Source: an uncultured Acidobacteriota bacterium
GTDB taxonomy: Bacteria; Acidobacteriota; Thermoanaerobaculia; Multivoradales; UBA5704
DNA length: 64,000 nucleotides
Direction: 5' to 3'
Assembly (NCBI GenBank): GCA_963770895.1
Contig: CAVYRF010000001.1
Span: 1,216,001-1,280,000 of the forward strand
Shown here: positions 1 to 64,000 of the stretch, one piece after another
Numbering within the stretch: the stretch's first letter is position 1
How the letters are laid out: every line of letters starts with the position of its first letter
The notes under the pieces: model-generated
What the model was told of the DNA's origin: nothing
Database searches by the model: none
What the model saw: only the letters and a program-made list of their open reading frames with translations
Program-made: the position numbers and the translations under genes

Positions 1-953
1 GCCCACCTGGTGACGGCTTCGGACTGCACGCGGGTGGCGGCGGCGACGGTGCGCTCGCCGGCGGCTTCGGCTTCGTTCATCGTCGGCAGCGGCTCCCAGC
101 CGCCGCCCGGCGATTCGGCGATGGCTTGCGCGAACAGGCCGCGCGCCGCGGGCGTCGACATCAGCGCCAGCAGGTCGCCGCCGCCGGCCGATTCGCCGAA
201 CACGGTCACCCGCCTGGGGTCGCCGCCAAACGCGGCGATGTTGCGCGCCACCCAGCCCAGCCCGGCGATCTGGTCGAGCAGGCCGAAGTTGGCGACCGGT
301 TCGCCGGCCGGCGCCGCGCGCGACAGCACGGCGTGGGTGAAGAAGCCGAAGTGCCCCAGGCGGTAGTTGAGCGCCACCAGGATCACCCCGTCCTGCGCGA
401 AGGCGGCGCCGTCGTACAGCACCCGCGACCCGGCGCCGATGACGTTGGCGCCGCCGTGCAGCCAGACCATCACCGGCGCGCCGTGCGCCCCCTTGGGCGC
501 GAACACCTGCAGCGTCAGGCAGTCTTCGCTCACCGGGGTGCCGGCCGGCACGAACGATTCGACCGCCGGATTGGGCCGCTGCATGCACGTGGCGCCGGGC
601 GCCGCCGCGCTGCGCTCGCCCTGCCAGGGCAGCGGCGGCTGCGGTGGCCGCCAGCGCCGCGGGCCGACCGGCGGCGCCGCGTACGGGACGCCCTGAAACA
701 CCAGCACGCCGTCGCGTTCGATCCCCGCCAGCACTCCGGATTCGACTCGCACGCGCGGCGGGGCCGCCACCTCGCCACCGGCGCTCACGCCACCGCTCCC
801 CGCGGCACCGCTCGCCGCTGCGCCGCCGGCCGCCGCGCCTGCCGCGGCGCCGGGCTGCTGGCCGCGCGCCGCGGTGCCCAGCGCCAGCACAGCCGCCGCC
901 AGCAGCGGCAGACACCAGGCTGAGATCACGATCGATTTGGCGTTTTTCCTCAT
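1..953 (-). CDS. Secreted type-B carboxylesterase/lipase (3' end outside the window)
   Basis: Manual translation from ATG at 953: signal peptide MRKNAKSIVISAWCLPLL, then GVPYAAPPVG..RWRPP, SEDCLTLQV, VWLHGG, NYRLG, GLLDQIAGL.WV..NIAAFGGDP and the nucleophile motif GESAG. Missing from the ORF track because there is no stop in the window. Confidence 0.92.
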   Translation of the reverse strand, partial: MRKNAKSIVISAWCLPLLAAAVLALGTAARGQQPGAAAGAAAGGAAASGAAGSGGVSAGGEVAAPPRVRVESGVLAGIERDGVLVFQGVPYAAPPVGPRRWRPPQPPLPWQGERSAAAPGATCMQRPNPAVESFVPAGTPVSEDCLTLQVFAPKGAHGAPVMVWLHGGANVIGAGSRVLYDGAAFAQDGVILVALNYRLGHFGFFTHAVLSRAAPAGEPVANFGLLDQIAGLGWVARNIAAFGGDPRRVTVFGESAGGGDLLALMSTPAARGLFAQAIAESPGGGWEPLPTMNEAEAAGERTVAAATRVQSEAVTRW

Positions 954-1127
954 CGGTTCCAGAGCATAGCAGGCAGCCGTGCCAGGCCGAGGGCGGTGGT
1001 TGTGGGGGCGCCGCTTGTGGCGCGGAGCAGAGGCGGCTTGTGCGTGGGCTGAGCTTGCAGCGCGGCGCTGGGGAGGTCGCCGCGCGGGCCTTGACGGTGC
1101 TCGCGACGGTGTGGTCTGCTCCGTGGT

Positions 1128-1184
1128 GGAGGCGCCGGCGCGCCTCCTCAAATCCCGGTCCCCACGGACCGGGATTTTGTTTTT
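1128..1184 (+). promoter_or_regulatory. Tandem hairpins ending in an intrinsic terminator within the leader of the hydrolase gene (candidate attenuator)
   Basis: ggaggcgc-cggc-gcgcctcc (1128-1147), then aaatcccggtcc-ccac-ggaccgggattt plus tgttttt (1150-1184), about 40 nt before the start codon. Confidence 0.6.
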
Positions 1185-1220
1185 GGCCCAGGCGCACCCG
1201 AGGAACGTGAAGGAGGAGGC

Positions 1221-2045
1221 ATGGCGATGAGCGAGGCAGCCCCCCGTCACCCGATCACCACCCGGCCGCTGGTCTACGCCCACCCCGGCGCGGACGGCCT
1301 GCCCGTCCGCCGCGACGTCGAATATCGCACCGGCGACGGTGGCGCGCTGACGTTCGATCTGTATTACCCGCGGGAGCCTGCCGGCGCCGCGCCGTTCCCG
1401 GCGCTGGTGTTCGCCAACGGCTTTCCCGACCCCGGATGCCAGCGCCACCTGGGCTGCCGGCAGAAAGAGATGCAGTGCTACGTCGATTGGGCGCGGCTGG
1501 CCGCCGCCGCTGGAGTGGCGGCCGTGCTGTACGCGAACCGCGAGCCGGTGGCGGATGCGCGCGCGGTGCTCGACCACCTGGGCCGCCACGCGGAGGCCCT
1601 GGGAATCGATGCCGGCCGCATCGGCATCTGGGCTTGCTCCGGCCACGGACCGCTGGCACTGTCGCTGCTGATGGACGGCGCCCGCCAGCCGCCGCCGCGC
1701 TGTGCGGCGCTGTTCTACCCGATGCTGCTGGATCTGGACGGCACCACGGCCATCGCCGACGCCGCCGGGCGCTTCGGCTTTGCCAATCCCGCCGCCGGGC
1801 GCTCGCCGGACGAACTGCCCTCGGCGCTGCCGCTGTGGGTCGCCCGCGCCGGCCAGGATGAAAACCCCGGCCTGAACGAGGCGCTCGACCGCTTTGCCGC
1901 CCAGGCGCTGGCGCGCAACCTGCCGCTGACCCTGGTCAACCTGCCCGCGGCGCCCCACGCCTTCGACCTGCTGGACGCCAGCGACGCTTCCCGCCACGCG
2001 GTGACCCAGGCGCTGGCCTTCCTGCGCCACCACCTGGGCGTGTGA
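1221..2045 (+). CDS. Alpha/beta hydrolase
   Basis: Strong RBS aggaggagg; FDLYYP; RIGIWACSGHG nucleophile elbow; C-terminal PHAFD His motif. Confidence 0.85.
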   Translation: MAMSEAAPRHPITTRPLVYAHPGADGLPVRRDVEYRTGDGGALTFDLYYPREPAGAAPFPALVFANGFPDPGCQRHLGCRQKEMQCYVDWARLAAAAGVAAVLYANREPVADARAVLDHLGRHAEALGIDAGRIGIWACSGHGPLALSLLMDGARQPPPRCAALFYPMLLDLDGTTAIADAAGRFGFANPAAGRSPDELPSALPLWVARAGQDENPGLNEALDRFAAQALARNLPLTLVNLPAAPHAFDLLDASDASRHAVTQALAFLRHHLGV

Positions 2046-2079
2046 GCCGCACGGCTGGCCCGCCCCCGGCGCCGAGGCG

Positions 2080-2415
2080 CTAGGGAGGCGACAGGCACTC
2101 GCAGAGCGGCACCGCAATCGCCGCACAGGTGCTGATCATCTGGCACAACTTCGGCGAGCCGACGCCGCAGCGCGAATTGAGCGTCTTGCCGGCACAGTCG
2201 GCGTCGCTGCAAGCGCCGCACGTCGTCGTCAAGGCGATGGCGCCCTGCTGTCCAGCCGGCGGCGGCAACCACAGCGGCGTGGTGCTCAGCGAGCAGGAGC
2301 CGGACGACAGCAGGGTGGCGGGACCGGCGAGCTCCGCGCCCACCGCACGCCCCGGCAACCAGGCGCCAGCGGCAAGCAGCAGCGCGACGGCCAACGCAAG
2401 CTTTGCAGGCCTCAT
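2080..2415 (-). CDS. Small secreted Cys-rich protein (8-Cys C-terminal domain)
   Basis: RBS aaaggagg before ATG 2415; signal peptide MRPAKLALAVALLLAAGA; C-x2-C-x4-C-x8-C-x7-C-x5-C-x7-CxC. Confidence 0.75.
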   Translation of the reverse strand: MRPAKLALAVALLLAAGAWLPGRAVGAELAGPATLLSSGSCSLSTTPLWLPPPAGQQGAIALTTTCGACSDADCAGKTLNSRCGVGSPKLCQMISTCAAIAVPLCECLSPP

Positions 2416-2564
2416 GACGTTGCCTCCTTTCCTCTGCTTATCGTAAGTGCGAAAGGCCGCTCGAAGCGTGGCCGCCGCGCCTCGGCGCGCCCAGCCGCAC
2501 CGGCGGTCTGCCGGCGGCCACCGCATGCGGCCGGGCCGCTGCGCCTGCGTCGCTTCGCGGTACG

Positions 2565-4907
2565 ATGCGTCACCACACAGCTGCGGGCTCCCGGCCACGC
2601 TGGGACGGAGGATTGCGCATGCACAGGTGGCCGGATCGGCGTCAGCCGCGGCGGACCGCGGGTTTCGGACCGGTGAGCTGCTGGTTGCTGTGGTTCGCCG
2701 CGGGCGGTCTGCTGCTGCCGGCCGCGGCGCGCGCCCAGGCGACGGAACCGCCGCCGCCGCTGCTGCCGGAAGCGACGGTGCGCGCCCTCGCCGCCGAGCT
2801 GTCGGGGACGACGGCAAAGCACACCGTGCAGGACCTCACGCTTCACCACAGGATGCGCGGCTCCCGCGGCTTCAAGGCTGCCTCGGACTACGTCGCGGCG
2901 CTGGCGCGCTCGTATGGGCTCGCGGTCGAGGTGATCAGCCTGCCCGCCGACGGCAGCGTCATGTACGGCACGCAGCGCTCGCGCCCAGCCTGGGACGCCG
3001 ACTTTGCCGAGCTCTGGGAACAGCGCCAGCAGGGTGGTGACAGCGCCGCCGGCGGCAGTGCAACCAGCGGCGGTGTCGGCAGCGGCGGCGGCATCTGGAC
3101 GGATGCGCAGCGCATCGCCTCCTGGGACGCGCGTCCCATCACGCTGGCGGAAGACAGCGCCGCGGGCGAGGTCGCGGCGGCGCTGGTGGACATCGGCCAG
3201 GGCACCGCGGGCAGCGACTACCGCGGCAAGGACGTCCGCGGCAAGCTGGTCCTGGCCGGCGCCCAGCCGGGGCCGGTCGCGGCCCTGGCCGTCGATCGCT
3301 TCGGCGCCGCCGGCATCATCTCCTACGCGCAAAATCAGCCCACCGCCTGGTCGCAGGAAGACGAAAACCTGGTGCGCTGGGGTCACCTGGCCACCTTCCC
3401 GCCGCCGCACACCTTCGCCTTCATGGTCTCGCTCAAGCAGGCCCGTGCCTGGCAGGCACGCCTGGCCGCCGGCGGCACCGTGCGCCTGCGGGCCAAGGTC
3501 CAGGCCGGCCAGCATCCCGGCAGCTACGACATCGTGACCGCCGTCATCCCCGGCGCCGACCCGGCGCTGGCCGGCGACCAGATCGTCCTGTCGTGCCATC
3601 TAGACCACCAGCGCCCCGGCGCCAACGACAACGCCAGCGGCTGCGCCACCATCCTGGAAGTGGCCCGCACCCTCTCGAAGCTGGTGCGCGAAGGCCGCCT
3701 GGCGCCGCCGCGCCGCACCCTGCGCTTCGTCTGGCCGCCGGAAGTGGAAGGCACCGTCGCGCTGCTCAACGCCCGCCCGGACCTGGCCCGCCAGGCGCGC
3801 GCCGTCATCCACATGGACATGGTGGGAGGCGCCGCCGCCGCCACCGGCGCCATCTTCCACGTCACCCGCAGCCCCAAGAGCCTCCCCACCTTCGTCAACG
3901 ACGTCGGCGAAGCCTTCGGCCGCTTCGCCAGCGAGCAGTCCGACGCCTTCGCCAGCACCGGCGCCGCCGACTTCCCGCTGGTCGACCCCGAGGGCTCCAA
4001 ATACGCCCTGCAAGCCGCGGTGGTCGACTTCACCCCCGGCAGCGACCACGAAGTCTGGTCCGAAGGCTCCTTCCGCGTCCCCGCCATCTACCTCAACGAC
4101 TGGCCCGATCGCACCATCCACACCGGCGCCGACACCCTCGCCAACATCGACGCCACCAAGCTCCTCCGCGCCGCCTTCATCGGCGCCGCCAGCGCCTACT
4201 ACCTGGCCCAGCTCGACACCGCCCAAACCCCCGCCCTCTGGGACACCATCCGCCGCCACGCCCTGGAGCGCCTCGCCACCGCCCTCGCCCGCGCCGAGCG
4301 CCTGCGCGCCGGCGCCAACCCAGCCGCCGCGCCGGCTGCTGCCGTCTCAGGAGCCGCCGCAGGCGACGCCGGTTCGGGCACCAGGACCGCGGACGCCGCC
4401 GCCAAGGCCGCCGACGCCGACGCGGCCGCGCTCCTGCGCTTCCATCTGGCCTACGAATCGGGTGTGATCGAATCGATGAGCACCTTCGCCGCCCTGCCGC
4501 CGGCCACCCGTCAGGCCGCAACGGACTTCCTGCGCGCCCTGGAACGCCTGAGCGGCCTGCCCCCGGCGCCATCCAGTGCCGCCCCGCCCGCGCTCCCCGG
4601 TGCCGCGGACGCCGGCGCCCTGATCCTCCGCCGCAACCCCGATCCCAAAGGCCCCATGACCGGCTTCGGCTACAGCTACCTGGAAGACCACGCCGCCCAG
4701 CAGCACCTGCCCACCCCAGCCCTGGTCGATCGCCGAGGGCTGTGGGGCTCCGACTACGCCTACGAAGCCCTCAACCTGGTCGACGGCCGCCGCACCGTAA
4801 GCCAGATCCGCGACGCCCTCACCGCCATCTACGGCCCCGTCCCCCTCCCCGAAGTCGCCGCCTACCTCGACACCCTCCGCCGCATCGGCGTCCTCGCCAC
4901 CCCCTGA
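2565..4907 (+). CDS. M28 family metallopeptidase with PA domain (DUF4910-like); start may be 2619
   Basis: PA domain DYRGKDVRGKLVL; SCHLDH..PGANDNASG; PPEVEG; HMDMVG; GSDH; IHTGADT; C-terminal wHTH-like YEALNLVDGRRTV. Confidence 0.9.
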   Translation: MRHHTAAGSRPRWDGGLRMHRWPDRRQPRRTAGFGPVSCWLLWFAAGGLLLPAAARAQATEPPPPLLPEATVRALAAELSGTTAKHTVQDLTLHHRMRGSRGFKAASDYVAALARSYGLAVEVISLPADGSVMYGTQRSRPAWDADFAELWEQRQQGGDSAAGGSATSGGVGSGGGIWTDAQRIASWDARPITLAEDSAAGEVAAALVDIGQGTAGSDYRGKDVRGKLVLAGAQPGPVAALAVDRFGAAGIISYAQNQPTAWSQEDENLVRWGHLATFPPPHTFAFMVSLKQARAWQARLAAGGTVRLRAKVQAGQHPGSYDIVTAVIPGADPALAGDQIVLSCHLDHQRPGANDNASGCATILEVARTLSKLVREGRLAPPRRTLRFVWPPEVEGTVALLNARPDLARQARAVIHMDMVGGAAAATGAIFHVTRSPKSLPTFVNDVGEAFGRFASEQSDAFASTGAADFPLVDPEGSKYALQAAVVDFTPGSDHEVWSEGSFRVPAIYLNDWPDRTIHTGADTLANIDATKLLRAAFIGAASAYYLAQLDTAQTPALWDTIRRHALERLATALARAERLRAGANPAAAPAAAVSGAAAGDAGSGTRTADAAAKAADADAAALLRFHLAYESGVIESMSTFAALPPATRQAATDFLRALERLSGLPPAPSSAAPPALPGAADAGALILRRNPDPKGPMTGFGYSYLEDHAAQQHLPTPALVDRRGLWGSDYAYEALNLVDGRRTVSQIRDALTAIYGPVPLPEVAAYLDTLRRIGVLATP

Positions 4908-4918
4908 ACCGTCCCCCT

Positions 4919-5272
4919 TCAGACCGCTTCGCCGGCATCGCTGAGCGGGGATTCCACCTCCGCGACAAGCCGCGGGAGATGACCCTCGGCCACGCCCCAT
5001 ACCGCGGCGTCGTCGATCGCGTCGTAGCCGTGAATGATGCGGTTGCGAAAACTGACGATACGACGCAGGTCGGTGATCCTCGACGCTACGTCGGAATCGG
5101 TTTGGGCGAGGCGCCCAAGTGCTTCGCCGATGAGCTCAAACTCCCGCTCGACAGCGCGGCGGAACAGGCGGTCCTCGCTATAGGCCGCAAAGTTGCGGGT
5201 GCTGCACCATTGGCGAATGCTGCGACCCGACGCGAGGATGTCAAACAGCAGTTTCTTCGCGCGGTTGTCCAT
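4919..5272 (-). CDS. HepT-like HEPN RNase toxin (DUF86)
   Basis: AVEREFELIGEA and the Rx4HxY motif RNRIIHGY. Confidence 0.92.
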   Translation of the reverse strand: MDNRAKKLLFDILASGRSIRQWCSTRNFAAYSEDRLFRRAVEREFELIGEALGRLAQTDSDVASRITDLRRIVSFRNRIIHGYDAIDDAAVWGVAEGHLPRLVAEVESPLSDAGEAV

Positions 5273-5570
5273 ACACGAGCTCGCGGGTGGCCTGGATCTC
5301 GCGGCGGAGGTACGGATTGCGCATCGCCTGGTCGGTTAGCAGATCGATTGGGCGGGCAAAGAGCCGCTCCAGGCTATCGGCAAAGTCGAGATATCTCTGG
5401 GCGTAAGCCCCTGTCGGTTGGCGATCGGCCATCTCGACCAGAAAATCGAGATCGCTGCCTGGTTGGAACTGCTCCGAAACGGCCGATCCGAACAAATACA
5501 GTCGCTGGACGCCGTAGCGCCGGCACAGCTCAGAAAGGTCGGTCAGGTGCTCCTCCACAAGTGCGATCAC
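5241..5570 (-). CDS. MntA-like minimal nucleotidyltransferase antitoxin
   Basis: LFGSAVSEQFQPGSDLD (GSx10DxD); overlaps the HEPN gene. Confidence 0.92.
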   Translation of the reverse strand: MIALVEEHLTDLSELCRRYGVQRLYLFGSAVSEQFQPGSDLDFLVEMADRQPTGAYAQRYLDFADSLERLFARPIDLLTDQAMRNPYLRREIQATRELVYGQPREETAV

Positions 5571-5680
5571 GAAACCGATCGTACCATCGCACCCAAGCGG
5601 GGCCAGCCGCGCCTCCGTCCACCTTCGCGCTTCACTAGTCCGAGCGGGCGGCAGTCAGACGAGGCGCTCCTGGTTGAAGG

Positions 5681-6960
5681 TCAGGGCAGGGTGATGAGCC
5701 GGGCGTAGACCGTGGTGGCGGTGCCGCTCAGCCAGACGGCGACGGCGGTGCCCTTGGGGCCGGCGGCGAGGGCGGGGAGCTCTGGTTGCCGGCGGTGGTG
5801 ACGGTGACGAGAAAATCGCCGCCGGTGGGGGCGCCGTCGGCGCTCAGGAGGCGGCCGAAGATGCCGGTGCCGTCGCCGTCCTGGCCCGATTCGTCCTCCC
5901 AGATCGTGACGTAGCCGCCGGCGGGTTGCCAGACGATCTTGGGTGTCGTGCGTTGGCCGGGTACGCGGCGGTTGACTTGGAACTCGTCCGCTTCCTGAGC
6001 GGTGCCGTCGGCGTCGAAGAGGAGACCGTGGATGGGGCCGGGCGGCTTGGGCCCCAGCGGCGGCAGCCAGGGGAAAGCGGGGAACTGCTCATCCCAGACG
6101 ATGGCGAAGCTGCCGTCTGGTTTCATGGCCAGTGAAGCGTCGTAGCTGCTCTCATCGTCGGGAAAGAGCGGGTCGATCGGCAGGGCCTTGCCGCTCTGCG
6201 ACACGCGCACGGCATAGACGCTGATGTCGTCGCCGTAGTAGGTCAGCGCCGCCGTGAGGGACCCGTCAGGCGCCATGGCGATGGCGTCTGGGAAGGGACC
6301 CGAGCCGTCCACGTAGGAACCCATGCTCAGCAGCACCTCGCCGGTCAAGGGCGCGAGCTGGGCGGAGAAGACGCGCGCCTCGGCATTGTTGTAGTAGCCG
6401 AAGGTCTGCTGGTAACCGACATCGGCGGCCCAGGCGACGACCACCTGGCCCTCCGGGGTCGCGCTCACCACCCCGAAATAGCGGTTGAAGGGGCTCGGCA
6501 GGTGGGCCAGCTCGGCGTGGGTCAACGGCGACCCGTTGCGCCGGAACATCTGCACCTCCACCTGCTTGATGACGATGACGCCGCGGCCCGCGGGTCTGCG
6601 GTAGCTGTCCCATACCGCCGTGAAGGTGTCGTTGCTGGTCGCCACCAGGCCGTCCAGCGCGATGACGTTGGCGGACGGCACCAGCAGGAACTCGCCGCTC
6701 GCCGGCGCACCGTCAGCAGTAAACAGGCGAGCGTGCACGCCGACCGGGTGGGCTGTGCTCGGACTCCCCATCGGCTGCGCCGCCCACGCCACGATGAACC
6801 CGCCGTCGGGGAACACCGCGACCTGCGGCGTCATCTGGGCGTCCAAGGTGCTGACGTTGACCTGGATCTCCGGCCCCAGAACCGGCGCGGCCGCAGCCAT
6901 CCCTGGCAACAGAAAAGCGGCCAGCAAGGCCCAGGGTGAAAGGCGGTTCGGAATCCCCAT
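5681..6960 (-). CDS. Secreted beta-propeller-like repeat protein, with a 1-nt frameshift near 5775
   Basis: Signal peptide; repeats EIQVNVST..Q..P.VA, EFQVN..VPGQR..P.I and DFLVTVTTAGNQ. Adding one C to the C run restores SSPALAAGPKGTAVAVWLSG..VYARLITLP* ending at 5681. Confidence 0.75.
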
Positions 6961-7080
6961 GAGCGATACCCCCTAGAGCGTTCCGCGGGGGCGAGCGAAA
7001 GGCCACGCCGCCAGTTTCAACTATAACGTGGAAGGCCGCGAGCCACTCGGGTTGACACCTTACCCATGCGCGTGCGATTC

Positions 7081-7101
7081 TTGGGTTAAATGTCTACCCG
7101 A
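7081..7101 (+). promoter_or_regulatory. Probable PadR autoregulatory operator
   Basis: Imperfect palindrome ttgggttaaatgtctacccga over the start codon; TTGACA at about 7051. Confidence 0.45.
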
Positions 7102-7446
7102 GAAGGAAAAGAACGACTCGAGCTGTTGCAGGGCACCCTCGACCTGCTGATCCTGCGCACGCTGATCTTTGGACCGCAGCACGGGCAAGGGATCGCGCGC
7201 GCCATTCAAGACACCTCCCAAAGCGAGCTGCTCGTCGCGCACGGCGCGCTCTACCCAGCGCTCCAGCGCCTCGAAGAGAGACGCTGGATCTCCGCCCGCT
7301 GGGGCACCTCCGACAGCAACCGCAAGGCGCGCTTCTACACCTTGACCGCGGCCGGCCGGACACAGCTGGTCGTCGAGACCAGCAAATGGCAACGGCTGAC
7401 CAGAGCGATCGCGCTCGTCCTGGGGCCGGAGGCGCCGGAAAGGTAA
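7090..7446 (+). CDS. PadR family transcriptional regulator (acidobacterial type)
   Basis: [12 protein letters not shown]...[32 protein letters not shown]. Confidence 0.95.
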
Positions 7447-7673
7447 CGCCCGTGCTCCACCGCAGGCGGCAGCTCGAAGAGCCGCTCGCGCCTCCTGCAG
7501 GAACCTGGCATCGTCAGGTGGCTTACGCCTGGACTACGACCGCGGCGGCGCAGAGCCGCCTGGATGCGCTCGTCGTCGCCCTGCCGCAGCAATTCCCCGG
7601 CGACACTCCGCGCACCAGCGACTGGACGGTGCGCCTGACGCCTGCTGGCGCCTGCTGCCGCGCGCGGGAGCGC

Positions 7674-8621
7674 CTACACCAGTCCGGACACCTTCTCGAG
7701 GTCGATGTTGCCGCCCGACACCAGCGCGACGACCCGCTCGCCAGGGGAGACGCGGACCTTGCCGGCGAGGAGCGCCCCGGTGGCCGCGGCGCCGGAGGCC
7801 TCGACATAGAGCTTGGCCCGCGTCAGCAGCAGGCGCATCCCCTCCATGATCTCGGCCTCGGTGACGGTCACGATGTCGTCCACCGCCTCGCGGGCGATGG
7901 CCAGGGGCAGGGCGCCGACGAAAGGAGGCGTCATGCCGTCGGCCAGGGTCGCCGGCCGCGTCACCGGCACCGGCTTGCCGGCGGCCAGCGCCGGGCCCAG
8001 ACCGGGGCCGGCCTCCAGCTCGACGGCGACCACGCGAGTCCGCGGTCGGCTCCCCTTGATGGCGGAGGTCACGCCGCCCAGCAGGCCGCCCCCGCCCACC
8101 GGCACCACCACCAGGTCGACGTCCGGCAGGTCCTCCAGGATCTCCAGGCCGGCCGTCCCCGAGCCGGCCAGCAGGACCGGATCGTCGAAAGGGTGGACGA
8201 AGGTCAGGCCGCGCGCCTCCCGCACCTCGTTCAGCTTGTCGAACAGTGTCGGCCGGTCGGGATGGAGCACGATCTCGGCGCCGTAGCCGCGCACCGCATC
8301 GATCTTCGACTGCGGCGCATCGGTCGGCATCACCACCACCGCCGAGCACCCCGCGACCCGCGCCGCCCAGGCAACGGCGGCAGCGTGGTTTCCGGCCGAA
8401 ACCGTGACCAGGCCGCGCCCGCGCTCGTCGCCGGACAGCGACAGGACCCGGTTCAGCGCGCCCCGCGCCTTGAAAGACCCGGTCTTCTGAAAGCTCTCGC
8501 ACTTGAGATACAGCCGCACCCCCACCCGCTCCCCCAGCTGCAGGCTGGAAAACAGAGGCGTGTGATGGATCGATCCAGCAATGCGGCTCGCCGCCGCCCG
8601 AATCTCGCTCAGGGGAATCAT
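7674..8621 (-). CDS. PLP-dependent threonine/serine dehydratase family enzyme
   Basis: LKCESFQKTGSFKARG (PLP Lys), SAGNH, VPVGGGGL, VSGGN. Confidence 0.95.
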   Translation of the reverse strand: MIPLSEIRAAASRIAGSIHHTPLFSSLQLGERVGVRLYLKCESFQKTGSFKARGALNRVLSLSGDERGRGLVTVSAGNHAAAVAWAARVAGCSAVVVMPTDAPQSKIDAVRGYGAEIVLHPDRPTLFDKLNEVREARGLTFVHPFDDPVLLAGSGTAGLEILEDLPDVDLVVVPVGGGGLLGGVTSAIKGSRPRTRVVAVELEAGPGLGPALAAGKPVPVTRPATLADGMTPPFVGALPLAIAREAVDDIVTVTEAEIMEGMRLLLTRAKLYVEASGAAATGALLAGKVRVSPGERVVALVSGGNIDLEKVSGLV

Positions 8622-8755
8622 GCCGCGGATTCTAAAGGACCTCCACCGCCAAAAACACCACGCACCACCCGGAGCCGCGGAAGTCGCGCCCGCCCCCCGC
8701 TCCAGCTTTACCGGTGCAAGCCCCCTTGAGGATCTGTTCTGCTGCGGGCAGGCTG

Positions 8756-8776
8756 GTCTATACTCATGGTATAGAC
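8756..8776. promoter_or_regulatory. vapBC operator palindrome
   Basis: Perfect inverted repeat gtctatac-tcatg-gtatagac just upstream of the vapB RBS. Confidence 0.75.
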
Positions 8777-8793
8777 GTCAAGAAAGGAGGCTC

Positions 8794-9048
8794 ATGACCA
8801 CCACCGCAAAGTTGTTCAAGAACGGGCGCAGTCAGGCCATCCGCCTACCGCGTGAGTTCAGGTTCGAAGGAGACCGGGTACGAGTACGCCGCGCCGGGCG
8901 CGGCGTACTCGTCGAGCCGATCTTCAAGGACGTAGAAAAGTGGTTCGCGGAACTGGATGGCATGGCCGCCGAACCTTTCATGTCCGACGGACGGCGGCAG
9001 CCAACTTCTCCTCGGCGCGACGTTTTCCATGACGACGTACCTGCTTGA
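8794..9048 (+). CDS. vapB: AbrB-type VapB antitoxin
   Basis: MTTTAKLFKNGRSQAIRLPREFRF; RBS aaaggagg. Confidence 0.93.
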   Translation: MTTTAKLFKNGRSQAIRLPREFRFEGDRVRVRRAGRGVLVEPIFKDVEKWFAELDGMAAEPFMSDGRRQPTSPRRDVFHDDVPA

Positions 9049-9451
9049 TACGAACGCGTGCATCGCGCTGATCAACGGCACCGAGGCCAACGTCCGACGG
9101 CGATTTAGGCGCGTGGTGGCTCGGGAGAGCGTTGTCCTTCTGTCGTCGATCGTGGCCTTTGAGCTGTGGTATGGAGTCGCGAAGAGCCAGCGCAAGGATC
9201 AAAACCGGAAGCGACTCGCAGCATTCCTCGCCGGCCCGTTCGAGTGGACGATGTTCGACGATGATGACGCGGAAGCTGCTGGAATCGTTCGCGCAGAGCT
9301 CGAAGCCGCAGGAACACCGATCGGCGCCTATGACGTCCTCGTCGCGGGACAGGCCCGGCGACGTCGCGCGACCCTCGTGACCTCCAACGCGAAGGAGTTC
9401 ACGCGAGTGCGTGGTCTGAAGTGGGAGGACTGGGCCGATTCAAGTCGGTAG
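9029..9451 (+). CDS. vapC: VapC PIN-domain toxin
   Basis: YLLDTN, ELWYG, GTPIGAYDVLVAGQA, LVTSNAKEF..V.GL..EDW. Confidence 0.95.
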   Translation: MTTYLLDTNACIALINGTEANVRRRFRRVVARESVVLLSSIVAFELWYGVAKSQRKDQNRKRLAAFLAGPFEWTMFDDDDAEAAGIVRAELEAAGTPIGAYDVLVAGQARRRRATLVTSNAKEFTRVRGLKWEDWADSSR

Positions 9452-9504
9452 CACGCCTCGATGAGCCTGAATTCGGACCGCGTCGTGTTCGGGCAGGGCT
9501 GATT

Positions 9505-9580
9505 GCCCCGACCGCGACGCGCCCTGCGGCGCGTGCGCGATCGCGGCTGGGGCGCGAGTGCGGTGTCCTGCCGCGCCGGA
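9505..9580. repeat. About 75-bp palindromic REP-like element, copy 1
   Basis: gccccgaccgcgacgcgccctgcggcgcgtgcgcgatcgcggctggggcgcgagtgcggtgtcctgccgc; near-identical to 10454-10529. Confidence 0.85.
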
Positions 9581-9716
9581 ACGCTGGTGCGTCCGCCCGA
9601 GGTGCTGGCGCGGTTGCGGGAGGCGCTGGACGGCGGATGCTGCTCAAGGCGCACCCTGAGCGCCAGGTCCCATCACGCATTGCCATCTGGTGCGAACTTT
9701 CCTATCATCACGCATC

Positions 9717-9971
9717 ATGCGAACAACCGTCGACATCGTCGATCCGGTCCTGGTGGAGGTACGGCGCGAGCAGGAGCGGCAAGGCAAGACCCTGGGCGAG
9801 GTGGTGTCGGAGCTTCTGGCCGAGGGGCTGGCGGCCCGCAGCCAGCGCAGCCAGGCCGCGCCCCCGCAGACGTTGCAGTGGGTTGCCAAGGATCTGAGGT
9901 GCCGGATCGACCTGCGCGACAAGGAAGCGCTGTGGACTCTGCTCGACCATGAGGCGCTTCACGAGCCGTGA
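9717..9971 (+). CDS. RHH/CopG-type VapB antitoxin
   Basis: MRTTVDI.DPVL..VR..Q...GKTLG.VVSELLAEGL; GTGA overlap with the PIN gene. Confidence 0.85.
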   Translation: MRTTVDIVDPVLVEVRREQERQGKTLGEVVSELLAEGLAARSQRSQAAPPQTLQWVAKDLRCRIDLRDKEALWTLLDHEALHEP

Positions 9972-10405
9972 GCTTCAGCGTCGATGTCAATGTGCTGATC
10001 TACGCCTCCGACAAAGGCAGCCCTCATCATGCGACCGCCCTCGCCTTCCTTGAGGAGCGGACCGCCGGGCGCGAGATCTTCTGCATCGCCTGGATGACCG
10101 CCATGTCGTATCTCCGGATCGTCACCCACCCGGGCGTCCTGGGCTCGCCTCTCCATCCCGAAGAGGCGCTCGCGAACCTCCGTACCCTCGCCAGACTGCC
10201 GCACGTGCACATGCTTTCCGAGGAGAAGGGTTTCCTGGATGCCTACAGCGAGGTCACGGGCGGCGAGCCGCTACGCGGCAGGCTCGTACCGGACGCCCAC
10301 CTCGCCGCCATCCTCCTGCAGCACGACGTGCGCAGGCTCTACACGAACGACTCCGATTTCCGCCGCTTCTCCTTCCTCGACGTCCAGAACCCCTTCGCAG
10401 CCTGA
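9968..10405 (+). CDS. vapC: VapC PIN-domain toxin
   Basis: VDVNVLIYA, YLRIVTHP, VPDAHLAA, TNDSDFRRF..L.V.NP. Confidence 0.93.
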   Translation: MSFSVDVNVLIYASDKGSPHHATALAFLEERTAGREIFCIAWMTAMSYLRIVTHPGVLGSPLHPEEALANLRTLARLPHVHMLSEEKGFLDAYSEVTGGEPLRGRLVPDAHLAAILLQHDVRRLYTNDSDFRRFSFLDVQNPFAA

Positions 10406-10453
10406 CCCGTTACCACTCAGCCGTCTGCCGCGCAACGCCGCTTTCACGTTGAC

Positions 10454-10529
10454 GCCCCGACCGCGACGCGCCTTGCGGCGCGTGCGCGATCGCGGCCGGG
10501 GGGCGAGTGCAGTGTCTTGCCGCACCGGG
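10454..10529. repeat. About 75-bp palindromic REP-like element, copy 2
   Basis: Direct repeat of 9505-9580; again follows a vapC gene. Confidence 0.85.
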
Positions 10530-10736
10530 AGGCTGGCTGGCGGTCGGCGTCACGCCGATCCAAGGATGGCGCCGTTGCGCGACACCACTACCTAAAGGGC
10601 TTTCAGTTGCGGCGATCCGCGTTGGCAAGTCGCTTTGCTGCAGCCTTTCCCGGCCCGAGCGCAGTCGCGCCGCCAGGCGCCGCGCCCAGTCGTCGTTTTG
10701 AGCGATCATTTCTAGCCGGCAAGCGGCAATCAGCGA

Positions 10737-10994
10737 TCAGCCCTTCAGGGTCGTGGGGTCGATGCCGCGACGCTTCCAGAAGGCGCGGAAGTTCGCGTCT
10801 TCCCAGAGGTCTCTCTGCCGCTGCTCTTCTTCAATGGAGCGGTGCCGGTAGACGCCTGGGGGGAACCGCTTGGGGCAGGTGCGCTCGGCGAAGGACCAGA
10901 CGCCGGCGATGGCGTGCAGAAGCTCGGGAGTTCCCGGCTCGTGCCAGAGGGAATCTTCCATCTCTTGCAGATCGCGGAACCTGCGGACGGGCAT
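10737..10994 (-). CDS. Small hypothetical protein
   Basis: RBS ggaga; natural composition MPVRRFRDLQEMEDSLW..FPPGVYRHRSIEE. Confidence 0.7.
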   Translation of the reverse strand: MPVRRFRDLQEMEDSLWHEPGTPELLHAIAGVWSFAERTCPKRFPPGVYRHRSIEEEQRQRDLWEDANFRAFWKRRGIDPTTLKG

Positions 10995-11022
10995 CCATCG
11001 TCTCCCAGGTTGCAGCGGCGGT

Positions 11023-12873
11023 TCAGTCAGCCGGCTTGGCGGTGGCCAGGGCGTGGAGCTCGGAGAGGGAGCGGATGATGCCGCCGCGGACGACCCAGCG
11101 GAGGCGGCGGAGGTTGGCGATGTCGGCTTCGGGGTCGGCGGCGACGACCAGGAGGTCGGCCAGCTTGCCTTTCTCCAGGGTGCCCAGGTCCTTGGCGCGG
11201 CCCATGGCGGTGGCGCTGCCGCGGGTGGCGGCGACCAGGACGACGCGCGGCGGCAGGCCGGCGCGCTGCATGGCCTCCATCTCGGCGTAGACGGAGACTC
11301 CGTGGAGGGTCAGCGGGTTGCCCGCGTCGGTGCCCATGGCGATGGGGATGCCGGCGCGGTAGACCTGCATCAGGTTGGCCGCCGCGACGCTTTCGCGGTC
11401 GGCGGTGCGCTTGGCGGAGGTGGCAAGCTGCGCGGCGGTGCGCGCGGCTGTAACCGCGGCGATGTCGGGCGAGGCGGTCTCGGCCACGCGGGCCAGGGTG
11501 TCGGGATCGACGCAGCCGTTGGGATCGTCGACCGCCGGGGGCTGGTGGCTGGCGGCGCTTTCGAACATGCGCTGGTAGCCGCGCCCGACGGTGAGGGTGG
11601 GGCAGTAGAGGGTGCCCTGGCGCTTGGCCAGGTCGAGAAACTCCGCGTCGACCGCCAGGTCCCAGACGCTGTGGACCAGCAGGTGGGCACCGGAGCGCAG
11701 GGCCGCCTTGGCTTCGGCCAGGCCGGTGGCGTGGACGATGAGCGGCAGGTGGCGGAGCTTCGCTTCGTCGCCGGCCGCGGCGACCAGCGGCTCCAGCTCG
11801 GGGATCGGCTTGCTGGGGATGAACCAGACCTTGACCGCGGCGGCGCCGGCGGTTGCCAGGTAGCGCACGCCCTCGCGCGCCGCGGCTTGGTCGTGCAGGA
11901 AGATGAACTGCCGCTCGGCCGGCAGGTTGAGCCAGTGTTCGAGGGTGGAGAGCAGCGGGCCGGCGGCGGCGACGCGCGGCACGGTGGGCTCGGTTTCGGA
12001 CGATGCGGGCAGGGAGAGCGTCCACGGATAGCCGCCGACGTCAAAGACGGACGTCACGCCGGAGCACAGGTAGGTGCGGCCGAAACGCTCGGGGTGGCGG
12101 CGCAATCCGGCCTCCACCTGGTCGTACGGATGCTTGGCGCGCACGTCGATCGAATCCGGGCGGCCGTCCGCCCAGCCGGTCTGCGAAAAGTGCACGTGGG
12201 CATCGATGACGCCCGGCGTGATCCACGACCCGGACACGTCCAGGATGTTGGTGTCATACGGGATGGGGCAGGCGGAGCGCGCACCGGCGCACTCGATCTT
12301 GCCGTCCTTGATCAGCACCACGGCATCCTTGACGGGCGGCGCGCCGGTGCCGTCGAGCAGGGTGCCGCCGACCAGCGCGCGCGGCGGCGGCGAGGTGCCC
12401 GGCGGCTCCTGGAAGGCGGTGGTGACGGTGATCTTCCAGCCGGCGGCGGTCTTGACGAACAGGCGCTCCGACAGCCCCGCCACCTCCTGCGCGCCGTAGC
12501 GCACGCGGTAGCGGTAGGTGCCGTAGACCAGGCCGGGACGCAGCGCCACCAGGTGCAGGTCGCTGGCGTCGATGTGGTCGGGCCACCCCGAGCCGATGCC
12601 GGCGGCGAGCCCGGCGCGCCCCAGCTCGAAGCCGTCGGGGCCGGTGCGCGGCAGGTCGGCGGAATCCAGATAGCAATCCAGGTAGGCCTTGGCGTCGCGG
12701 TCCCGGATGGCCTGCAGGTTGGCCTGGAACACCACCCGTGCCTCCGCCACCTCGGAAGGCACCGATGCCGGCGCGGCAGGGGGCGGCGCGGTGGGCGCGG
12801 CAGGGACCTGGCCGGCGACGGCCAGCAGGCACGACAGCACCGACAGCGACACCAGCGGCAGACGCGCCTTCAT
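11023..12873 (-). CDS. Secreted amidohydrolase with an N-terminal NTF2/SnoaL-like domain
   Basis: Signal peptide from ATG 12873; PGVIDAHVH, LIVHA, LVHS, MGTDAG, GTLEKGKLADL. Confidence 0.9.
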   Translation of the reverse strand: MKARLPLVSLSVLSCLLAVAGQVPAAPTAPPPAAPASVPSEVAEARVVFQANLQAIRDRDAKAYLDCYLDSADLPRTGPDGFELGRAGLAAGIGSGWPDHIDASDLHLVALRPGLVYGTYRYRVRYGAQEVAGLSERLFVKTAAGWKITVTTAFQEPPGTSPPPRALVGGTLLDGTGAPPVKDAVVLIKDGKIECAGARSACPIPYDTNILDVSGSWITPGVIDAHVHFSQTGWADGRPDSIDVRAKHPYDQVEAGLRRHPERFGRTYLCSGVTSVFDVGGYPWTLSLPASSETEPTVPRVAAAGPLLSTLEHWLNLPAERQFIFLHDQAAAREGVRYLATAGAAAVKVWFIPSKPIPELEPLVAAAGDEAKLRHLPLIVHATGLAEAKAALRSGAHLLVHSVWDLAVDAEFLDLAKRQGTLYCPTLTVGRGYQRMFESAASHQPPAVDDPNGCVDPDTLARVAETASPDIAAVTAARTAAQLATSAKRTADRESVAAANLMQVYRAGIPIAMGTDAGNPLTLHGVSVYAEMEAMQRAGLPPRVVLVAATRGSATAMGRAKDLGTLEKGKLADLLVVAADPEADIANLRRLRWVVRGGIIRSLSELHALATAKPAD

Positions 12874-12993
12874 CGCAGCCTCCTCTTCTCGGGTTGCTCG
12901 CTGCCGCACCATAGCGGGCAACTGCCGCCCGGCGCAAGCCGGCCCGTCCCCCTGGCTGCAAGCGGTGACGGGCCGGCGGGGGAGGGTGCCCGC

Positions 12994-13716
12994 TCAATAG
13001 CGGTCGTGATGGCGGACCCAGGCCATGCCGTGGCGCAGGCCGGCTTCGTCGCGGCCCTTGGGCACCAGGTCGAGGTAGTTGTAGGCGCCGATCAGGATGT
13101 CGAGGCCGCGGGCGTACGTCGAATAGGTGTGGAAGATGGCGCCGTCCTGATCGCGGGCGAATACGCTCAGGCCGGGCGCTTCGTCGCCGGCAAAGCCGGA
13201 CGGCTCGTAGTTGTAGAGGACCTTCCCGTTCCCCTGAGCGCGGTCCTCGGGCGTGAAGGAGACGTGGAAGTCGTGGTTGAAGCTGTTGCCGGCGGACGAA
13301 ACCCACTTGAACCGCCAGCCCATGCGCTGCCGGAAGGCTTCGATCTGGGGCAGCGGGGCGTGCGACACGACGGCCAGGGTGACGTCGCGCTGCGCCAGGT
13401 GCACGACGCTGCCGTCGATGTGATCGGCGATCAGCGAGCAGCTGGGGCAGCCCTGCTCCCATCCGGCGCCGAACATGAAGTGATAGATCACCAGCTGGCT
13501 GTTGCCGGCGAACAGGTCGGCCAGGGTCTGCTTGCCATCCGGGCCGTCGAAGACGTAGGGCGTTTCGACGCGCACCCAGGGCAGCGTCCGGCGCGCGGCG
13601 CTCAGGTCGTCGCGCTGGCGCGTGAAGAGCTTCTCCTTGGCCAGCAGGTCCTTGCGGGCGGCCAGCCATTCGGCGTGCGAAACCACCGGGGGATGTTCGA
13701 TCTGCTGCTCGGGCAT
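12994..13716 (-). CDS. DUF899 thioredoxin-like protein
   Basis: VVSHAEWLAARKDLLAKEK, QLVIYHFMF..GCPSCS, HTYSTYARG, WVRHHDRY. Confidence 0.93.
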   Translation of the reverse strand: MPEQQIEHPPVVSHAEWLAARKDLLAKEKLFTRQRDDLSAARRTLPWVRVETPYVFDGPDGKQTLADLFAGNSQLVIYHFMFGAGWEQGCPSCSLIADHIDGSVVHLAQRDVTLAVVSHAPLPQIEAFRQRMGWRFKWVSSAGNSFNHDFHVSFTPEDRAQGNGKVLYNYEPSGFAGDEAPGLSVFARDQDGAIFHTYSTYARGLDILIGAYNYLDLVPKGRDEAGLRHGMAWVRHHDRY

Positions 13717-13745
13717 TGACGATCTCCTCGATGTTGGTGTGGCGG

Positions 13746-13943
13746 CTACGACGACGACGAGGGCCGCTGCGGTTCCTGGCCGCTGTCCGTCGCGGGGGAG
13801 CCGCCGGCGGCGCGGGCCATGCCCCGCTGGTGCCGCGGTCTGCGCAGGGCGCGCGCGGTCCAGCCGCCCGCCGCGGCTGCCGATGCGGCCGAAGCCAGGC
13901 CGGAAACGATCCACGCCGCATTGGCGAAGCATGCTGGGCACAT
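13746..13943 (-). CDS. Small CxxC membrane peptide
   Basis: RBS gaggagg; MCPAC followed by a hydrophobic helix; lies inside the operon. Confidence 0.6.
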   Translation of the reverse strand: MCPACFANAAWIVSGLASAASAAAAGGWTARALRRPRHQRGMARAAGGSPATDSGQEPQRPSSSS

Positions 13944-13988
13944 GGTTCCTCCTCGCGATCGGCTGGGCGGTAACGGGGCAGCGGCAGC

Positions 13989-14450
13989 TCAAGCCGGCGC
14001 TTGCGACGCCTCGGCCGCGCGGCGGGTGGCGTCCAGGATGTGGGTCCAGCCCTTGGTCACGCCCTGCTTGAAGTTGGCTGGCATGAACCCGAAGGCGGTA
14101 TGGCGAAAGGTGATCAGGGTGCCGCCGTCGACTTCGGACAGGCGGTACTGGACGTTCGAGATCACCGCGGAGGACATCGCGAGCGGCCCCGTCATCTCCA
14201 GCAGCGTCGGGCGTTTGATGGCCTGCACGACGCCCCAGAAGTGACCGTTGTCGTCGCCCAGGTCGCGGTACCACCTGCCGCCGGGACGCGCTTCGAGCTT
14301 CATCGACAGCGACTTGCCCTCCAGGGTTTCGAAGCCGGGGCCGACCTGCTCCAGGAGCGCCGCAAAGGTCGTTTCGAGCGAGGCGCGGACGTGGCTTTCC
14401 AGGGTGATCTCGAGGGTCAGGTCTTCCGTGATGGACGGACTGGCGATCAT
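13989..14450 (-). CDS. SRPBCC/AHSA1-like protein
   Basis: LEARPGGRWYRDLG..GHFWG.V..IKRP.LLE, GWTHIL; ATGA overlap with ArsR. Confidence 0.88.
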   Translation of the reverse strand: MIASPSITEDLTLEITLESHVRASLETTFAALLEQVGPGFETLEGKSLSMKLEARPGGRWYRDLGDDNGHFWGVVQAIKRPTLLEMTGPLAMSSAVISNVQYRLSEVDGGTLITFRHTAFGFMPANFKQGVTKGWTHILDATRRAAEASQAPA

Positions 14451-14836
14451 GGTTTCTCCTTTGTGTTGGGTTCGTCTGACGTGGGTTCAAGCCGGACGGG
14501 CGGCGGCCCGTCGGGGCTCATCCGTTCGGCGGTTTCCTTGATCCTGTCCAGTTGATGCCGCCAGAAGCGCTCGAACTGCCCCGCCCATTCGTGCAGCGGG
14601 CGGATCGCCTCGCCGTTGACCCGGTACAGCATCCGGCGGCCGTCGCGGCGCACGCGCACCAGCCCCACGTCGCGCAGCACCCGCAGGTGCTTGGACACGG
14701 ACGGTTGATCGGTGCCCAGCGCGGCCACGATGTCGCCCACCTGGCGCTCCGACAGCGCCAGGAAGGCCAGGATCTGGCGCCGCCGCGGTTCGGCGACGGC
14801 GTTCCAGGCATCCGAAGTGGTAGCGGCTCGCGGCAT
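14447..14836 (-). CDS. ArsR/SmtB family regulator
   Basis: MPRAATTSDAWNAVAEPRRRQIL, QPSVSKHLRVLRDVGLV..RRDGR. Confidence 0.95.
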   Translation of the reverse strand: MPRAATTSDAWNAVAEPRRRQILAFLALSERQVGDIVAALGTDQPSVSKHLRVLRDVGLVRVRRDGRRMLYRVNGEAIRPLHEWAGQFERFWRHQLDRIKETAERMSPDGPPPVRLEPTSDEPNTKEKP

Positions 14837-14845
14837 GGTCCCCAT

Positions 14846-14871
14846 TATACATGCCTATATGGGAATGTATA
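14846..14871. promoter_or_regulatory. ArsR operator palindrome
   Basis: tatacat-gcctatatggga-atgtata, an AT-rich inverted repeat just upstream of the ArsR start. Confidence 0.75.
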
Positions 14872-14930
14872 GAGGGGGGCGTGCTCCGGGCGCGCCAGGC
14901 GCGCCGCCGGCCTTGCCCTGGCGCGCCGCC

Positions 14931-16433
14931 TCAGTCGTCGGCCGGCGCGCCGTCCTTGATCACGAAGCGGGCGTCCAGGCGTGCCACCTCGGAGGCCAGC
15001 CCGGCCAGCTTGACCGAGCGCAGGACCTCCTCGAAGTCCTTGTAGGCCGCCGGCGCCTCGTCGATCGGGTAGACGCGGGTGTTGGTCAGGATGTCGCGCT
15101 CGGCGAACGAGCGGTCGACCTCCCGCTGGTCGAGCTGGCGGGCAGCCTGCTTGCGGCCGAGCGCGCGGCCGGCGCCGTGATTGACGCTGAAGCGGGCCAG
15201 CGCCGCCCCCGGATCGGCCACCATCACCGCCGAACCGGCCTGCGGGTTGCCCGGCAGCAGGATCGGATGGCCGATGGCCGCGAACGGCGTGCCCGCCAAC
15301 TCCGGGTGGCCGCCCGGAAAGGCGCGCGTGGCGCCCTTGCGGTGCACCCACATGGGCTTGCCAAGGACGCTTTCGCGCCGCGCGATGTTGTGGCTGATGA
15401 AGTACACCAGCCGCCCGGTGACGCCGGGAAAGACCACGCCGAAGGCCTCCAGCACCAGGGCATTGATCAGCAGGTGGTTGACGGTGGCGAAGTTGGCCCC
15501 CAGCGCCATGTCGTCCAGGTAGCGATCCGCCTCGGGCGTGCCGAGCGGCGCATAGACCAGCTCGCGGTCGCCCGCCGGCAGCGGCAGGTGCCAGCGCTCG
15601 AACTGTTCGCGCAGCACGCGAAACTGCCGCTGCGCCAGGTCGTGGCCGAAGCCGCGCGAGCCGCAGTGCGACAGAAACGCGACCTGGCCGTCGCGCAGGC
15701 CGAACGCCTCGGCGGCCCGCGCCGCACGCTCGCCGCCGCCCACCTTGACCACTTCGCACTCACCGAAGTGGTTGCCGCCGCCATAAGAGCCCAGCTGCTG
15801 CATCTTTTCGCCGAACTTGGCGAAGCCGCCGTCGGACCGCAGCTGGTCCAACCGGGCGCGCAGGGTGTCGGCGGTGCCGTCGTGCCCCAGGTGGTGCCAA
15901 TCCTCGCAGCGCTCCGCCCATTCGACGGGAATGCCGAGCGCGGTGCACACCGCCGCCGCGGCGCCCTCGGTCGCCACCGCCCGCCCCAGCTCCTCGTCGA
16001 CGCGGCGCGCCTTGCGCACGCTGCGCTGGCCCTTGCCGGCGCCGGTCGGCACGCGCTGACCGATCTCGTTGATCAGCGCCCGCCGCAGCCGCGGATCGGC
16101 GATCGCGTCGGCCGGCAGATCGAGCTGCAGCAAGCTCATCGAGCACTTGATGTCGACCCCCACCGGGCCGGGATAGATGTGCGTCGGCGACGTCAGCACG
16201 CAGCCGACCGGCGCCCCGTAGCCGCGGTGCGCGTCGGGATTGAGCACCAGCTCGGCGACCCCCGGCGCGCTGCGGGCGTTGATCGCCTGCTGCAGACACA
16301 CCTGGTCCAGCCCATCGCGGATCGGCGCCGTGCCGATGACCTGGATGGGAGCCAGCCGGCCATCCTGGACCGGCAGGATGGCAGTCGCTTCGCCGGTGGG
16401 GATGAGCGGCGGGACAGGGGTTTCATGGATCAC
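14931..16433 (-). CDS. rtcB: RtcB family RNA ligase
   Basis: PDAH.GYG.PVG, VGVDIKC, GGGNHF.E, HCGSRG.G, SHN, HRKGAT, HGAGR, DEAP.AYK; GTG start at 16433 after RBS ggagg. Confidence 0.93.
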   Translation of the reverse strand: MIHETPVPPLIPTGEATAILPVQDGRLAPIQVIGTAPIRDGLDQVCLQQAINARSAPGVAELVLNPDAHRGYGAPVGCVLTSPTHIYPGPVGVDIKCSMSLLQLDLPADAIADPRLRRALINEIGQRVPTGAGKGQRSVRKARRVDEELGRAVATEGAAAAVCTALGIPVEWAERCEDWHHLGHDGTADTLRARLDQLRSDGGFAKFGEKMQQLGSYGGGNHFGECEVVKVGGGERAARAAEAFGLRDGQVAFLSHCGSRGFGHDLAQRQFRVLREQFERWHLPLPAGDRELVYAPLGTPEADRYLDDMALGANFATVNHLLINALVLEAFGVVFPGVTGRLVYFISHNIARRESVLGKPMWVHRKGATRAFPGGHPELAGTPFAAIGHPILLPGNPQAGSAVMVADPGAALARFSVNHGAGRALGRKQAARQLDQREVDRSFAERDILTNTRVYPIDEAPAAYKDFEEVLRSVKLAGLASEVARLDARFVIKDGAPADD

Positions 16434-16704
16434 GGTACAGCCCTCCCAAAAACCTTTCGCAACTTGCGAAGACGCGGCACCAGGCGCGGTGGCCCGCATT
16501 CTACGGCACCCGGCCGCTGCCGCTCTCGCCGGCACGGCCGCACCGCGGCCTTCGGCCGCGTCACCCGCCAACCTGGAGTTGCGCTTGCCTGGACCGCCGG
16601 CCGGGCGGCGGGTACACTGCTGCAGGTCAAGCGGGCACAACGGAGCGACGGTGGCGCCGGCGGGGAAGCGCCAGCGCCGGCCGGGCGCGAACGGAAAGGC
16701 GACG

Positions 16705-18174
16705 ATGGCCGACGACACGCAGGCGATTTCGCGCCGGGCTCTCCTGGGCGGTCTGGCCGCCGCCACGACCACTGCGGCGGCCGCGGCGGCGGCTGGCTTT
16801 GCGCTGGCTCCGGCCGGCGCCGGTGGCGGCCCCGGCGGCGGCGGAGCGGTTGGTGCAGCTGGGGCAGTTGGGGCAGCTGGGGCGGCGGCTTCGCAGACCA
16901 CCGGCGCGACAAAAGATGAGAGCGCGCCGCGCGCCGCCGGCACGCCCGCGCCGCGGGTTGCGGTCGTCGGGGCCGGCGCCTTTGGCGCGTTTACCGCTCT
17001 CTCGCTGCGCCGGCTGGGGGCGCAGGTGACGCTGGTCGACGCGTGGGGACCGGGCAACGCGCGCGCCAGCTCGGGCGGTGAGACGCGCGTCCTGCGCGGC
17101 GTCTACGCCGACCGCATCTACGTCGAGCTGGCGGCGCGCGCCTTTGCCGCCTGGGACCAACTGGAGCGCCAGACCGGCCGCACGTTCTTCCACCCGACCG
17201 GCGCCATCTGGCTGGTTGCCGACGATTCGGACTTCGTCGCCAAGGCGGCGGAAAACCTGCGTGCCGTCGGCTTCCCCTATGCGCACCTGGATACCGCCGA
17301 AGCGGCGCGCCGCTATCCGCAGATCGCCTTTGCCGGCGTGCGCTGGGTGCTGCGCGAGGAGCGCGCCGGCTACCTGATGGCGCGCGAGGCCTGCGCCGCG
17401 GCGGCGGCGGCGCTGGTCGCAGAGGGCGGGGAGTACCGCCTGGCGAAGGTCGAACCCGGCCAGGTCGCGGCGCAGCGCATGGCGCCGCTGCGGCTGAGCG
17501 ATGGCTCGACCCTGGCGGCCGACGCTTACGTCTTTGCGTGCGGCCCCTGGCTGGGCAGCCTGTTTCCCGGCATGCTGGGCAGCCGCATCGCGCCCACCCG
17601 CCAGGAGGTGTTCTATTTTGGCGTGCCGGCGGGCGACGCGCGCTTCGAGCCGCCGGCGATGCCGGTGTGGGTCGAGGTCGGGGAGCGCCTGTTCTACGGC
17701 ATCCCCGGCAACGAGCGGCGCGGCTTCAAGGTCGCCGACGACACGCGCGGGCCGGCGTTCGACCCGACCAACGGCGAGCGCCTGGCCGGCGGCGAGGCGC
17801 TGGACCGCGCCCGGGCCCTGCTGGCGCGCCGGTTCCCGGCGCTGACCCACGCCCCGGTCGTCGAGTCGCGGGTCTGCCAATACGAAAACACCCCCGACCA
17901 CAACTTCATCCTGGACCGCCATCCGGGCGCCGCCAACGTCTGGCTGGTCGGCGGCGGCTCGGGGCACGGCTTCAAGTTCGCGCCCGCCTGGGGCCGGCAG
18001 GTCGCGGAGACGGTGCTCGGCCGGCGTCCGCTCGAACCGTTCTTCACCCTGCCGCGCCTGCAAGGGCTGGCCTGGAGCCCGCGCGACCTGCGCGGCGCCC
18101 GCACCGCCGGACCGGTGGGCGGGTCGGCCGCGCCAGGAGGGGCGCCGCCGTCGTCCACGGACGGCCAGACGTGA
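16705..18174 (+). CDS. Tat-exported FAD-dependent oxidoreductase (sarcosine oxidase/DAO family)
   Basis: SRRALL twin-arginine signal; VVGAGAFG; ASSGGETR; YENTPD.NFILD; GGSGHGFKFAP. Confidence 0.9.
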   Translation: MADDTQAISRRALLGGLAAATTTAAAAAAAGFALAPAGAGGGPGGGGAVGAAGAVGAAGAAASQTTGATKDESAPRAAGTPAPRVAVVGAGAFGAFTALSLRRLGAQVTLVDAWGPGNARASSGGETRVLRGVYADRIYVELAARAFAAWDQLERQTGRTFFHPTGAIWLVADDSDFVAKAAENLRAVGFPYAHLDTAEAARRYPQIAFAGVRWVLREERAGYLMAREACAAAAAALVAEGGEYRLAKVEPGQVAAQRMAPLRLSDGSTLAADAYVFACGPWLGSLFPGMLGSRIAPTRQEVFYFGVPAGDARFEPPAMPVWVEVGERLFYGIPGNERRGFKVADDTRGPAFDPTNGERLAGGEALDRARALLARRFPALTHAPVVESRVCQYENTPDHNFILDRHPGAANVWLVGGGSGHGFKFAPAWGRQVAETVLGRRPLEPFFTLPRLQGLAWSPRDLRGARTAGPVGGSAAPGGAPPSSTDGQT

Positions 18175-19967
18175 GCCGCACGCGCCGCCACGGTCGCCGC
18201 GGCGCGATCGCGACGTTCCCAGCCGCGGCGCTGGCGACGCTCCCGGCCGTGGCGCTTGCCGCGCTCCCAGCCCTGGCGCTGGTCACGCTCCCAGGCGTAG
18301 CGCCGGCCGCGCTCGCGGCCAGCCCGCCGGGCGTCGCGGCGCCGGCGGCGTCCGCGGCACCGTCGCCGGTGCCTGCGCCAGCCCTGGCGCCGGATACGGC
18401 CAAGGCCGACGGCGAAGCCTGGTGGGCGCACGTGCGCTACCTGGCCGACGACCAGCTGGAGGGCCGCTTCACCGGCAGCGCCGGCTACCGCAAGGCTGCC
18501 GACTACGTGGCCGCGCGCTTCAAGGAATACGGCCTGGCGCCGGCCGGCACCGACGGCTACATGCAGCCGGTGGAGTTCGAGGAGGTGAAGATCATCTCGA
18601 TGCGGTCCGGCGCCACCCTGGTGCGCGGCGGCAAGGAGACGCCGCTTTCCTTGGGGCGCGACTTCGTGCTCAGCGCGCGCGGCGCGCAGCCGGGGACGTT
18701 CGAGGCGCCGCTGGTCTTCGCCGGCTACGGGCTGCACCTGCCGGACGCCGGTTACGACGACCTGGCCGGTCTGGATCTGCGCGGCAAGGTGGTGGTGTAC
18801 CTCAACAGCGGGCCGGCCGGCATCTCCGAAGAGCTGAAGGCGCATGCCCACGCCTCCGAGCAGCTGGCGCGCGAGCTGGAGCAGGCGGGAGCGGTGGGGT
18901 TGATCAGCGTGCCCAACCCGCGGGCGATGGACCGCAAGTGGGAAAGTTTTTCGGCCGTGGCGGCGCAGCCCACCCTGCGCCTGGCGGACCCCGCGCTGCA
19001 GGAAACGCAGGGGCCGTTCCTCAAGGCCACCTTCAATCCGGCGCAGGCCGACAAGCTGTTCGACGGCTCCGGGCACCGCTTCGACGACGTGCTGGCGCTG
19101 GCCGACGCCCACCAGCCCCTGCCGCGCTTCGCCCTGGCCGTCGTGCTGCGCGCCCACCTGACCACGACCGGCCTCCGCTTCGCCTCGGACAACGTGGCGG
19201 GCCTGCTGCGCGGCGCCGATCCGGCGCTCGGCCGCCAGGTGGTGGTGGTGTCGGCCCATCTGGATCACCTGGGCTTCAACCCCGCCCTTTCCGGTCACCA
19301 CGTCTTCAACGGCGCCATGGACAACGCCTCCGGGGTGGCGTCGATCCTGGAGATCGCCCGCCGCCTGGCCGCGGCGCCGGCGGCGGAGCGCCCGCGCCGG
19401 TCGATCCTGTTTCTGGCGATCTGCGGCGAAGAAGAAGGGCTCCTGGGCTCGCGCTACTTCGCGCAACGGCCGACGGTGCCGCGCGCCGACCTGGTGGCCG
19501 ATCTCAACCTGGACATGTTCCTGCCGCTCTTCGCGTTGCGCTCGCTGGTCGTCGAAGGGCTGGACGAATCGTCCCTGGGCGACGACGCGCGCGCGGTGGG
19601 CGCCGCGGCGGGAGTCGAGGTGGGCCCCGACCCCGCGCCCGACCGCGCCATCTTCGTGCGCAGCGACCAGTACAGCTTCATCCGCGCCGGCGTTCCCGCC
19701 ATCATGCTGATGTTCGGCGCCAAACCCGGCAGCCGCGAAGCGAAGACCGCCGAAAAGTGGTTCGACACCCGCTATCACGCGGTGTCCGACGACGTCCGGC
19801 AACCGGTCGACCTGGCTGCCGCGGCGCAGTTCAACCAGCTGATGACCCAGCTGGTGCGGCACATCGCCGCCGACGCCCAGCGGCCCGCCTGGAAGGACAC
19901 CAGCTACTTCAAGCACCTGGCGCCGCCCGCGGTACCTGCGCCGCCCGCCGCGCCCGCGCCGCCCTGA
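18171..19967 (+). CDS. M28 family peptidase with PA domain
   Basis: GTGA overlap with the upstream gene; YLADDQLEGR.TG, SAHLDHLG, NGAMDNASG, GEEEGLLGS, RSDQ, YHAVSDD. Confidence 0.93.
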   Translation: MSRTRRHGRRGAIATFPAAALATLPAVALAALPALALVTLPGVAPAALAASPPGVAAPAASAAPSPVPAPALAPDTAKADGEAWWAHVRYLADDQLEGRFTGSAGYRKAADYVAARFKEYGLAPAGTDGYMQPVEFEEVKIISMRSGATLVRGGKETPLSLGRDFVLSARGAQPGTFEAPLVFAGYGLHLPDAGYDDLAGLDLRGKVVVYLNSGPAGISEELKAHAHASEQLARELEQAGAVGLISVPNPRAMDRKWESFSAVAAQPTLRLADPALQETQGPFLKATFNPAQADKLFDGSGHRFDDVLALADAHQPLPRFALAVVLRAHLTTTGLRFASDNVAGLLRGADPALGRQVVVVSAHLDHLGFNPALSGHHVFNGAMDNASGVASILEIARRLAAAPAAERPRRSILFLAICGEEEGLLGSRYFAQRPTVPRADLVADLNLDMFLPLFALRSLVVEGLDESSLGDDARAVGAAAGVEVGPDPAPDRAIFVRSDQYSFIRAGVPAIMLMFGAKPGSREAKTAEKWFDTRYHAVSDDVRQPVDLAAAAQFNQLMTQLVRHIAADAQRPAWKDTSYFKHLAPPAVPAPPAAPAPP

Positions 19968-19972
19968 TCCGC

Positions 19973-21358
19973 TCAGCCGGCGCCGACCGCGCGGCGGATC
20001 TGCCGCGCGGCGCGCAGTCCGCTGGTCAGGGCGCCTTCGACGGTGCCGGTGTGGCCGGTGGTGTCGGTGGCCTCGCCGGCAAAGAAGAGCGTGCCGTCGA
20101 CCGGCCGCGACAGGCTGCGCGCGGCACCGGCGCCGCCGACGCGGGCGTAGCTGTAAGCGCCGCGGGAATACATGTCCTGCTCCCAGTCGTGCATCCAGGT
20201 CGCCGCCAGGCGCGACGTGACGGCGCGCCGCGGCAGGCCGAGCGCCGCCGCCAGCTCCGCGACGGCCGTGGACTTGACGGCGCCGGGGCCCCGCCGGGCG
20301 ATGGCTGCCGCCCTGGGGCCGCCGCACCAGGCGACCGCCAGCGGCCACAGCACGGGATAGGCGGTCCACCAGACGCCGAACGTCGGCCCGCCCAGGCTCC
20401 AGAAACCGATCCGCGCCGTCAGCTCCGCCGTGTGTCCCACCGCGCCGGCCGTCCACGGAAACTCCCGGAACCAGCAGGCGAGGCGCGCCACCGACCCCAT
20501 CGCCACCCCGCCGAGGGCGCGCCGGACGCGCGGCGGCTCCGGGTCCAGGCGAAGGCCGCCGGGCTCCGCCGGGCCGGCCGCCAGCACGCCGGCGGAGACA
20601 GTGATCAGGACCGCCCGCGCCGCGAAGCGCTCGCCGCCGCCATCGCCACCGCCGCCGCTGGCGCCACGACCGCCGCCGTCACCGGCGCCGGCGCCGCCGC
20701 CGTCGTCTCGCCTGGCGGCCAGCTGGACCTGCCCCCGGCGCCATTCGATCGCCGTCACCGCGGTCCGCAGCCGGAGATCCGCTCCCAGCTCCGCCGCCAG
20801 CCAGCGCGGCAGCTGGTCGTAGCCGCCGTGCACCCGCGCCATCTGGCTGGCCGCGGCCCCCATCTGCGCCTCGTATTGGGGCGCCAGCGAGCGCACGCTG
20901 ATCTGGTCCGCATCGGCGGCGTGGTAGCCCTCGACGAAGCCGCGCGCGGCGCGCCGGTCGGCGGCCGACGCGAGCTTGCCGAGGTGGGCCAGGTAGCTGT
21001 CGAACGAGCGGTCCGGCGCCGCCGGGTCGATGTGCCCCAGGATGCGGTCGATGGGGCTCCACCTCTCCGTCCCCGACAGGTGCCCGCGGCGCGCCCGCCA
21101 ATGTTCGCCGGCGATGTCGATCGTGGCGATCCCCGCCTCGGCAAGCAGGCGATGGGTGACCGGTGCGGCGCCGTGGACGAACTCCGCGCCCAGCTCGACC
21201 GGCAACGGGATGCGCGGGTCGTGCACCGTGAGGATGCGGCCGCCGACGCGGTCGCGCGCTTCGAGCACTAACACCCGCAGGCCGTGGCGGCGCAGCTCGC
21301 GGGCGGCAGCCAGACCCGCCACGCCGGCGCCCACCACCGCCACGTCCGCTCGCTCCAT
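19973..21358 (-). CDS. Flavin monoamine oxidase family protein
   Basis: VVGAGVAGL.AA, LEARDRVGGR, ELGAEFVHG, GAYSY, LFFAGEAT, GTVEGA..SG.RAA. Confidence 0.92.
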   Translation of the reverse strand: MERADVAVVGAGVAGLAAARELRRHGLRVLVLEARDRVGGRILTVHDPRIPLPVELGAEFVHGAAPVTHRLLAEAGIATIDIAGEHWRARRGHLSGTERWSPIDRILGHIDPAAPDRSFDSYLAHLGKLASAADRRAARGFVEGYHAADADQISVRSLAPQYEAQMGAAASQMARVHGGYDQLPRWLAAELGADLRLRTAVTAIEWRRGQVQLAARRDDGGGAGAGDGGGRGASGGGGDGGGERFAARAVLITVSAGVLAAGPAEPGGLRLDPEPPRVRRALGGVAMGSVARLACWFREFPWTAGAVGHTAELTARIGFWSLGGPTFGVWWTAYPVLWPLAVAWCGGPRAAAIARRGPGAVKSTAVAELAAALGLPRRAVTSRLAATWMHDWEQDMYSRGAYSYARVGGAGAARSLSRPVDGTLFFAGEATDTTGHTGTVEGALTSGLRAARQIRRAVGAG

Positions 21359-21402
21359 GCTCCTCCCTGCTGCCATGCCCGTGCCGCCCGGCGTCCGACC
21401 GA

Positions 21403-21984
21403 TCACGCCGCCGGCGGCGGGGATTGCGGCGAGTCTTCGCCCGGCGGGCGCGGCATCAGCCGCTCGATGACCACATAGGTGACCGTGTCCCAGGAGTTGT
21501 GGATGCCGATGACCAGCAGCGCGAGCGTCGCCGCGGCGATCGTGAACAGCGCCCCGATGGGGTGTGCGACCAGCAGCAGCCCGCCGGCCAGCAGCAGCGC
21601 GTGCGCCACGAGCGGGATGGCGATGTGCCACAGCCAGTCCTCGACGACCAGGCGATAGTCGCGCTGGCGGATGGCGCGGCGGGTCACCAGGCCGGCGTAC
21701 ACCGTTCCACCCGCGCCGAACAGCACGATCGTCATGGCGACCCCGAAAAGCCCGCCCCAGGGTGCGCACATCACGGCGGCAAGCAGCAGCACGGTGCTGA
21801 AATACACGATCGTCGGCGTCGCGAACGCATCGATCCCGGTCGACGAGTTCCCCAGCCGCATCTGCGCGAACAGCGCGATGACGACAAACTGCAGCGCCGT
21901 CAGCGCCGCCGCCGCGGAGCCGGCGATGACGTAAAAGTTCGCCCAGTGGAGGAGGATGGGCGGCGTTGCGATGGCTCCGTACAT
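21403..21984 (-). CDS. Multi-pass membrane protein of unknown function
   Basis: About 5 hydrophobic helices; WANFYVIAGSAAAALT.LQFV, IGIHNSWD; RBS ggagg. Confidence 0.8.
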   Translation of the reverse strand: MYGAIATPPILLHWANFYVIAGSAAAALTALQFVVIALFAQMRLGNSSTGIDAFATPTIVYFSTVLLLAAVMCAPWGGLFGVAMTIVLFGAGGTVYAGLVTRRAIRQRDYRLVVEDWLWHIAIPLVAHALLLAGGLLLVAHPIGALFTIAAATLALLVIGIHNSWDTVTYVVIERLMPRPPGEDSPQSPPPAA

Positions 21985-22195
21985 GGCGTCCTCCAAGAGA
22001 TCCGCACCCGCCTCTGCATCGACGCCAGGGCGGGCGCAGGCAGGATCAGGACCAGCCGTCTGCGGCCGTTGCCGCATTCTAGCGCGCACCTGCGGGCCGC
22101 GGCCGCCGGTGCGGGTGGAGAAGTGACATAATTGGCGCGACGTTCCGGCGCCGGCGCAGGTGCCGCCGCTGCCGCCTGTTCACGCCCCCGCTGAC

Positions 22196-23197
22196 ATGGC
22201 CCGTCCCACCGTGATCTGCCTCACGCCGGTCCGCAACGAGGCGTGGATTCTGGAACGCTTTCTCCACTGCGCCAGCCGCTGGGCAGACCACATCCTGCTG
22301 GCTGACGACCGATCGGTCGACGCGTCGCAGGCGATCGCCCGCCGGTTCCCCAAGGTGCGGTGGATCGCGCCCGCCGTCCCGATGAGCGACGAAGGCGCGC
22401 GCCGCGGCCTGCTGCTCGACGCGGCGCGGCAGATCGCGGCGCCGCGGCTGTTGCTCGCCTTGGACGCGGACGAAGTGTTGAGCGCCGGCTCCTGGGACAC
22501 GGCGGAGTGGGCGGCGATGCTCGCCGCCGCGCCGGGGACGGGCTTTCGCTTCCGCATGCGCAACCTGCGCCCCGGCCTCCAAAGTTGCTGGGACGAGCCG
22601 TGCGAAGGGCTCTGGGCGTTTCGCGACGACGGCAGCGCTTTCCACGGCGAGGTGCTGCACAGCCGCCGGCTGCCCCTGCCGGCTCCCGACGCGGTGGTGA
22701 TGCTGGCCGACGTCCAGGTGCTGCACTACCAGTACACCGATTGGGCCAGGATGCGTTCCAAACACCGCTGGTACCTGTGCCTGGAGCGGCTGCTGCGGCC
22801 GGAGCGCCGGCCGCTCCAGGTGTACCGGCAATACCACCACATGGACGCCGTGCCGCGCGGTGCGATGCGGGCGGTGCGGCAGGAGTGGCTTGCCGGCTAC
22901 GAAGATCTCGGCATCGACATGCGGCAAGCCCAAGGTGCGCCGCCGTACTGGTTCGACCGCGAAGTGGTGGCGATGATCGATCGTCACGGCGCCGGCCACT
23001 TCCGCCGCCAGGCCATCTGGGAAACCGATTGGGCGACGCTGGCGCGGCGCGACGGATACGATGCGCCGGAGCGCTTTCGCGATCCGCGCACGCGCCGCGA
23101 AAAAGCGATCCATTCCTGGTTGCGCCTCACCCAGCGCCGCTCCCGCCAGCCCCTCGTGCGCTGGCTCGACGGCCTCTTGCAGCGGCAGGGGTGGTGA
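22196..23197 (+). CDS. Glycosyltransferase family 2
   Basis: LTPVRNE, ADD.SVD.S, ALDADE (DxD). Confidence 0.88.
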   Translation: MARPTVICLTPVRNEAWILERFLHCASRWADHILLADDRSVDASQAIARRFPKVRWIAPAVPMSDEGARRGLLLDAARQIAAPRLLLALDADEVLSAGSWDTAEWAAMLAAAPGTGFRFRMRNLRPGLQSCWDEPCEGLWAFRDDGSAFHGEVLHSRRLPLPAPDAVVMLADVQVLHYQYTDWARMRSKHRWYLCLERLLRPERRPLQVYRQYHHMDAVPRGAMRAVRQEWLAGYEDLGIDMRQAQGAPPYWFDREVVAMIDRHGAGHFRRQAIWETDWATLARRDGYDAPERFRDPRTRREKAIHSWLRLTQRRSRQPLVRWLDGLLQRQGW

Positions 23198-23204
23198 CCG
23201 GGTG

Positions 23205-24650
23205 ATGCCGCCACCGGCGCCGCCGCCGCCGCTCACCACCCTCGATCGCTTGCCGGCGCCGCCGCCCGGCCGCGCGGGCTGGCCGTGGACCGAGGCGCCG
23301 CCGCCGCTGCCGCCGCGGCGCGCCGGCGGCTCGCCCTGGCCGCGCATCAGCATCGTCACCTGTTCGCACAACCAAGCCGATTTCCTTGAGGAGACCCTGC
23401 GATCGGTCCTGCTGCAGGGCTATCCGAACCTCGAATACATCGTCATCGACGGCGGCAGCAGCGACCATTCGCTCGCGATCGTCGAGCGCTACGCGCCCTG
23501 GCTCGCCCGCTGGGAGGCGCAGCAGGACCGCGGCCAGGCGGGGGCGCTCAACAGCGGCTTTGAGCATGCCACCGGCGACATCCTCGCCTACCTGAGCTCC
23601 GACGACACCTACCTGCCCGGCGCCCTGGAGCGCGCCGCCCGCGAGGTCGACGAGCGGCGCCATCGCCACCTGGTGGTCGGCCGCTGCCTCTACGTCGACG
23701 CCGCCGGGGCGTCCTTGGGCAACGAGCACCCCAGCCGCGCCGTCAGCCACCGCCGCCTGCTGGCCATCTGGAAGGGGCACAGCGTGCCGCAGCCGGCCGC
23801 CTTCTGGAGTCGCGCCGCCTGGCAGGAGGGCGGCCCGCTGGTCGAAGACGCCGGCATGCGCTGGATCGACTACGGGCTCTTCTGCCGCATCACGCGCCGC
23901 TACCGCCTGCACGCCGTCGATCAGCTCCTGGCCACCTATCGCCTCCATCCCACCTCCATCACCGTCTCCACCGGCCCCGCCGCCGCCCGTCCCCAGATCC
24001 TCCAAGTCAGCCGCTGCTATTGGGGTCCGCCCTGGACGCCGCGCCACCTCCTGCTCGCTGCCTCGCTCGCCGTCCACCGCTGCGATCGCCTGGGCCGCGG
24101 CCGCGCCATCCTCCGCCGCGCCTTGGCCGAGCGCGCCCAGGGCCACAACCCCAGCGCCCGCCGGCTCACCGCGCTGGCGGCCCTGGTCGTCCCCGACGTG
24201 GTGTGCCGGCTGGCGGTCGAGCGCCGCCAGGCCGACGGCCGGCCGCATCCCATCGCGTCCGCGCTCGGCCGCCTGCTGGGCCAGCGCCCCGCCCCGTTCA
24301 GCCATTCGACCGACCCCTGGCCCGACCGCTGGGTCGGCCCTCACCTCCACCTCGACCTGCCGGCCGCTGGAGGCGAGCGACGCCTGCGCATCCTGGGCAC
24401 CGCCGTCCGCTCCTACCTGGGCGCCCCGCTCACCTTGGAAGCACGCATCGACGGCCGCCCCGCCGGCGCCGCGACCATCGAGCGCGAAGGCCCCTTCGCC
24501 GTCGACCTGCCGCTGACCCCCGCCGCCGCGCCAGGCCGCCGCCACGTCGAGATCCAGGCCACCCCCCACTTCATCCCCGACACCATCCTCGGCAACAGCG
24601 ACCAACGCCCCCTCTGCTGGCTGGTCCAATCCGTCACCCTGCAACCCTGA
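23205..24650 (+). CDS. Glycosyltransferase family 2 with a C-terminal beta domain
   Basis: WPRISIVT.S.NQ..FLEET.RSVL.Q.YPNLEYIVIDGGS.D, YLSSDD. Confidence 0.92.
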   Translation: MPPPAPPPPLTTLDRLPAPPPGRAGWPWTEAPPPLPPRRAGGSPWPRISIVTCSHNQADFLEETLRSVLLQGYPNLEYIVIDGGSSDHSLAIVERYAPWLARWEAQQDRGQAGALNSGFEHATGDILAYLSSDDTYLPGALERAAREVDERRHRHLVVGRCLYVDAAGASLGNEHPSRAVSHRRLLAIWKGHSVPQPAAFWSRAAWQEGGPLVEDAGMRWIDYGLFCRITRRYRLHAVDQLLATYRLHPTSITVSTGPAAARPQILQVSRCYWGPPWTPRHLLLAASLAVHRCDRLGRGRAILRRALAERAQGHNPSARRLTALAALVVPDVVCRLAVERRQADGRPHPIASALGRLLGQRPAPFSHSTDPWPDRWVGPHLHLDLPAAGGERRLRILGTAVRSYLGAPLTLEARIDGRPAGAATIEREGPFAVDLPLTPAAAPGRRHVEIQATPHFIPDTILGNSDQRPLCWLVQSVTLQP

Positions 24651-24670
24651 CCCATAGCACGGCTGATCGA

Positions 24671-27139
24671 TCAACGGCTGGGCTCTGGCGCCTCGGTTGG
24701 AGCTTCGGTCTTCTGCAGATCCGGGCCATCGAGCCCCGCCAGGGCCTGCCGAAGCTGTTCCAGGCTCTGTGCCACCTGGTAGCCGAAGCCCTCGTCCTCT
24801 CCCAGCTGAGGAGCGGCGGCGAGGACCGCAGGGACGCTCGTGTCATAGGCGTGCCGGACCAGAGCAGACCACAGCCTCGGCTTTCCCTCCTCGAGATCCT
24901 CGAAGGTCTTCCAGACGCGGGAGAGCTCTTGATGCCAGTATGCCTTGAAGCCCGAGGCAGTGAAGACGCTGTTCTCCAGATAATCCACCAGAGCTCGGAG
25001 ATCTTCCTGAATCTCGGCCAGGATTGATGCGAAATCGGCGGCTGGGCCGGACGGGCGGGCCAAGTCCTCCCTCGGTTGTGGTGCAGGCTCAGGTTCCGGC
25101 GTGGCGGGCTTCGAGGTCCCCGGCACCTCGATCTTTCGAAAGGTCACGCCCGAGAAAGCCGGCGGTGACGCATGCCTCGATGCGCTCCCGGCTTCGCTCG
25201 CAGAGAGCGGTGGTGGCGGGGGCGCGCTGAGAGGGCGCCAGCTACCATAGTCCAGGAAATGTTCCAGATCCTTGTGGGCGGGATCGACACCCTCGTAGAA
25301 CTCCGCCAAAGCTTTGATGTCCGGCGCCCTTTCCTTGAGGCTGACCCGCCGGTCCGGAACTCCCCGCGGAGCTGTCAAGAAGATCTCGGCTGCAGGCCGG
25401 GCAAAGCGGAGGAATAGAGTTGAAACGCCATGCTCGATGCGAGGCTCGATCGGGCCAAGATCCTTGTCAAGCGCTTCTTCGATGCCCTTGATGCCCCAGA
25501 GAAGCTCTACCATTTTGCTCGTCAGCTCGCCGATGGACCGGTTGAGGTCCGCGGCCAGGTCCCGGCCGATGCCGTCGATGTGCTTCACGGCCTCCTGGTG
25601 GACCACCTTCCTGATCGCGATGTGAGCCGAGACGGGCAGGAATCTGCCATCGCCCGTGCGTCCATGGACCTTGTAGAGCTCCTGAATCTTATCTGGTGAC
25701 GCAGATGGCAGAGCTGCTTCAAAGCCGTGGACGAGGTCCCGGTAGCGGCCACGGAATCTCGTCAGCTCCGGGTTGTCGGACGGTTCCGCATCGACTTCTC
25801 GTCCGACCTTGGGCATTACTTTAGAATCGTAAAAGTCGCCCAGGTCCTTGCGGATTCTCGTCCACTCCTGGGTCCACCAGGCGTTGAAGGCGATCTCGAA
25901 CCGGCGGTCTCCGTCTTCCTGATAGTTGCCAGAAAATTCGGGGAACCTCTCTTCGAGTTGGTTGACCAGGTCACGGGCGACCCGGCGAAGGTCCGCCAGA
26001 ATCCTGTCACAGCGGCGGGCGAGAAGACTGGAGCGTTCGCCGTCGATATATGCCTGCACAGCGCGCTTGAGCTCGTCTATCCCATCGCCGACGCCGAGCT
26101 GGGCGAGGCGGGCCACGATGTTGGGCCCGTAGCGCATCACCTCTTCGCGTCCGGCGCCATTGCGGAAGAGGAGCGCGGGAGGGCAGACAGGCAGGACGCG
26201 GTCCGGTGGTATCCCTCGCCACTCGCGCCGGGCGCTTTCGAGAAGCTCGCGGAAATGCTGAACATCTTCGGCGGTGTCGATGCGCGTCAACACCACAAAA
26301 GTCTTACCTGCGGCCTTGACCGCCGGATCCTCGATGTCCGCAAAGCGGAGCATGCGCACCTCGGTCCCTTCGCGGTTGGGAGAGCGGAAGTCCTTGGCAT
26401 AGAGGATGGCGTCGCACTCAGCAATCTTCTGCTGCGCTTGTTGCTTGTGCATTTCAAGGGGAGAATTGAATCCAGGTACGTCATGAAAAACCAGGTCGCG
26501 GGCGGCGCGCAGCGCCGTTGTGCGCAGAATGATGCGCCGCACGGCCCGTGCATAGGCGGGATCCGTGATGACCCGCGTGAGATCCTGGCGGATCTCCCGG
26601 ATATCCAGAAACGATCGCTTTTCGGGAGAACGGCCCAGGAGAGGGCGGATCTGCGCTTCCAGCCCCCTGGTTTCTTCAAGGTCATTGTCCAGGTCTCGGA
26701 AGTCCTGCCCCTCCTGGCGTTGCGCAGCGGCGAGAGATGCATGAGCCTTGCGCTTCTGGTCGAGCTCCTCGGCAAACTCCTCGGGTGTGCGATATTCGAT
26801 TTCATAGCTCTGATCCCGCTCGCTGGGAGCGGACCAGATCTCGGTCGGAGTATAGGTGCACCGCTCATCCCGCGATGGGAGGATCTCGGCACCCAACCAG
26901 GCATTGATGAGAGCGCTTTTCCCGGCCTTTTCGAGACCGAGGACCGCCACATGGAACTGATTGTCGCGGAGCTTCTTGAGCTGACGGGCCAGCTGGGGCG
27001 CCAATTGGTCAAGCTTCTGACCGATCTTGGCCGTCAGGTTGGCAGCCTGCTGGCTCTGCAGGTCCCGCGCACGGGAGAGTACCGCATCCGCAAGCTGCAT
27101 CCTTGTCAGGTAGTGAGCACGGAAGGTTTCCCAACTCAT
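24671..27139 (-). CDS. Dynamin-like GTPase
   Basis: G1 GLEKAGKS, G2 RCTYT, G3 DVPG, G4 TRID; N-terminal helix and long helical stalk; RBS ggaga before ATG 27139. Confidence 0.9.
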   Translation of the reverse strand: MSWETFRAHYLTRMQLADAVLSRARDLQSQQAANLTAKIGQKLDQLAPQLARQLKKLRDNQFHVAVLGLEKAGKSALINAWLGAEILPSRDERCTYTPTEIWSAPSERDQSYEIEYRTPEEFAEELDQKRKAHASLAAAQRQEGQDFRDLDNDLEETRGLEAQIRPLLGRSPEKRSFLDIREIRQDLTRVITDPAYARAVRRIILRTTALRAARDLVFHDVPGFNSPLEMHKQQAQQKIAECDAILYAKDFRSPNREGTEVRMLRFADIEDPAVKAAGKTFVVLTRIDTAEDVQHFRELLESARREWRGIPPDRVLPVCPPALLFRNGAGREEVMRYGPNIVARLAQLGVGDGIDELKRAVQAYIDGERSSLLARRCDRILADLRRVARDLVNQLEERFPEFSGNYQEDGDRRFEIAFNAWWTQEWTRIRKDLGDFYDSKVMPKVGREVDAEPSDNPELTRFRGRYRDLVHGFEAALPSASPDKIQELYKVHGRTGDGRFLPVSAHIAIRKVVHQEAVKHIDGIGRDLAADLNRSIGELTSKMVELLWGIKGIEEALDKDLGPIEPRIEHGVSTLFLRFARPAAEIFLTAPRGVPDRRVSLKERAPDIKALAEFYEGVDPAHKDLEHFLDYGSWRPLSAPPPPPLSASEAGSASRHASPPAFSGVTFRKIEVPGTSKPATPEPEPAPQPREDLARPSGPAADFASILAEIQEDLRALVDYLENSVFTASGFKAYWHQELSRVWKTFEDLEEGKPRLWSALVRHAYDTSVPAVLAAAPQLGEDEGFGYQVAQSLEQLRQALAGLDGPDLQKTEAPTEAPEPSR

Positions 27140-27156
27140 CGTTTGTTCTCCGCTTC

Positions 27157-28365
27157 TCAGGATTTCAACAGGATGAGGAGTATGACAATGGCAGCCAGGA
27201 CAAGGAACGTCCACACCAACACCGTGAAGCCGGAAGGTCCGGCCCCAACCCGCGGCTGCGCAGGAGCGACCGGTGACAGAGCCGGTGGTGGATGCAGGGG
27301 CGCTGGGGTTGTCCTTGTCGCAGCTCCAGTCTTTGGAGTAGGCGGCGGTGGCGCCGGCTTCAGGCTCCTGATGTGGCTACGGACCAGATTCCAGGAATCT
27401 GCGGCAGGAATCCTGGCTACGAGATCGCCAAGCGAGGCCCGTAACAGACCAATGGGCGGACAGGTCGCAAGCGAGGCCGAGCGCCACGTCTGACGAAATA
27501 CGTCCCAAAAGGTCGGTGCGAAGCCGCGCAGCCATCTCTCGGCCTCCCGGAAGCGCTCGCCTGCTTCCTGGGAACCATGGTCGTCGCCAAAGAACCCGCT
27601 CTCTCCCGTCATTGCAGCGAGGGGAGGGTTGGCCAGAAGGAGGATTTCCGCCGCGAGGATCGCTGCGGCGTAGCGATCTCCTTCCCTGCAGGCGACGCGA
27701 TTGTCTCTCGGGTGTGTATAACCGGGAGTGCCGCGGCTGTCTCCAGGCGGTGTTCCCGGAAAGTACACGTCCTCCAGATCGATGACTTGGATTTTGCGAG
27801 CCGCGAGCTCGATGACGACGTTGCCTCCGGCGATGTCGGTATGAGTGGCGCAGAGACCTTCGATTGAGCAGACCACGTCGAGAAAATGTGCGCATAGATG
27901 GATCGCCGCGGGGGCCTCGAGGTGCTTCCCCTCGGTCGCAGCTTCTAGAATCTCATTCCAGGTTTGTCCCCCGATCCAGGGCATGAGCATCGCGTAGCTC
28001 AGCTGGTCCCAGAGCCTTGTGGCTGGATCGGAGGGCAGGATCACACGACGGTTGGCTGCCCGCAGGCCGTCGAGCTGGTAGAGCGGCTCCAGACGGCGTG
28101 CAATGTGCGCGAGCTCGGGCGACCGGCACCCAGGCCGGAAGACCTTGAGCGCCCAGTCCTGGCCAGTCAGGCTCCGCAGCTTGTAGATCGTCGCCCGGCC
28201 GCCGACGTCGCTCGCGTGCACCATCCTGAATGTGCCCCTCTCGAAGCTGCGGAAGAAAAAGGATTCGCCGAACAGCGCGATCTCCTGATCCGGTTGGGGC
28301 TTGAACACTGTCGCGGCGGTTGCGTCAGGGCTGTCCCTGGCGAATGTCGATCTTGTAGAATCCAC
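27157..28365 (-). CDS. Ser/Thr kinase-like protein with a C-terminal TM anchor
   Basis: GGRATIYKL, WALKVF (catalytic Lys), HTDIAGGN (HxDxxxxN), IDLED, GTPGY; Pro-rich linker; terminal TM FTVLVWTFLVLAAIVILLILL. Confidence 0.88.
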   Translation of the reverse strand: MDSTRSTFARDSPDATAATVFKPQPDQEIALFGESFFFRSFERGTFRMVHASDVGGRATIYKLRSLTGQDWALKVFRPGCRSPELAHIARRLEPLYQLDGLRAANRRVILPSDPATRLWDQLSYAMLMPWIGGQTWNEILEAATEGKHLEAPAAIHLCAHFLDVVCSIEGLCATHTDIAGGNVVIELAARKIQVIDLEDVYFPGTPPGDSRGTPGYTHPRDNRVACREGDRYAAAILAAEILLLANPPLAAMTGESGFFGDDHGSQEAGERFREAERWLRGFAPTFWDVFRQTWRSASLATCPPIGLLRASLGDLVARIPAADSWNLVRSHIRSLKPAPPPPTPKTGAATRTTPAPLHPPPALSPVAPAQPRVGAGPSGFTVLVWTFLVLAAIVILLILLKS

Positions 28366-29704
28366 GATTCTCCCCAGGTCCCGGGTAATTCCGGCTGCGA
28401 CCGCGGAACGTGTAGGTCTGCTTCGTTAGGACGGAGCCATCTTGGCTGAGCGCTCGGATCTCCATTTCGAGAGCATCGATCTTTTGGATAGTCGGGAAGT
28501 CGTTCCCCGGCGTCCAACGCGCGATTGGTTTCTCCTTCGCCCAGATCTCGACCGCGGAGACCTCTGCTGGAGCCTCGATCCGAAGAACGACCTCTCCCCC
28601 GAGGGCACTTTTGCCGGACTGGTCGAGCGGCTCGGCAGCAATGAGCCACTCTGGTGTGCGTTTCGCAGGGGTGACCTCGCGAGGTGCACGGTCCAGCAGT
28701 TCGGCGGCTCCGAGATGTATGTTCAAGCCGGGCTCGGGCCCCTGCCGCGGGGGCTCAGAGAGGAGAGCCGTCATGATCCTCGCTCCCGCGAGCAGCCCCA
28801 CAACCAGGGCCGCAGCGGTCCATAACGGCCAGTACGCCTGGCGGCGTGGCGGTGAAGCGTCGCTCTTGATGATGCGTCGCGGCGGATCCGGGGGTAAAGG
28901 AGGTTCGATCACGGGCTGGGCATGGGCCGCAACCGCGACGAAGCAGAGATCGTCGTCGCTCGCCTTTTCCTCAGCGACCCGCTCGAAGCCTTGCGGAGAC
29001 AAATTCCAATCCTCCCCGAGGCCATCTGAATGGATGACGCATCTCGTGACGTTTCGCAAGATCCGGCTTTCGAGGAGGAGAGGGGCTTCGCCGGTGCTGG
29101 ACCAGCGCCCCCGGGAGGACCCCGTAACGCCGCTCCAATGTCCATCTGCCAGGGCGATCCAGGCTTGGACGTCGCCAACCAGGTATAGGTGCAGGGTGCC
29201 TTCCACCCTGCCGAGGACAAACGCGCCGAACACCGTCTGCGAGCCATCGAGCCGCGCCTTTTTGACGGCGCCTTGGACCAGGGGAGGAAGGTCCGCCCCC
29301 GTTGGTATCGCCAGGACAAGACGCTGGATCTCTGGCGTCCAGCTCAGGAGAGTTGCTGTAAGCCGCTCCTCGCTAGGAGGAGTGGAACGCAGGTCCCAGA
29401 GGTGCTCGAGCAAGCGTTCGGACACTTCACGCGCTGCCAGCTCGCCATGGAACGATTGGCTCACTCCGTCGGCGGCGATGCCCACCACATGGACACCATC
29501 GGTGCGCAGCACCGCGAAATCCTGACCGGACGTACCCTGGGCATCGTGCTCCCGGCATTTCCTGTACCCGAGGTCTACCTCCAAGCCATGGTTCTTGAAG
29601 TCCCGATGCTTGTGCTGGACCTCCGTCGAGGAGGGGTCTGCGCGAAGATCCAGGGAGTGGGTCTCGTGGGCGGCCCTTCCCTCGCCGGAGATCTTGGGGA
29701 TCAT
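28325..29704 (-). CDS. PP2C-like phosphatase with TM helix and extracytoplasmic C-terminal domain
   Basis: GQDF, ADGVSQS, VGD, HSDGL and DDD metal motifs; TM LWTAAALVVGLLAGA; ATGA overlap with the vWA gene. Confidence 0.85.
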   Translation of the reverse strand: MIPKISGEGRAAHETHSLDLRADPSSTEVQHKHRDFKNHGLEVDLGYRKCREHDAQGTSGQDFAVLRTDGVHVVGIAADGVSQSFHGELAAREVSERLLEHLWDLRSTPPSEERLTATLLSWTPEIQRLVLAIPTGADLPPLVQGAVKKARLDGSQTVFGAFVLGRVEGTLHLYLVGDVQAWIALADGHWSGVTGSSRGRWSSTGEAPLLLESRILRNVTRCVIHSDGLGEDWNLSPQGFERVAEEKASDDDLCFVAVAAHAQPVIEPPLPPDPPRRIIKSDASPPRRQAYWPLWTAAALVVGLLAGARIMTALLSEPPRQGPEPGLNIHLGAAELLDRAPREVTPAKRTPEWLIAAEPLDQSGKSALGGEVVLRIEAPAEVSAVEIWAKEKPIARWTPGNDFPTIQKIDALEMEIRALSQDGSVLTKQTYTFRGRSRNYPGPGENRGFYKIDIRQGQP

Positions 29705-30456
29705 CGCCGCACCTGGTCTGTTGCCTTCGACATGACGAATCCGAGCTCGACCAGCTCCGGCCGGGTTCCCGGAATCAACATCCGATTGCCGGCGGCGAAT
29801 CGGTAGCCCTGGGTCGCCAGGACTTCGGCATAACTCGGCGGCAGAGGGGAGGACATCCGGAAGAGCTTCTGTGCATGGGGGTCTTTGAGCTCCGAAAGGC
29901 TCCCCACTCCGGGCCACCCCTTGACGTCACGAATCAAGGTTTGAGTGAGGTCTGCCCCGAGATAGACGTTTTCGACGAGGACGTTCCCGTCGGAAGTGGA
30001 GATGCCCATGATCTCCCGGACCATGGGCTCGGGATCGGCTGTGCTGTGCTCGCCGTCGGTCAGGTGGCAGACCAGAGGAGCTGGGCGCCCTGCCAGCCTC
30101 GGCATCTCGCGGACCAGGAGATCCCGCGCCACGGCGAAGGCCTCGTATGTCGAGGTCGCCTCGTTCGCGGTGAACTCCGGGATTCCGATATCCACCACCT
30201 GCTGGAGGAGACGGGGACCGCCGAAGATATCGACGACTTTGTCGCTGTACGAGAAAAGAGCGACCTCGTAGCGTGACAGAATCTGTTCGCCTACCAGGGA
30301 GCGCTGGATCATCCTTTCGAAAACCTGTCGAAGGGCTTGATTCACATGCGCGATCTTCGACGCTCCGTCCAGCAGGTCGGTCATCGAACCGCTGACGTCG
30401 ATGAGGTAGATGATGAGTGCGGGGGTCTGCCTGGTTGCCTTGATACCGTAGGGCAT
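29701..30456 (-). CDS. vWA domain protein (TerY/YegL-like)
   Basis: MIDAS motif IDVSGSM (DxSxS), T in ATST, HLTDG; RBS aggaggt before ATG 30456. Confidence 0.9.
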   Translation of the reverse strand: MPYGIKATRQTPALIIYLIDVSGSMTDLLDGASKIAHVNQALRQVFERMIQRSLVGEQILSRYEVALFSYSDKVVDIFGGPRLLQQVVDIGIPEFTANEATSTYEAFAVARDLLVREMPRLAGRPAPLVCHLTDGEHSTADPEPMVREIMGISTSDGNVLVENVYLGADLTQTLIRDVKGWPGVGSLSELKDPHAQKLFRMSSPLPPSYAEVLATQGYRFAAGNRMLIPGTRPELVELGFVMSKATDQVRR

Positions 30457-30710
30457 CGGGATCTCACCTCCTAGCCCACAGAAACCACTTCCTCCCTTCT
30501 TGTTTAGACGGCTGGCAACGAACCCTTGCCTGTCCTCAGCCGGGCTGGGTCGGACGTCGATGCGCGGTCGTGTTGGCGCGCTACACCGCGGACGCGACAC
30601 CGCAAATGCCAACCGTGCAGTCAGCTCCGCAGGCGCCAGGCCTCGCCTACTGGCTGGCGCAACAGCCGCATGGCTGTCGCCGCTTCCGGCAGATCTGGCA
30701 GTGGCGTTAA

Positions 30711-32213
30711 CTCTACTTTGTCAGATTTCGGAAGCGCTTGATTCCAAGGCGGTTAGCTCTTAGAATTGGGCTGGAAAGTATGATTTCTCGCCGAGACCAG
30801 ATGCTTCCCCCCCTCAAAGGACCATAGTCGGAAGGAGAGACGCTATGCCCCAGCTCCCCTGCAAGAGCTGGGAGCGCGATTCCTGGCCTTTCAGCGGGGA
30901 TTTGCGCTTCTTTTCCGCCTGCGGACCCGAGACGTGAACTTGCAAGCACGGGCGTATCTGAGCGGTTTGTTGCAGGCCGCAAAGCGCAACGTCCAGCGGA
31001 TGGCAGAGGTGGTGCCCGGCACCGAGGCTCAGGCACTGCACCACTTTCTCGCTCATTCGCCCTGGGATGCGCGAGCCGTCATGGATCAAGTGGCGAAAGA
31101 GGTCGGCGGGCTGTTGGGCGGAGATCAGGACACCTGCCTGCTGCTCGACGAGACCTGCTTTGCGAAGAAAGGCGTTCGGTCGGTGGGCGTAGCTCGGCAG
31201 TGGTTCGGCTTGCAGGGCAAGACGGATAACTGCCAGGTGGCGGTCTTCGCCGCCTTGGCGCGAGGCAAGCGGGTCAGCCTGATCGATGCGGAGCTGTACC
31301 TGCCGCGGGAGTGGGTCGAGGATCCAATGCGATGTGCCGCGGCGGGTGTGCCGGTTGAGCGCCGCGTGATGAAGACGAAGCCAGCGTTGGCTCTGGATCT
31401 GGTTCGACGAGCACGACGCAACGGAGTGCACTTCGCCTGGGTGGCGGCGGATGGGACGTATGGTCAGGATCGCGCTCTGCTGCGCGCCCTCGACGACGCC
31501 GATGAGACGTTTGTCATCGATGTTCACCGGGACCAACGGGTCTTTCTTGACAACCCGCGTCGGGCCAAACGACGTCGGGCGACACCGGAGTCTCGCGCTG
31601 AAGACTTGCGTGTGGACGAATGGGTTGCTCGCCAACCGGCCGCAGCATGGCAAGAAGTATGGGTCCGGCGCGGGACCCAAGGGGAGCTTCGTGTGCAAGC
31701 CCTGCGTTGCCGCGTCTGGGTGCGCGAAGCCACAGAGACCCAAGCCCGCTGTTGGCAGTTGATCGTGACGCGCGAGATCGGTGCGCCCGACACCACCAAG
31801 TACAGCTTCAGCAATGCCGCCGAGCAGACCTCTTTGCAACGGTTGGCTTATATGCAGCGGCAGCGCTACTGGGTCGAACGTGCCTTCCAGGAAGCCAAGA
31901 ACGAGGCCGGCATGGACGAATACCAGGCGCGAAGCTGGCAAGCTTGGTATCACCACATGGCCCTCGTCATGATGGCGCTGCTTTTCATTCTGAAAGAAAA
32001 GCAGTTGCAGAGCGAGGCTCTTCCTCTCCTGAGTGCTGCCGACGTGAAACATCTGCTCGTTCGGCTCTTACCCCGGCGGGACCTCGACATCGAGGAGTCG
32101 ATCCGTCAGGTGCAGAGCCGGCACCGCCAACGTCAAGCCGCTATCGACTCTGCTTCTCGCCGACAGCAAGAATCCAGGGCCTCTACCTCGTCGACGAATC
32201 TGACAAAGTAGAG
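30711..32213 (+). mobile_element. IS701-family insertion sequence
   Basis: 17-bp perfect TIRs ctctactttgtcagatt (30711-30727) and aatctgacaaagtagag (32197-32213); TTAA on both sides (30707-30710, 32214-32217). Confidence 0.93.
30934..32211 (+). CDS. IS701-family DDE transposase (frame open from about 30784)
   Basis: LDETCFAKKG..SVGVARQW.G..GK.DNCQV, ADGTYG, RYWVERAFQEAK...GMD.YQARSW..W.HH. Confidence 0.95.
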   Translation: MNLQARAYLSGLLQAAKRNVQRMAEVVPGTEAQALHHFLAHSPWDARAVMDQVAKEVGGLLGGDQDTCLLLDETCFAKKGVRSVGVARQWFGLQGKTDNCQVAVFAALARGKRVSLIDAELYLPREWVEDPMRCAAAGVPVERRVMKTKPALALDLVRRARRNGVHFAWVAADGTYGQDRALLRALDDADETFVIDVHRDQRVFLDNPRRAKRRRATPESRAEDLRVDEWVARQPAAAWQEVWVRRGTQGELRVQALRCRVWVREATETQARCWQLIVTREIGAPDTTKYSFSNAAEQTSLQRLAYMQRQRYWVERAFQEAKNEAGMDEYQARSWQAWYHHMALVMMALLFILKEKQLQSEALPLLSAADVKHLLVRLLPRRDLDIEESIRQVQSRHRQRQAAIDSASRRQQESRASTSSTNLTK

Positions 32214-32217
32214 TTAA

Positions 32218-33070
32218 GCAGAGGTCCAGCAGAGCCGCATCGATCGTGCCTCTGCCGTTGGAAAGGTCCAACATTCCGCGGTAGGCGCTCAGCGCCTCTT
32301 CGATCTGGCCGGACGCGAGCTGCGCGAGTGCGAGACTCCGCCAAGCCATCACCAGGCGTGGTGTTTTTGTCAAGAGGCCCTACGCGATGCTAATTCCACG
32401 CTGGAGGTAGGCAAGGGCAGCGGTTTGCGGTGGAACATGGGCGTTACCTTTCCGGCGCCTCCGGCCCCAGGACGAGCGCGATGGCCCTGGTCAGCCGTTG
32501 CCATTTGCTGGTCTCGACGACCAGCTGTGTCCGGCCGGCGGCGGTCAAGGCGTAGAAGCGCGCCTTGCGGTTGCTGTCGGAGGTGCCCCAGCGGGCGGAG
32601 ATCCAACCTCTCTCCTCTTCAAACGCTGCCAGCGCCGCCTGCGGCTCGCCCAAGCCAGCGTACGCACCCCCCAGCTGCGTCAGGTTCGCCAGCATCGCTG
32701 CCGGGTCTTCGCGCTCCCGGTCGATGGCCAATGCCGCGCGCAGTTCGCTCAACGCCTCGGCCGCGCTGCCTAGGGATAGCTTGCATTGCGCGATGCCCCT
32801 GCGTCAGATCGCCTCCTCCCGCCGCAGCTTCTGCCGCTGCGCCATGTTGATTGCATCCACAAAATAAACGCACGGCTTCCGCCGGCTGACCCTGGTCCTG
32901 ATAGGTGCCTGCAATGCTGCCGAGGGCGACGGCTTCATCCCGAGAGTTGTGGGGGCGGTGCGCCTTCTCAAGTGCGCTCCGGAAGCTCCATCGCTTCGTC
33001 CAGCTCCCCGGCTGCCCTGTGGGCCAGGCCGAGGTTGCTGATATTGTCTTGGCTCGCAGATCAAGTGGAC
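32218..33070 (-). pseudogene. Fragmented TPR-protein remnants with an embedded 3' half of padR
   Basis: TPR-like pieces [24 protein letters not shown] and WRSLALAQLASGQIEEALSAY; the frame continues across IS701 to a stop at 30621; padR copy at about 32425-32620. Confidence 0.65.
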
Positions 33071-33163
33071 CCGGGAGGTCGGATTTTGTGAGACTCCAGT
33101 CCGCCGGCCGTCAGGCCGGGCAGGCCTCGGGTAGGAGCTGCCCTGCCTGGAGCCTTTTCGCCA

Positions 33164-33490
33164 TTACTTTTTCAAGATGTCCGTCTTTTCTTTGACCCGA
33201 GCCAGTTCCCGCTGCAACCGGCGAAACTGCTCCTCATCCGATTTCAGGTTCCCCTTCCCCGGAAACGCCTCAACCGGGTCTTGCTCCAGCTGGCGCATCC
33301 AGCGGCGGAGCATCTCAGGCCGGACGTCGAGATCCCGAGCGGCAGTTGCCATCCCTCGCTCCCCAGACGCCACCAACCGACCGCCTCTAACTTGAACTCC
33401 CGACTGAATTTCCGTCTCGTCTTTGCCATCGCGCACCCTCTCGCCCGTTATGCGGGTTTTCGAGGTGTCCGCTAATCCGGGGCAAGGCCA
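33164..33490 (-). mobile_element. IS3-family remnant (left end plus frameshifted orfA)
   Basis: TG-starting end tggccttgccccggattagcggacac; MAKTRRKFSREFKLEAV then a frameshift into AARDLDV...LRRW..RLQRELARVKEKTDILKK; orfB absent. Confidence 0.85.
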
Positions 33491-33583
33491 CCCATACCTG
33501 ATCCCCGTTCCTTACGGTCCTACACAAAGCCGTCCGCGCCGTGTCTTACCGGTTGAGCCGCGGGCCGTGCCGCAGGGGGAACG

Positions 33584-34951
33584 ATGAACCAGCGCTATGT
33601 GGACTTTTCCTTGGGGATCGAGGGTGCGGATGGAGGCGGTTATCGGGTGCGAGGGTTTTCTCCCGACGCAGAAGCCGAAGGTGTCACCCGGCTCGACTTC
33701 GACCTGGATGCGCTGAGCCGCAGGCTGCGGTCCAGGGTGTCGTCGAGCGATCGGCCCCCATCGCAGGCGCTTGACGTTGCCCATGCAGCCGGCGCCCCGG
33801 CGCCAGGAAGGGAGCTGGCGGAGATTGGCAGCGGGCTGTTCGACGCACTGTTGCCCGGCGAAGTGCGGGATCTGTACGGCACGGCCTGGAGTGGCGCCAG
33901 GGCGGCGGGCCGCGGTCTGCGCATCCGCCTGCATCTGCGCCCGCGCACGCCCGAGCTTGCGTGGCTGACGAAGATTCCGTGGGAAGTCCTCTACGACGAA
34001 AGGGCCGGCAGTTTTCCGTGCCTCAACCCGCTAAGTCCGCTGGTTCGCCATCTCGACCTGCCGCGGGCCGCGGATCGGGCGCCGTTGCAGCTGCCGCTGC
34101 GGGTGCTGGTGGTGGCGGCGAATCCCGCCGGCACGGCCGAGCTCGACCTGGAGGGCGAGCTGGAATCGCTCCAGGCATTACCGCAGGTCCGCGCCAAGGT
34201 GCTGGAGGGTGCGGGTCCCGAAGACCTGCGGCTGGAGCTCCTGCGCGGCGGCTACCAGGTCGTTCACTTCATGGGTCACGGCTTGAGCGATGCGTCCCAG
34301 GGAAGTCTGGTCTTCGCGACTCCGGCGGGGCGCGCGCGGCCGGTCACCGGCAGCGCCCTGTCGCAGCTGTTCCAGGGAGCTCCCGCCCTCGCGTTCACGC
34401 TGCTCAACGCCTGTCACTCCGCCGCCGTGCCGAAGGGCAGCTCCGAACGCTCCGCGGCGGACCCGCTCGCGGGAGTTGCCGGCGCGCTGGTGCGCGGCGG
34501 CCAGGCGGCTGTCGTCGGCATGCAGCTGGCGATCCGGGATCGCGCGGCGCTGGTCTTCAGCAAAGTCCTCTATGCGCAGCTCGCCGACGGCAAGCCCATC
34601 GAGGCTGCCGTCGCCGAAGCCCGGCTGGCGCTCTACCTGCGCGATACGAGCGTCAGCGATTGGGTCGCGCCGGTGCTTTTCCTGCGCGGCGCGGACCGGC
34701 GCGTCGAGGAGTCAGCGGGAAACGATCAGCAGCCGGGCCAGGGCGAAAGGGACCGCATCTGGACAACTTACAGATCCGACCAGATCGAAGGCGGAGAACT
34801 CGTGTTTCGGGGAGCGTTCGACGCCGGAACATCGCCGGATCGATCCAGGACCAGACCCCGCGATGTCCACGCGCTCGTGGAGACCAGGACAACGAAGGTC
34901 GACAAACTGATCATCACCGGCTCCGAACAGCAGGACCGCCGCGAGGACTGA
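33584..34951 (+). CDS. CHAT domain (caspase-like) protease
   Basis: IPWEVL, LRVLVVAANP, catalytic His VHFMGHG, catalytic Cys LLNACHS, VVGMQ..I.D, W..PVLF. Confidence 0.93.
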   Translation: MNQRYVDFSLGIEGADGGGYRVRGFSPDAEAEGVTRLDFDLDALSRRLRSRVSSSDRPPSQALDVAHAAGAPAPGRELAEIGSGLFDALLPGEVRDLYGTAWSGARAAGRGLRIRLHLRPRTPELAWLTKIPWEVLYDERAGSFPCLNPLSPLVRHLDLPRAADRAPLQLPLRVLVVAANPAGTAELDLEGELESLQALPQVRAKVLEGAGPEDLRLELLRGGYQVVHFMGHGLSDASQGSLVFATPAGRARPVTGSALSQLFQGAPALAFTLLNACHSAAVPKGSSERSAADPLAGVAGALVRGGQAAVVGMQLAIRDRAALVFSKVLYAQLADGKPIEAAVAEARLALYLRDTSVSDWVAPVLFLRGADRRVEESAGNDQQPGQGERDRIWTTYRSDQIEGGELVFRGAFDAGTSPDRSRTRPRDVHALVETRTTKVDKLIITGSEQQDRRED

Positions 34952-34952
34952 G

Positions 34953-36155
34953 ATGGCCGCGGCCCTGTGGCATGGCATCTGGTCCGACAACTCGCCGGCG
35001 GGCAAGTTGATCGTTCTGATCATTCTGGCGCTCCTGGCGTGGGCGTTGCGTTGCGGTTCCCGGCATCTCAAGCGGTACCGGCGCGAAGAGGACAACCTTT
35101 CGCGTGCGATCGCAAAGCTCCGGGAGACCACGGTGCGGCGGGTGCCGGCTGCGGATGCAAACCCGCAGCCAGGCGAAGCGATCGCGGACCAGGGCGCCGC
35201 CGGCGGCGCTGCCGGCGAAGGCAATGTGTCGCCCGCCGACCTCGCCGTCGTGCGGTCGGACCTGGCTGCGGAAAGCCTGATCGCCGAGCGCCTGGCGGCG
35301 ATCGAAAAGCTCCGCACCCGCCAGGTGCGAGTCAATCCCAACGCGCTCCAGCAGCTCAGCCTGGCGCGCGACCAGGCGCGGCCTGGCATGGCCGTGCCCG
35401 GAGCCGTCGCGGGGCTGGCGACGATGCTCGGTCTGCTCGGTACGTTCATCGGCCTGGCGGTCATGGTGCAGCAGATTCAGTTCGCCCTGCCGCAGAGCTC
35501 CGGCGCCGTCACGGCCAGCTCCTGGACGCAGTCGGTCGACAACATCTCCCGCATCCTGGGCGGTATCAAGACCGCCTTTTCGTGCTCCCTCGTGGGCATC
35601 GTCTGTTCGATCCTCGCCGCGGTGACCAACTTCCGTCTGCGGTCGGCCCAGGGCCTGTTCTTCGAGCGCCTGGAGCGCTTCACCACCGAGGAGCTGCTGC
35701 CCGCGGCGGTTCCCACGGTGGAAGACGAAAGCCTGCTGGACCGTGTTTCGTTGCAGCTGGAAAACTCGTTCGCCCGTCTTGACGACATCTACCGGCAGAA
35801 CCAGGACGCCTTGCAGGACATGACCGGCGCCCAGCGCGCCTTTGTCGACATCGTGGAGGAGATCCGCAAGATCACCCGCAGCGAAGCGTCCAGAAACCTG
35901 GAAGGGGTCCTCGAGCAGGTGTCCCAGACCAACCGTTCGGTGCTGACGGTGGCGGAACAGCTGCCGAAGGTCGTCAGCGCGATGGAAACGGGACAAAGGC
36001 GCCTGCTGGACCGGTTTTCCACCCTGGTTGCGAACGTTGCGTCCCTGTCCACCGTGCCACCGCCGCCGTCGCCGGGCCGGACGCAGTGGACGTGGCCCTC
36101 CGTCGTGGCGCTGGTCGTGGCCGGCATCCTGCTGCTGCTCTTCGTCCGCCGGTGA
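34953..36155 (+). CDS. MotA/TolQ/ExbB-family (ZorA-like) membrane protein
   Basis: N-terminal TM; TMLGLLGTFIGL and IKTAFSCSLVGI channel helices; helical tail; extra C-terminal TM. Confidence 0.85.
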   Translation: MAAALWHGIWSDNSPAGKLIVLIILALLAWALRCGSRHLKRYRREEDNLSRAIAKLRETTVRRVPAADANPQPGEAIADQGAAGGAAGEGNVSPADLAVVRSDLAAESLIAERLAAIEKLRTRQVRVNPNALQQLSLARDQARPGMAVPGAVAGLATMLGLLGTFIGLAVMVQQIQFALPQSSGAVTASSWTQSVDNISRILGGIKTAFSCSLVGIVCSILAAVTNFRLRSAQGLFFERLERFTTEELLPAAVPTVEDESLLDRVSLQLENSFARLDDIYRQNQDALQDMTGAQRAFVDIVEEIRKITRSEASRNLEGVLEQVSQTNRSVLTVAEQLPKVVSAMETGQRRLLDRFSTLVANVASLSTVPPPPSPGRTQWTWPSVVALVVAGILLLLFVRR

Positions 36156-36164
36156 GGTGTCGGC

Positions 36165-36836
36165 TTGGATCTGCAACAGCGGCGCTCGACGGTCGAAAGA
36201 CCCAGCATGCCGGTGCCGTGGCCGGCGATGCTCGACCTCATCACGTCCACCCTGATGGTGTTCATGCTCGTCACCACTCTCGGCACGGTGTTTGCCAGCG
36301 ACGACATGGAAGCGGCGCTGATGCGCGCCAGGCAGGCGAAGTTCCTGGAGGATTTTCAGCAGGAGTTCGCGGCCGAGATCGGCCGCAACGAGATCCGCGT
36401 CGAACGTCACCTCGACTTCGTGCAGATCCTCTTCAGCGACGGCGTGTTATTCCGCCTGGGCGACCACCACCTGGAGGCCGCGGGGCAGCGCCTGGTGGCC
36501 CGCTGCGCCCGCGTCTTCGCCCAGGCGGGAGCCAGCGGTTACGAGCAGATCCAGGTGGAAGGGCACACCGACAGCGTGCCGCTCGACCGCCCCTCCTATC
36601 CTTCCAACAATTGGGAGCTCTCGACGGCCCGCGCGCTCAGCGTCGTCGAATTTCTCGGCCGCGAGCAGCCCGCGTTCGCCGCGGTGCTCTCCGCGAACGG
36701 ATATGCCTCGAATCGACCGGTGGCGAGCAATCTCACGCAGGCCGGCCGCGATCTCAATCGGCGGATCGAAATCCGCCTGTTCTTTTCCGGCCCGCACCCG
36801 AGCGGGCGGCAATCCCATGCGGAGAGCCCGCGGTGA
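36165..36836 (+). CDS. MotB/OmpA-family (ZorB-like) protein
   Basis: TM WPAMLDLITSTLMVFML with the conserved Asp; peptidoglycan-binding motifs VEGHTD, NWELS.ARA..V, GY...P, NRRIEI. Confidence 0.92.
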   Translation: MDLQQRRSTVERPSMPVPWPAMLDLITSTLMVFMLVTTLGTVFASDDMEAALMRARQAKFLEDFQQEFAAEIGRNEIRVERHLDFVQILFSDGVLFRLGDHHLEAAGQRLVARCARVFAQAGASGYEQIQVEGHTDSVPLDRPSYPSNNWELSTARALSVVEFLGREQPAFAAVLSANGYASNRPVASNLTQAGRDLNRRIEIRLFFSGPHPSGRQSHAESPR

Positions 36837-37612
36837 GCCGGAGCGCCGCCTGGTTTCTGCGTCGCTATCGCGATGGCAACCTCTCCAGCTCGCGCATGCG
36901 TCAGCTCCTGGAGCGGGAGCTCGAGCGCCTGGTCGCCGGCCACAGCGCCCTGCAGTCCGAGATGGACGAGCTCCGCCGCGCGGCTGCGGATCGCCTGGCC
37001 GGCTTCGACACCGCCTCGGACCTGGCCTTGCGCCGGTTGGGCCAGGATCGCTTCGACCTGGCGCTGCCGGCGATCGAAAGCGCCGCCCGGGACCTGCAGG
37101 AGCTGCGCCGCTGCGTGGCGGTGGCCGTCGATTGGCGACGGACCAGCAGCGCCTTGACCGGCGTCGAAAAGCTTTTGTCTCCGGGCCTGGAGTCACAGGC
37201 CACGCCGCGGGTGCTGCGGCGCCTGCGCGACCTGGCGCGCACGCTCCTCGACGACGGCGAAGCGCGGAAAGCGCGGTTCGTGGTTTTGCTGCTCGCCGAT
37301 CAAATCCGTCTGCTCACGACGCGCGGTCGGGGAGACGTGCCGGCTGTCTGCCAGCGATGGATCGACGATCTCGCGACGCAAGATCCGATGGCGGCGGCGC
37401 AGATCAGCAAGCTGGCGCACGAAGGCTTTCACACCCTGGCGGAGCGGCTCGCGGACGATCTACTGGCGGCGCTCGCGGCCGGCGATCGCGCGCGGCGAGC
37501 GTCCGCGGCGGGAGGCTCGCTCGGTCCGATCGCGCGAGACCTCGCCGCCGTGCGACGCCAGGCGAGCGTGGTCCACAGTGCATTGGCGCGGTGGCTCGAA
37601 ACCACCGCTTGA
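36833..37612 (+). CDS. Alpha-helical hypothetical protein
   Basis: GTGA overlap with the motB-like stop; heptad-rich MSRSAAWFLRRY..LLERELERL. Confidence 0.75.
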   Translation: MSRSAAWFLRRYRDGNLSSSRMRQLLERELERLVAGHSALQSEMDELRRAAADRLAGFDTASDLALRRLGQDRFDLALPAIESAARDLQELRRCVAVAVDWRRTSSALTGVEKLLSPGLESQATPRVLRRLRDLARTLLDDGEARKARFVVLLLADQIRLLTTRGRGDVPAVCQRWIDDLATQDPMAAAQISKLAHEGFHTLAERLADDLLAALAAGDRARRASAAGGSLGPIARDLAAVRRQASVVHSALARWLETTA

Positions 37613-37630
37613 TCCAGACGGAGGGCGGCG

Positions 37631-38896
37631 ATGCCTCAAACGTTGACGGAAGAGAGTACGGTTGCCTGGAGAGTTCAAGGCACCGGTCCCGATCCGGCGC
37701 GCTTCCTGGTGATCTTCAAGAAGCTCGGCGCGGGAAAGGTCCTGCACGCGACTCTTCGCCCCGGTGAGGTGTTCCGGCGGCCGGTCTGGACTTCCGCCGA
37801 CTCTTTCGAAACCTACGCCGTGTCGGCGGACCCCAACCTGCGCCACGAGTTTCACCGCAAATACCTGTCGAGCGAGCAGACCTGGACGTTCACCCTGCAC
37901 TACAAGGTTCACTTCCGGATCGGCGACGCCGCGCGCCTGGGATTGTGCCTGTCCACCAGCGATCCGCTCGAAAGGCTGGAGGGTGAGATATCCAACCTGC
38001 TGGGCGCCACGGCGCGCCGTTACTCCTGGGCGGCGATGAAGCGCGAAGGTGAGGATTTCGGGCTGCGACTGCGCGAGGCGGAGACGACGGACGGCCTGGG
38101 GGAAGCGAAAACCAACTTCCGGCGCCTGCAGGATTTTGCCGGCACCCTGGGATTCGAGCTGCGACACCTCGACGTTCTCCGCTCGTTGACCGAGCCCGAC
38201 CTGGAGGACGAAACGACCAAGCGAACCAACCTGCGTCGCGGTGAGATCGCGCGCAGCAACCACCAGGCGGAGATGGAGGAGGAGCAGCGCAGTCACGAGC
38301 GCCAGTCGCAGCGAGACCAGCACAAGATCGAGCGGGACACCGCCATCGCCAGGTCCTCCCAAGCCTTGCAGGGGCTGGGGCGGCTGCGCCTGGTCCTGGA
38401 CACCATCGCGCGGGAAAGCAGCATCGTCATCGGGCAGGCGGCCAGCGGCGTGCACTCGTTCCCGGCGATCCAGGACGCTCTGCGCGAAGTGCAGGAGATT
38501 CAGCAGACCCTGACGGCGATGTCCGGAAACGCCGGCCCCGCCTTGATTTCGGCTGCCGCAAGCGATGCCGCCGACGGTGCCTCCGGCGCAGGCACGGTGC
38601 AGCTCAACGGGCGCCGGCCCTTGCCGCTGGAAGCCGTCGTTGCCGACGCGTGCCGCCACCTGCGCGTCCTGGACCAGAACCCGCAGGACCAGAACCGCAT
38701 CCTCGCCTCGGTGCTGCACCTGATCGCGGAGGCCGGATTGGGGGCGGAGGCCGACCAGGAGTTCCTGACCGGGCTGCAAGACGACCTCGAAGCACGGCTG
38801 GAACCCGTGCGCTCGGCACTCCCCGCGGAGACGATTCAATTCCTGGAGTCGATCCTGGTGCTCGATCGTCTCCGCGACCGGCTGTCGCAGCCCTGA
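37631..38896 (+). CDS. SPFH/Band-7-like protein with coiled coil and C-terminal helical domain
   Basis: FTLHYKVHFRIGDA..DPLERLEGEI..LL...AR..LGFELRHLDV matches the Band-7 topology, followed by a charged coiled coil. Confidence 0.65.
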   Translation: MPQTLTEESTVAWRVQGTGPDPARFLVIFKKLGAGKVLHATLRPGEVFRRPVWTSADSFETYAVSADPNLRHEFHRKYLSSEQTWTFTLHYKVHFRIGDAARLGLCLSTSDPLERLEGEISNLLGATARRYSWAAMKREGEDFGLRLREAETTDGLGEAKTNFRRLQDFAGTLGFELRHLDVLRSLTEPDLEDETTKRTNLRRGEIARSNHQAEMEEEQRSHERQSQRDQHKIERDTAIARSSQALQGLGRLRLVLDTIARESSIVIGQAASGVHSFPAIQDALREVQEIQQTLTAMSGNAGPALISAAASDAADGASGAGTVQLNGRRPLPLEAVVADACRHLRVLDQNPQDQNRILASVLHLIAEAGLGAEADQEFLTGLQDDLEARLEPVRSALPAETIQFLESILVLDRLRDRLSQP

Positions 38897-38903
38897 GCGC
38901 GTC

Positions 38904-41435
38904 ATGGACGACCCCCTGCACGACGCGCTGCCGGAACTGTCCCCGCCCCCGGCCCCGCTGCCGTTGGCGTCGCCGTCGCCGAAAGACGGGCAGCAGGCGC
39001 CGGCCGGCCAGGGTCCGGCGACGGCCGCGGACTCCTTGGCCGAGGATGGCCATCCCCGATCGCCGGCGGGGAAGGATGACCTGGGCGACGCCAATGCCTT
39101 CTCGTACACCTCGGCAGCCATCACCTCGGGCATTGTCTCGGCGGGTCACATCGAGATAGCGGGGCAGGTGTTCAAGCAGCAGTTCCATATCACCGCCGGC
39201 GCGGGCCGCATCCAGCCGGTCCCGCTGTCGACGCGACACTTCACCGCCCGCACCTCCCAGGAGCTGGAGCGCGGTGAAGAAGAGCTGATCTTCGATCCCC
39301 TGCAGGTCGGCGAGCTGAGCGCCGCGTTCGAGCAGACGCGGATCCTGATCCTCGCCGGCGAGCCCGAGGTGGGAAAGGGGACCCTGGGCCTGCAACTCGG
39401 TGCGCGGTTCAGCCGGTCGCTTGGGCTGCGGGGCATGCTCGCCTGCCAGAGGCTCGCCTCCGGCGTCCAGGTCGATCTCGAAAGAGTTGCGGACGACGCC
39501 ACCTTCGGTCACCACGTGGTGCTGTTCGAGGACGCCCTCGCGGGCGACAACTCCGATCTCAGGGCCTTTTTCAAGACCATCGATTCCCTGCGCCTGACGA
39601 CCCTCAAGGAGAGGCTCCGCAAGAGCGCCTCCGCCCTGCTCCTGACCGTCTCCTCGGCGGCGGTCGCCGAGTTCGAGCGACGCCTCGCAGGCCTGGGCAT
39701 TCTCTACCCGGTCGCCCCTCCGGCGCCGGAGCTGCTGGTCCAGGCGCTGCATCGCTTTGCGACCAACCTGGCGCAGCAGGGACCGACCAAGGCGGCGGCA
39801 CTGTCTTTTCTTGCCGCCCACGCGATGGAAGCGGCGCACGAACTGCGGACGGTGCCGCGGGCAGCTCGCTTTGTCCATGAGTACCTGGTGGACGTCGTCG
39901 AAGCCAGGGTGCCTCTCCGGCACGCTCTGGGTCGCATGGACGACCTGTCGCAGTGGTTGACCGCCGACCTGGCGGACGACCTGGACGCCCAGGCGGCCGC
40001 GCTCACCATCGTCCTCGGCTCGGCCGTGCCGCCAGCCGCCGGCGTGCCCTGGCTCGCGTACGACCAGCTGCGCCGCCGGATCACCGAGCTGCTGCGCCAG
40101 GAGCTGCGGCTTGCCGCGGACCAGCCGTCGTCGCCGCGCGAGCTTGGGCATGCCTTTCTCGACCGTGCACGTGCCACGGTCGCGGCGATGCCCGCGCCGC
40201 TGTCTCCGCTCGTCCGTTTCCGCGACGAACGCGATCCCGAGCGTCTCTGGCAAGCCCTGGTCGGGCCGGCCCGAGAGCTGGCAACGCGACTCCTGCCGCT
40301 GCTCCGCGAGCTGGCGGAGGGACCCGATGCGGAGCTGCGCGAGATCGCCGCGACGGCCCTGGGGCGGCTCGGCCTGCTCGGCCCGGCCGACCTGGCGGTG
40401 CCGCTCCTCCGGGACTGGCTCGGCACGGAACGGCAAGAGCAGCTGGGCCTTTTCCTTCTCGGCAGCGCCAACAGCGGGGAGGAAACCTACCGGGACCTCT
40501 GCCTGACCACTCTGCGCCAGCGGGCGCGCGAAGGCGGTGCCGACCAGGAGGTGGTCGCGGTGCGCTGTCTCGGCTCGCTGGGGCTGCCGGATCCGGCGGT
40601 GCCGATCGGCGAGCTCTGCATGTTTGCCCAGGAGCGCCTGCCGATCCAATTCGACCTGTTGCGCCAGGTCGAAGCGGAAATTGCCCAGAAGGCGCGAACC
40701 ATCCGCCGCCGCATCGCCCCGCACCAGGTCAGCGCGATGATGCGGGACCTGCACGAGACGGCGCACGGCCTGCTGATGGCGATCCTGGTGCCGCAAGACC
40801 GCATCCGCCTGGTGGCCGCGGTGCAATACGCCTTGGTTGGAGTCCTGCTGTCGCAAGGCGGCGATCCCGGCCCCGTCCTGCGCCAGGTGCTCACCAGGAT
40901 GGCAGCGGACAAGGGCAACCTCGCCCCGCTTCTGGCATGCATCTTCCTGCACAGGCACGGGGTCTTCGATCTCCTGGACCGCTACAAATGGACTTCCGGC
41001 GCCTGGAGCGACGAGACCAGCCGCTTTCTCCTGGCATCCAGGCCGGGCGAGCGGGACCCCCAGGCGCTCCGCGAGCTGCTGGAAGCGATTTTCTCCGCCC
41101 TGACGTCGTTCCCCGGGCTTTTCCGCTTTCTGCTCGAGCAGCGGTTCCTCGAGCTCCTCAAGGCCTGGAGCCGCGACGGCTGCGCGGCGCCCGGCCTGCG
41201 GCCCACCGTCCTGCGGCTGCTGGCGGCGCTGCGGGCCGCCCCGGACGTGGATCTGCGCCGCGCCATGGAACACTTTCTGATCGCCGATCCCGATCTCGTC
41301 GAACGCGGGTCGCGGCTCCGTGCTCTCGCCCAGGACGTGCGCGACGGCAAGGATCTGGACGCCGCTCCCGTTGCCCTGCCGCGGCCGCGCCGCCTGCCGT
41401 CCTGGCTGGGAAAGCGGCAGGCAGCGGGCGAGTAG
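38904..41435 (+). CDS. STAND-like P-loop NTPase with C-terminal HEAT/ARM-like repeats
   Basis: ILILAGEPEVGKGT (Walker A variant), VVLFEDA (Walker B), LLLT sensor strand; LLRELA..D.ELREIAATALGRL HEAT-like repeats. Confidence 0.75.
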   Translation: MDDPLHDALPELSPPPAPLPLASPSPKDGQQAPAGQGPATAADSLAEDGHPRSPAGKDDLGDANAFSYTSAAITSGIVSAGHIEIAGQVFKQQFHITAGAGRIQPVPLSTRHFTARTSQELERGEEELIFDPLQVGELSAAFEQTRILILAGEPEVGKGTLGLQLGARFSRSLGLRGMLACQRLASGVQVDLERVADDATFGHHVVLFEDALAGDNSDLRAFFKTIDSLRLTTLKERLRKSASALLLTVSSAAVAEFERRLAGLGILYPVAPPAPELLVQALHRFATNLAQQGPTKAAALSFLAAHAMEAAHELRTVPRAARFVHEYLVDVVEARVPLRHALGRMDDLSQWLTADLADDLDAQAAALTIVLGSAVPPAAGVPWLAYDQLRRRITELLRQELRLAADQPSSPRELGHAFLDRARATVAAMPAPLSPLVRFRDERDPERLWQALVGPARELATRLLPLLRELAEGPDAELREIAATALGRLGLLGPADLAVPLLRDWLGTERQEQLGLFLLGSANSGEETYRDLCLTTLRQRAREGGADQEVVAVRCLGSLGLPDPAVPIGELCMFAQERLPIQFDLLRQVEAEIAQKARTIRRRIAPHQVSAMMRDLHETAHGLLMAILVPQDRIRLVAAVQYALVGVLLSQGGDPGPVLRQVLTRMAADKGNLAPLLACIFLHRHGVFDLLDRYKWTSGAWSDETSRFLLASRPGERDPQALRELLEAIFSALTSFPGLFRFLLEQRFLELLKAWSRDGCAAPGLRPTVLRLLAALRAAPDVDLRRAMEHFLIADPDLVERGSRLRALAQDVRDGKDLDAAPVALPRPRRLPSWLGKRQAAGE

Positions 41436-41509
41436 CCGGCGACCCTACACATTTTCAGCAGGTCCGTGTCTTATGCGCTGGGGAACGCTTAGGGCAAGGA
41501 GGCTCTGCA

Positions 41510-43408
41510 ATGAGCGAAATCATCGCCGGTGCTTTGACCACGATCGACACGCGGACCCGAGGGATCGAAGCCGCCATCCCACCGATCGTGCAGGCGCTCG
41601 TCGCCATCGACTCGAAAGTGCGGACCATCGATCGCCAGGTGGATTCCCTCGCGGCGAAGCAGGGAGAGACCCGGCAGTTCCTGGCTTCGTTCTATGAGGA
41701 GTTCCACGGCTACCTCGACGACTACAAGCGGCGGACCGAGCTGCAGCTCGCCGAGACGCGGATCGTCAAAGTGCGCCAGGAGATCGAGCGCCGCTTCGGT
41801 CACCATGACGACGTGCGCCGCAGGGTGACCGGCATTTTGCAAGCCACCGACCTTGCCATCGTGCGTGCCGAGACCGTCCGCACCACCGCCGAAGAGCTGA
41901 TGCTCGGCGCGCCCCGATATTGGCTCGCGCCCGGTCTGGTCGCCCTCATGGGGTGGATCGTCGGCGAGCGCGACATGGCCGAACGCGCGCTGGCGGAAGC
42001 GCAGCGGCGGGACGCCTACAAGACCTGCCTGTTTTTCACCCTCCTCTGCCGGCGCGCCGGCCGCGCGGAGGCGATGAGCCGTTGGCTGGAGATCTATCTG
42101 CGCCTGATCGATCCCCAGGCGGTCGATCGCGAAGTGGTGGTGGTCCTCGACGCCGTCGCCACCGGCATCCTGGGCCGGGAAGCGCAGGAGGTCTTCTGGC
42201 AGACCAGCCTCGGATGGATCGAAGCCATGAACCAGGTTCCGGGACACGTGGAGACCCAGGCGCGGCGGTGGATCGCGGTTCTGGAAGCCGAACGAGGCCG
42301 CGTGGCGGCCAACGAGTTCGTCCAGCTCAGAGCCCACAGCCCCATGTGGCCGGCCCTGGCGGCCGCCCTGGTCAACGTGCGCCGCAACCCCCTGGTCGCG
42401 GCCAAATTCCGCGCGGTCGTCGAAACCGCGACCATCCTGCCGCCCACCGTCGTCTCTGCCGTCGACGGCCTGCTCGACACCATGGTCACCCGTTTCGATG
42501 ACGAAGAGCTGCCGCTGCGCACCCAGGAGCGCCTGTTGCAGCTCATCCTGGACGAAGAAGGGGACCGGCAGGCCGCCGAAGCAAAGATGGCCGTGCAGCA
42601 AGACGCCCTCCAGGAGAAGGTTTCGTTCGTCGGCCGGCTCACCGACATTCTCATGTACCCGGAGCAGGCCGGAGCCTCTGCCGCCGCGCAACGCTTCGCC
42701 GCGGCCTGCACGCGCGACTGGATCCTGGCCGCCCACCACGTGCTGGTCAAGAAGGACACCGCGGAGATCCCCCAGGACGTCGCTCTCCAGATCGGAGACT
42801 GGCACGGCACCAGCCGGGACGGCCACAACGGCCACGATCTGACCGAAAACCTCGCATCCTTCTTCGCCGCCCGCAAGGCGAACGAGTCAGCGCAGATCAA
42901 GCTGCCAACCTATGCCTGGGTGTCCCTGATCGTAAGCGTCCTCTTTGCCGCCGTGGGGCTGGCAAGCGGAGCCTCGCCAGTCTTCACCCTGGCCTTCCTG
43001 GCGATCGGCGGCCTGTTCTTTCAGATCGGCAGGCAAAGCCAGGCAAAGAGGCGGAAGCTCCTCGCCGCGGCCCTCGACGCCGAGCTCAGCAACGCCAGCC
43101 AGCTCCTTGATGCCGTTCTCGCCGACCTGGCAAGCTACTGCCGCAACTGGACCCTCGCCCACGCCGCGGCCCACGACGTAGAGCAGATCCTGCGCTCCAT
43201 CTCCCCACAAACTACCCGCTACCAGGCACCACAAGCCAACCCCGTCGCCCGCCTGACCGCCGCCACGGCCAGCAGTCGCGGCAGGGCCAGCGGCGGCGCC
43301 AACGGGGGCAACGGGGGCAACGGTACGTCTGCCCTGGCCGAGACCTTTGCGCCCTGGGATCTCCTGCCTCTCCCCGTACCGGTGCACGACGCTGTACCCG
43401 TTGCCTGA
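41510..43408 (+). CDS. Coiled-coil/helical protein with two C-terminal TM helices
   Basis: RBS aggagg; N-terminal heptads; PRYWLAPGLVAL; TMs YAWVSLIVSVLFAAVGLA and VFTLAFLAIGGLFF. Confidence 0.85.
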   Translation: MSEIIAGALTTIDTRTRGIEAAIPPIVQALVAIDSKVRTIDRQVDSLAAKQGETRQFLASFYEEFHGYLDDYKRRTELQLAETRIVKVRQEIERRFGHHDDVRRRVTGILQATDLAIVRAETVRTTAEELMLGAPRYWLAPGLVALMGWIVGERDMAERALAEAQRRDAYKTCLFFTLLCRRAGRAEAMSRWLEIYLRLIDPQAVDREVVVVLDAVATGILGREAQEVFWQTSLGWIEAMNQVPGHVETQARRWIAVLEAERGRVAANEFVQLRAHSPMWPALAAALVNVRRNPLVAAKFRAVVETATILPPTVVSAVDGLLDTMVTRFDDEELPLRTQERLLQLILDEEGDRQAAEAKMAVQQDALQEKVSFVGRLTDILMYPEQAGASAAAQRFAAACTRDWILAAHHVLVKKDTAEIPQDVALQIGDWHGTSRDGHNGHDLTENLASFFAARKANESAQIKLPTYAWVSLIVSVLFAAVGLASGASPVFTLAFLAIGGLFFQIGRQSQAKRRKLLAAALDAELSNASQLLDAVLADLASYCRNWTLAHAAAHDVEQILRSISPQTTRYQAPQANPVARLTAATASSRGRASGGANGGNGGNGTSALAETFAPWDLLPLPVPVHDAVPVA

Positions 43409-43550
43409 CTCGGAGCCTCTCCAGCTGGAACAGTGCAGCCCATCCGCGTGGTGCCGCGCAGCTGGGCCGCGCGAGCGGCGAGCCGGCTGTCGCAACCCGG
43501 CTCTGCCGCTGGAGAGCGTTTCGCAGTGGGCGTTCGATGCGTCGTGGCTG

Positions 43551-43931
43551 CTACGATGCGTCGGTAAAGTTCATGGTCATGGACCAAGGGGTTTGATTGC
43601 TGAGCGCGTAACGGAAGGCCGGCGGACCGAAGATACTCTCCTCTGTAACCCCCAGGTTCCCTGTTTCAGGCACCTGCCCCACCTCCTGCTGATAGAACTT
43701 GCGCCCGCCATCGTAATCTTTTACTTGCGAGAAGATCACGCCCATCATGCTGCTGTCGCCGGCACCATCCCAAGCGACACTGACGGTCGCTGTCTGGCCC
43801 GTGGCCAAGGTATAGACGTCTGTAGCGACCTGCCCGTTGATCAGTAGCTGTTGATCGTCCCAATTGGGGTCTCCGGCGATAAAAACCTCATGGGTCGAGT
43901 GATTGGCCGCGGTCACGATCGGCTTGCTCAT
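43551..43931 (-). CDS. Small beta-rich hypothetical protein
   Basis: RBS agggag; MSKPIVTAANHS..; alternating beta pattern; no signal peptide. Confidence 0.7.
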   Translation of the reverse strand: MSKPIVTAANHSTHEVFIAGDPNWDDQQLLINGQVATDVYTLATGQTATVSVAWDGAGDSSMMGVIFSQVKDYDGGRKFYQQEVGQVPETGNLGVTEESIFGPPAFRYALSNQTPWSMTMNFTDAS

Positions 43932-44336
43932 GAGCTCATTCTCCCTCTTCGCATCTGGATGCCTGGCCTGCACAGCTGCGCCGAGCAAGCGCCAGCTCCG
44001 GTCTGTCAACCCCAACGTCCGACCCAACGGCGTCGCGACGACCCGAGCAGATTGTACAGCGTTATCTTGTAGAAGCAATGTCAATCGACCGCTGTCCGCC
44101 GCCGCCGCCAAGCGTCGAGCCGGTTCAATTGACAATCAGCTATGGCTGAAACCTCGGCAGCTGCACGCGGGCCGGCGCGCTTACTTCTGCTCCCGCTCTC
44201 CGTACTGGTACGCGACGCCACGCCCCTTGTCTGACTCCTGTCCGCTCCCGAGGCCCCCGAACTGTCGGCGAGCGCGTGGCGGCCACCCCAGGGCGACCGA
44301 CGGAGGCGTGGGCGCCACGCTCGTCAGGGGCGCCCG

Positions 44337-44531
44337 TCAGCAGGTGCAGGTGCCGATTTCAGTGTAGTCCGGGCACTTCGGGTTGCAGAATGATCCGCCA
44401 TCGGTGACGCAGCGGACGGTGGGGCAGGCGGGAGTCTCCACGTTCCCGGCGGCGCGACGGAGATCCATCCGCTGCAGCTGCCGCAGCGTCTCGCGATAAA
44501 GGACCAGCTTCCTGGGCTGTGCTTTCCTCAC
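44337..44531 (-). CDS. RiPP (lanthipeptide-like) precursor peptide
   Basis: RBS gaggagg then GTG; leader RKLVLYRETLRQL..LRRAAG; core with 6 Cys, 6 Thr and 1 Ser. Confidence 0.75.
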   Translation of the reverse strand: MRKAQPRKLVLYRETLRQLQRMDLRRAAGNVETPACPTVRCVTDGGSFCNPKCPDYTEIGTCTC

Positions 44532-44882
44532 GATTCCTCCTCTCGCCCCGCGTGGCGGCTCGGTGTGGAGCGCGTCCCGCGGAGCCTCTCTAGGAGGAAC
44601 AGTGCCGCTCGCGTCAGGTCCCGCGCCGTGGCCGCCGCACGGCTGGGACGATCTCAGTCCGCGGCGCTGCCGAGGTGGTCGCCAAAAGCCGGCGGCAAAC
44701 AGCAAGCGGGTGCCCATGTCGCCGCCCGCAGGGCGCGCCCGCTCTACACAAAGTCGCCGTTGCGGTGTCTGCCAGTTGCGTGGCGGGCCGTGCCGCAGGG
44801 TGGGCGCGACCTTCCTAAGCAAAAGTGGTGCGCCAGGCAGGGATGGACTCTGATGGTGGCGCACGCACCGTAAGGAGGCATC

Positions 44883-46667
44883 ATGAGGTTTCAGCTTCTT
44901 CCAATGGAGAGCCGATGGGCGGCGTGGCTGGCCGCGCCGCGGTTGTGGTTGTCGGCAGCAAGGCCGCTCATCCTGGTGCTGGGCGCCCTTGCGCCGGCAG
45001 CGAACGCCTGGGCGCAATGCCCCGCGGTGGGAGACGATACCGGCTGCGGCATCGTCATCACGATCACCAATCAAGGCGCCACAGTGTCCATGACCGGCCA
45101 GGGTCCCTATGACGGCGTCGACGACACCCTTGTCGGAGTGGTCAACAACAGCACGCTGGCGGTGAGCTCCCTGGACCTGCAGTCGAGTCTTGATATCTTT
45201 GGCTTTGATGGAGACGGAATCGATACATATGGAATCGCCGGCAACGGCAACGACAACACTGGTTACGGAGGTCCGAACGCATACTTCACCAACATCAGCG
45301 CCGATCAAACCTCAGGTACGGTCAACTTCGTCACGCCTATCGCCGCCCATGGCGGTACGGCGTTCTTTTCGCTTGAAAACGCGCTGACCTCGGCCACCGC
45401 GTGCTCCTCGGTCATCAACAATGCCGTGCCGAAGCCGGGCGGTGGCGGTACGGAGATCACCACGACGTTCACCCCCAACCTCGGATACACGCTCGCGCAG
45501 GCCGCGCAGCTGTGCGGTTTTATTGAGTTCGACTGGCAGCAGACGATCCGGTCGCTGCCGTTGCCCAGTCCCTTCCTTGCCGCGGGCAGCTCGATACCCC
45601 TGCATGCGCCGCCGCCGTTCAATGACCCGCCGCCCAACGGCTATGCGTATCAGAACCCGCCAAACGCCGTGCAATTGCCGGTCTATTACAATCTGTTCAC
45701 CCCGGCCTCCAACGATCTATCTCTGGCCGCCAACGAAACTGACACGACGCTGTCGTTTTATGACAGCCCGGCCGACCCCTGTTTACCCGGCGGTAGCGGT
45801 GGATTCTGCGGCGGTATGACTGCGCCCGCGGGCAGCAAGTTGGCTTTCACCACGCACCTGGTGGGGATCGCGCGAGCGCTGCCGGGCGCGACGGTGGTGG
45901 ATACGGGAATCGGTTTCGACTGGACTGATACGTACAACGGCACGGCCGGCGGCATCGCCGTGATCAACAGCAGCATGCCGGTCGATCCCGGCAGCGGCAC
46001 GGGCGGCATCACCGTCACGGCCTACAATCCCACCTCCACGTTGCAGCCGGTGACCGTCACCTCGGTGAACGGAGGCGCGCCGGGAGCGCTGCCCAGCCTG
46101 ACCTCGGGAACCGCCTGCGACGGGGTATTCAGCGGCACCTTCACCGGCGGCATCACGGTCTTTCCTGGTCAGAACTGTACGTTCGTCGATGGCACGATCA
46201 CCGGTGACGTGCAGCAAAAAGGAGGTACTCTGGTCCTGTCCGCCGACCTGATCGGGGGCAGCATCAACGTCAAGGGCGGGTCGTTCACCTTCGATTCCTT
46301 CTCGGAAGTGCAGGGCGGCGTCGACGTGCAAAAGGCCACGGCGGTGCTCAATGCGATCTGCGACTCGACGATCTTCGGCGATTTGCAGGTCCACCAGAAC
46401 ACGTCCCCGGTCCAGATCGGCTCGTCTGCCGCTGGCTCGTGCGGGAGCAATACGCTGGTGAGCGACCTGGTGGTGTTCTCCAATAGCAGCTCAACCTCGA
46501 TCGTGGGCAACGTCGTCAGCGGCAGCCTGAACGCCTATAGTAACAGCGGTGCCACCGCGGTCTTCAGCAACAGTGTGGCGCAAAAACTTCTGTGCCAGGC
46601 AAACTCTGCGATTACCGGCGGCATGAACAACGCGGCTCAAAAGCAGGGCCAGTGCGCTGCCTTTTGA
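44883..46667 (+). CDS. Secreted Ser/Thr/Gly-rich multidomain protein with a C-terminal beta-helix-like region
   Basis: RBS taaggagg; signal peptide ending ANAWA-Q; paired Cys; GxxxVxG repeats. Confidence 0.85.
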   Translation: MRFQLLPMESRWAAWLAAPRLWLSAARPLILVLGALAPAANAWAQCPAVGDDTGCGIVITITNQGATVSMTGQGPYDGVDDTLVGVVNNSTLAVSSLDLQSSLDIFGFDGDGIDTYGIAGNGNDNTGYGGPNAYFTNISADQTSGTVNFVTPIAAHGGTAFFSLENALTSATACSSVINNAVPKPGGGGTEITTTFTPNLGYTLAQAAQLCGFIEFDWQQTIRSLPLPSPFLAAGSSIPLHAPPPFNDPPPNGYAYQNPPNAVQLPVYYNLFTPASNDLSLAANETDTTLSFYDSPADPCLPGGSGGFCGGMTAPAGSKLAFTTHLVGIARALPGATVVDTGIGFDWTDTYNGTAGGIAVINSSMPVDPGSGTGGITVTAYNPTSTLQPVTVTSVNGGAPGALPSLTSGTACDGVFSGTFTGGITVFPGQNCTFVDGTITGDVQQKGGTLVLSADLIGGSINVKGGSFTFDSFSEVQGGVDVQKATAVLNAICDSTIFGDLQVHQNTSPVQIGSSAAGSCGSNTLVSDLVVFSNSSSTSIVGNVVSGSLNAYSNSGATAVFSNSVAQKLLCQANSAITGGMNNAAQKQGQCAAF

Positions 46668-47209
46668 CCCTTCACGCAGGCGTCGCGCTGGCAAGGCGAC
46701 GCCTGCGCCTCCTGTCGCTCGTCCTTGCGGCCCTGTGCGCCGTGCCCGTCTCGGCGAGCGACAAGGCCGCGCTGGCGGTGTGCCGGAGTATCGAGGTCCG
46801 ATCGCTCCTGGTGTCGGCCGAGCGTGCCAGGACCAGTCGCGACATCAAGGCTGCAGCGATCGACGTGGCGCCGCTCAAGGACGGAGGACTCACCAGCCAG
46901 TTGACGGTGCTGGGTCCGCCCCTTGGTTCGATGGATTCGCCGGTCATCGCGACCGAGGTCGCCTGCTCGCCATCCGGCGTCGTGCTCACCGCGACCATCA
47001 TGCGGTCGGCCGGCTTCAACGGCGCCGTCCTGCAAAATGCGCTCTGGCAGCCGATGATTCGGCTCTCAGTACGCCTCCTGCGGGCTGATGTCCTTTTCCG
47101 CACCATCTGGCACATGCGCCGCACGGATGGCCGCGAGCTCACCTTTGCCCAAACCTCGCCCCTGCCAGGACGCCGATTTCCCCTGGTGCTCACGCGGCGG
47201 CTGAAATAA
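46664..47209 (+). CDS. Small exported hypothetical protein
   Basis: TTGA overlap with the upstream gene; signal RRRLRLLSLVLAALCAVPVSA. Confidence 0.55.
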   Translation: MTLHAGVALARRRLRLLSLVLAALCAVPVSASDKAALAVCRSIEVRSLLVSAERARTSRDIKAAAIDVAPLKDGGLTSQLTVLGPPLGSMDSPVIATEVACSPSGVVLTATIMRSAGFNGAVLQNALWQPMIRLSVRLLRADVLFRTIWHMRRTDGRELTFAQTSPLPGRRFPLVLTRRLK

Positions 47210-47439
47210 CCGAGCCTGATCGATGCCGCGTACGGCCACCACAGGTCGTCCAACTGGATTTTCCGGCTCTTCCCAGGCTTCATGGACGGCCTTGCGGCGC
47301 TGAGCTCGAGTCAAGCCCGACGCCCGCCCGGCCCCCGGGTCATCGAGGGACCTCCGTGCTCGCGCGACCCGTCGGTATTGGGGGGCGGCACACTTTGGCT
47401 TAGCGTCTTACGCCGGATCCAGCCGAGCTGGCCCGCTGC

Positions 47440-47612
47440 TTGATCCTGCTTACCAGCAACGGGACCAGGAAGTGCTCGGCGCCCTCTTCTTCGACGTCCG
47501 CCACAGGCTGATCGGCGAGAAGGAGATCTACCGGGGCACCCTGCACCAAGCCAGGTCGAGCCCCGCGAGATCCTGAAGGAGTGCCTGTTGAGAGGCGCCG
47601 GAGGCGTGGCCA
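47440..47612 (+). pseudogene. RadC/JAB domain fragment
   Basis: DQEVLGALFFDVRHRLIGEKEIYRGTL, frameshift, then VEPREILKECLLRGA; truncated before the HNHPSG motif. Confidence 0.75.
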
Positions 47613-47925
47613 ACCAACTCCCGGCTGGTCAAGCTGCTCTGGACCGTGGCCGACCTCTACGACGTAGCGCTCGGCGACTTCGTCGAGAACGTCGCCTTGA
47701 ACGCCCTTGCCGGCCGGAAGTCCTTCTCGAACCCAGCCCTGGAGCGAATCGGCCTCCTCGCCGGCGTCTACGGTTACGACCTGGCGGCGCAGGCGGCCAA
47801 GGCGCGCGCCATCACCTCTCCGCTGGAAGGAGCAGCCCAATGAGTCTTTCGACACCGTGAACGTCGATGTGCTCTCCGCGACCTTCCAGACCAAGCAGTT
47901 GGGCGAGGGGATGCTGACCTACCAG

Positions 47926-48720
47926 CTAACCGAGGAACGCCGCCTGTTGCGCGGCAGGTCGCGCGTCGCCTCGTAGTGCAACCCTTGTCTCTGGCCAGCC
48001 CTGCCATGAGTAGCCCCGGCCCAGGTCCGAACCCTTGCAGCGCACCCCCTCCAGCTCGAAGCTCAGCCCGGACATGCGCCCCGTCGACGCCACGTTCGTT
48101 TGCACTTCCACGCCCTGCGCGTGCAGGCGCTCCACCAAGACAGGCAAGCTCGGCCGATCGCGCGCCGCGACGTCCACATGTTCCTGCAAGCGGGCCTTGA
48201 TCGACACCTTGCCGGTGCGCGCAAAAGCCGCCAGCTCGCTCCGGCCGGGCGCCGCGCGCCTGGCCTCGCGGCTCGGCGCCACCTGCGTCAGGCCGGACTG
48301 CAGCTCCAGGTCGCGCACGATCCCTTCGCCACGCTTGCGCTCCTGAAAGTCCGGCACCCGCTTGCCGTGGCCGTCGACCCGATTGGCGATGATGTGCACG
48401 TGGTCCAGGTCCGTATCGTGATGGCGCACCATCACCCACTGCGAGTTGCCATATCCCAACCGGTTCAGGTACTCCTCGACGAAGCGCCGCCAGTCTCCCT
48501 CCGTCAGGCGATCCGCCGGCGCCGTGGTCAAGCTGGCATGAAACACCGGCTTCTGCACCGATGGATTGAGCGCCCTGGCGATGCCGAACTCGTGTGCCAG
48601 TTCCCGCGCCGTCTCGCCGGCCATGGTGCCGCCGATCAGCTCCGGCCCCTTGCGCTCGGCAAGGGCGTAGTTGAGCGCGCCGCGAAACCCCTTCCCCGGA
48701 TCGCTAATCTTTTGGATCAT
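47926..48720 (-). CDS. Relaxase (MobA/VirD2-like, MOBP), probably 3'-truncated
   Basis: GFRGALNY (catalytic Tyr), PVFHASL, HHDTDLDHVHIIANRV (3H motif), KGSDLGRGYSW. Confidence 0.92.
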   Translation of the reverse strand: MIQKISDPGKGFRGALNYALAERKGPELIGGTMAGETARELAHEFGIARALNPSVQKPVFHASLTTAPADRLTEGDWRRFVEEYLNRLGYGNSQWVMVRHHDTDLDHVHIIANRVDGHGKRVPDFQERKRGEGIVRDLELQSGLTQVAPSREARRAAPGRSELAAFARTGKVSIKARLQEHVDVAARDRPSLPVLVERLHAQGVEVQTNVASTGRMSGLSFELEGVRCKGSDLGRGYSWQGWPETRVALRGDARPAAQQAAFLG

Positions 48721-49020
48721 CGACCATCATTCGGCGCAGCGCCTGCAGCTCGGCGCGCATCGCCTCCAGCAACGCGAGCGGTGCCCCGGCCGCCTGGCCC
48801 TGGTGAATCGCCCTCACGTATTGGTTGAGATTTGCCGCCAGCGGCCCCAGCCGGGACCACGCCTCGCGATTGATCGCCGGCACGGGGCGCGGCAACTGCC
48901 GGCGCAGCAGGCGCCGGCGCACCAGCTCGCTCACCGTCAGCCCCAGCCGCTCCGCGTCGGCGTCGACTGCCGCCCGGTCATTCGCGGTCAGCCGCACCGA
49001 CGGCAGCGCCCGACCGCGCC
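48704..49020 (-). pseudogene. mobC: MobC relaxosome accessory protein (5' end lost or uncertain)
   Basis: SVRLT..DRA.V...A...GLTVSELVR (RHH) and LAANLNQYVR. Confidence 0.8.
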
Positions 49021-49700
49021 GCACGCTCGCCGACCTGGCCGAGCTCGAACGCGCCCTGGCCGACCACCGGCCCGGCCTGGTCGTCTTCGATCCCATCGTT
49101 GCCTACCTGGGCGCCAAGACCGACGCCTACCGCGCCAACGAAGTCCGTTCCATCCTTGCGCCCCTCGCCCGCCTGGCCGACACCTACGCCTGCGCCGTGC
49201 TCGCTGTGCGACACCTCAACAAGGCCAAGGGCACTCGCAGCATCTACGCCGGCCAGGGCAGCATCGACTTCACCGCCGCCGCCGCTCCGTCCTGCTCGGC
49301 GGCTGCGCCAGCGACGCCGCCGCCGGCCGCGCCGTGGTCCACATCAAATCCAATCTCACCCGGCTGGGACCTGCCCTCGCCTATGCATCGACGACCACGG
49401 CTTCCGCTGGGCCGGCGAAAGCCCCCTGCGCGCCAGCGATCTATTGGGCGCCGAAGCCACCGGTGAAGAAGTCTCCACGCTCCAGGAAGCCTGCGCCTTC
49501 CTGCGCGGCCTCCTCGCCGCTGGCCCCGTCTCCGTGCAGACCATCTGGGATGCCGCCCGCGAAGCCGGCTTATCCCAAATCACCGTCCGCCGCGCCAAGC
49601 AGCGCGAAGGCATCGTCGCCCTGCGCCAGGGCTACGGCCCCGGTGGAACCTGGCAATGGGTCTACGAGACGAGCGAAGCCCGGCGCACCCGCGGCAATGT
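49020..49700 (+). pseudogene. RepA/AAA_25 helicase-like C-terminal fragment with two frameshifts
   Basis: LVVFDPIVAYL (Walker B), VRSILAPL..LA, VRHLNK, GSIDFTAAA/RSVL, IKSN; wHTH-like tail AREAGLS..TVRRAK; Walker A missing. Confidence 0.8.
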
Positions 49701-50788
49701 GGGCGGAACCTCAATCGTCCCCATCCAGCCCCCGCCACCCCTCAGGCAGCCGGACCAGCTCGATCACCTATGCAGAGCACCCGTCACTCGCCCAGGCCCG
49801 GTCGTACATGGCACCGCCGTTACCTGGAGCCGCACCGGCCAGGCGATCGCGATGGCCTGCAGGGCAGTTGCCCCCCTCGCCCCAAAAGCGTACCGACGCC
49901 GGGATGATCGTGCGTCAAGGCTGCTCTCGCTGCGCTCGGCGGCTGCGCCGGCCTTGACCCCCGGTCCCCCGGCGTGGTGGCCCCTGTGTGTGGCGAGGGG
50001 GGGAGCGGCCGGCTCAGGGAAAGAGCAGGGTAGGGGCGCTGCCTGCGACGGCAGGTTGAGCTCCTGCCGGCGGCGAAGGATCCGGCCGACTGGCAATCCC
50101 GCGGCCGGCCACTCCTCGGCGCAGCGCGCCTTCAGCTGGCAGCATCCGGCTGCCATCCCTCCGGCCTGCCGCGGTGCATTCCGGCGACCGGCGCCAGGCC
50201 GATCGCGCCGGCGCTCCACGCAAGGCTCTGGGCCGCCGTCGCAGTTCCAGTCGCCAGCGATTCCGCCATGCATCCAGCGTTGTCGGCCGTCGCAGCGCTG
50301 TCCTTCGAGGTGAGGAGCAAGCCGGGTTCCTGTGCTACGCACAGGAACCGCTCCCTTCGGTCGCTCGGCTTGCCCCGCTCGCTTCGCTCGCGCCGTCCCG
50401 GTCGGCGCAGCGCTGTTTTTCCGCTCGCTTCGCGAGCGCGGCAACTGCCCATCAAAAAGGACGGCCTCCAGGCGCTCTGCGACCTGCCGCGACGAAAAGT
50501 TCGAATCGCCTGGAGGCCAATATCCAGGCGCGCCCTCCGCTGCGCTCTGGGCGCGAAGATGGGGAAGTGGCCCGTCTATAGACGGGCCGGGGTCAAGCCG
50601 AGGCGCAAGAAGGGGGTATCACACGGCATCGGCGCAGTCTGCGACTTTCTCTGAACCCAAAGCCCAATCGTTCCGGCGACAGAGCGTCGGGCCTCTCCGA
50701 AACCTCGCAAAAGGGCTGCGACTTGGGCAGAACCCGCTCCAGGCCGGGTGCCGGGCTTCCGGCGTGCGAGCGTCGACCGATCTGGTGC

Positions 50789-51007
50789 CTAGCGGGGGCC
50801 GTGCGCCTTCTCGTGCGTGGCGATGATCTGCCGAACGACGGGCACCAGCTCGGTGGGGACCTCCATCCGAGTATGGTCGGGACGCGACGACGCCGCCTCG
50901 TGCTCGGCGACCGCCTCGTCATCCGTCTGCCGCTCGTAGTAATCCACCAGGTCCTGCACCCGTTTCTCGTCCCAGCCAGCCGGGAAATCGTTTTTCTTGG
51001 TAGCCAT
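50789..51007 (-). CDS. Putative antitoxin
   Basis: Acidic 72-aa protein FPAGWDEKRVQ...YYERQTDDEAVAE directly downstream of the toxin-like gene. Confidence 0.7.
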   Translation of the reverse strand: MATKKNDFPAGWDEKRVQDLVDYYERQTDDEAVAEHEAASSRPDHTRMEVPTELVPVVRQIIATHEKAHGPR

Positions 51008-51009
51008 GG

Positions 51010-51285
51010 TCACATCCGCACTCGGCGCCGATACGCCGCTAGAGCCTTCCCGCTCAGATCATACGCCGTCACGACAAAGGCCCCAAGACGGTCCTCGTCG
51101 ATCACGTAGATCACCTGGAGGAACCGACCAGCGTCGGTCCGGCCCAGCGCGATCCTGGACCCACGGCGCCCAGGGAGATCCTGGCCCGGATGACGCAGCA
51201 CCTCCTCTACCTCTGTCTCGCTAACCCCATGCCGGTAGATGTGGGGCTCGCCCGTTTCCGGATCAGTGTGGAACCGTAGCAGCAC
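51010..51285 (-). CDS. BrnT/DUF4258-like RNase toxin
   Basis: HIYRHGVS..EVEEVL, ALGRTDAGRFLQVIY, VVTAYDL. Confidence 0.82.
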   Translation of the reverse strand: MLLRFHTDPETGEPHIYRHGVSETEVEEVLRHPGQDLPGRRGSRIALGRTDAGRFLQVIYVIDEDRLGAFVVTAYDLSGKALAAYRRRVRM

Positions 51286-51360
51286 GTATCGGATCTCCCT
51301 GCATCGGGTCTGCTGGCCGGCTCATTCCAGCCAGCCCTAAGATGGCTGGGCGAGCGCCGC

Positions 51361-51610
51361 TCATCCCTCCGCAGATCCCGCCGGCTGTTCCTGGGGACGC
51401 TCCACCCTGGCTGCACCGTTTCCGTCCAGCTGGGTGGCGATGCAAGCAGCTACCCGGTTTGCCGCTTGCCGCAAGGGATCGAATTCTGTGATCACGTATC
51501 CGGCAGTCACGCCGCCTTTGCGATGTTGATCAGTTTCTTCGTCAGCTTCTCCGCCATACCCGTCACCCCAATCGCCAGCGCAGCGAGAGCCACGGCGTGC
51601 CCGCAGCCAG
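51361..51610 (-). pseudogene. Tyrosine integrase C-terminal remnant
   Basis: Restoring one base gives KKLINHRKGGVTAGYVITEFDPLRQAA (box II His and catalytic Tyr), next to the tRNA. Confidence 0.6.
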
Positions 51611-51627
51611 TGCAGTACCCGACACCG

Positions 51628-51671
51628 TGGGAACCGAAATTGGAACCCGAAATGGGAACCCTATGGGAACC
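51628..51671. repeat. Four direct t(g/t)ggaacc repeats (candidate integrase arm-type sites)
   Basis: Copies at 51628, 51640, 51653 and 51664, spaced 11-13 bp, about 110 bp from the tRNA 3' end. Confidence 0.7.
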
Positions 51672-51777
51672 CCGCGGGGGCGAAAAACCGGCCTCCGAGG
51701 CGTAGCCTAGGCGAACGAGCTCTTTCGAGCAATTTGCCCTAACTACCGTATTTGTCGTACTTTGTCGTAGAAGAGCG

Positions 51778-51852
51778 TGGAGCGGGAGACGGGATTCGAA
51801 CCCGCGACCAACAGCTTGGAAGGCTGTGACTCTACCCCTGAGTTACTCCCGC
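51778..51852 (-). tRNA. tRNA-Gly (TCC)
   Basis: gcgggagtaactcaggggtagagtcacagccTTCCAAgctgttggtcgcgggttcgaatcccgtctcccgctCCA; cloverleaf, GTTCGA T-loop, encoded CCA. Confidence 0.97.
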
Positions 51853-52152
51853 TTGGTTTGCTGCCTTGGGTGGGCGGAGGGCGTTGATTGCTGAATGGCT
51901 CTCCACCGCCAACCTGGTCATGAGTCTACAACAGGGTGGTGGGGGATGTGGGCGACGGGGTGCGATCGGGGGGGAGAGCGGCGCAAAGGGGGGACGGGTA
52001 GGCGGGCGGTGGGAAGGGGGGACGGACAGAGGGGAAGGGGCAGCGGATCCGTTCGCTGTTTCTTGCGTGCATGTGGCGCGTTTCTTTGAATTGTCGCACA
52101 TCTAGGATGTGTACGTTCACTGTGGGTGTGTCCGATTCAAAGGAGAGAGAGC

Positions 52153-52950
52153 ATGAACCTCAGACCCCTGTTGAGTGCGGTGGTGGCGGCTGGATGCTTG
52201 GCGTCGGTGCCGGTTCTGGCGCAGAACTTTCCGCCGGGTAACGACGGTTGGACGACTCAGTCGAGCAATACGCAGATCAACCTCAGCGCGATGCCGGTGG
52301 TGAGCAAGGCGCTGGGGGCGCCGGTGTCGGGGAGCGGCATCATCAATCTGGCGGGGGTGCCGCTCAATTCCAGTCAGTTTGGCAACGTGGACACGATCAC
52401 GGGCAGGAGCGCGATTTCGGGGGGCAAGGGCACGGCGTCGATCGTGGCTTTGAACCTTGCCGGCGCGAGCCCGGTGCAGCTGACGGATGGCCGCTCGTAT
52501 GCGTTGCAGGTGTGCCTGTCGCCGGGTGCGACGCAGCCTCAGGGGACGGTGACGGCCCAGGCGGGCGGCTCGAACACGGGCAACCTGACGACTTCGTTTT
52601 CGGTGGTGCCGCTGCTGGTGTTCACCAACACCAACAATCCCAACGACGTGGTGCAGGTGGATTGCGCTTCGGGGGCTTGCCCGCAGATCCAGCTGACCAC
52701 CCAGAACGCTCCGTATGTGGTGGCGTCGCAGTCGCAGGCCACGGCTTCGGGCATCGGCACGCTGCCGTCGGGCAAGGTGGGCGTGGCCAATTGCGGCGGC
52801 AGCTTGACGCCGACCCTGGCCGGAACGAACAACCTGTATGCGGGCACTGCGCTGCTGTCGAGCGGCAAGCTGGGACCGGTGAATATCCAGGTGACCAGCA
52901 TCATCATCATCCACTTCTTCGGGCCGTTCATCACCATCCTCACCTTCTAG
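52153..52950 (+). CDS. Secreted beta-rich protein with a hydrophobic C-terminus
   Basis: RBS aaggaga; signal peptide ending VLA-Q; terminal SIIIIHFFGPFITILTF. Confidence 0.85.
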   Translation: MNLRPLLSAVVAAGCLASVPVLAQNFPPGNDGWTTQSSNTQINLSAMPVVSKALGAPVSGSGIINLAGVPLNSSQFGNVDTITGRSAISGGKGTASIVALNLAGASPVQLTDGRSYALQVCLSPGATQPQGTVTAQAGGSNTGNLTTSFSVVPLLVFTNTNNPNDVVQVDCASGACPQIQLTTQNAPYVVASQSQATASGIGTLPSGKVGVANCGGSLTPTLAGTNNLYAGTALLSSGKLGPVNIQVTSIIIIHFFGPFITILTF

Positions 52951-53167
52951 CCAGGGGGGTTGGACGGCTGGCGCGCAACGGGAAGCCGCCCGAGGTCGAA
53001 GCTCGGGCGGCCATCCTGTTGACGGTGCGGCACGCGTCGCTCGGGCGTCCGCCGGCCAGGCGGCTGCTGCGGGTCGCTCAGCCGCCTGGCAGCCGCTTGC
53101 TGGGCTGGCGGCCGCCCGGCGGCCGCGCGGCTGCTTGCCGTACGCCGCGGCCCGCGGCCGGATGGGC

Positions 53168-54097
53168 TCAGAAATCGGGTTGCAGGCGGACCTGATCCAG
53201 CTCGCGGCGCAGGGCGCGCTGGAACATGGTGGGGCCGATCCAGGTGTAGGCGACGATGGCGAACCAGACGGCGGATACGGCGCTGGACAGGTCCGGATGG
53301 CCGACCTTGGCCAAGCCTTCGTCGGCGACGCGGTACAGGGCGTAGGCGGTGAGCAGGACCAGGATGGCGCGGCGCTGGCCGAGGGTGCCCATCCAGGTGG
53401 ACCAGCGCCACCAGAGGCCCAGGAAGAAGTTGGAGCGGGCCTTGACGGCGGCCAGCAGGTGGAGGGCCGGGGCGGAATCGGCTTGCTGGCGCAGAGCCCA
53501 GGTGGCGTGCTCGCGGGCGTCGGCGATGCGGCCCTGCTGCAGAAGGACGTTTCCCATCAGGACCAGGGCGGTGGCGGACTCGGGCTCGGCTTCGAGGGCC
53601 TGGCGGGCCAGGGCGGCGGCGGCGTTCAGGTCGCCGTGGTGGATGTGCCAGGCGCCCAGGCGGGCCAGGATGTCGACGTCTTCGGGATCGAGCGCCAGCG
53701 CCTTTTCGAGCTGCGTGCGGCTTTCCTGGTCGCGGCCGGATAGCGCGAGGAGGCGCGCGAGGGCAGCCTGGATGCGGGCGTTGGCGGGGTCCAGCGCGGC
53801 GGCCTGGCGGAGGTGCTCTTCGGCGGGCTTGAGCTTGCGCGCTTCCAGCAGGGCCAGACCGTAGACGAAGTGGGGCTGCGGCAGGTCGGGGGCGAGGCGC
53901 AGGGCGATGGCGGCTTCGTGGGTGGCGGCGTGCAGGCGCTTGGTGTCGAGCAGGCAGAGCGCCAGGTAGGCGTGGGCGCTGTCGTCGTTGGGGTCTTCCG
54001 CCAGGGCGCGACGGAGGGACTCGATGGCGGCGTCGAGCTGGCCGCGGCGCATGTGCTGCAGGGCGATGCGGGTCCAGGGGGAGCTGTCGTCGGTCAT
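53168..54097 (-). CDS. TPR protein with C-terminal TM helices
   Basis: About 6 TPR units (ALAEDP, ALRLAP, AALDP, ALALDP, ALEAEP); two hydrophobic helices. Confidence 0.9.
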   Translation of the reverse strand: MTDDSSPWTRIALQHMRRGQLDAAIESLRRALAEDPNDDSAHAYLALCLLDTKRLHAATHEAAIALRLAPDLPQPHFVYGLALLEARKLKPAEEHLRQAAALDPANARIQAALARLLALSGRDQESRTQLEKALALDPEDVDILARLGAWHIHHGDLNAAAALARQALEAEPESATALVLMGNVLLQQGRIADAREHATWALRQQADSAPALHLLAAVKARSNFFLGLWWRWSTWMGTLGQRRAILVLLTAYALYRVADEGLAKVGHPDLSSAVSAVWFAIVAYTWIGPTMFQRALRRELDQVRLQPDF

Positions 54098-54131
54098 GGG
54101 CGTGGCGAGATTCCGGCTCGGTGCGTCAGCG

Positions 54132-54665
54132 TCAGCCTAGAAACAGGAAGAACAGGCCGGCATTGGGGGACTGCTGGACGGCCTGGCGCAGGGCGTAGCC
54201 CAGCGCGATGACCAGGAGGCCGGAGCGCACGCTGCCGCCGTAGTGCTCGTAGAGCTGGAAGGTGCGGCTTTGCAGGCCGTTCAAGGCGTAGGAGACCCCC
54301 AGCGTCCACAGGGTGATGGGCAGGACCGCGAACGGCAGGCTGGCGCTGGGCAGCAGGCCGCGGCTGTAGCCGACGATGACCGCGCCGGCCAGCAGGGCGC
54401 GGCCGGCAAAGCCGCCGACGGCCCAGGCGATCTCCTTGCCCAGGGTGGGGCTGCCGATCACCCAGCCGTTCCAGACCGACCAGGGCCAGCTGAGCCAGCA
54501 ACCGCCGAACATGACGGCGAAGAGCGGCCAGAGCGGCTGGACGGCGAAGCGCGCCAGGCCGCGCGGGCGGGGCTCGTCCTCGATGTGGTAGCGCTCGATG
54601 GCGGGCGCGGTGCCCGCGGGCAGCAGCGGGCCGGTGGGCGCGGCGGTGGGCGGAAGCGTTTCCAT
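54132..54665 (-). CDS. Small multi-pass membrane protein
   Basis: About 4 TM helices; lies between the AAA and TPR genes. Confidence 0.75.
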   Translation of the reverse strand: METLPPTAAPTGPLLPAGTAPAIERYHIEDEPRPRGLARFAVQPLWPLFAVMFGGCWLSWPWSVWNGWVIGSPTLGKEIAWAVGGFAGRALLAGAVIVGYSRGLLPSASLPFAVLPITLWTLGVSYALNGLQSRTFQLYEHYGGSVRSGLLVIALGYALRQAVQQSPNAGLFFLFLG

Positions 54666-54691
54666 CGAGGTGCGGCGACCGCCGGGGTCGG

Positions 54692-56173
54692 TCAGCTCCT
54701 GCCGGGCTTGCCGTGCTTGTCGAGGAAGGCCAGGACTTCGTTGTATTGACCGGCCTCGTTGGCGTAGCGGGCGTAGTTGCGCGCGGTGGTGAGCCATTCC
54801 AAGGTGGTGGGCTTGACCTGGCGCAGGGCGCTTTCCAGGTGGGCCGGACAGATCGGCACCTCGACGCTGCCGGCGATGGAGGCGGCGATGGCTTCGTCGG
54901 CGGCGGTTTCGACCAGCTCTTGCAGGTCGGCGCCGGAAAAGCCCGAGGTGCGGCGGGCGATCGCCGCCAGGTCGATCTTTTCATCGCTGGACAGCGGCCG
55001 GTCGCGCAGCAGGATGCCCAGGATGGCTTCGCGGGCGGCGCGGTCGGGCGGCGGCACGAAGAGTACGCGGTCGAAGCGGCCGGGCCGGCGGAAGGCGGGG
55101 TCGATCGCCCACGGCAGGTTGGTGGCACCCAGGATCAGGACGCCGGCGTTGTTCTGGGAAAAGCCGTCCATCTCGGACAGGAACTGGCTGACCATCTTGG
55201 CGGAGGTGGATTCGCGGGAGAACTGGCGCTTGCCTCCCAGGGCTTCCAGCTCGTCGAAGAACAGCACCGACGGGGCGGTCTGGCGGGCCAGCTCGAACAG
55301 CGCGTGAAGCTTGCGCTCGGACTCGCCGATGTACATGTCGAGGATGTCCGAGATCGCGACGTTGTGGAATTGGGCCTGGCATTCGCCGGCGGTGGCGCGG
55401 GCGAGCAGGGTCTTGCCGCAGCCCGGCGCGCCATAGAGCAGAATGCCGCCGCCGGCGCGCTTCTTGAAGCGCTGGAAGAGCGAGGGCTTCTGATACGGCA
55501 GCACGATGCGGCGGTGGATCTGGTTCTTGAGGTCGTCGAGCCCGCCGACGTCGGCGAAGGTGACCGGCGGCATGGGCGGCGCCAGGATGCGCTGGGCGTC
55601 CTCGCGGGCGGTGTCGTCGTTGGCGATGACGCGCAGCTGGGGATGCCGCAGGACCTTGGAGCCCGGGGGTGGGGCCGGGGCGGCGCCGGAACCTTCGCCG
55701 TCGTTGCCGTCACCGTCGCCGGCGCCGTTGCCAGCGCGGTCGGCGGCGCCCCCGGCCGGGTGGCCGGAGAAGGTGCGCACCTTGACGGAAAGCCGGTCCT
55801 GCAGGGCGGCGTTTTCGAGCGTCGGATTGGCGGCGACCGCCTCACGATAGGCGCGCAGGCCTTCGGGGTGGCGCTCCAGCGCCAGATAGCAGCGCGCGGC
55901 GAGCAGCTTGGCCTCGCCTTCCGGCGCGGTGGTGGCGGCGGCGGCGAAGACCAGCGCGCGCTCGGCCTGCCCGTCGGCCAGCAGGGCGCGCGCCGCAAGC
56001 AGCGCATCCAGGCCGGCGGGCAGGCCGGCCGGCGTGCGGTCGCCGACCAGGGTCGCTGCCTCGGCCGGCTCGTCGCGGTCCAGGTGGGCGCCGATCAGCA
56101 CGGTCAACAGGCCGCCGTTGTCGGGGGAATGGGCGAGCGCCGCGCGCAGCGCGTCGAGAGTCTTGGAGTCCAT
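54692..56173 (-). CDS. Classical AAA+ ATPase (Vps4/CDC48-like) with an N-terminal TPR region
   Basis: TFADVGGL, GAPGCGKT, MYIGESE pore loop, LFFDE, GATNLPWAID.AFRRPGRFD, GFSGADL. Confidence 0.93.
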   Translation of the reverse strand: MDSKTLDALRAALAHSPDNGGLLTVLIGAHLDRDEPAEAATLVGDRTPAGLPAGLDALLAARALLADGQAERALVFAAAATTAPEGEAKLLAARCYLALERHPEGLRAYREAVAANPTLENAALQDRLSVKVRTFSGHPAGGAADRAGNGAGDGDGNDGEGSGAAPAPPPGSKVLRHPQLRVIANDDTAREDAQRILAPPMPPVTFADVGGLDDLKNQIHRRIVLPYQKPSLFQRFKKRAGGGILLYGAPGCGKTLLARATAGECQAQFHNVAISDILDMYIGESERKLHALFELARQTAPSVLFFDELEALGGKRQFSRESTSAKMVSQFLSEMDGFSQNNAGVLILGATNLPWAIDPAFRRPGRFDRVLFVPPPDRAAREAILGILLRDRPLSSDEKIDLAAIARRTSGFSGADLQELVETAADEAIAASIAGSVEVPICPAHLESALRQVKPTTLEWLTTARNYARYANEAGQYNEVLAFLDKHGKPGRS

Positions 56174-56248
56174 GGGACTGTGCGAGCATATCAGGCCGCG
56201 GAGGCGGGCCCGCGGACCCGGAGCCGCGGGCAACCGAGGGGAGGACGA

Positions 56249-57490
56249 TTGGCGGTCGAACAGGTCGAACAGGCAGTGGGAGGCGCGGAGGGATCGCTGC
56301 TGCGCCAGCGTTCGTTCGTGCTGTTCTGGATCACCCGGATCTTCACCGGGACGGCGTACCAGGTGGTGGCCGTGGCGGTGGGGTGGCAGGTGTATGCGCT
56401 GACGCACAGCGTGTTCGCGCTGGGGATGGTGGGGCTGGCGGCGTTCCTGCCGCAGCTTCTGCTGACGCTGCCGGCGGGGCACGTGGCGGACCGCTTTGAC
56501 CGGCGGGTGGTGGCGCGGACGTGCCAGGCGGCGGAGGGGGTGACGACGGCGCTGCTGGCGGCGGGGAGCTGGGGCGGCTGGCTGCGGCCGTGGGGGATCT
56601 TTGCGGCGGTGGCGGTGATCGGGGCGGCGCGGGCGTTCGAGGGGCCGGCGATGGCTTCGCTGCTGCCGGGGGTGGTGCCGATGGAGATGCTCGAACGCGC
56701 GACGGCGGCGTCGGCTTCGGCGTTCCAGAGCGCGGCGATCGTCGGGCCGGCGCTGGGGGGGCTGCTGTACGCGATCGGACCGGCGGCGCCGTGCGCGACG
56801 TCGGCCTGCCTGTCGTTGCTGGCATGCGCCTGCGCGTCGTCGATCCGCAACGAGCGGACGGTGCGGCGGCGGGAGCCGCTGCGCTCGTCGATCTTTGGCG
56901 GCATCTCCTATATCCGCAGCCGGCCGGTGATCCTGGGAGCGATCTCGCTGGATCTGTTTGCGGTGTTGCTGGGCGGGGCGACGGCGCTGCTGCCGGTGTA
57001 TGCGCGCGACATCCTGCACACCGGGCCCTGGGGGCTGGGGATGCTGCGGTCGGCGCCGGCGGTCGGGGCGTTGTGCATGTCGCTGGCCCTGGCGCGCTAT
57101 CCACTGCGGCACCGGGCGGGGCTCAAGATGTTCGGCGCGGTGATCGTGTTCGGGCTGGCGACGATGGTGTTTGCGGTTTCGCGGTCGATGAGCCTGTCGC
57201 TGGTGGCGCTATGGGTGCTGGGGGCTTCGGACCTGGTGAGCGTGGTGATCCGCATGTCGCTGGTGCAGCTGGCGACGCCCGACGCGATGCGCGGCCGGGT
57301 GAGCGCGGTCAACTCGATCTTCATCGGCACCTCGAACCAGCTCGGGGAGTTCGAATCGGGGCTGACCGCGGCCTGGTTCGGGACGGTGCCGGCGGTGATC
57401 CTGGGCGCCGTGGGGACGATCGTGGTGGCGTGCCTGTGGGCGGGCCTGTTCCCGCAGCTGCGGCAGATCGACAGTCTGCGCGACCTTTAG
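56249..57490 (+). CDS. MFS transporter
   Basis: GHVADRFDRR motif A, about 12 TM helices, PDAMRGRV; TTG start after RBS ggagga. Confidence 0.93.
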   Translation: MAVEQVEQAVGGAEGSLLRQRSFVLFWITRIFTGTAYQVVAVAVGWQVYALTHSVFALGMVGLAAFLPQLLLTLPAGHVADRFDRRVVARTCQAAEGVTTALLAAGSWGGWLRPWGIFAAVAVIGAARAFEGPAMASLLPGVVPMEMLERATAASASAFQSAAIVGPALGGLLYAIGPAAPCATSACLSLLACACASSIRNERTVRRREPLRSSIFGGISYIRSRPVILGAISLDLFAVLLGGATALLPVYARDILHTGPWGLGMLRSAPAVGALCMSLALARYPLRHRAGLKMFGAVIVFGLATMVFAVSRSMSLSLVALWVLGASDLVSVVIRMSLVQLATPDAMRGRVSAVNSIFIGTSNQLGEFESGLTAAWFGTVPAVILGAVGTIVVACLWAGLFPQLRQIDSLRDL

Positions 57491-57579
57491 TGACCGAGCC
57501 CCGGCGGTCGGCACCGGATCGGAATCGCGGTCGGTGCTAGTATTCGCAAATGCCTTGCACTGCGAAAGGAGCTCATACG

Positions 57580-57924
57580 ATGAGGACCCGCCTCCTGATG
57601 CTCGCACTGGTTTCAACCCTCATGGCCAGCTCGCAAGTGCTGGCAGTGGGAGCTGCCCCGGCGGTTCCGGCACCTGCCCTGAAGGGGTCTCGGACCTGTG
57701 CCATGGCGGCTCCACTTCTTGCCCCGGTGGCAGTGCCGGATTTCGGGCCAACCATCCTGCTCAGCGGTGGCTTTTGCGGATCGTGCGGCTCACCCCTTTG
57801 CACGGACCTTGTGGTCGGCGCCATCTGCACAAGGAACGGCAACGCTGGCGTCTGCACGCTGGGGGCCGGCGAGTGCGCCGACGGGGGCTTCAGGTGTGCC
57901 TGTAACACCGGTGGCCCCGATTAG
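57580..57924 (+). CDS. Small secreted Cys-rich protein (8-Cys C-terminal domain)
   Basis: RBS aaaggag; signal peptide; C-x2-C-x4-C-x8-C-x8-C-x6-C-x6-CxC. Confidence 0.78.
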   Translation: MRTRLLMLALVSTLMASSQVLAVGAAPAVPAPALKGSRTCAMAAPLLAPVAVPDFGPTILLSGGFCGSCGSPLCTDLVVGAICTRNGNAGVCTLGAGECADGGFRCACNTGGPD

Positions 57925-57993
57925 CCGCTGACCGATAGCGTCCCCTTCCGGGGTGCCGTGCCGGCTCTGGCGGCTCTTCTATAATGCCGCCCC

Positions 57994-58749
57994 ATGACCC
58001 TGACGATTGCGACCTGGAACGTGAACGGCCTGCGGGCGCGCGCCACGCAGTTCCTGGAATGGCTGGGGCGCGACCAGCCGCAGGTGGTGTGCCTGCAGGA
58101 GATCAAGAGCAAGCCCGAGCAGCTGCCGGACGAAGTGCGCGAAGCGCCGGGCTACTGGTGGTACTGGCACGGCGCGGGCGGCTATTCCGGGGTGGCTCTG
58201 GGGGTACGCAAGGACGTCGCCGGCAACTGCCCGGTCTTTGCCCACCCGGCGTTCGACCTCGAAACGCGCATCGTCACCGCCGAGGTGTGCGGACTCACCG
58301 TGGCGTCGATTTACGTGCCCAACGGCGGCAAGGATTACGCGGTCAAGCTGGCGTTCCTGGAGGCGCTGGGCGGCTGGGCGGCGGAGCGGCGCGCCGCCGG
58401 CAGCCGCCTGGCGCTGTGCGGCGACATGAACGTGGCGCGCACCGATCGCGACGTGCATCCGAAGGAGCGCAAGCTCAACCAGATCGGCACGCGCCCGGAT
58501 GAGCGGGCGCTGTTCGAGGCGGTGATCGGCGCCGACCTGGTGGACGTGGGGCGGACGCTCGACCCCGACAATGACAACCTTTTCACCTATTGGGCGCCGT
58601 GGCGCAATTTGCGCCAGCGCAATATCGGTTGGCGCATCGACTACATCCTGGCCACCACCGCGGCCGCCCAGCACGCGCCCTGGTGCAAGGTGCTGCCGGA
58701 CGTCGGCACCAGCGATCACGCGCCGGTGATCGCCCAGCTCGCCGGCTGA
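57994..58749 (+). CDS. xth: Exodeoxyribonuclease III
   Basis: TWNVNGLRAR, LQEIK, YSGVA, YVPNG, GDMNVA, GWRIDY, SDHAPV. Confidence 0.96.
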   Translation: MTLTIATWNVNGLRARATQFLEWLGRDQPQVVCLQEIKSKPEQLPDEVREAPGYWWYWHGAGGYSGVALGVRKDVAGNCPVFAHPAFDLETRIVTAEVCGLTVASIYVPNGGKDYAVKLAFLEALGGWAAERRAAGSRLALCGDMNVARTDRDVHPKERKLNQIGTRPDERALFEAVIGADLVDVGRTLDPDNDNLFTYWAPWRNLRQRNIGWRIDYILATTAAAQHAPWCKVLPDVGTSDHAPVIAQLAG

Positions 58750-58800
58750 GCTGAGCGGCCGGCCGGCACGCCGCCGCGTGTCGCGCTCTCCTGCTGACGG

Positions 58801-60828
58801 CTAGCGCAACAGCGCGGTCAGCACGCTCTCCGCTTGATCGTGCAGATCGGGCGGCGCCCCGTACAGCACGCGGGCGGTCTTGCCGTTGCGATCGAACAGG
58901 AACATGGTCGGCACCGCCGTGATGTGGCCGAAGGAGCGCGCCGTCGTCGCGTCGGCGATGGCCCAGCGCAGGCTGGGGTCGTACTTGGCGACGGTCGATC
59001 GCACCTGGGCCGGCGGCGACTCGACGGCCAGCGCCAGCACGGCGACCTTGTCGCCGTAGCGGTGCTGGAGCTTGCCGAGCCAATCGAGCGTGGTGCGGCA
59101 CGGAATGCACCACGAAGCCCAGAACTCCACCAGGACCACGCGGCCGGAGACCTGCTGGCGGGTGAGCGGCTTGCCGGCAAGGTCGGTGAGCGAGAAGTCG
59201 GGCAGGCGGTCGATGCGATCGCCGTCACCGTTGGCGCCGCCGGCGCCGTTCGCCGCGGTGGCACCCTTGGCGCCGGCGCCGGCGCCGCCGTTGCCGGCGC
59301 TCGCTCCTTCGCGCCGCACCTGGTCCTGGTTGCCGGACAGAACCAGGTCGACCATGTGCGTCAGGTCGTCCTTGAAGCGCGCCTGGCTGTCGGGGTTCAA
59401 CCACGGCGCGTAGCGGCCGGGAGTGTCGCCCTCGCCGAAGAAGCCGAAGTCGCGCGGCGTCGCGATCAGGATGTCGTCGACGAAGACCGCCGGGTAGCGG
59501 TCGACGCCGAAGCGCTCGGCGAGCTTGGAGGCGCCGAAGTTCTCGTTGGCGAACTTGACCTTGCCCGGATACTTGTCGACGACCTGCTGGATGATCAGGC
59601 TGGCGGGGTCGGACAGGTTGCAGGTGTAGGGCCAGCGCACCAAGGTCACGGTGATGGTGTTGGCGGCCATCTGCACCGGCGGCGGCGGCGGCGCTGCGAT
59701 GACCACAAACCAGGCGGGCACCACCCGGTCCACCAGCAGCGCCACCTGCGCCCAGTCCTTGGACGACGGCGACTCCGCCATCAGCGCCTCCGCGTGCTCC
59801 AGAAACAGCTCGGGCAGCGAGCCGTCCTGGTGAGTGGCGGCCAGCCGACCGCGCAGGGCGGCGATTCTGGCCGGCATCTGCCCGCGCTCGCCGCCGCCGG
59901 GCGACGGCGGATCGAGAGTGCCGAAGTCCTGCACCGCATTGAAATACCGGTAGAGCGCTCCGGCGTACATGCCGGCGTCGTCCAGGTCGTCCGCCGCCTT
60001 GAGCGTCGCGTTGAGCGTGATGAACGCGCCGTGGAGCTGCTGCGGCCGTGGCGGTTTGTAGGACGTATCGGTCTGTTCCTGCAGCCGGCGCAGCTCGGGC
60101 CGCACCGAGTGCAGGGCGAGCGGCGCGTCGATGACGGCGGCGCCGTGGTCCGCGAGCGGCGCCGGCGGCGCGGCATCGCGGAACGAGTAGCACAGCTCGG
60201 AGAACTCGGCGGCGGCGCCGGCCTGGCCCAGGTAGATGTAGGCTTCCGCCGGCTGCGTCGCGCCGGCGTAGGCGCGGCTCGCGGCGAGCAGCTCCATGGT
60301 CGTCCCCTGCGCCGCCTCGGCCATGGCGCGCAGCGCCAGCGGGGCGCCGCCCCAGCGCCGTTCGCGCGACCGCTTGTCGGCCGCCTCGATATCGGCGCCG
60401 ATCCGGTGCCACGCCGCGTCGAAGCCCGCCATGCCGCCGCCGCTGTTGCCGGCGATCGCCGCCGCCGCCTTGGCCAGCTCGATCGAACGCAGCTTGGCGC
60501 GCGCCACCTGCAGCCGTTCGAGCGCCAGGTAGACGCGGCGCTCCTTGAGCGTCTGGCCCACCTGGTGGAGGCCGCTCGCGACTTCGGGCCGCGCGGTCTT
60601 CCAATCGGGATCGGGGAGCGGCTTGCCGTCCACCACCTTTTGCAGCCGCTCCACCTCGGCGGCGATCCGCGCCTCCAGATCCTGGCTGGCCGCCGCGGGC
60701 AAAGCGGTCGGTGCGATCAGGACAGCGGCCGCCAGGGCCAGGCCTACCGCCAGGGGCAGGGCTGCCACAGGCGGCAGCAGGCGCCGGCCGCGCGGCAGTT
60801 TTTGCGTTGTCGTCGGGTCGGTCGTCAT
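58801..60828 (-). CDS. Exported protein: helical N-domain, CxxS thioredoxin-fold domain and TlpA-like CxxC domain
   Basis: VRWPYTCNLS..RFGVDRYPAVFV; FSLTDLAGK..LVEFWASWCIPC..AVPTMFLFDRNG. Confidence 0.85.
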   Translation of the reverse strand: MTTDPTTTQKLPRGRRLLPPVAALPLAVGLALAAAVLIAPTALPAAASQDLEARIAAEVERLQKVVDGKPLPDPDWKTARPEVASGLHQVGQTLKERRVYLALERLQVARAKLRSIELAKAAAAIAGNSGGGMAGFDAAWHRIGADIEAADKRSRERRWGGAPLALRAMAEAAQGTTMELLAASRAYAGATQPAEAYIYLGQAGAAAEFSELCYSFRDAAPPAPLADHGAAVIDAPLALHSVRPELRRLQEQTDTSYKPPRPQQLHGAFITLNATLKAADDLDDAGMYAGALYRYFNAVQDFGTLDPPSPGGGERGQMPARIAALRGRLAATHQDGSLPELFLEHAEALMAESPSSKDWAQVALLVDRVVPAWFVVIAAPPPPPVQMAANTITVTLVRWPYTCNLSDPASLIIQQVVDKYPGKVKFANENFGASKLAERFGVDRYPAVFVDDILIATPRDFGFFGEGDTPGRYAPWLNPDSQARFKDDLTHMVDLVLSGNQDQVRREGASAGNGGAGAGAKGATAANGAGGANGDGDRIDRLPDFSLTDLAGKPLTRQQVSGRVVLVEFWASWCIPCRTTLDWLGKLQHRYGDKVAVLALAVESPPAQVRSTVAKYDPSLRWAIADATTARSFGHITAVPTMFLFDRNGKTARVLYGAPPDLHDQAESVLTALLR

Positions 60829-60940
60829 CGCAGGTCTTCCCTCGCGCAAGTAAGGTGCCGCTACCGGTAAGCAAGAGGACAGGGGCGCCGCCGGGTGCCG
60901 CATGCCACCAGGCGCTCGTGCCCCGTCTCTGAGACGGCCA

Positions 60941-62494
60941 CTAAGGCACCAGCTCGAAGCTCATGCCGGCTGCCCCGGTCAGGCCCGCTCCCGCCGCCGA
61001 GCCCAGGGGCGGCAAGTCTACCGCCGCACCCGGCCAGTCGCCGTCGCCGCCGGTTTCTGCGGCGCCGCCGGAACCGTCGCCCGCACCTGTGCCCCCGCCG
61101 GCTCCCAGCTGGAAGGTCTGAATCGCGATGCAGGCGTCCCAGGCGCGCTCGCCGGCGGCGACGGCGTCGTCTTCGAGCTGGGCCAGGGTGCGCTGTGCCA
61201 GCAGCACCTGCGGATAGGACGCCATCATTTGCCGATATTGTGCCAGGTACTGATCGTAGGCCGAGCGCGCCCGCGCCAGCAGCTCCTGGCGATAGGCGGC
61301 GGCGCGCAGCGATGCCTGGCGGTAGCGCCCGAACTGGCTGGCAAAGCGCGCGTCGAGCGTCAGGCGGGTGCTTTCCAGGTCGAGGCGCGCCTTGGCCAGA
61401 TCCGCCTCGGCGGCGGCGATCCCCCCCTGGTTGCGGTTCCACAGCGGCAGGCGCAGGCCGATGTCGGCAAAGGCCTCGGTGCCGATCTCGGGCCCTCCCG
61501 GCCCGACCGGCGTGCGGTCGTGCCGCAGGCCGCCCTCGACCGCCAGGTCGGGCAGCCGCTCGGCGCGCGCCCGCCCGAGCGCCGCCTCCGCCAGGGCGAT
61601 GCGCCCGGCGGCGGCGCGCAGCTCGGGGCTCTGCTCGAACAGACGCCGGTGCCACTCGTCGCGATCGAGCGCCGGCGGCCCGGAGGCAAGGTCGCCGGCG
61701 AGCTCGCCCGGCGCCAGGTCGGGATCGGCGACCACGGCGCGCAGCGACGCCCACAGCTCCTCGGCGTCGACCCGCGCCGCCGCCAGCGACGCCTCCAGCA
61801 TGGTGGCCTCGTTCTCGCTGGCCAGGCGGTCCGGCGCGTCCGCCACGCCGGTGTTGAACAGCTGGCCGGTCACCGCGACGCTGTCGCGCGCCAGGGCGAC
61901 CAGGCGTTGCCGCACCTCGACCCGCCGCTGCGCCGCGAGGGTGCGATAGAACAGGCGCCGCACGTCGCCCAGCAGCCGCAGGCGCCGTGCCTCCACCGCC
62001 AGCTTCGCCTGGTCCAGCGCCCGGGCGCGCACCCGCTGATCGGCGCCCAGCTTGCCCAGCGGCACGTCCTGGGCGACAAAGAAGCCGTTCTTGCCGCCCT
62101 GGCGGTTGGCGTCGAGCGGCAGGTCCTCGCCGCTGTAGCCGACGATCGGGTTCGGCCACAGGCCGGCCTGCTTCCGCCGCGCCTCGGCGGCGCGCACCGC
62201 CGCGTCGGCGGCGGCCAGCGCCGGGTTGTGCTCCAGGGCGCGGCGCTCGATGTCGTCGAGGGTGATGCCGCCTGCCTGGGGCGGGACCTGGGGCTGGCCG
62301 TCCACGCCCAGCGCCTGAACCTGGCCCGCGGCCGCATGGTCGTGGTGCGGCGGCGGCATCGGCGGGTCCTGCAACGCCAGGCAGGCGGGGGCTGCCGCGG
62401 CGAACCAGGCCGCCGCGGCGGCGCCGGCGATCCAGCGCCGGGTTGCCGCCCGGCGCACTCGTGCCCAGCGGGCTCGTGCCGTCGCGCGGCTCAT
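60941..62494 (-). CDS. TolC/CzcC-family outer membrane efflux protein
   Basis: ITLDDI...ALEHNP.L, QAGLWPNP, LRLPLWNRNQG.I; His-rich N-terminus. Confidence 0.92.
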   Translation of the reverse strand: MSRATARARWARVRRAATRRWIAGAAAAAWFAAAAPACLALQDPPMPPPHHDHAAAGQVQALGVDGQPQVPPQAGGITLDDIERRALEHNPALAAADAAVRAAEARRKQAGLWPNPIVGYSGEDLPLDANRQGGKNGFFVAQDVPLGKLGADQRVRARALDQAKLAVEARRLRLLGDVRRLFYRTLAAQRRVEVRQRLVALARDSVAVTGQLFNTGVADAPDRLASENEATMLEASLAAARVDAEELWASLRAVVADPDLAPGELAGDLASGPPALDRDEWHRRLFEQSPELRAAAGRIALAEAALGRARAERLPDLAVEGGLRHDRTPVGPGGPEIGTEAFADIGLRLPLWNRNQGGIAAAEADLAKARLDLESTRLTLDARFASQFGRYRQASLRAAAYRQELLARARSAYDQYLAQYRQMMASYPQVLLAQRTLAQLEDDAVAAGERAWDACIAIQTFQLGAGGGTGAGDGSGGAAETGGDGDWPGAAVDLPPLGSAAGAGLTGAAGMSFELVP

Positions 62495-64000
62495 CGCCCA
62501 CCCCCGTTCCGATGCGACTCGGACCCGGCGTCGGCGGCCGCCGGCCGGGAGCCCTGCTGCGCCGCGAAGTTGTCCCGCGACGGGGAGCTCTCCCCCCGCA
62601 GAGAACCCGCGGCAGTTCTGGGGTTCTCCGCCGCCCGGCGCCTGAGCTCCTGGATGGTGTCGAAGGCGTCCGGTTTGAGCACCCTGACCAGGGTCATCAT
62701 GCCCATCATGCCGCCGCTCCAGGTCGGGCGCAGCCCCCAGGTTTCAGGGCGGTCCTTGAACAGGTCGTCCATGACCATGAACATGTCCTGCGGGTAGCCG
62801 GGGACCTGACGCGCGCCCGCGGCGACCGGCGCCGCGCCGGCGCCGTCGATGGCGCCGCTGATGCCGGCGGCGGCGGCTGGCGATTGCCGCGGTGGCTCCG
62901 ACATGGGCCCCACCATCGACACCATGCCGTTCATCATGTGGTGGGGCAGGTGGCAGTGGAGCATCCAGTCGCCGGGGTTGCTGGCCACGAACTCCATGTC
63001 GCGCGCCTGTGCCACGCCGACCAGCTCGGTGTTGCCCGGCCGCCATTGCGCCTGCGGCACACGGCCGCCCTCGGTGCCGGTGACCACCCAGGTGACGCCG
63101 TGCAGGTGCATCGGATGGTGGTCCATCCCCAGGTTGACCAGGCGGATGCGCACCCGCTCGCCCTGCCTGCAGATCGCCGGCGTCGTCGCCGGCGCCGACC
63201 GGCCGTTCATGGTGAGCCAGTTGAATTCCATCGCCATGCTGTTGGGCGTCGCGTTGCTGGGCAGCGCGGCGAACTCCTGCAGGATCCAGGCAAAGTCGCG
63301 ATCCACGCGCGGCTGGTGCGGCACCCTGGGATGGACGATGAACAGACCGATCATCCCCATCATCTGCTGCATCGGCCGGTGGGAGTGATAAAAGAACGTG
63401 CCGTTCTGATGCAGGGTGAATTCGTAGGCGAACTGGCCCTGCGGCGGGATGAAGTCCTGCACGATCCCCTCGAACGCCGTCCATCTGGATCGGCACTTCC
63501 AGGCCGTGCCAGTGCATGTTGGTCGCTTCGGGCAGGCGGTTTTCGACCACGATGCGCACCCGGTCGCCTTCCCTGGCCTCGATCGTGGGGCCGGGCGTCG
63601 AGCCGTTGTAGCCCCAGGTGTTGGCCTCCCGCCAGGGGACGAAGCGCGACTTGACCACCTCGGCGCGCAGGCGGAACACCTTGACGCCGCCCTCCATCGT
63701 CCACGGCAGCTTCGCCACGTCCGGGGCCTCGACCGGCAAAAACGGCTGCTGCCGGCCGTGCGCGCCCGCCGGCGTGGCGGCCGCCGCGGGGTGGCCGGCT
63801 GGCTCCGCCCGAGGCGGCGAGGCGGGCGTCGGGTTTGCCGCCGCCCCGGCCGGCATTCCAGGCATGCCGGGCATCCCGGTCATGCCGCTGCCCGGCGCCG
63901 TCGCTCCAGGTGCGCCGCCCGCCCCTTGCATACCGGGCATTCCTTGCATCCCTTGCATGTCGTGTTCCGACGGCGGCGCGGCCGCCGCCACAGCATGCCT
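62491..64000 (-). CDS. Two-domain multicopper oxidase (5' end outside the window; 1-nt frameshift near 63475)
   Basis: [38 protein letters not shown]; Met-rich linker. Removing one T joins MDGV-EGIVQD. Confidence 0.92.

Follow-up and report, generated by a model that had tools for sequence, protein, structure and literature searches.

Operon organisation

The window, a 64,000-nucleotide stretch of the genome of an uncultured Acidobacteriota bacterium (GCA_963770895.1 CAVYRF010000001.1:1216001-1280000), carries four closely packed genes on the minus strand, running from position 30456 to 24671 and called as vWA, PP2C, kinase and dynamin (Table 1). The start of the PP2C gene overlaps the vWA stop codon (ATGA) and the dynamin ATG, preceded by GGAG, follows the kinase stop codon by 17 nt. 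The start of the kinase gene can be placed at either of two GTG codons. The one at 28365 is preceded by GGGGAG and gives a 41-nt overlap with the PP2C gene, the one at 28308 leaves a 16-nt gap; alignment of homologues requires a start upstream of ATG 28224. The ATG of the vWA gene is preceded by GGAGG. All four ORFs are full length and the catalytic motifs of all four proteins are intact. A reading of the window made from the sequence alone had described a coupled four-gene operon with intact motifs and a dynamin 17 nt after the kinase; both descriptions hold, the spacing exactly, with every gene on the minus strand at the expected position.

No terminator-like site was found inside the operon on the minus strand, in a scan that returned fewer promoter and terminator sites than shuffled sequence, none of them on the minus strand, and that is uninformative. 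A consensus scan of the minus strand of the leader found no sigma-70-like site, which is not evidence of absence. None of the four proteins reached the cut-off of an NCBIfam family, and Rfam gave no match over 24000-34000.

Table 1. Features of the operon and its upstream region (window coordinates).
Feature	Position	Strand	Remarks
TerY-like vWA protein, 251 aa, cytoplasmic	29701..30456	-	Pfam, PADLOC, complete MIDAS motif
PP2C (PPM) phosphatase, 459 aa	28325..29704	-	Catalytic domain 18-260, Pro-rich linker, TM helix, C-terminal beta-sandwich
PP2C TM helix, residues 294-315	28760..28825	-	AF2 helix and hydropathy
PP2C C-terminal beta-sandwich, residues 353-456	28337..28648	-	AF2; probably extracytoplasmic
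Divergent ePK-like Ser/Thr kinase, 402 aa, tail-anchored	27157..28365	-	GTG 28365; alternative GTG 28308
Kinase C-terminal TM anchor, residues 382-400, followed by two residues	27166..27222	-	Kyte-Doolittle 3.25
BDLP-type dynamin-like GTPase, 822 aa, without TM segment	24671..27139	-	Dynamin_N, fold, G motifs
Dynamin Ser/Thr/Pro-rich disordered linker, residues 640-693	25061..25222	-	pLDDT below 50; candidate phospho-acceptor region
250-nt leader upstream of vWA gene	30457..30706	-	Former upstream DNA now separated by IS
IS, DDE_5 transposase 30934-32211	30707..32217	+	Context, outside the system; inserted at TTAA

The four proteins

The vWA protein matches Pfam VWA_2 (27.7 bits, cut-off 27; 4.3e-6) and the PADLOC TerY model (1.5e-23). 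Its MIDAS residues D20, S22, S24, T101 and D134 (DxSxS...T...D) are invariant in all 32 aligned homologues, and hydropathy gives no TM-like segment.

The phosphatase matches Pfam PP2C_2 (28.3 bits, cut-off 24; 1.5e-6), and its metal-binding Asp motifs (D62, D79-G80, D227-G228, D251-D252) are invariant in 31 sequences. The AF2 model (mean pLDDT 83.8) has the PPM fold and is matched by Foldseek to RsbX (3w40, 2.3e-8), Stp1 and PPM1B. The modelled TM helix coincides with a hydrophobic peak at 297-315 (Kyte-Doolittle 2.03), and a hydrophobic segment occupies the same place in 6/6 aligned PP2C homologues. Beyond it lies the beta-sandwich, modelled with seven strands at a pLDDT of about 71-90 in 10-residue blocks. 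Only one homologue, P0115, aligns over this domain, and an Atlas search with the tail gave leads to Ig-like beta-sandwich families, all below 0.9. Five Arg/Lys residues stand just before the TM helix, which by the positive-inside rule would place the catalytic domain in the cytoplasm and the beta-sandwich outside. No PADLOC family was found for the PP2C protein at E<=0.01, nor for its homologues P0115 and P0116 at E<=0.001.

The kinase is divergent. The protein itself reaches no Pfam cut-off (APH 19.2 against 23.2), whereas 14/18 members of its family match PF00069 and the family profile matches 157 PDB kinases at E<=0.01. Residues K74, H175-T176-D177, N182 and D196-L197-E198 are invariant in 18 sequences. 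PADLOC matches are to MkoA (1.3e-7) and, over residues 128-203 in the kinase core, to STK_OB (8.2e-4). The C-terminus consists of a Pro-rich linker and the TM helix, with neither an OB fold nor a zinc ribbon. A C-terminal TM helix is present in 14/19 close kinase homologues.

Thus the TM helices claimed for phosphatase and kinase by the sequence-only reading were recovered by hydropathy (and, for PP2C, by AF2), and the extracytoplasmic domain of the phosphatase it proposed has a counterpart in the modelled beta-sandwich tail, on the side predicted by the positive-inside rule. Membrane anchoring, which it also described, is real but not special to this locus, since it recurs across the kinase and PP2C families.

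The dynamin matches Pfam Dynamin_N (7.7e-15), and its G1-G4 motifs (P-loop, switch-I Thr, DVPG, T-x-x-D) are invariant in 35 sequences. The AF2 model (mean pLDDT 83.7) consists of a large GTPase domain followed by a helical neck and trunk. Foldseek matches it to BDLP (2j69, 5.6e-13), SynDLP, IniA, DLP1/2, mitofusin and LeoA (7.4e-7), with a probability of 1.00 for BDLP, SynDLP, IniA and mitofusin. No hydrophobic segment exceeds Kyte-Doolittle 1.5 and the tip loops of the model are polar, an amphipathic surface being outside the reach of these tools; a weak hydrophobic segment occurs in 3/70 family members. Between the invariant residues G632 and D713 the three dynamins linked to triads (see below) have 79-84 residues with 13-17 Ser/Thr; the nearest unlinked dynamins have 41-42 residues with 1-4 Ser/Thr. 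Long Ser/Thr-bearing linkers are also present in other, unlinked members of the family.

Genomic setting

The operon is a horizontally acquired four-gene module. It lies in an island with a GC content of 0.60-0.67, against 0.70-0.78 in the left flanking host DNA (GC3 0.71-0.74 against 0.85-0.92). A cluster of CHAT, ZorA-like and ZorB-like genes lies next door, and the cassette adjoins GT2 glycosyltransferase genes. The CHAT protein of the window shares 28% identity over 135 residues with the CHAT protein found after a triad in genome G028; this similarity is generic, and a recurrent link between triads and CHAT at this locus was dropped.

Upstream, the operon is bordered by an IS whose transposase matches DDE_5 (2.5e-50) and whose ends are perfect 21-nt terminal inverted repeats. 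To judge from its four full-length, near-identical copies in the genome (96.9-100% identity), the element is active. Beyond it lie fragments of genes, one resembling IS3 OrfA and one resembling PadR. A joint free of the IS (30705->32213) is present in contigs of four soil runs out of four, from two studies (DNA runs, the kind not being given for X5), so the insertion is recent and polymorphic.

The genome has a second triad, on contig C2, among GT1/GT4 glycosyltransferases, an asparagine synthase, a methyltransferase and an ATP sulfurylase/APS kinase. The remaining Dynamin_N matches of the genome are also on contig C2. The possibility that the cassette is a duplicate of this second triad was rejected; the C2 kinases lie elsewhere in the kinase tree.

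Distribution and co-inheritance

The triad is a widespread family with variable genes behind it. In other loci it is followed by WD40-TIR, CHAT and TPR, WXG100/YukD/FtsK-SpoIIIE (EccC), ribonuclease genes or unknowns; such different output genes from locus to locus support the view of it as a portable sensor or regulator, not an effector. Among 81 other kinase-family loci (79 metagenomic loci plus L189 and L190, about 636 kb), none matches either dynamin profile, even at E<=1. Conversely, no vWA, PP2C or kinase relative was found in the 80 dynamin-family loci from reference genomes, 54 of which have at least 5 kb upstream. In 75 of these 80 there is no second dynamin or mid protein nearby either, and the two annotated Methylococcales loci lie among housekeeping genes.

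A neighbourhood search, proposed with the sequence-only reading, shows adjacency to be rare, which is half of what that reading named as its refutation. Against this stands a small clade, three instances strong and with congruent trees, in which the linkage has been kept. The best dynamin, kinase and PP2C homologues share two metagenomic contigs of 20337 and 10786 bases, a co-residence that rests on matching contig sizes in bases, gene order not being part of the evidence. Identities are 64% (P0002) and 53% (P0003) for the dynamin and 51% (P0096) and 41% (P0097) for the kinase; the best PP2C homologues are P0115 (43%, full length) and P0116. A word-based search with PP2C gave one relative, and the remaining PP2C homologues come from an exhaustive representative search. 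The three triad-linked dynamins form a clade (SH-aLRT 100) next to P0004, a member of a tandem-dynamin cassette. Kinases P0094-P0097 also form a clade (SH-aLRT 100), and their branching order matches that of the dynamins, P0095 aside, for which no dynamin is known.

Both families are patchy among relatives. No full-length dynamin relative was found in 60 related genomes, and strong kinase-family matches are confined to G000 and G028 of 61 genomes (2/401 across the phylum). Viral contigs contain no relative of either family; plasmids gave no dynamin match and one weak kinase match (24% identity). The low-GC island, the IS elements, the CHAT-ZorAB-like neighbour and this patchy distribution point to a mobile, defence-type function, not to housekeeping.

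Proposed function and alternatives

We propose that the module is a membrane-proximal phosphorylation switch of the TerY-P kind whose output would be a soluble dynamin-like GTPase. Between them, kinase and PP2C would control whether a target at the inner membrane face is phosphorylated; the likeliest phospho-targets are the vWA protein, the disordered dynamin linker of 80 residues rich in Ser, Thr and Pro, or both. MIDAS-dependent binding would next recruit or release the dynamin at the membrane, where GTP-driven assembly may seal or remodel membrane disturbed by phages or by some other damage to the envelope. The outward domain of PP2C would be the likeliest input. A complex prediction for the vWA protein with dynamin residues 1-636 and 700-808 scored 0.01 (mark 0.32), which is no evidence either way. 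We have middling confidence that a membrane phosphorylation switch recruits or activates the dynamin here, within a mobile defence-type island.

A different use of the same parts would be an envelope-stress or surface-maintenance circuit, not an anti-phage one, in which the ectodomain of PP2C monitors the state of the cell wall or of exopolysaccharide, the kinase and PP2C signal, and the dynamin repairs or shapes membrane, much as stress-induced bacterial dynamins do. Membrane repair has been attributed to IniA. It is described for B. subtilis DynA in the preprint 10.1101/2022.05.11.491447. Both triads of the genome adjoin glycosyltransferase genes (GT2 here, GT1/GT4 on C2), as a part in envelope biogenesis would also allow, but this neighbourhood is weak evidence because surface-polysaccharide loci are themselves variable regions. 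The atypical composition and patchy spread of the families (dynamin in 0/60 relatives, kinase family in 2/401 phylum genomes) speak against such a circuit, as do the ZorAB-like cluster next door and the modules that follow sister triads (TIR, CHAT, ribonuclease, WXG100), which are typical of conflict systems. We regard it as unlikely.

The operon could also consist of two independent systems, a membrane TerY-P-like triad complete in itself and a lone dynamin, that met in a defence or variable island, with at most a common transcript and no regulation between them. Defence genes do cluster without functional coupling, and this island holds a CHAT-ZorAB-like cluster and IS debris. All 81 other triad loci lack the dynamin and all 80 other dynamin loci lack the triad, 75 of them having no tandem partner nearby and the two annotated Methylococcales ones sitting among housekeeping genes. 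However, the 17-nt same-strand spacing, with no terminator-like site, argues for coupling. PP2C, kinase and dynamin co-reside on two more contigs at 41-64% identity and in congruent, supported clades, which is unexpected of chance neighbours. Furthermore, the nearest relatives of the dynamin work with dynamin-1 and a mid protein, and here these partners are missing and the triad occupies their place. On this evidence mutual independence is improbable.

It is very unlikely that the operon is silent or decaying cargo, a relic of intact sequence with no current function, whose expression was lost when the IS separated its promoter. The active IS does end 250 nt before the start of the vWA gene, so that in this genome the promoter may have been lost to the operon; gene fragments (IS3 OrfA-like, PadR-like) lie beyond it and the remaining leader has no sigma-70-like site on the minus strand. 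On the other hand, none of the four ORFs is truncated and no catalytic motif is damaged, the IS-free allele in contigs of all four runs shows a recent, polymorphic insertion, and the promoter types that this organism uses lie outside the consensus scan.

The membrane switch acting on a dynamin remains our preferred reading. As a more tentative and on balance doubtful extension of it, this may be the first bacterial dynamin with dedicated Ser/Thr phosphorylation control, the anchored kinase and PP2C together with a MIDAS-vWA adaptor replacing the second dynamin and tether protein. If so, phosphorylation, and not a partner dynamin, would time the recruitment of a soluble dynamin to the membrane, a prokaryotic counterpart of the control that phosphorylation exerts on eukaryotic dynamin and Drp1. 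TerY-P-type triads would then serve generally as sensor-switches whose effectors can be exchanged (dynamin, TIR, CHAT protease, type VII secretion). To our knowledge, neither mechanism nor effector has been established for TerY-P, an experimentally supported anti-phage system, and we know of no trigger for the defence dynamins of bacteria (Eleos, DynA). The pairing at operon level offers a TerY-P-like switch its candidate effector and, conversely, a bacterial dynamin its candidate regulator. Because only three instances were found, it is of limited general importance unless further pairs of triad and effector follow the same principle.

Comparison with known systems

A vWA, PP2C, kinase and dynamin combination is not described in the literature searched, although the text, neighbourhood figures and supplements of Anantharaman et al. 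2012 may contain triads linked to a dynamin. The statement in the sequence-only reading that this is no named system stands to that extent, with one qualification: a GTPase beside such a triad has a published precedent (PMC7159879), discussed below.

The closest parallel to the triad is TerY-P, delineated by Anantharaman, Iyer & Aravind 2012 and shown to be anti-phage by Gao et al. 2020 (as cited in PMC4978471 and PMC11090510). As those accounts have it, adjacent genes in accessory islands encode a TerY-like MIDAS vWA protein, a PP2C and a Ser/Thr kinase, and varied effector modules accompany them, including the WXG100/FtsK type that we observe in sister loci. The operon has the domains that define TerY-P: a MIDAS vWA, a PP2C with catalytic Asp and a kinase with its catalytic residues. 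It differs from the published descriptions in that the kinase ends in a Pro-rich linker and TM helix, where the Gao type has an OB fold and the CoCoNuT-linked type a zinc ribbon, the PP2C is single-pass with a probably outward beta-sandwich and has no PADLOC model, and a dynamin is the fourth gene. Two features of TerY-P in PADLOC, a C-terminal OB fold on the kinase and a phosphatase matching the model of the system, are absent here. As only TerY matches these models well, the operon is TerY-P-like and not a TerY-P member in the PADLOC sense. The label given by the sequence-only reading is thus apt for the domain triad and its TerY match, not for the missing OB fold or zinc ribbon and the unmatched phosphatase.

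In Deinococcus radiodurans, DRA0331-0334 is a vWA / STPK / FHA / PP2C operon that has been studied experimentally as a push-pull switch (bioRxiv 10.64898/2026.01.23.701218). It likewise joins a vWA protein to an antagonistic kinase and PP2C in one operon, but it has FHA docking domains and ties to DNA-damage kinases, and its abstract mentions neither membrane anchors nor a dynamin.

Eleos, or LeoABC, is an anti-phage operon that, according to the Millman et al. 2022 preprint (10.1101/2022.05.11.491447), needs two consecutive dynamins. It shares with the operon a dynamin-like GTPase with an intact P-loop and a defence-island setting. The window dynamin matches the PADLOC models LeoA (2e-12) and LeoBC (1.4e-8) weakly, over partial profiles at 32-45 bits, and the operon has one dynamin, not the two that the preprint describes.

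The published precedent for a GTPase with such a triad, albeit of a different GTPase type, is the actinobacterial GAP1-N2 theme, in which GTPase systems are linked to a TM- or zinc-ribbon-fused kinase, a PP2C and a standalone vWA (Kaur et al. 2020, PMC7159879). The shared theme is a membrane-proximal, GTPase-centred system with an active TM-fused kinase, an adjacent active PP2C and a standalone vWA. The GTPase described there has N-terminal zinc ribbons and is accompanied by a GAP1 protein and FNIII-repeat components, whereas our operon comprises four genes, apparently with no GAP1, zinc-ribbon or FNIII gene among them, and its GTPase has the BDLP fold. Pfam gave no GAP1-type family on the four genes or the scanned neighbours, with a Pfam copy that may lack GAP1 models. 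Nowhere in its main text does PMC7159879 use the word dynamin.

For the dynamin itself, the nearest comparison is with the tandem-dynamin cassettes L001-L005, ordered dynamin-1, a ~270-310-aa protein and dynamin-2; of these, L001, L002 and L004 match Leo models weakly. Over its full length the window dynamin is 36-43% identical to dynamin-2 of L001, L002 and L004, and in the tree it clusters with P0004 of L001. The window has neither a dynamin-1 nor a middle protein (no match to either in the stretch 14001-41000), and vWA, PP2C and kinase genes stand upstream instead. We conclude that the dynamin descends from the dynamin-2 of such cassettes, its partners lost and the triad in their place.

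Cassette architecture and components

The window cassette comprises four tightly packed genes with intact motifs, as the sequence-only reading had described; coordinates, junctions and invariant catalytic residues all agree with that description, and the ATG of the dynamin gene was read at the spacing claimed behind the kinase. ATG 28224 as the kinase start is ruled out by a conserved N-terminal segment (F21, P23) in the homologue alignment. A terminator scan saw no terminator-like sites on the minus strand. The dynamin gene is convergent with a GT2 glycosyltransferase gene, with 20 nt between the stops.

Coordinates of features in the window, the source genome (contigs C1-C3) and homologous loci (L numbers); bare coordinates are positions in the window or in the named locus
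Feature	Location	Strand	Details
Cassette	30456-24671	-	four genes
vWA start	ATG 30456	-	GGAGG precedes
vWA/PP2C junction		-	ATGA overlap
PP2C/kinase junction	GTG 28365 or GTG 28308	-	41-nt overlap from GTG 28365 (GGGGAG precedes), or 16-nt gap from GTG 28308
Kinase/dynamin junction		-	kinase stop, 17 nt, dynamin ATG; GGAG precedes
IS, 1.5 kb	30707-32217		DDE_5 transposase, perfect 21-nt inverted repeats ending in TTAA
Other full-length IS copies	C1:1463380-1464890; C2:3332569-3334078; C2:5518429-5519936
Gene debris past IS	32444-32752; 33164-33436	-	TPR/PadR-like fragment; IS3 OrfA-like transposase fragment
CHAT + ZorAB-like cluster	33584-36836	+	CHAT protease gene, then ZorA-like, ZorB-like genes
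Second triad of the genome (L190)	C2:3016000-3035999, locus 10003-14760	-	vWA-kinase-PP2C-kinase, without dynamin
Metagenomic contig	20337 bases		dynamin P0002 (64%); kinase P0096 (51%); PP2C P0115 (43%, full length including tail)
Metagenomic contig	10786 bases		dynamin P0003 (53%); kinase P0097 (41%); PP2C P0116
Tandem-dynamin cassettes	L001 6311-12283; L002 5857-12295; L004 2256-8150		upstream dynamin 870-919 aa, mid protein, window-related dynamin
After triad	L086 2349-3716		WD40-TIR protein
After triad	L189 (genome G028) 12129-16889		CHAT, then TPR proteins
After triad	L102, L111, L146		WXG100
After triad	L098		YukD + FtsK/SpoIIIE
After triad	L136		FtsK/SpoIIIE
After triad	L127 11903-12976		protein with C-terminal ribonuclease domain
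After triad	L117		another kinase
After triad	remaining loci of the 27		unrelated genes or Pfam-less proteins

The vWA protein lies barely over the Pfam VWA_2 cut-off, matches PADLOC TerY (1.5e-23) and carries a full MIDAS set that is invariant in 32/32 homologues; hydropathy found no hydrophobic segment in it. PP2C exceeds the cut-off of Pfam PP2C_2, and its four Asp-bearing PPM motifs are invariant (n=31 sequences). Its AF2 model (mean pLDDT 83.8) consists of a PPM domain (18-260), a helix (294-315) and a seven-stranded beta-sandwich (353-456), with RsbX, Stp1 and PPM1B as top Foldseek matches. Five Arg/Lys lie directly N-terminal to the helix and by the positive-inside rule would place the catalytic domain in the cytoplasm and the sandwich outside. 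The extracytoplasmic phosphatase domain claimed earlier corresponds to a modelled fold whose outward side is predicted. Only P0115, at 43% identity, aligns with the PP2C tail among 1.84 billion representatives.

The window kinase scores below every Pfam cut-off (APH 19.2 vs 23.2). The family to which it belongs is kinase-like: 14/18 members match PF00069, at E<=0.01 the family profile recovers 157 kinase sequences of the PDB, HTDIxxxN pairing with HRDLAARN, and K74, HTD175-177, N182 and DLE196-198 are invariant in the homologue alignment. The kinase ends in a Pro-rich linker, a TM helix (382-400) and two further residues. Hydropathy, together with the AF2 helix in PP2C, upholds the TM helices attributed to phosphatase and kinase.

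The dynamin matches Pfam Dynamin_N (7.7e-15), and its G1 motif, switch-I Thr, DVPG and T-x-x-D are invariant (n=35 sequences). Foldseek matches of its AF2 model (mean pLDDT 83.7; residues 640-693 disordered) are BDLP (5.6e-13), SynDLP, IniA, a Campylobacter DLP pair, mitofusins and LeoA. Hydropathy found no hydrophobic segment. A further open frame of 1363 aa in the genome (C2:4147016-4147444, minus strand) also bears Dynamin_N (48 and 36 bits).

Genomic setting

The source genome (8.16 Mb, three contigs) has a GC content of 70.8% and the window is likewise high-GC. Between about 24.65 and 33.5 kb GC dips to 0.60-0.67. The left flank has 0.70-0.78; on the right flank GC climbs more gradually, to about 0.68-0.70. 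Third-position GC is 0.71-0.74 in the cassette genes, compared with 0.85-0.92 in flanking host genes.

The vWA gene lies 250 nt downstream of an IS that has four full-length copies in the genome (96.9-100% identity); C2 and C3 also bear fragments of it. Contigs from four soil-metagenome runs in two studies carry the IS-free joint from 30705 to 32213. Since this empty site co-exists, the IS insertion is recent and polymorphic, the element is currently active, and it lies outside the system. The soil-run contigs show many differences within 33083-33456. A look-up of sequencing runs containing the stretch returned no RNA run. In the cluster beyond, the CHAT protease gene matches PF12770 (2.2e-23) and PADLOC SAVED_CHAT (1.3e-7), the ZorA-like gene is MotA/ExbB-like (ZorA models about 1e-8) and the ZorB-like gene is OmpA/MotB-like (ZorB1 2.8e-22). 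In this cluster a caspase-like protease, in place of ZorC/D/E, leads a Zorya-like ZorAB pair.

Triads of the kinase family

Searching metagenomes with the kinase alignment gave 352 relatives, whose best 80 matches represent 79 distinct loci. By the queries used, vWA, PP2C and kinase occur together in 27 of these 79, and many others are too short to judge; gene orders are vWA-PP2C-kinase, vWA-kinase-PP2C-kinase, or longer. Membrane anchoring is not special to the window cassette. A C-terminal TM is present in 14/19 close kinase homologues, a hydrophobic segment lies at the matching place in 6/6 aligned PP2C homologues, and a crude hydropathy screen of 81 loci detected a TM past the catalytic domain in 21/90 complete kinase ORFs and 14/39 PP2C ORFs.

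Distribution is patchy. Strong kinase-family matches occur in G028 alone among 60 related genomes; in a phylum-wide sample of another 400 genomes, with four candidates scored per genome, G093 alone has a match at E<=1e-30. The source genome itself holds another triad built from these families (L190), flanked by GT1/GT4 glycosyltransferases, asparagine synthase, a methyltransferase, ATP sulfurylase/APS kinase and an inositol-monophosphatase-like gene; one of the glycosyltransferases matches the 'GT4-conflict' Pfam family (1.7e-12).

Following genes were surveyed in 27 loci whose sequence runs on for about 2.2 kb or more past the last cassette gene, by Pfam on 39 co-directional ORFs of 73 listed. 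None of these 39 is a dynamin. The WXG100, YukD and FtsK/SpoIIIE genes found after sister triads are type VII secretion-like. The variety of following genes suggests that the outputs of kinase-family triads are exchangeable.

Linkage of dynamin and triad

The sequence-only reading had named rare adjacency of dynamin and triad in other genomes as one ground against it; linkage is indeed mostly lacking elsewhere, and a small clade retains it. In the 81 further loci of the kinase family, which total about 636 kb, neither of two dynamin profiles matched an ORF, not even at E<=1. A dynamin scan of one genome per species (185,579 species) gave 147 relatives, with a top identity of 43% to the window dynamin; vWA, PP2C or kinase relatives accompany 0/80 of the best 80 loci kept, 54 of which have at least 5 kb upstream. 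On the other side, the best homologues of dynamin, kinase and PP2C lie on metagenomic contigs of 20337 and 10786 bases. Exact base counts agree three times over, for which chance is not credible, so both contigs carry dynamin, kinase and PP2C genes; the claim is one of co-residence of these three only.

The three triad-linked dynamins form a clade in the tree (SH-aLRT 100) that adjoins P0005 and also P0004, the downstream dynamin (dynamin-2) of the L001 tandem cassette (SH-aLRT 94). Kinases P0094-P0097 likewise form a clade (SH-aLRT 100), with the same branching order as the dynamins once P0095 (2304-base contig, no known dynamin) is left out. The matching clades imply that the association arose once: a dynamin-2 parted from dynamin-1 and the mid protein and became joined to a triad. 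The association has outlasted divergence to 41-53% identity, which argues for selection acting on the combination. Instances number three, plus the fourth clade kinase on its 2.3-kb contig.

Among the best 80 of 147 dynamin loci, five (L001-L005) carry another, different dynamin (dynamin-1) on the upstream side. Between the two dynamins of L001-L004 lies a protein of ~270-310 aa; it has no Pfam family above cut-off, and 2/3 full-length examples have a hydrophobic segment. L002 also contains a HEPN gene within the cassette and a MoxR AAA_3 gene after it. The other 75 loci, mostly Methylococcales, gave no match to dynamin-1 or mid-protein profiles. The Methylococcales dynamins among L006-L080 occur as one conserved gene, which in the two annotated loci has housekeeping neighbours, uvrB and clpB (L040) or Rrf2 and a class-V aminotransferase (L007); in this order the dynamin seems to belong to the core genes and not to the accessory ones. 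The 60 related genomes hold no full-length dynamin relative, with five weak matches (20-30 bits, <=117 residues). Neither family was found in IMG/VR; PLSDB yielded a single weak match for the kinase (24% identity) and none for the dynamin.

Discussion

We propose that kinase and PP2C oppose each other on the inner side of the membrane, with the outward sandwich of PP2C as the likeliest input and the MIDAS-vWA protein as a metal-dependent adaptor. Since the dynamin carries no membrane segment and its usual partners are gone, it may be recruited or activated through this switch. A candidate phospho-acceptor is the linker that joins invariant G632 to D713: in the three triad-linked dynamins it spans 79-84 residues, 13-17 of them Ser/Thr, compared with 41-42 residues and 1-4 Ser/Thr in the nearest unlinked dynamins, and long linkers are present elsewhere in the family too. 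The trigger may be phage attack or general envelope damage. The proximity of both triads of the genome to glycosyltransferase genes is compatible with an envelope role. A defence function is favoured by the mobile, patchy, island-borne character of the system and by the conflict-type genes that follow sister triads.

The sequence-only reading did not recognise the combination as a named system, and a full-text literature search likewise turned up no paper describing an operon of vWA, PP2C, kinase and dynamin; its scope excludes Anantharaman et al. 2012 and Gao et al. 2020 and their supplements, where one may be described. The cassette is not Eleos, having a single dynamin and weak partial matches; the tandem-dynamin cassettes also match Eleos models weakly. 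The nearest published idea is the actinobacterial GAP1-N2 theme of Kaur et al. 2020 (PMC7159879), where a zinc-ribbon GTPase system is linked to PP2C, a standalone vWA and a kinase fused to TM helices or a zinc ribbon. Its GTPase differs from the dynamin here, and the word dynamin is absent from the main text of that paper. At the domain level the window cassette is a TerY-P-type triad; among PADLOC TerY-P models TerY alone matches, the kinase is without an OB fold and PP2C matches none. The sister loci agree with the WXG100/FtsK link that PMC4978471 and PMC11090510 report for TerY-P on the authority of Anantharaman et al. 2012. This rare yet coherent cassette offers a candidate effector for a TerY-P-like switch and a candidate regulator for a bacterial dynamin.

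Follow-up and report, generated by a model that had tools for sequence, protein, structure and literature searches.

A gene cassette joining a MotA/MotB-type stator with CHAT, SPFH and STAND-type proteins: a candidate modular conflict system

The 64-kb stretch of DNA analysed here, hereafter the window, carries a cassette of seven genes which we interpret, with a probability only slightly better than even (roughly 0.55), as belonging to a modular conflict system that is most likely directed against phages and is composed of a five-gene invariant core, a plugged-in effector and a variable tail gene. The interpretation as a conflict or immune system is suggested by the combination of this invariant core with the exchange of CHAT for TIR proteins, a patchy distribution and different flanking genes. 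Sequence comparison suggests that the cassette represents a bacterial immune system of a kind not yet described, for which we infer a role in defence as well as the cell envelope as the thing that is sensed.

Layout of the cassette and its surroundings

The features are listed below by position in the window, strand and description; loci used for comparison are given by L numbers.

33521-33560, +, conserved non-coding element, candidate promoter/operator, 24-63 nt 5' of the CHAT start codon
33584-34951, +, CHAT protease P0001, 455 aa, at the effector position (Pfam CHAT)
34953-36155, +, divergent MotA/ExbB/ZorA-like stator A subunit, 400 aa (Pfam MotA_ExbB)
36165-36836, +, MotB/ZorB-like stator B subunit P0003, 223 aa (Pfam OmpA, PADLOC ZorB1)
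36833-37612, +, helical protein P0004, candidate adaptor, 259 aa (no family matched)
37631-38896, +, SPFH-fold protein P0005, 421 aa (by AlphaFold2 model, Foldseek and VIA)
38904-41435, +, putative STAND-type P-loop NTPase P0006 (nSTAND3-like) with HEAT-like repeats, 843 aa
41510-43408, +, all-helical protein P0007, facultative tail gene, 632 aa (by predicted model and hydropathy)

The seven ORFs share one orientation and span positions 33584-43408 of the plus strand, every frame being free of internal stops, with intergenic gaps of 1, 9, -4, 18, 7 and 74 nt. Seven co-oriented genes with intact frames and this spacing had already been given by a first-pass annotation of the window, whose coordinates and gaps proved exact. 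Tight packing was also observed in L001, L008 and L041-L045, with a spacing similar to that of the window (-4 to 18 nt there), and the packing of the core genes is operon-like. As the same order is found again in many independent loci, the arrangement is not a matter of chance. An alignment of six upstream regions revealed an element with the core TA(A/C)ACAA...CGTGTCT...GAG(C/T)C, which is common to the window, L001, L002 and L008 and partially present in L004. The flanking genes are unlike in all loci carrying this element, which is a candidate promoter or operator moving together with the cassette; a sigma-70 consensus scan of the region returned no promoter-like site.

In the window, a TerY/PP2C/kinase-like triad and a dynamin-like GTPase, matching PADLOC defence models, lie 5' of the cassette, and NikA-like and relaxase mobilisation genes lie 3' of it. 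The cassette had also been placed in a tRNA-anchored island. This proposal was not borne out, as the tRNA-Gly gene (51778-51852) is located 8.4 kb downstream of the cassette, its 3' half is not repeated elsewhere in the window at up to three mismatches, and none of ten ORFs scanned between 43.9 and 52.9 kb (part of the ORFs there) matched an integrase family.

The stator and the proteins encoded with it

The A subunit of the stator matches Pfam MotA_ExbB above the cut-off (8.3e-7, 29.3 bits vs. 22.9), in agreement with its earlier description as MotA-like. Hydropathy indicates four hydrophobic helices (16-34, 148-175, 207-229 and 380-398), so placed that a cytoplasmic tail of about 150 aa ends C-terminally in a membrane helix, and this architecture is common to all 23 aligned family members. 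Residues T164 and S210 in the membrane helices are invariant or nearly so in these 23 sequences, and the tail residues 241-320 show 91-93% pairwise identity between orthologues. The top profile matches of the A subunit in PADLOC and NCBIfam are ZorA models and not flagellar ones: sixteen PADLOC ZorA models match, of which the best (ZorA1, 1e-8, 32 bits) covers only the membrane core, and the best NCBIfam ZorA model (ZorA_1) reaches 26.2 bits vs. a cut-off of 190. The scores for NCBIfam PomA (12.3 bits, cut-off 341) and TolQ (14 bits, cut-off 221) are both far below threshold, and a profile of the A subunit matched no solved ZorA or MotA among the PDB chains by sequence.

The B subunit matches Pfam OmpA (1.3e-11) and, over its full length, PADLOC ZorB1 (2.9e-22, residues 19-216). 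It consists of a single membrane helix with the aspartate D24, followed by a periplasmic peptidoglycan-binding domain of the OmpA type. In 6/6 sequences D24 is invariant, as is the block H134-T135-D136...N149...L152-S153...R156-A157, so that the earlier assignment as a MotB-like protein with a transmembrane Asp and an OmpA domain stands. In the PDB, the P0003 profile finds MotS (1.4e-21) and MotB (1.8e-20), with flagellar MotS/MotB/PomB ranging from 1e-21 to 1e-14, as well as the solved ZorB chains of entries 8VVN and 8VVI (PMC11890865) at 3.8e-9 (8vvn_B) and 2.4e-6 (8vvi_A), both aligning from the membrane helix on; the scores of the periplasmic domain are thus higher for the flagellar proteins than for ZorB. 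Grouping of the pair with flagellar stators, named beforehand as an outcome that would speak against the initial reading, is not what emerged, the A subunit being matched best by ZorA models. A flagellar stator (MotA/MotB, PomA/PomB) is disfavoured by the PomA score and by the scanned window ORFs, among which no flagellar family was matched.

P0004 has no family in Pfam, PADLOC or NCBIfam, and the ESM Atlas returned nothing for it. Its orthologues are 35-61% identical and occur in stator-bearing cassettes only, and it is homologous to a protein of 306-314 aa at the same place in TIR-type loci (hhalign probability 95.6%, E 1.2e-8, 217 columns). It is a candidate helical adaptor. In L002/L006, P0004 seems to be deleted and frameshifted while the six remaining genes are intact, an apparent loss which speaks against an immune reading.

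The first-pass annotation had described P0005 as Band-7-like and as part of a membrane scaffold. No match to Pfam Band_7 was obtained for it at E<=0.1, nor for its counterparts in L045 and L015 at E<=0.01; the SPFH fold was nevertheless confirmed on the AlphaFold2 model (pLDDT 73). With Foldseek, this model gave 34 matches at E<=1e-3, of which the top ones are all SPFH proteins, led by HflK/C (best, 4.5e-7), prohibitin, stomatin, flotillin, erlin and vault. With VIA, it could be superposed on the SPFH domain of stomatin over 110/112 residues (rmsd 2.7 A, Z 11.9), and the first 34 rows were SPFH proteins without exception. The predicted layout comprises an SPFH domain (about 20-190), a long, probably oligomerising helix (189-298) and a C-terminal helical bundle (332-419). 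A membrane scaffold is disfavoured by hydropathy, since no 19-residue window reaches a Kyte-Doolittle value of 1.6 and a membrane anchor is accordingly missing. The family is rare, with 34 proteins, query counted, among 5.8 billion.

Taken alone, P0006 shows sub-threshold matches to nSTAND3 (E 0.0091, 16.1 bits vs. a cut-off of 27.2) and HEAT_2 (0.0015). At E<=0.01, nSTAND3 is found in 18/21 sequences of its family (best 3.3e-6) and HEAT_2 in 12/21; in the counterparts from the TIR clade and the stator-less L017, nSTAND3 matches have E values of 1e-5 to 3.5e-3 and likewise stay below the cut-off. Across 21 sequences, the Walker A residues G157-K158-G159 do not vary, nor does E209, and D210 is almost invariant. 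From these sub-threshold profile matches, P0006 appears to be a STAND-type NTPase with an intact P-loop (Walker A/B) followed by helical repeats; the STAND+HEAT assignment made at first sight, which is weak for the single protein, thus finds its support at the family level. The N-terminus is disordered and precedes a conserved motif of 39 residues (62-100), profile matches in the PDB are restricted to alphaRep/HEAT-type chains, and the family counts 31 proteins. The C-terminal helical region is conserved as strongly as the NTPase and is not hypervariable, unlike a fast-evolving sensor of phage proteins, and this is a point against an immune reading.

The model of P0007 is all-helical (pLDDT 82), and hydropathy places a hydrophobic helical hairpin at 468-508. 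No PDB fold was matched at E<=1e-3; weak leads are Umb1 (8e-3) and the alpha-pore-forming toxins MakA, SmhB and AhlB (0.04-0.12), and the best VIA match (Z 8.9) does not rise above the background seen with helical models. With 672 clusters at E<=1e-3, the family is a large one. P0007 follows the STAND gene in the window, L001, L002, L006, L008 and L004, where the contig end cuts the copy. The position 3' of STAND is taken by P0007, by a trypsin-like peptidase (L041, L043 and L044) or by nothing, and the cassette of L003 goes without P0007. Relatives occur in an unlike five-gene operon of L029-L032, arranged as [~920 aa]-[159 aa]-[P0007-like]-[~180 aa]-[AAA ATPase], and another one adjoins the core in L016. 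P0007 is hence a facultative, shuffled module and not a fixed member: of the two-TM coiled-coil gene proposed for the cassette, the hairpin was recovered, and fixed membership failed with L003 and L029-L032.

Conservation of the core and exchange of the effector

The order MotA-MotB-P0004-SPFH-STAND was found in 13/13 loci of the stator family which are long enough to be judged (window, L001-L004, L006, L008, L041-L045 and L047), and the co-occurrence check proposed for the core genes thus came out positive. The order is kept across MotA identities of 33-79%, the most distant being 33-36%, with the TIR clade included. Within the cassette, conservation is highest in the stator (68-79% identity). 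Wherever the sequence was long enough, SPFH and STAND accompanied every gene of this MotA family; the distant MotA-like genes of L022 and L032 fall into different families. CHAT-SPFH-STAND devoid of a stator was detected in three loci (L015, L016 and L017).

The variable part lies 5' of MotA. The gene at this position encodes CHAT in eight loci (window, L001-L004, L006, L008 and L047). In the window, the CHAT domain is matched by Pfam at 2.2e-23 (83.6 bits vs. a cut-off of 24) with the dyad H232/C277 invariant in 9/9 aligned relatives, as expected from its earlier description as CHAT with an intact dyad; the gene of L047 is matched at 4.3e-33. PADLOC 2.0.0 matches of P0001 are limited to SAVED_CHAT (weak) and BovA. 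A TIR-domain gene takes the position in four loci, with TIR_2 matches in L041 (3e-16), L042 (4e-11) and L045 (3e-15) and a tblastn match of L046 to the TIR protein of L041 (9e-13). The TIR match of L043 is weak (1.7e-5, 25.7 bits) and below the Pfam cut-off of 28. In L044, the ORF 5' of MotA has no recognisable family, which is another point against an immune reading. By their profile matches, CHAT and TIR interchange at one gene position around an invariant core, and this swap adds support for an immune role. An adaptor domain common to CHAT and STAND, or to CHAT and SPFH, was looked for and none was found, which also counts against the proposed system.

The cassette is rare, patchy and apparently horizontally moving. 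A P0005 match is present in 5/41 related genomes, the stator family in 2/401 genomes sampled from the phylum and in 8/401 from the class, and a gene-pattern scan of 185,579 species genomes returned four loci. A homologue of the SPFH protein with 64% identity is labelled Gaiellaceae, and the other named records are Thermoanaerobaculia. The flanks differ in each locus compared. Those of L001 and L002/L006 are metabolic (DoxX, amidohydrolase, FGGY kinase, PKS/NRPS) and not defence islands, and a search of viral contigs did not find the cassette; both observations weigh against an immune reading.

Proposed function and relation to known systems

The core would consist of a peptidoglycan-anchored, ion-conducting stator, the P0004 adaptor, an SPFH ring or cage in the cytoplasm and an nSTAND3/HEAT switch. 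Via its highly conserved cytoplasmic tail, the stator would report that the envelope, the cell wall or the ion-motive force has been disturbed, and P0004 together with the SPFH assembly may couple this signal to the STAND NTPase. The latter would assemble in an NTP-dependent manner and release or activate CHAT, which could then cleave cellular targets or P0007 and lead to growth stop or death of the infected cell. The role of the stator as sensor is not compelled, because CHAT-SPFH-STAND also persists in stator-less loci.

The same loci permit a reversed assignment, in which sensing may sit in STAND and the stator is the effector: upon infection, the MotA/MotB-like channel would open, e.g., by proteolysis of the MotB linker or plug, and the ion-motive force would collapse. 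Unplugged stators leak protons and arrest growth, and the strictly conserved ion-binding Asp and polar membrane-helix residues fit such a channel. Still, CHAT and TIR, two classical effector enzymes, are swapped 5' of the stator and would be redundant if the channel kills, and the highest conservation within the cassette, extending to the nearly identical tail, is expected of a signalling interface, which makes this explanation unlikely.

It is quite improbable that two or three independent systems, namely a minimal stator system, CHAT-SPFH-STAND and P0007, merely travel together. The stator-less loci would agree with this, as would the P0007 relatives in another operon and beside the core in L016, the absence of P0007 from L003 and the 74-nt gap. 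Yet the effector gene and SPFH enclose MotA-MotB-P0004, the genes being 1-18 nt apart or overlapping by 4 nt, this interleaved order persists in all 13 loci down to 33% MotA identity and into the TIR clade, and the stator family was always accompanied by SPFH and STAND where the sequence sufficed.

An accessory machine for envelope stress or membrane-protein quality control, in which the SPFH cage regulates a protease (cf. HflK/C-FtsH) and a Tol/Exb-like motor energises it, has a similarly small chance: SPFH proteins are best known as membrane-protease partners, HflK/C-FtsH and QmcA-YbbJ are among the fold matches of P0005, several loci lie amid metabolic genes and the STAND C-terminal region is not hypervariable, but the very patchy spread, the differing flanks, the presence in a sister clade of a TIR-domain protein instead of the protease, the STAND NTPase and the defence-type neighbourhood in the window argue against it, as do two ordinary ExbB/TolQ-type genes of the genome, which are of ExbB/TolQ size and, among the three PF01618 matches in the whole genome, score far higher than the cassette gene (1.8e-31 and 3.2e-27 vs. 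2.7e-6).

Returning to the modular conflict system, PADLOC 2.0.0 reported no complete system, as the first-pass annotation had anticipated, with ZorA/ZorB-type matches, the weak SAVED_CHAT and nothing for P0004-P0007, and a full-text literature search for this architecture matched no named system; the lack of a complete PADLOC system is at the same time a point against an immune reading. Zorya resembles the cassette in pairing a MotA/ExbB-like protein, whose helical tail is cytoplasmic, with a MotB-like one that has an Asp in the membrane and a peptidoglycan-binding domain of the OmpA type, and in encoding soluble partners in the operon of the stator. According to the accessible part of its description, the Zorya tail relays a signal to cytosolic effectors and comprises residues 223-729 in E. 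coli ZorA, reaching about 70 nm (PMC11946911), whereas the cassette has a short tail terminated by a membrane helix. Moreover, the partners of Zorya are DNA-binding or nuclease proteins, those of the cassette a protease or TIR protein, SPFH and a STAND NTPase. Membership in Zorya I-III is ruled out by the short tail, the weak ZorA scores and the lack of any relative of ZorC, ZorD, ZorE, ZorF or ZorG at the cassette in PADLOC 2.0.0. Of the Zorya-like stator originally proposed, the ZorB features (ZorB1 match, D24) were upheld, in contrast to the ZorA criterion and the partners.

With STAND/NLR-like immune proteins (Avs, bacterial Apaf-1-like proteins with caspase-like domains), the cassette shares a P-loop STAND NTPase with helical repeats alongside caspase-like/TIR effectors. 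For NTP-dependent conflict systems, Band7-like scaffolds of vWA-MoxR systems and the occurrence of OmpA domains in iSTAND systems are described in the accessible part of Kaur et al. (2020), the main text of which, as distinct from its supplementary neighbourhood tables, contains neither 'MotA' nor 'MotB' (0 occurrences; PMC7159879). Unlike in all of these, effector, scaffold and NTPase of the cassette reside on separate genes with a MotA/MotB-type stator set among them, and the non-hypervariable STAND repeats further differ from STAND/NLR-like systems. Like the SPFH cages (HflK/C-FtsH, QmcA-YbbJ, stomatin), P0005 carries a long helix behind its SPFH domain, an arrangement from which rings or cages are built in those proteins, and it is encoded with a protease; it differs by lacking a membrane anchor and a Pfam Band_7 match, and its protease is a cytosolic Cys-His CHAT replaceable by a TIR protein, instead of an AAA or serine protease. 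TIR and caspase-like enzymes also serve as immune effectors in type IV Thoeris and other such modules, and a bacterial system joining both has been reported, as far as the accessible part of the source goes (10.1101/2024.10.24.620036). PADLOC found no sequence relation of the cassette to Thoeris proteins, and the TIR and CHAT proteins of the cassette are, unlike those of type IV Thoeris, alternatives at one position and not partners.

Organization and protein content of the cassette

The cassette consists of seven co-oriented genes, and the gaps of 1, 9, -4, 18, 7 and 74 nt reported in the first-pass annotation were reproduced exactly.

Genes of the cassette, all with stop-free translation
33584-34951, + strand, P0001, CHAT protease
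34953-36155, + strand, P0002, MotA-like protein
36165-36836, + strand, P0003, MotB/ZorB-like protein
36833-37612, + strand, P0004, helical protein
37631-38896, + strand, P0005, SPFH-fold protein
38904-41435, + strand, P0006, STAND NTPase
41510-43408, + strand, P0007, 2-TM protein

The G+C content of the window, 0.70-0.75, dips to 0.62-0.70 between about 24 and 52 kb, and third-position G+C amounts to 0.80-0.87 in five of the seven cassette ORFs (P0004 and P0007 were masked in this count by longer, upstream-extended ORFs of the same frame).

P0001 was confirmed as a CHAT protease (Pfam, 2.2e-23), and its His/Cys dyad is intact as claimed, H232 and C277 being invariant in 9/9 relatives. P0002 features a MotA_ExbB domain (Pfam, 8.3e-7) with 29.3 bits, above the cut-off of 22.9, followed by 16 PADLOC ZorA models as next-best profiles (top 1e-8). 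Against the four ZorA subfamilies of NCBIfam it reached at most 26 bits versus a cut-off of 190, with TolQ (0.032) and PomA (0.074) matching still more weakly than these subfamilies. The whole genome contains only three PF01618 matches, and the two besides P0002 are ExbB/TolQ-like. Hydropathy revealed four hydrophobic helices in P0002, and its cytoplasmic tail of ~150 aa closes in a C-terminal membrane helix, an architecture common to 23/23 aligned family members. A profile of the P0002 family gave no meaningful match to any solved chain among the PDB sequences. Tail residues 241-320 show 91-93% identity between orthologues, which is above most of the protein. The MotB/ZorB-like P0003 matched OmpA (1.3e-11) and, over its full length, PADLOC ZorB1 (2.9e-22), with D24 being invariant. 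Its periplasmic domain aligned with MotS, MotB and PomB (1.4e-21 to 3e-14) above the ZorB chains 8vvn_B (3.8e-9) and 8vvi_A (2.4e-6), identified as ZorB entries via passages of PMC11890865; both ZorB alignments begin at the membrane helix. P0004 matched no family in Pfam, PADLOC or NCBIfam and nothing in the ESM Atlas. The scores of its predicted complex with the MotA tail (residues 227-378), 0.01 and 0.03 at a threshold of 0.32, speak neither for nor against an interaction.

The annotation of P0005 as Band-7-like holds at the level of the fold: Pfam gave no match, and the structure model (pLDDT 73) is that of an SPFH protein, with HflK/C, prohibitin, stomatin, flotillin, erlin and vault leading the Foldseek matches (top 4.5e-7) and a VIA Z of 11.9 against the stomatin SPFH domain. 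Hydropathy showed no hydrophobic segment in this protein. The assignment of P0006 as STAND plus HEAT stood for the family, but not for the single protein, which matched nSTAND3 and HEAT_2 below both Pfam cut-offs. Among 21 family members tested out of 31 found, 18 matched nSTAND3 and 12 matched HEAT_2, and the Walker A GKG is invariant. Between the disordered N-terminus and the NTPase, P0006 carries a conserved 39-residue motif with alternating hydrophobics (residues 62-100, window 39087-39203; consensus about V.F.S..VSA..IE.AGQVF.QQFN.T). Only STAND genes from CHAT-type cassettes carry this motif: an HMM of it, run on 1,944 six-frame fragments, found the six STAND genes and nothing else (<=3.6e-14). 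A weak hhalign alignment had raised the idea that the tail at the C-terminus of CHAT and the N-terminus of STAND have an amyloid-like signalling motif in common; this was not supported, the best CHAT tail reaching E 2.1 in this HMM scan. Likewise, when the CHAT family was compared by hhalign with the STAND family and with the SPFH family, no common domain emerged (probability 0.2 and 0.4).

The 2-TM description of P0007 was upheld, as residues 468-508 form a hydrophobic hairpin in an otherwise entirely helical protein. Foldseek returned nothing at E<=1e-3, a wide VIA search gave Z values at background level, Pfam searches with 28 family members yielded scattered coiled-coil noise only, and the ESM Atlas contained unnamed clusters only. 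Its resemblance to alpha-pore-forming toxins can be taken as a faint hint only.

Conservation of the core and exchange of the leading enzyme gene

The SPFH family of P0005 is rare, comprising 34 proteins including the query among 5.8 billion. Searches with 17 aligned members gave four loci in 185,579 species genomes and four in metagenome contigs; the contigs of L005 and L007 are short. By tblastn with the seven proteins, all seven genes were found in unchanged order in L001, L002, L006 and L008, the nearly equal figures of L002 and L006 meaning that these two may represent one population. Six genes were found in L004, where the contig end cuts the seventh, and six in L003, where P0007 is absent and a stop codon in the translation separates CHAT and MotA into two genes. 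The stator is the best conserved part (68-79% identity) and P0004 the least conserved (36-65%), and gene spacing in L001 and L008 is similar to that of the window. In L002/L006 (about 9451-10203), the P0004 orthologue matches residues 1-136 and 221-255 only, in differing frames, which implies a putative internal deletion plus frameshift common to both assemblies; their remaining six cassette genes are intact. An upstream element of ~40 nt (window 33521-33560, 24-63 nt before the CHAT start) recurs in L001, L002 and L008 and, in part, in L004. A promoter scan found no sigma-70-like site, and three terminator-like sites lie inside genes versus 6.5 expected by chance. Flanking genes differ from locus to locus and include DoxX plus amidohydrolase, FGGY kinase plus PKS/NRPS, a Ser/Thr kinase with TPR repeats, and a SNF2-type helicase.

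A wider search yielded 121 relatives of the MotA-like protein, about 47 at >=64% identity and the others at 25-60%, most of these at 33-55%. A profile of 23 aligned relatives matched 2/401 sampled genomes of the phylum and 8/401 of the class. In five of the seven loci newly obtained in this way (L041-L045; MotA 33-36% identical to P0002), the gene order is a small protein, MotA-like (400-419 aa), MotB-like (213-228 aa), a 306-314 aa protein, SPFH-like and STAND-like. The small protein is TIR_2 in L041 (3.1e-16), L042 (3.7e-11) and L045 (3.3e-15) and matches it weakly, under the cut-off, in L043 (1.7e-5); L044 features a 168-aa ORF without any family, and in the truncated locus L046 the sequence ahead of MotA matches the TIR protein of L041. 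An hhalign comparison with three of the five sequences (L041, L043 and L045) showed homology between the 306-314 aa protein and P0004 (probability 95.6%, E 1.2e-8, 217 columns). A further locus, L047, carries CHAT (4.3e-33) before a 35%-identical MotA, followed by MotB, SPFH and STAND. The first-pass annotation would have been refuted had these genes not occurred together elsewhere, and the order MotA-MotB-P0004-SPFH-STAND is indeed kept in 13/13 stator-family loci with enough sequence, in a tally that leaves aside about 40 MotA-family proteins of 40-55% identity. The gene ahead of MotA encodes CHAT in eight loci, TIR in four, weakly TIR in one and an untyped protein in one. In L041, L043 and L044, a trypsin-like peptidase follows STAND. 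About 280 nt upstream of the TIR gene of L041 lies a sigma-54-dependent response regulator with receiver, AAA+ and Fis-type HTH (769-2115).

P0005 was matched in 5/41 related genomes. Three of these (L015, L016, L017) contain adjacent CHAT, SPFH-like and STAND-like genes, 25-39% identical to the window proteins, with MotA, MotB and P0004 not matched within about 20 kb. The candidate L022 (genome G061) was rejected as a family member, as it holds a distant MotA/MotB pair only and the other cassette genes are absent.

The P0007 family is large (672 clusters at E<=1e-3, 310 at <=1e-30), and its profile of 28 members matched 6/201 class genomes. Around a P0007 relative, four genomes of the class share another conserved five-gene operon (L029 5744-13072 and the equivalents in L030, L031 and L032), encoding proteins of ~920 aa, 159 aa, 573 aa (P0007-like) and ~180 aa, followed by an IetA-like AAA ATPase (PADLOC 4.9e-25). 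In L016, the 159-aa-like, P0007-like, 179-aa and AAA genes of this operon (11480-15934) directly follow CHAT-SPFH-STAND. Due to these placements and the absence of all these partners from the window, P0007 is regarded as a facultative, exchangeable part. Beside the P0007-family operon of L032, a pair of ZorA-like (542 aa) and ZorB-like (225 aa) genes was observed (1305-3617).

A possible stator-coupled immune system

Three Zorya subtypes are described in PMC11890865 and PMC11946911, and full-text literature searches (subscription journals lying outside the scope) turned up neither a stator that is combined with CHAT or TIR, SPFH and STAND nor a 'Zorya IV', in line with the claim that no already named system is matched. 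The comparison with named systems refers to PADLOC 2.0.0. Kaur et al. (2020) name neither MotA nor MotB in their main text. Because of the three described subtypes and the lack of a matching account, the cassette is placed outside Zorya, as a variant of two known kinds, stator-based defences and STAND/NLR-like systems.

Several traits of the cassette are typical of conflict systems: a core that stays constant while the effector enzyme at one position varies, optional parts, tight operon packing, an own upstream element, flanks that differ in every genome and a distribution with wide gaps. According to PMC7159879, 10.64898/2026.01.04.697583 and 10.1101/2024.10.24.620036, bacterial immunity repeatedly draws on CHAT, TIR and STAND. 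With ZorAB (PMC11946911) serving as the model, the stator would report envelope or ion-motive-force disturbance via its tail, P0004 and the SPFH assembly would couple this signal to the STAND switch, and the switch would activate CHAT. The boldest reading is that of a fourth, mechanistically distinct class of stator-coupled immunity, in which a wall-anchored 5:2-type ion motor would act via a dedicated adaptor and SPFH cage on an NLR-like STAND switch, and the switch would fire the plugged-in caspase-like protease or TIR enzyme; we give it roughly one chance in three. The proposed working is weakened by the STAND C-terminal region not being hypervariable, by the persistence of the core without the stator, by several loci sitting among metabolic genes and by the damaged appearance of P0004 in L002/L006.

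The cassette touches the question of how stator-based defences, e.g., Zorya, sense infection and relay the signal inward. If a fourth class were true, it would provide the first link of rotary ion motors to NLR-type signalling, and ZorAB-like stators would be general, exchangeable infection sensors, not the parts of one nuclease system. The cassette family offers a natural experiment, as one stator/adaptor/SPFH/STAND core serves two effector enzymes of unrelated kinds and a related form is stator-less. Point mutations in MotB (Asp), STAND (Walker A Lys), CHAT (Cys) and TIR (Glu) may part sensing from killing. If the cassette defends, the ion-driven motor, the SPFH cage and the NLR-like switch would meet in one operon; if it does not, it would still be an unusual envelope machine, found to date mainly in uncultured soil bacteria.

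Genomic surroundings and occurrence

The cassette had further been described as part of a tRNA-anchored island. Mobilisation genes and, beyond them, a tRNA gene lie downstream.

Genes flanking the cassette in the window
24671-27214, - strand, dynamin-family GTPase (Pfam 8e-15; PADLOC LeoA 1.3e-12)
27157-28365, - strand, kinase-like protein (PADLOC MkoA 1.3e-7)
28325-29917, - strand, PP2C phosphatase
29701-30612, - strand, vWA protein (PADLOC TerY 3.2e-23)
47926-48720, - strand, short (264 aa) MobA/VirD2 relaxase-domain gene
48704-49096, - strand, NikA-like mobilisation gene
51778-51852, tRNA-Gly(tcc)

Anchoring was not borne out: no integrase family was matched by the ten ORFs scanned (43.9-52.9 kb), and the 3' half of the tRNA-Gly has no second copy in the window. 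Just upstream of the cassette, the genes at 24671-30612 look, judged by their sequences, like a defence triad of the TerY-P type accompanied by a dynamin-like protein. Between cassette and mobilisation genes (43409-47900) lie ORFs without Pfam match, among them one of 594 aa (44883-46667) with an odd codon-position G+C of 0.56/0.54/0.79.

A scan of viral contigs found no cassette and one distant MotA-like match. No RNA runs are listed among the sequencing runs holding near-identical DNA. Such DNA occurs in soil-metagenome contigs of four runs of one study (0.28-0.63 of sampled words), the run with the highest share possibly being the source sample, and in a run of a second study, with a coded organism, 0.40 of sampled words are near-identical to the window DNA.
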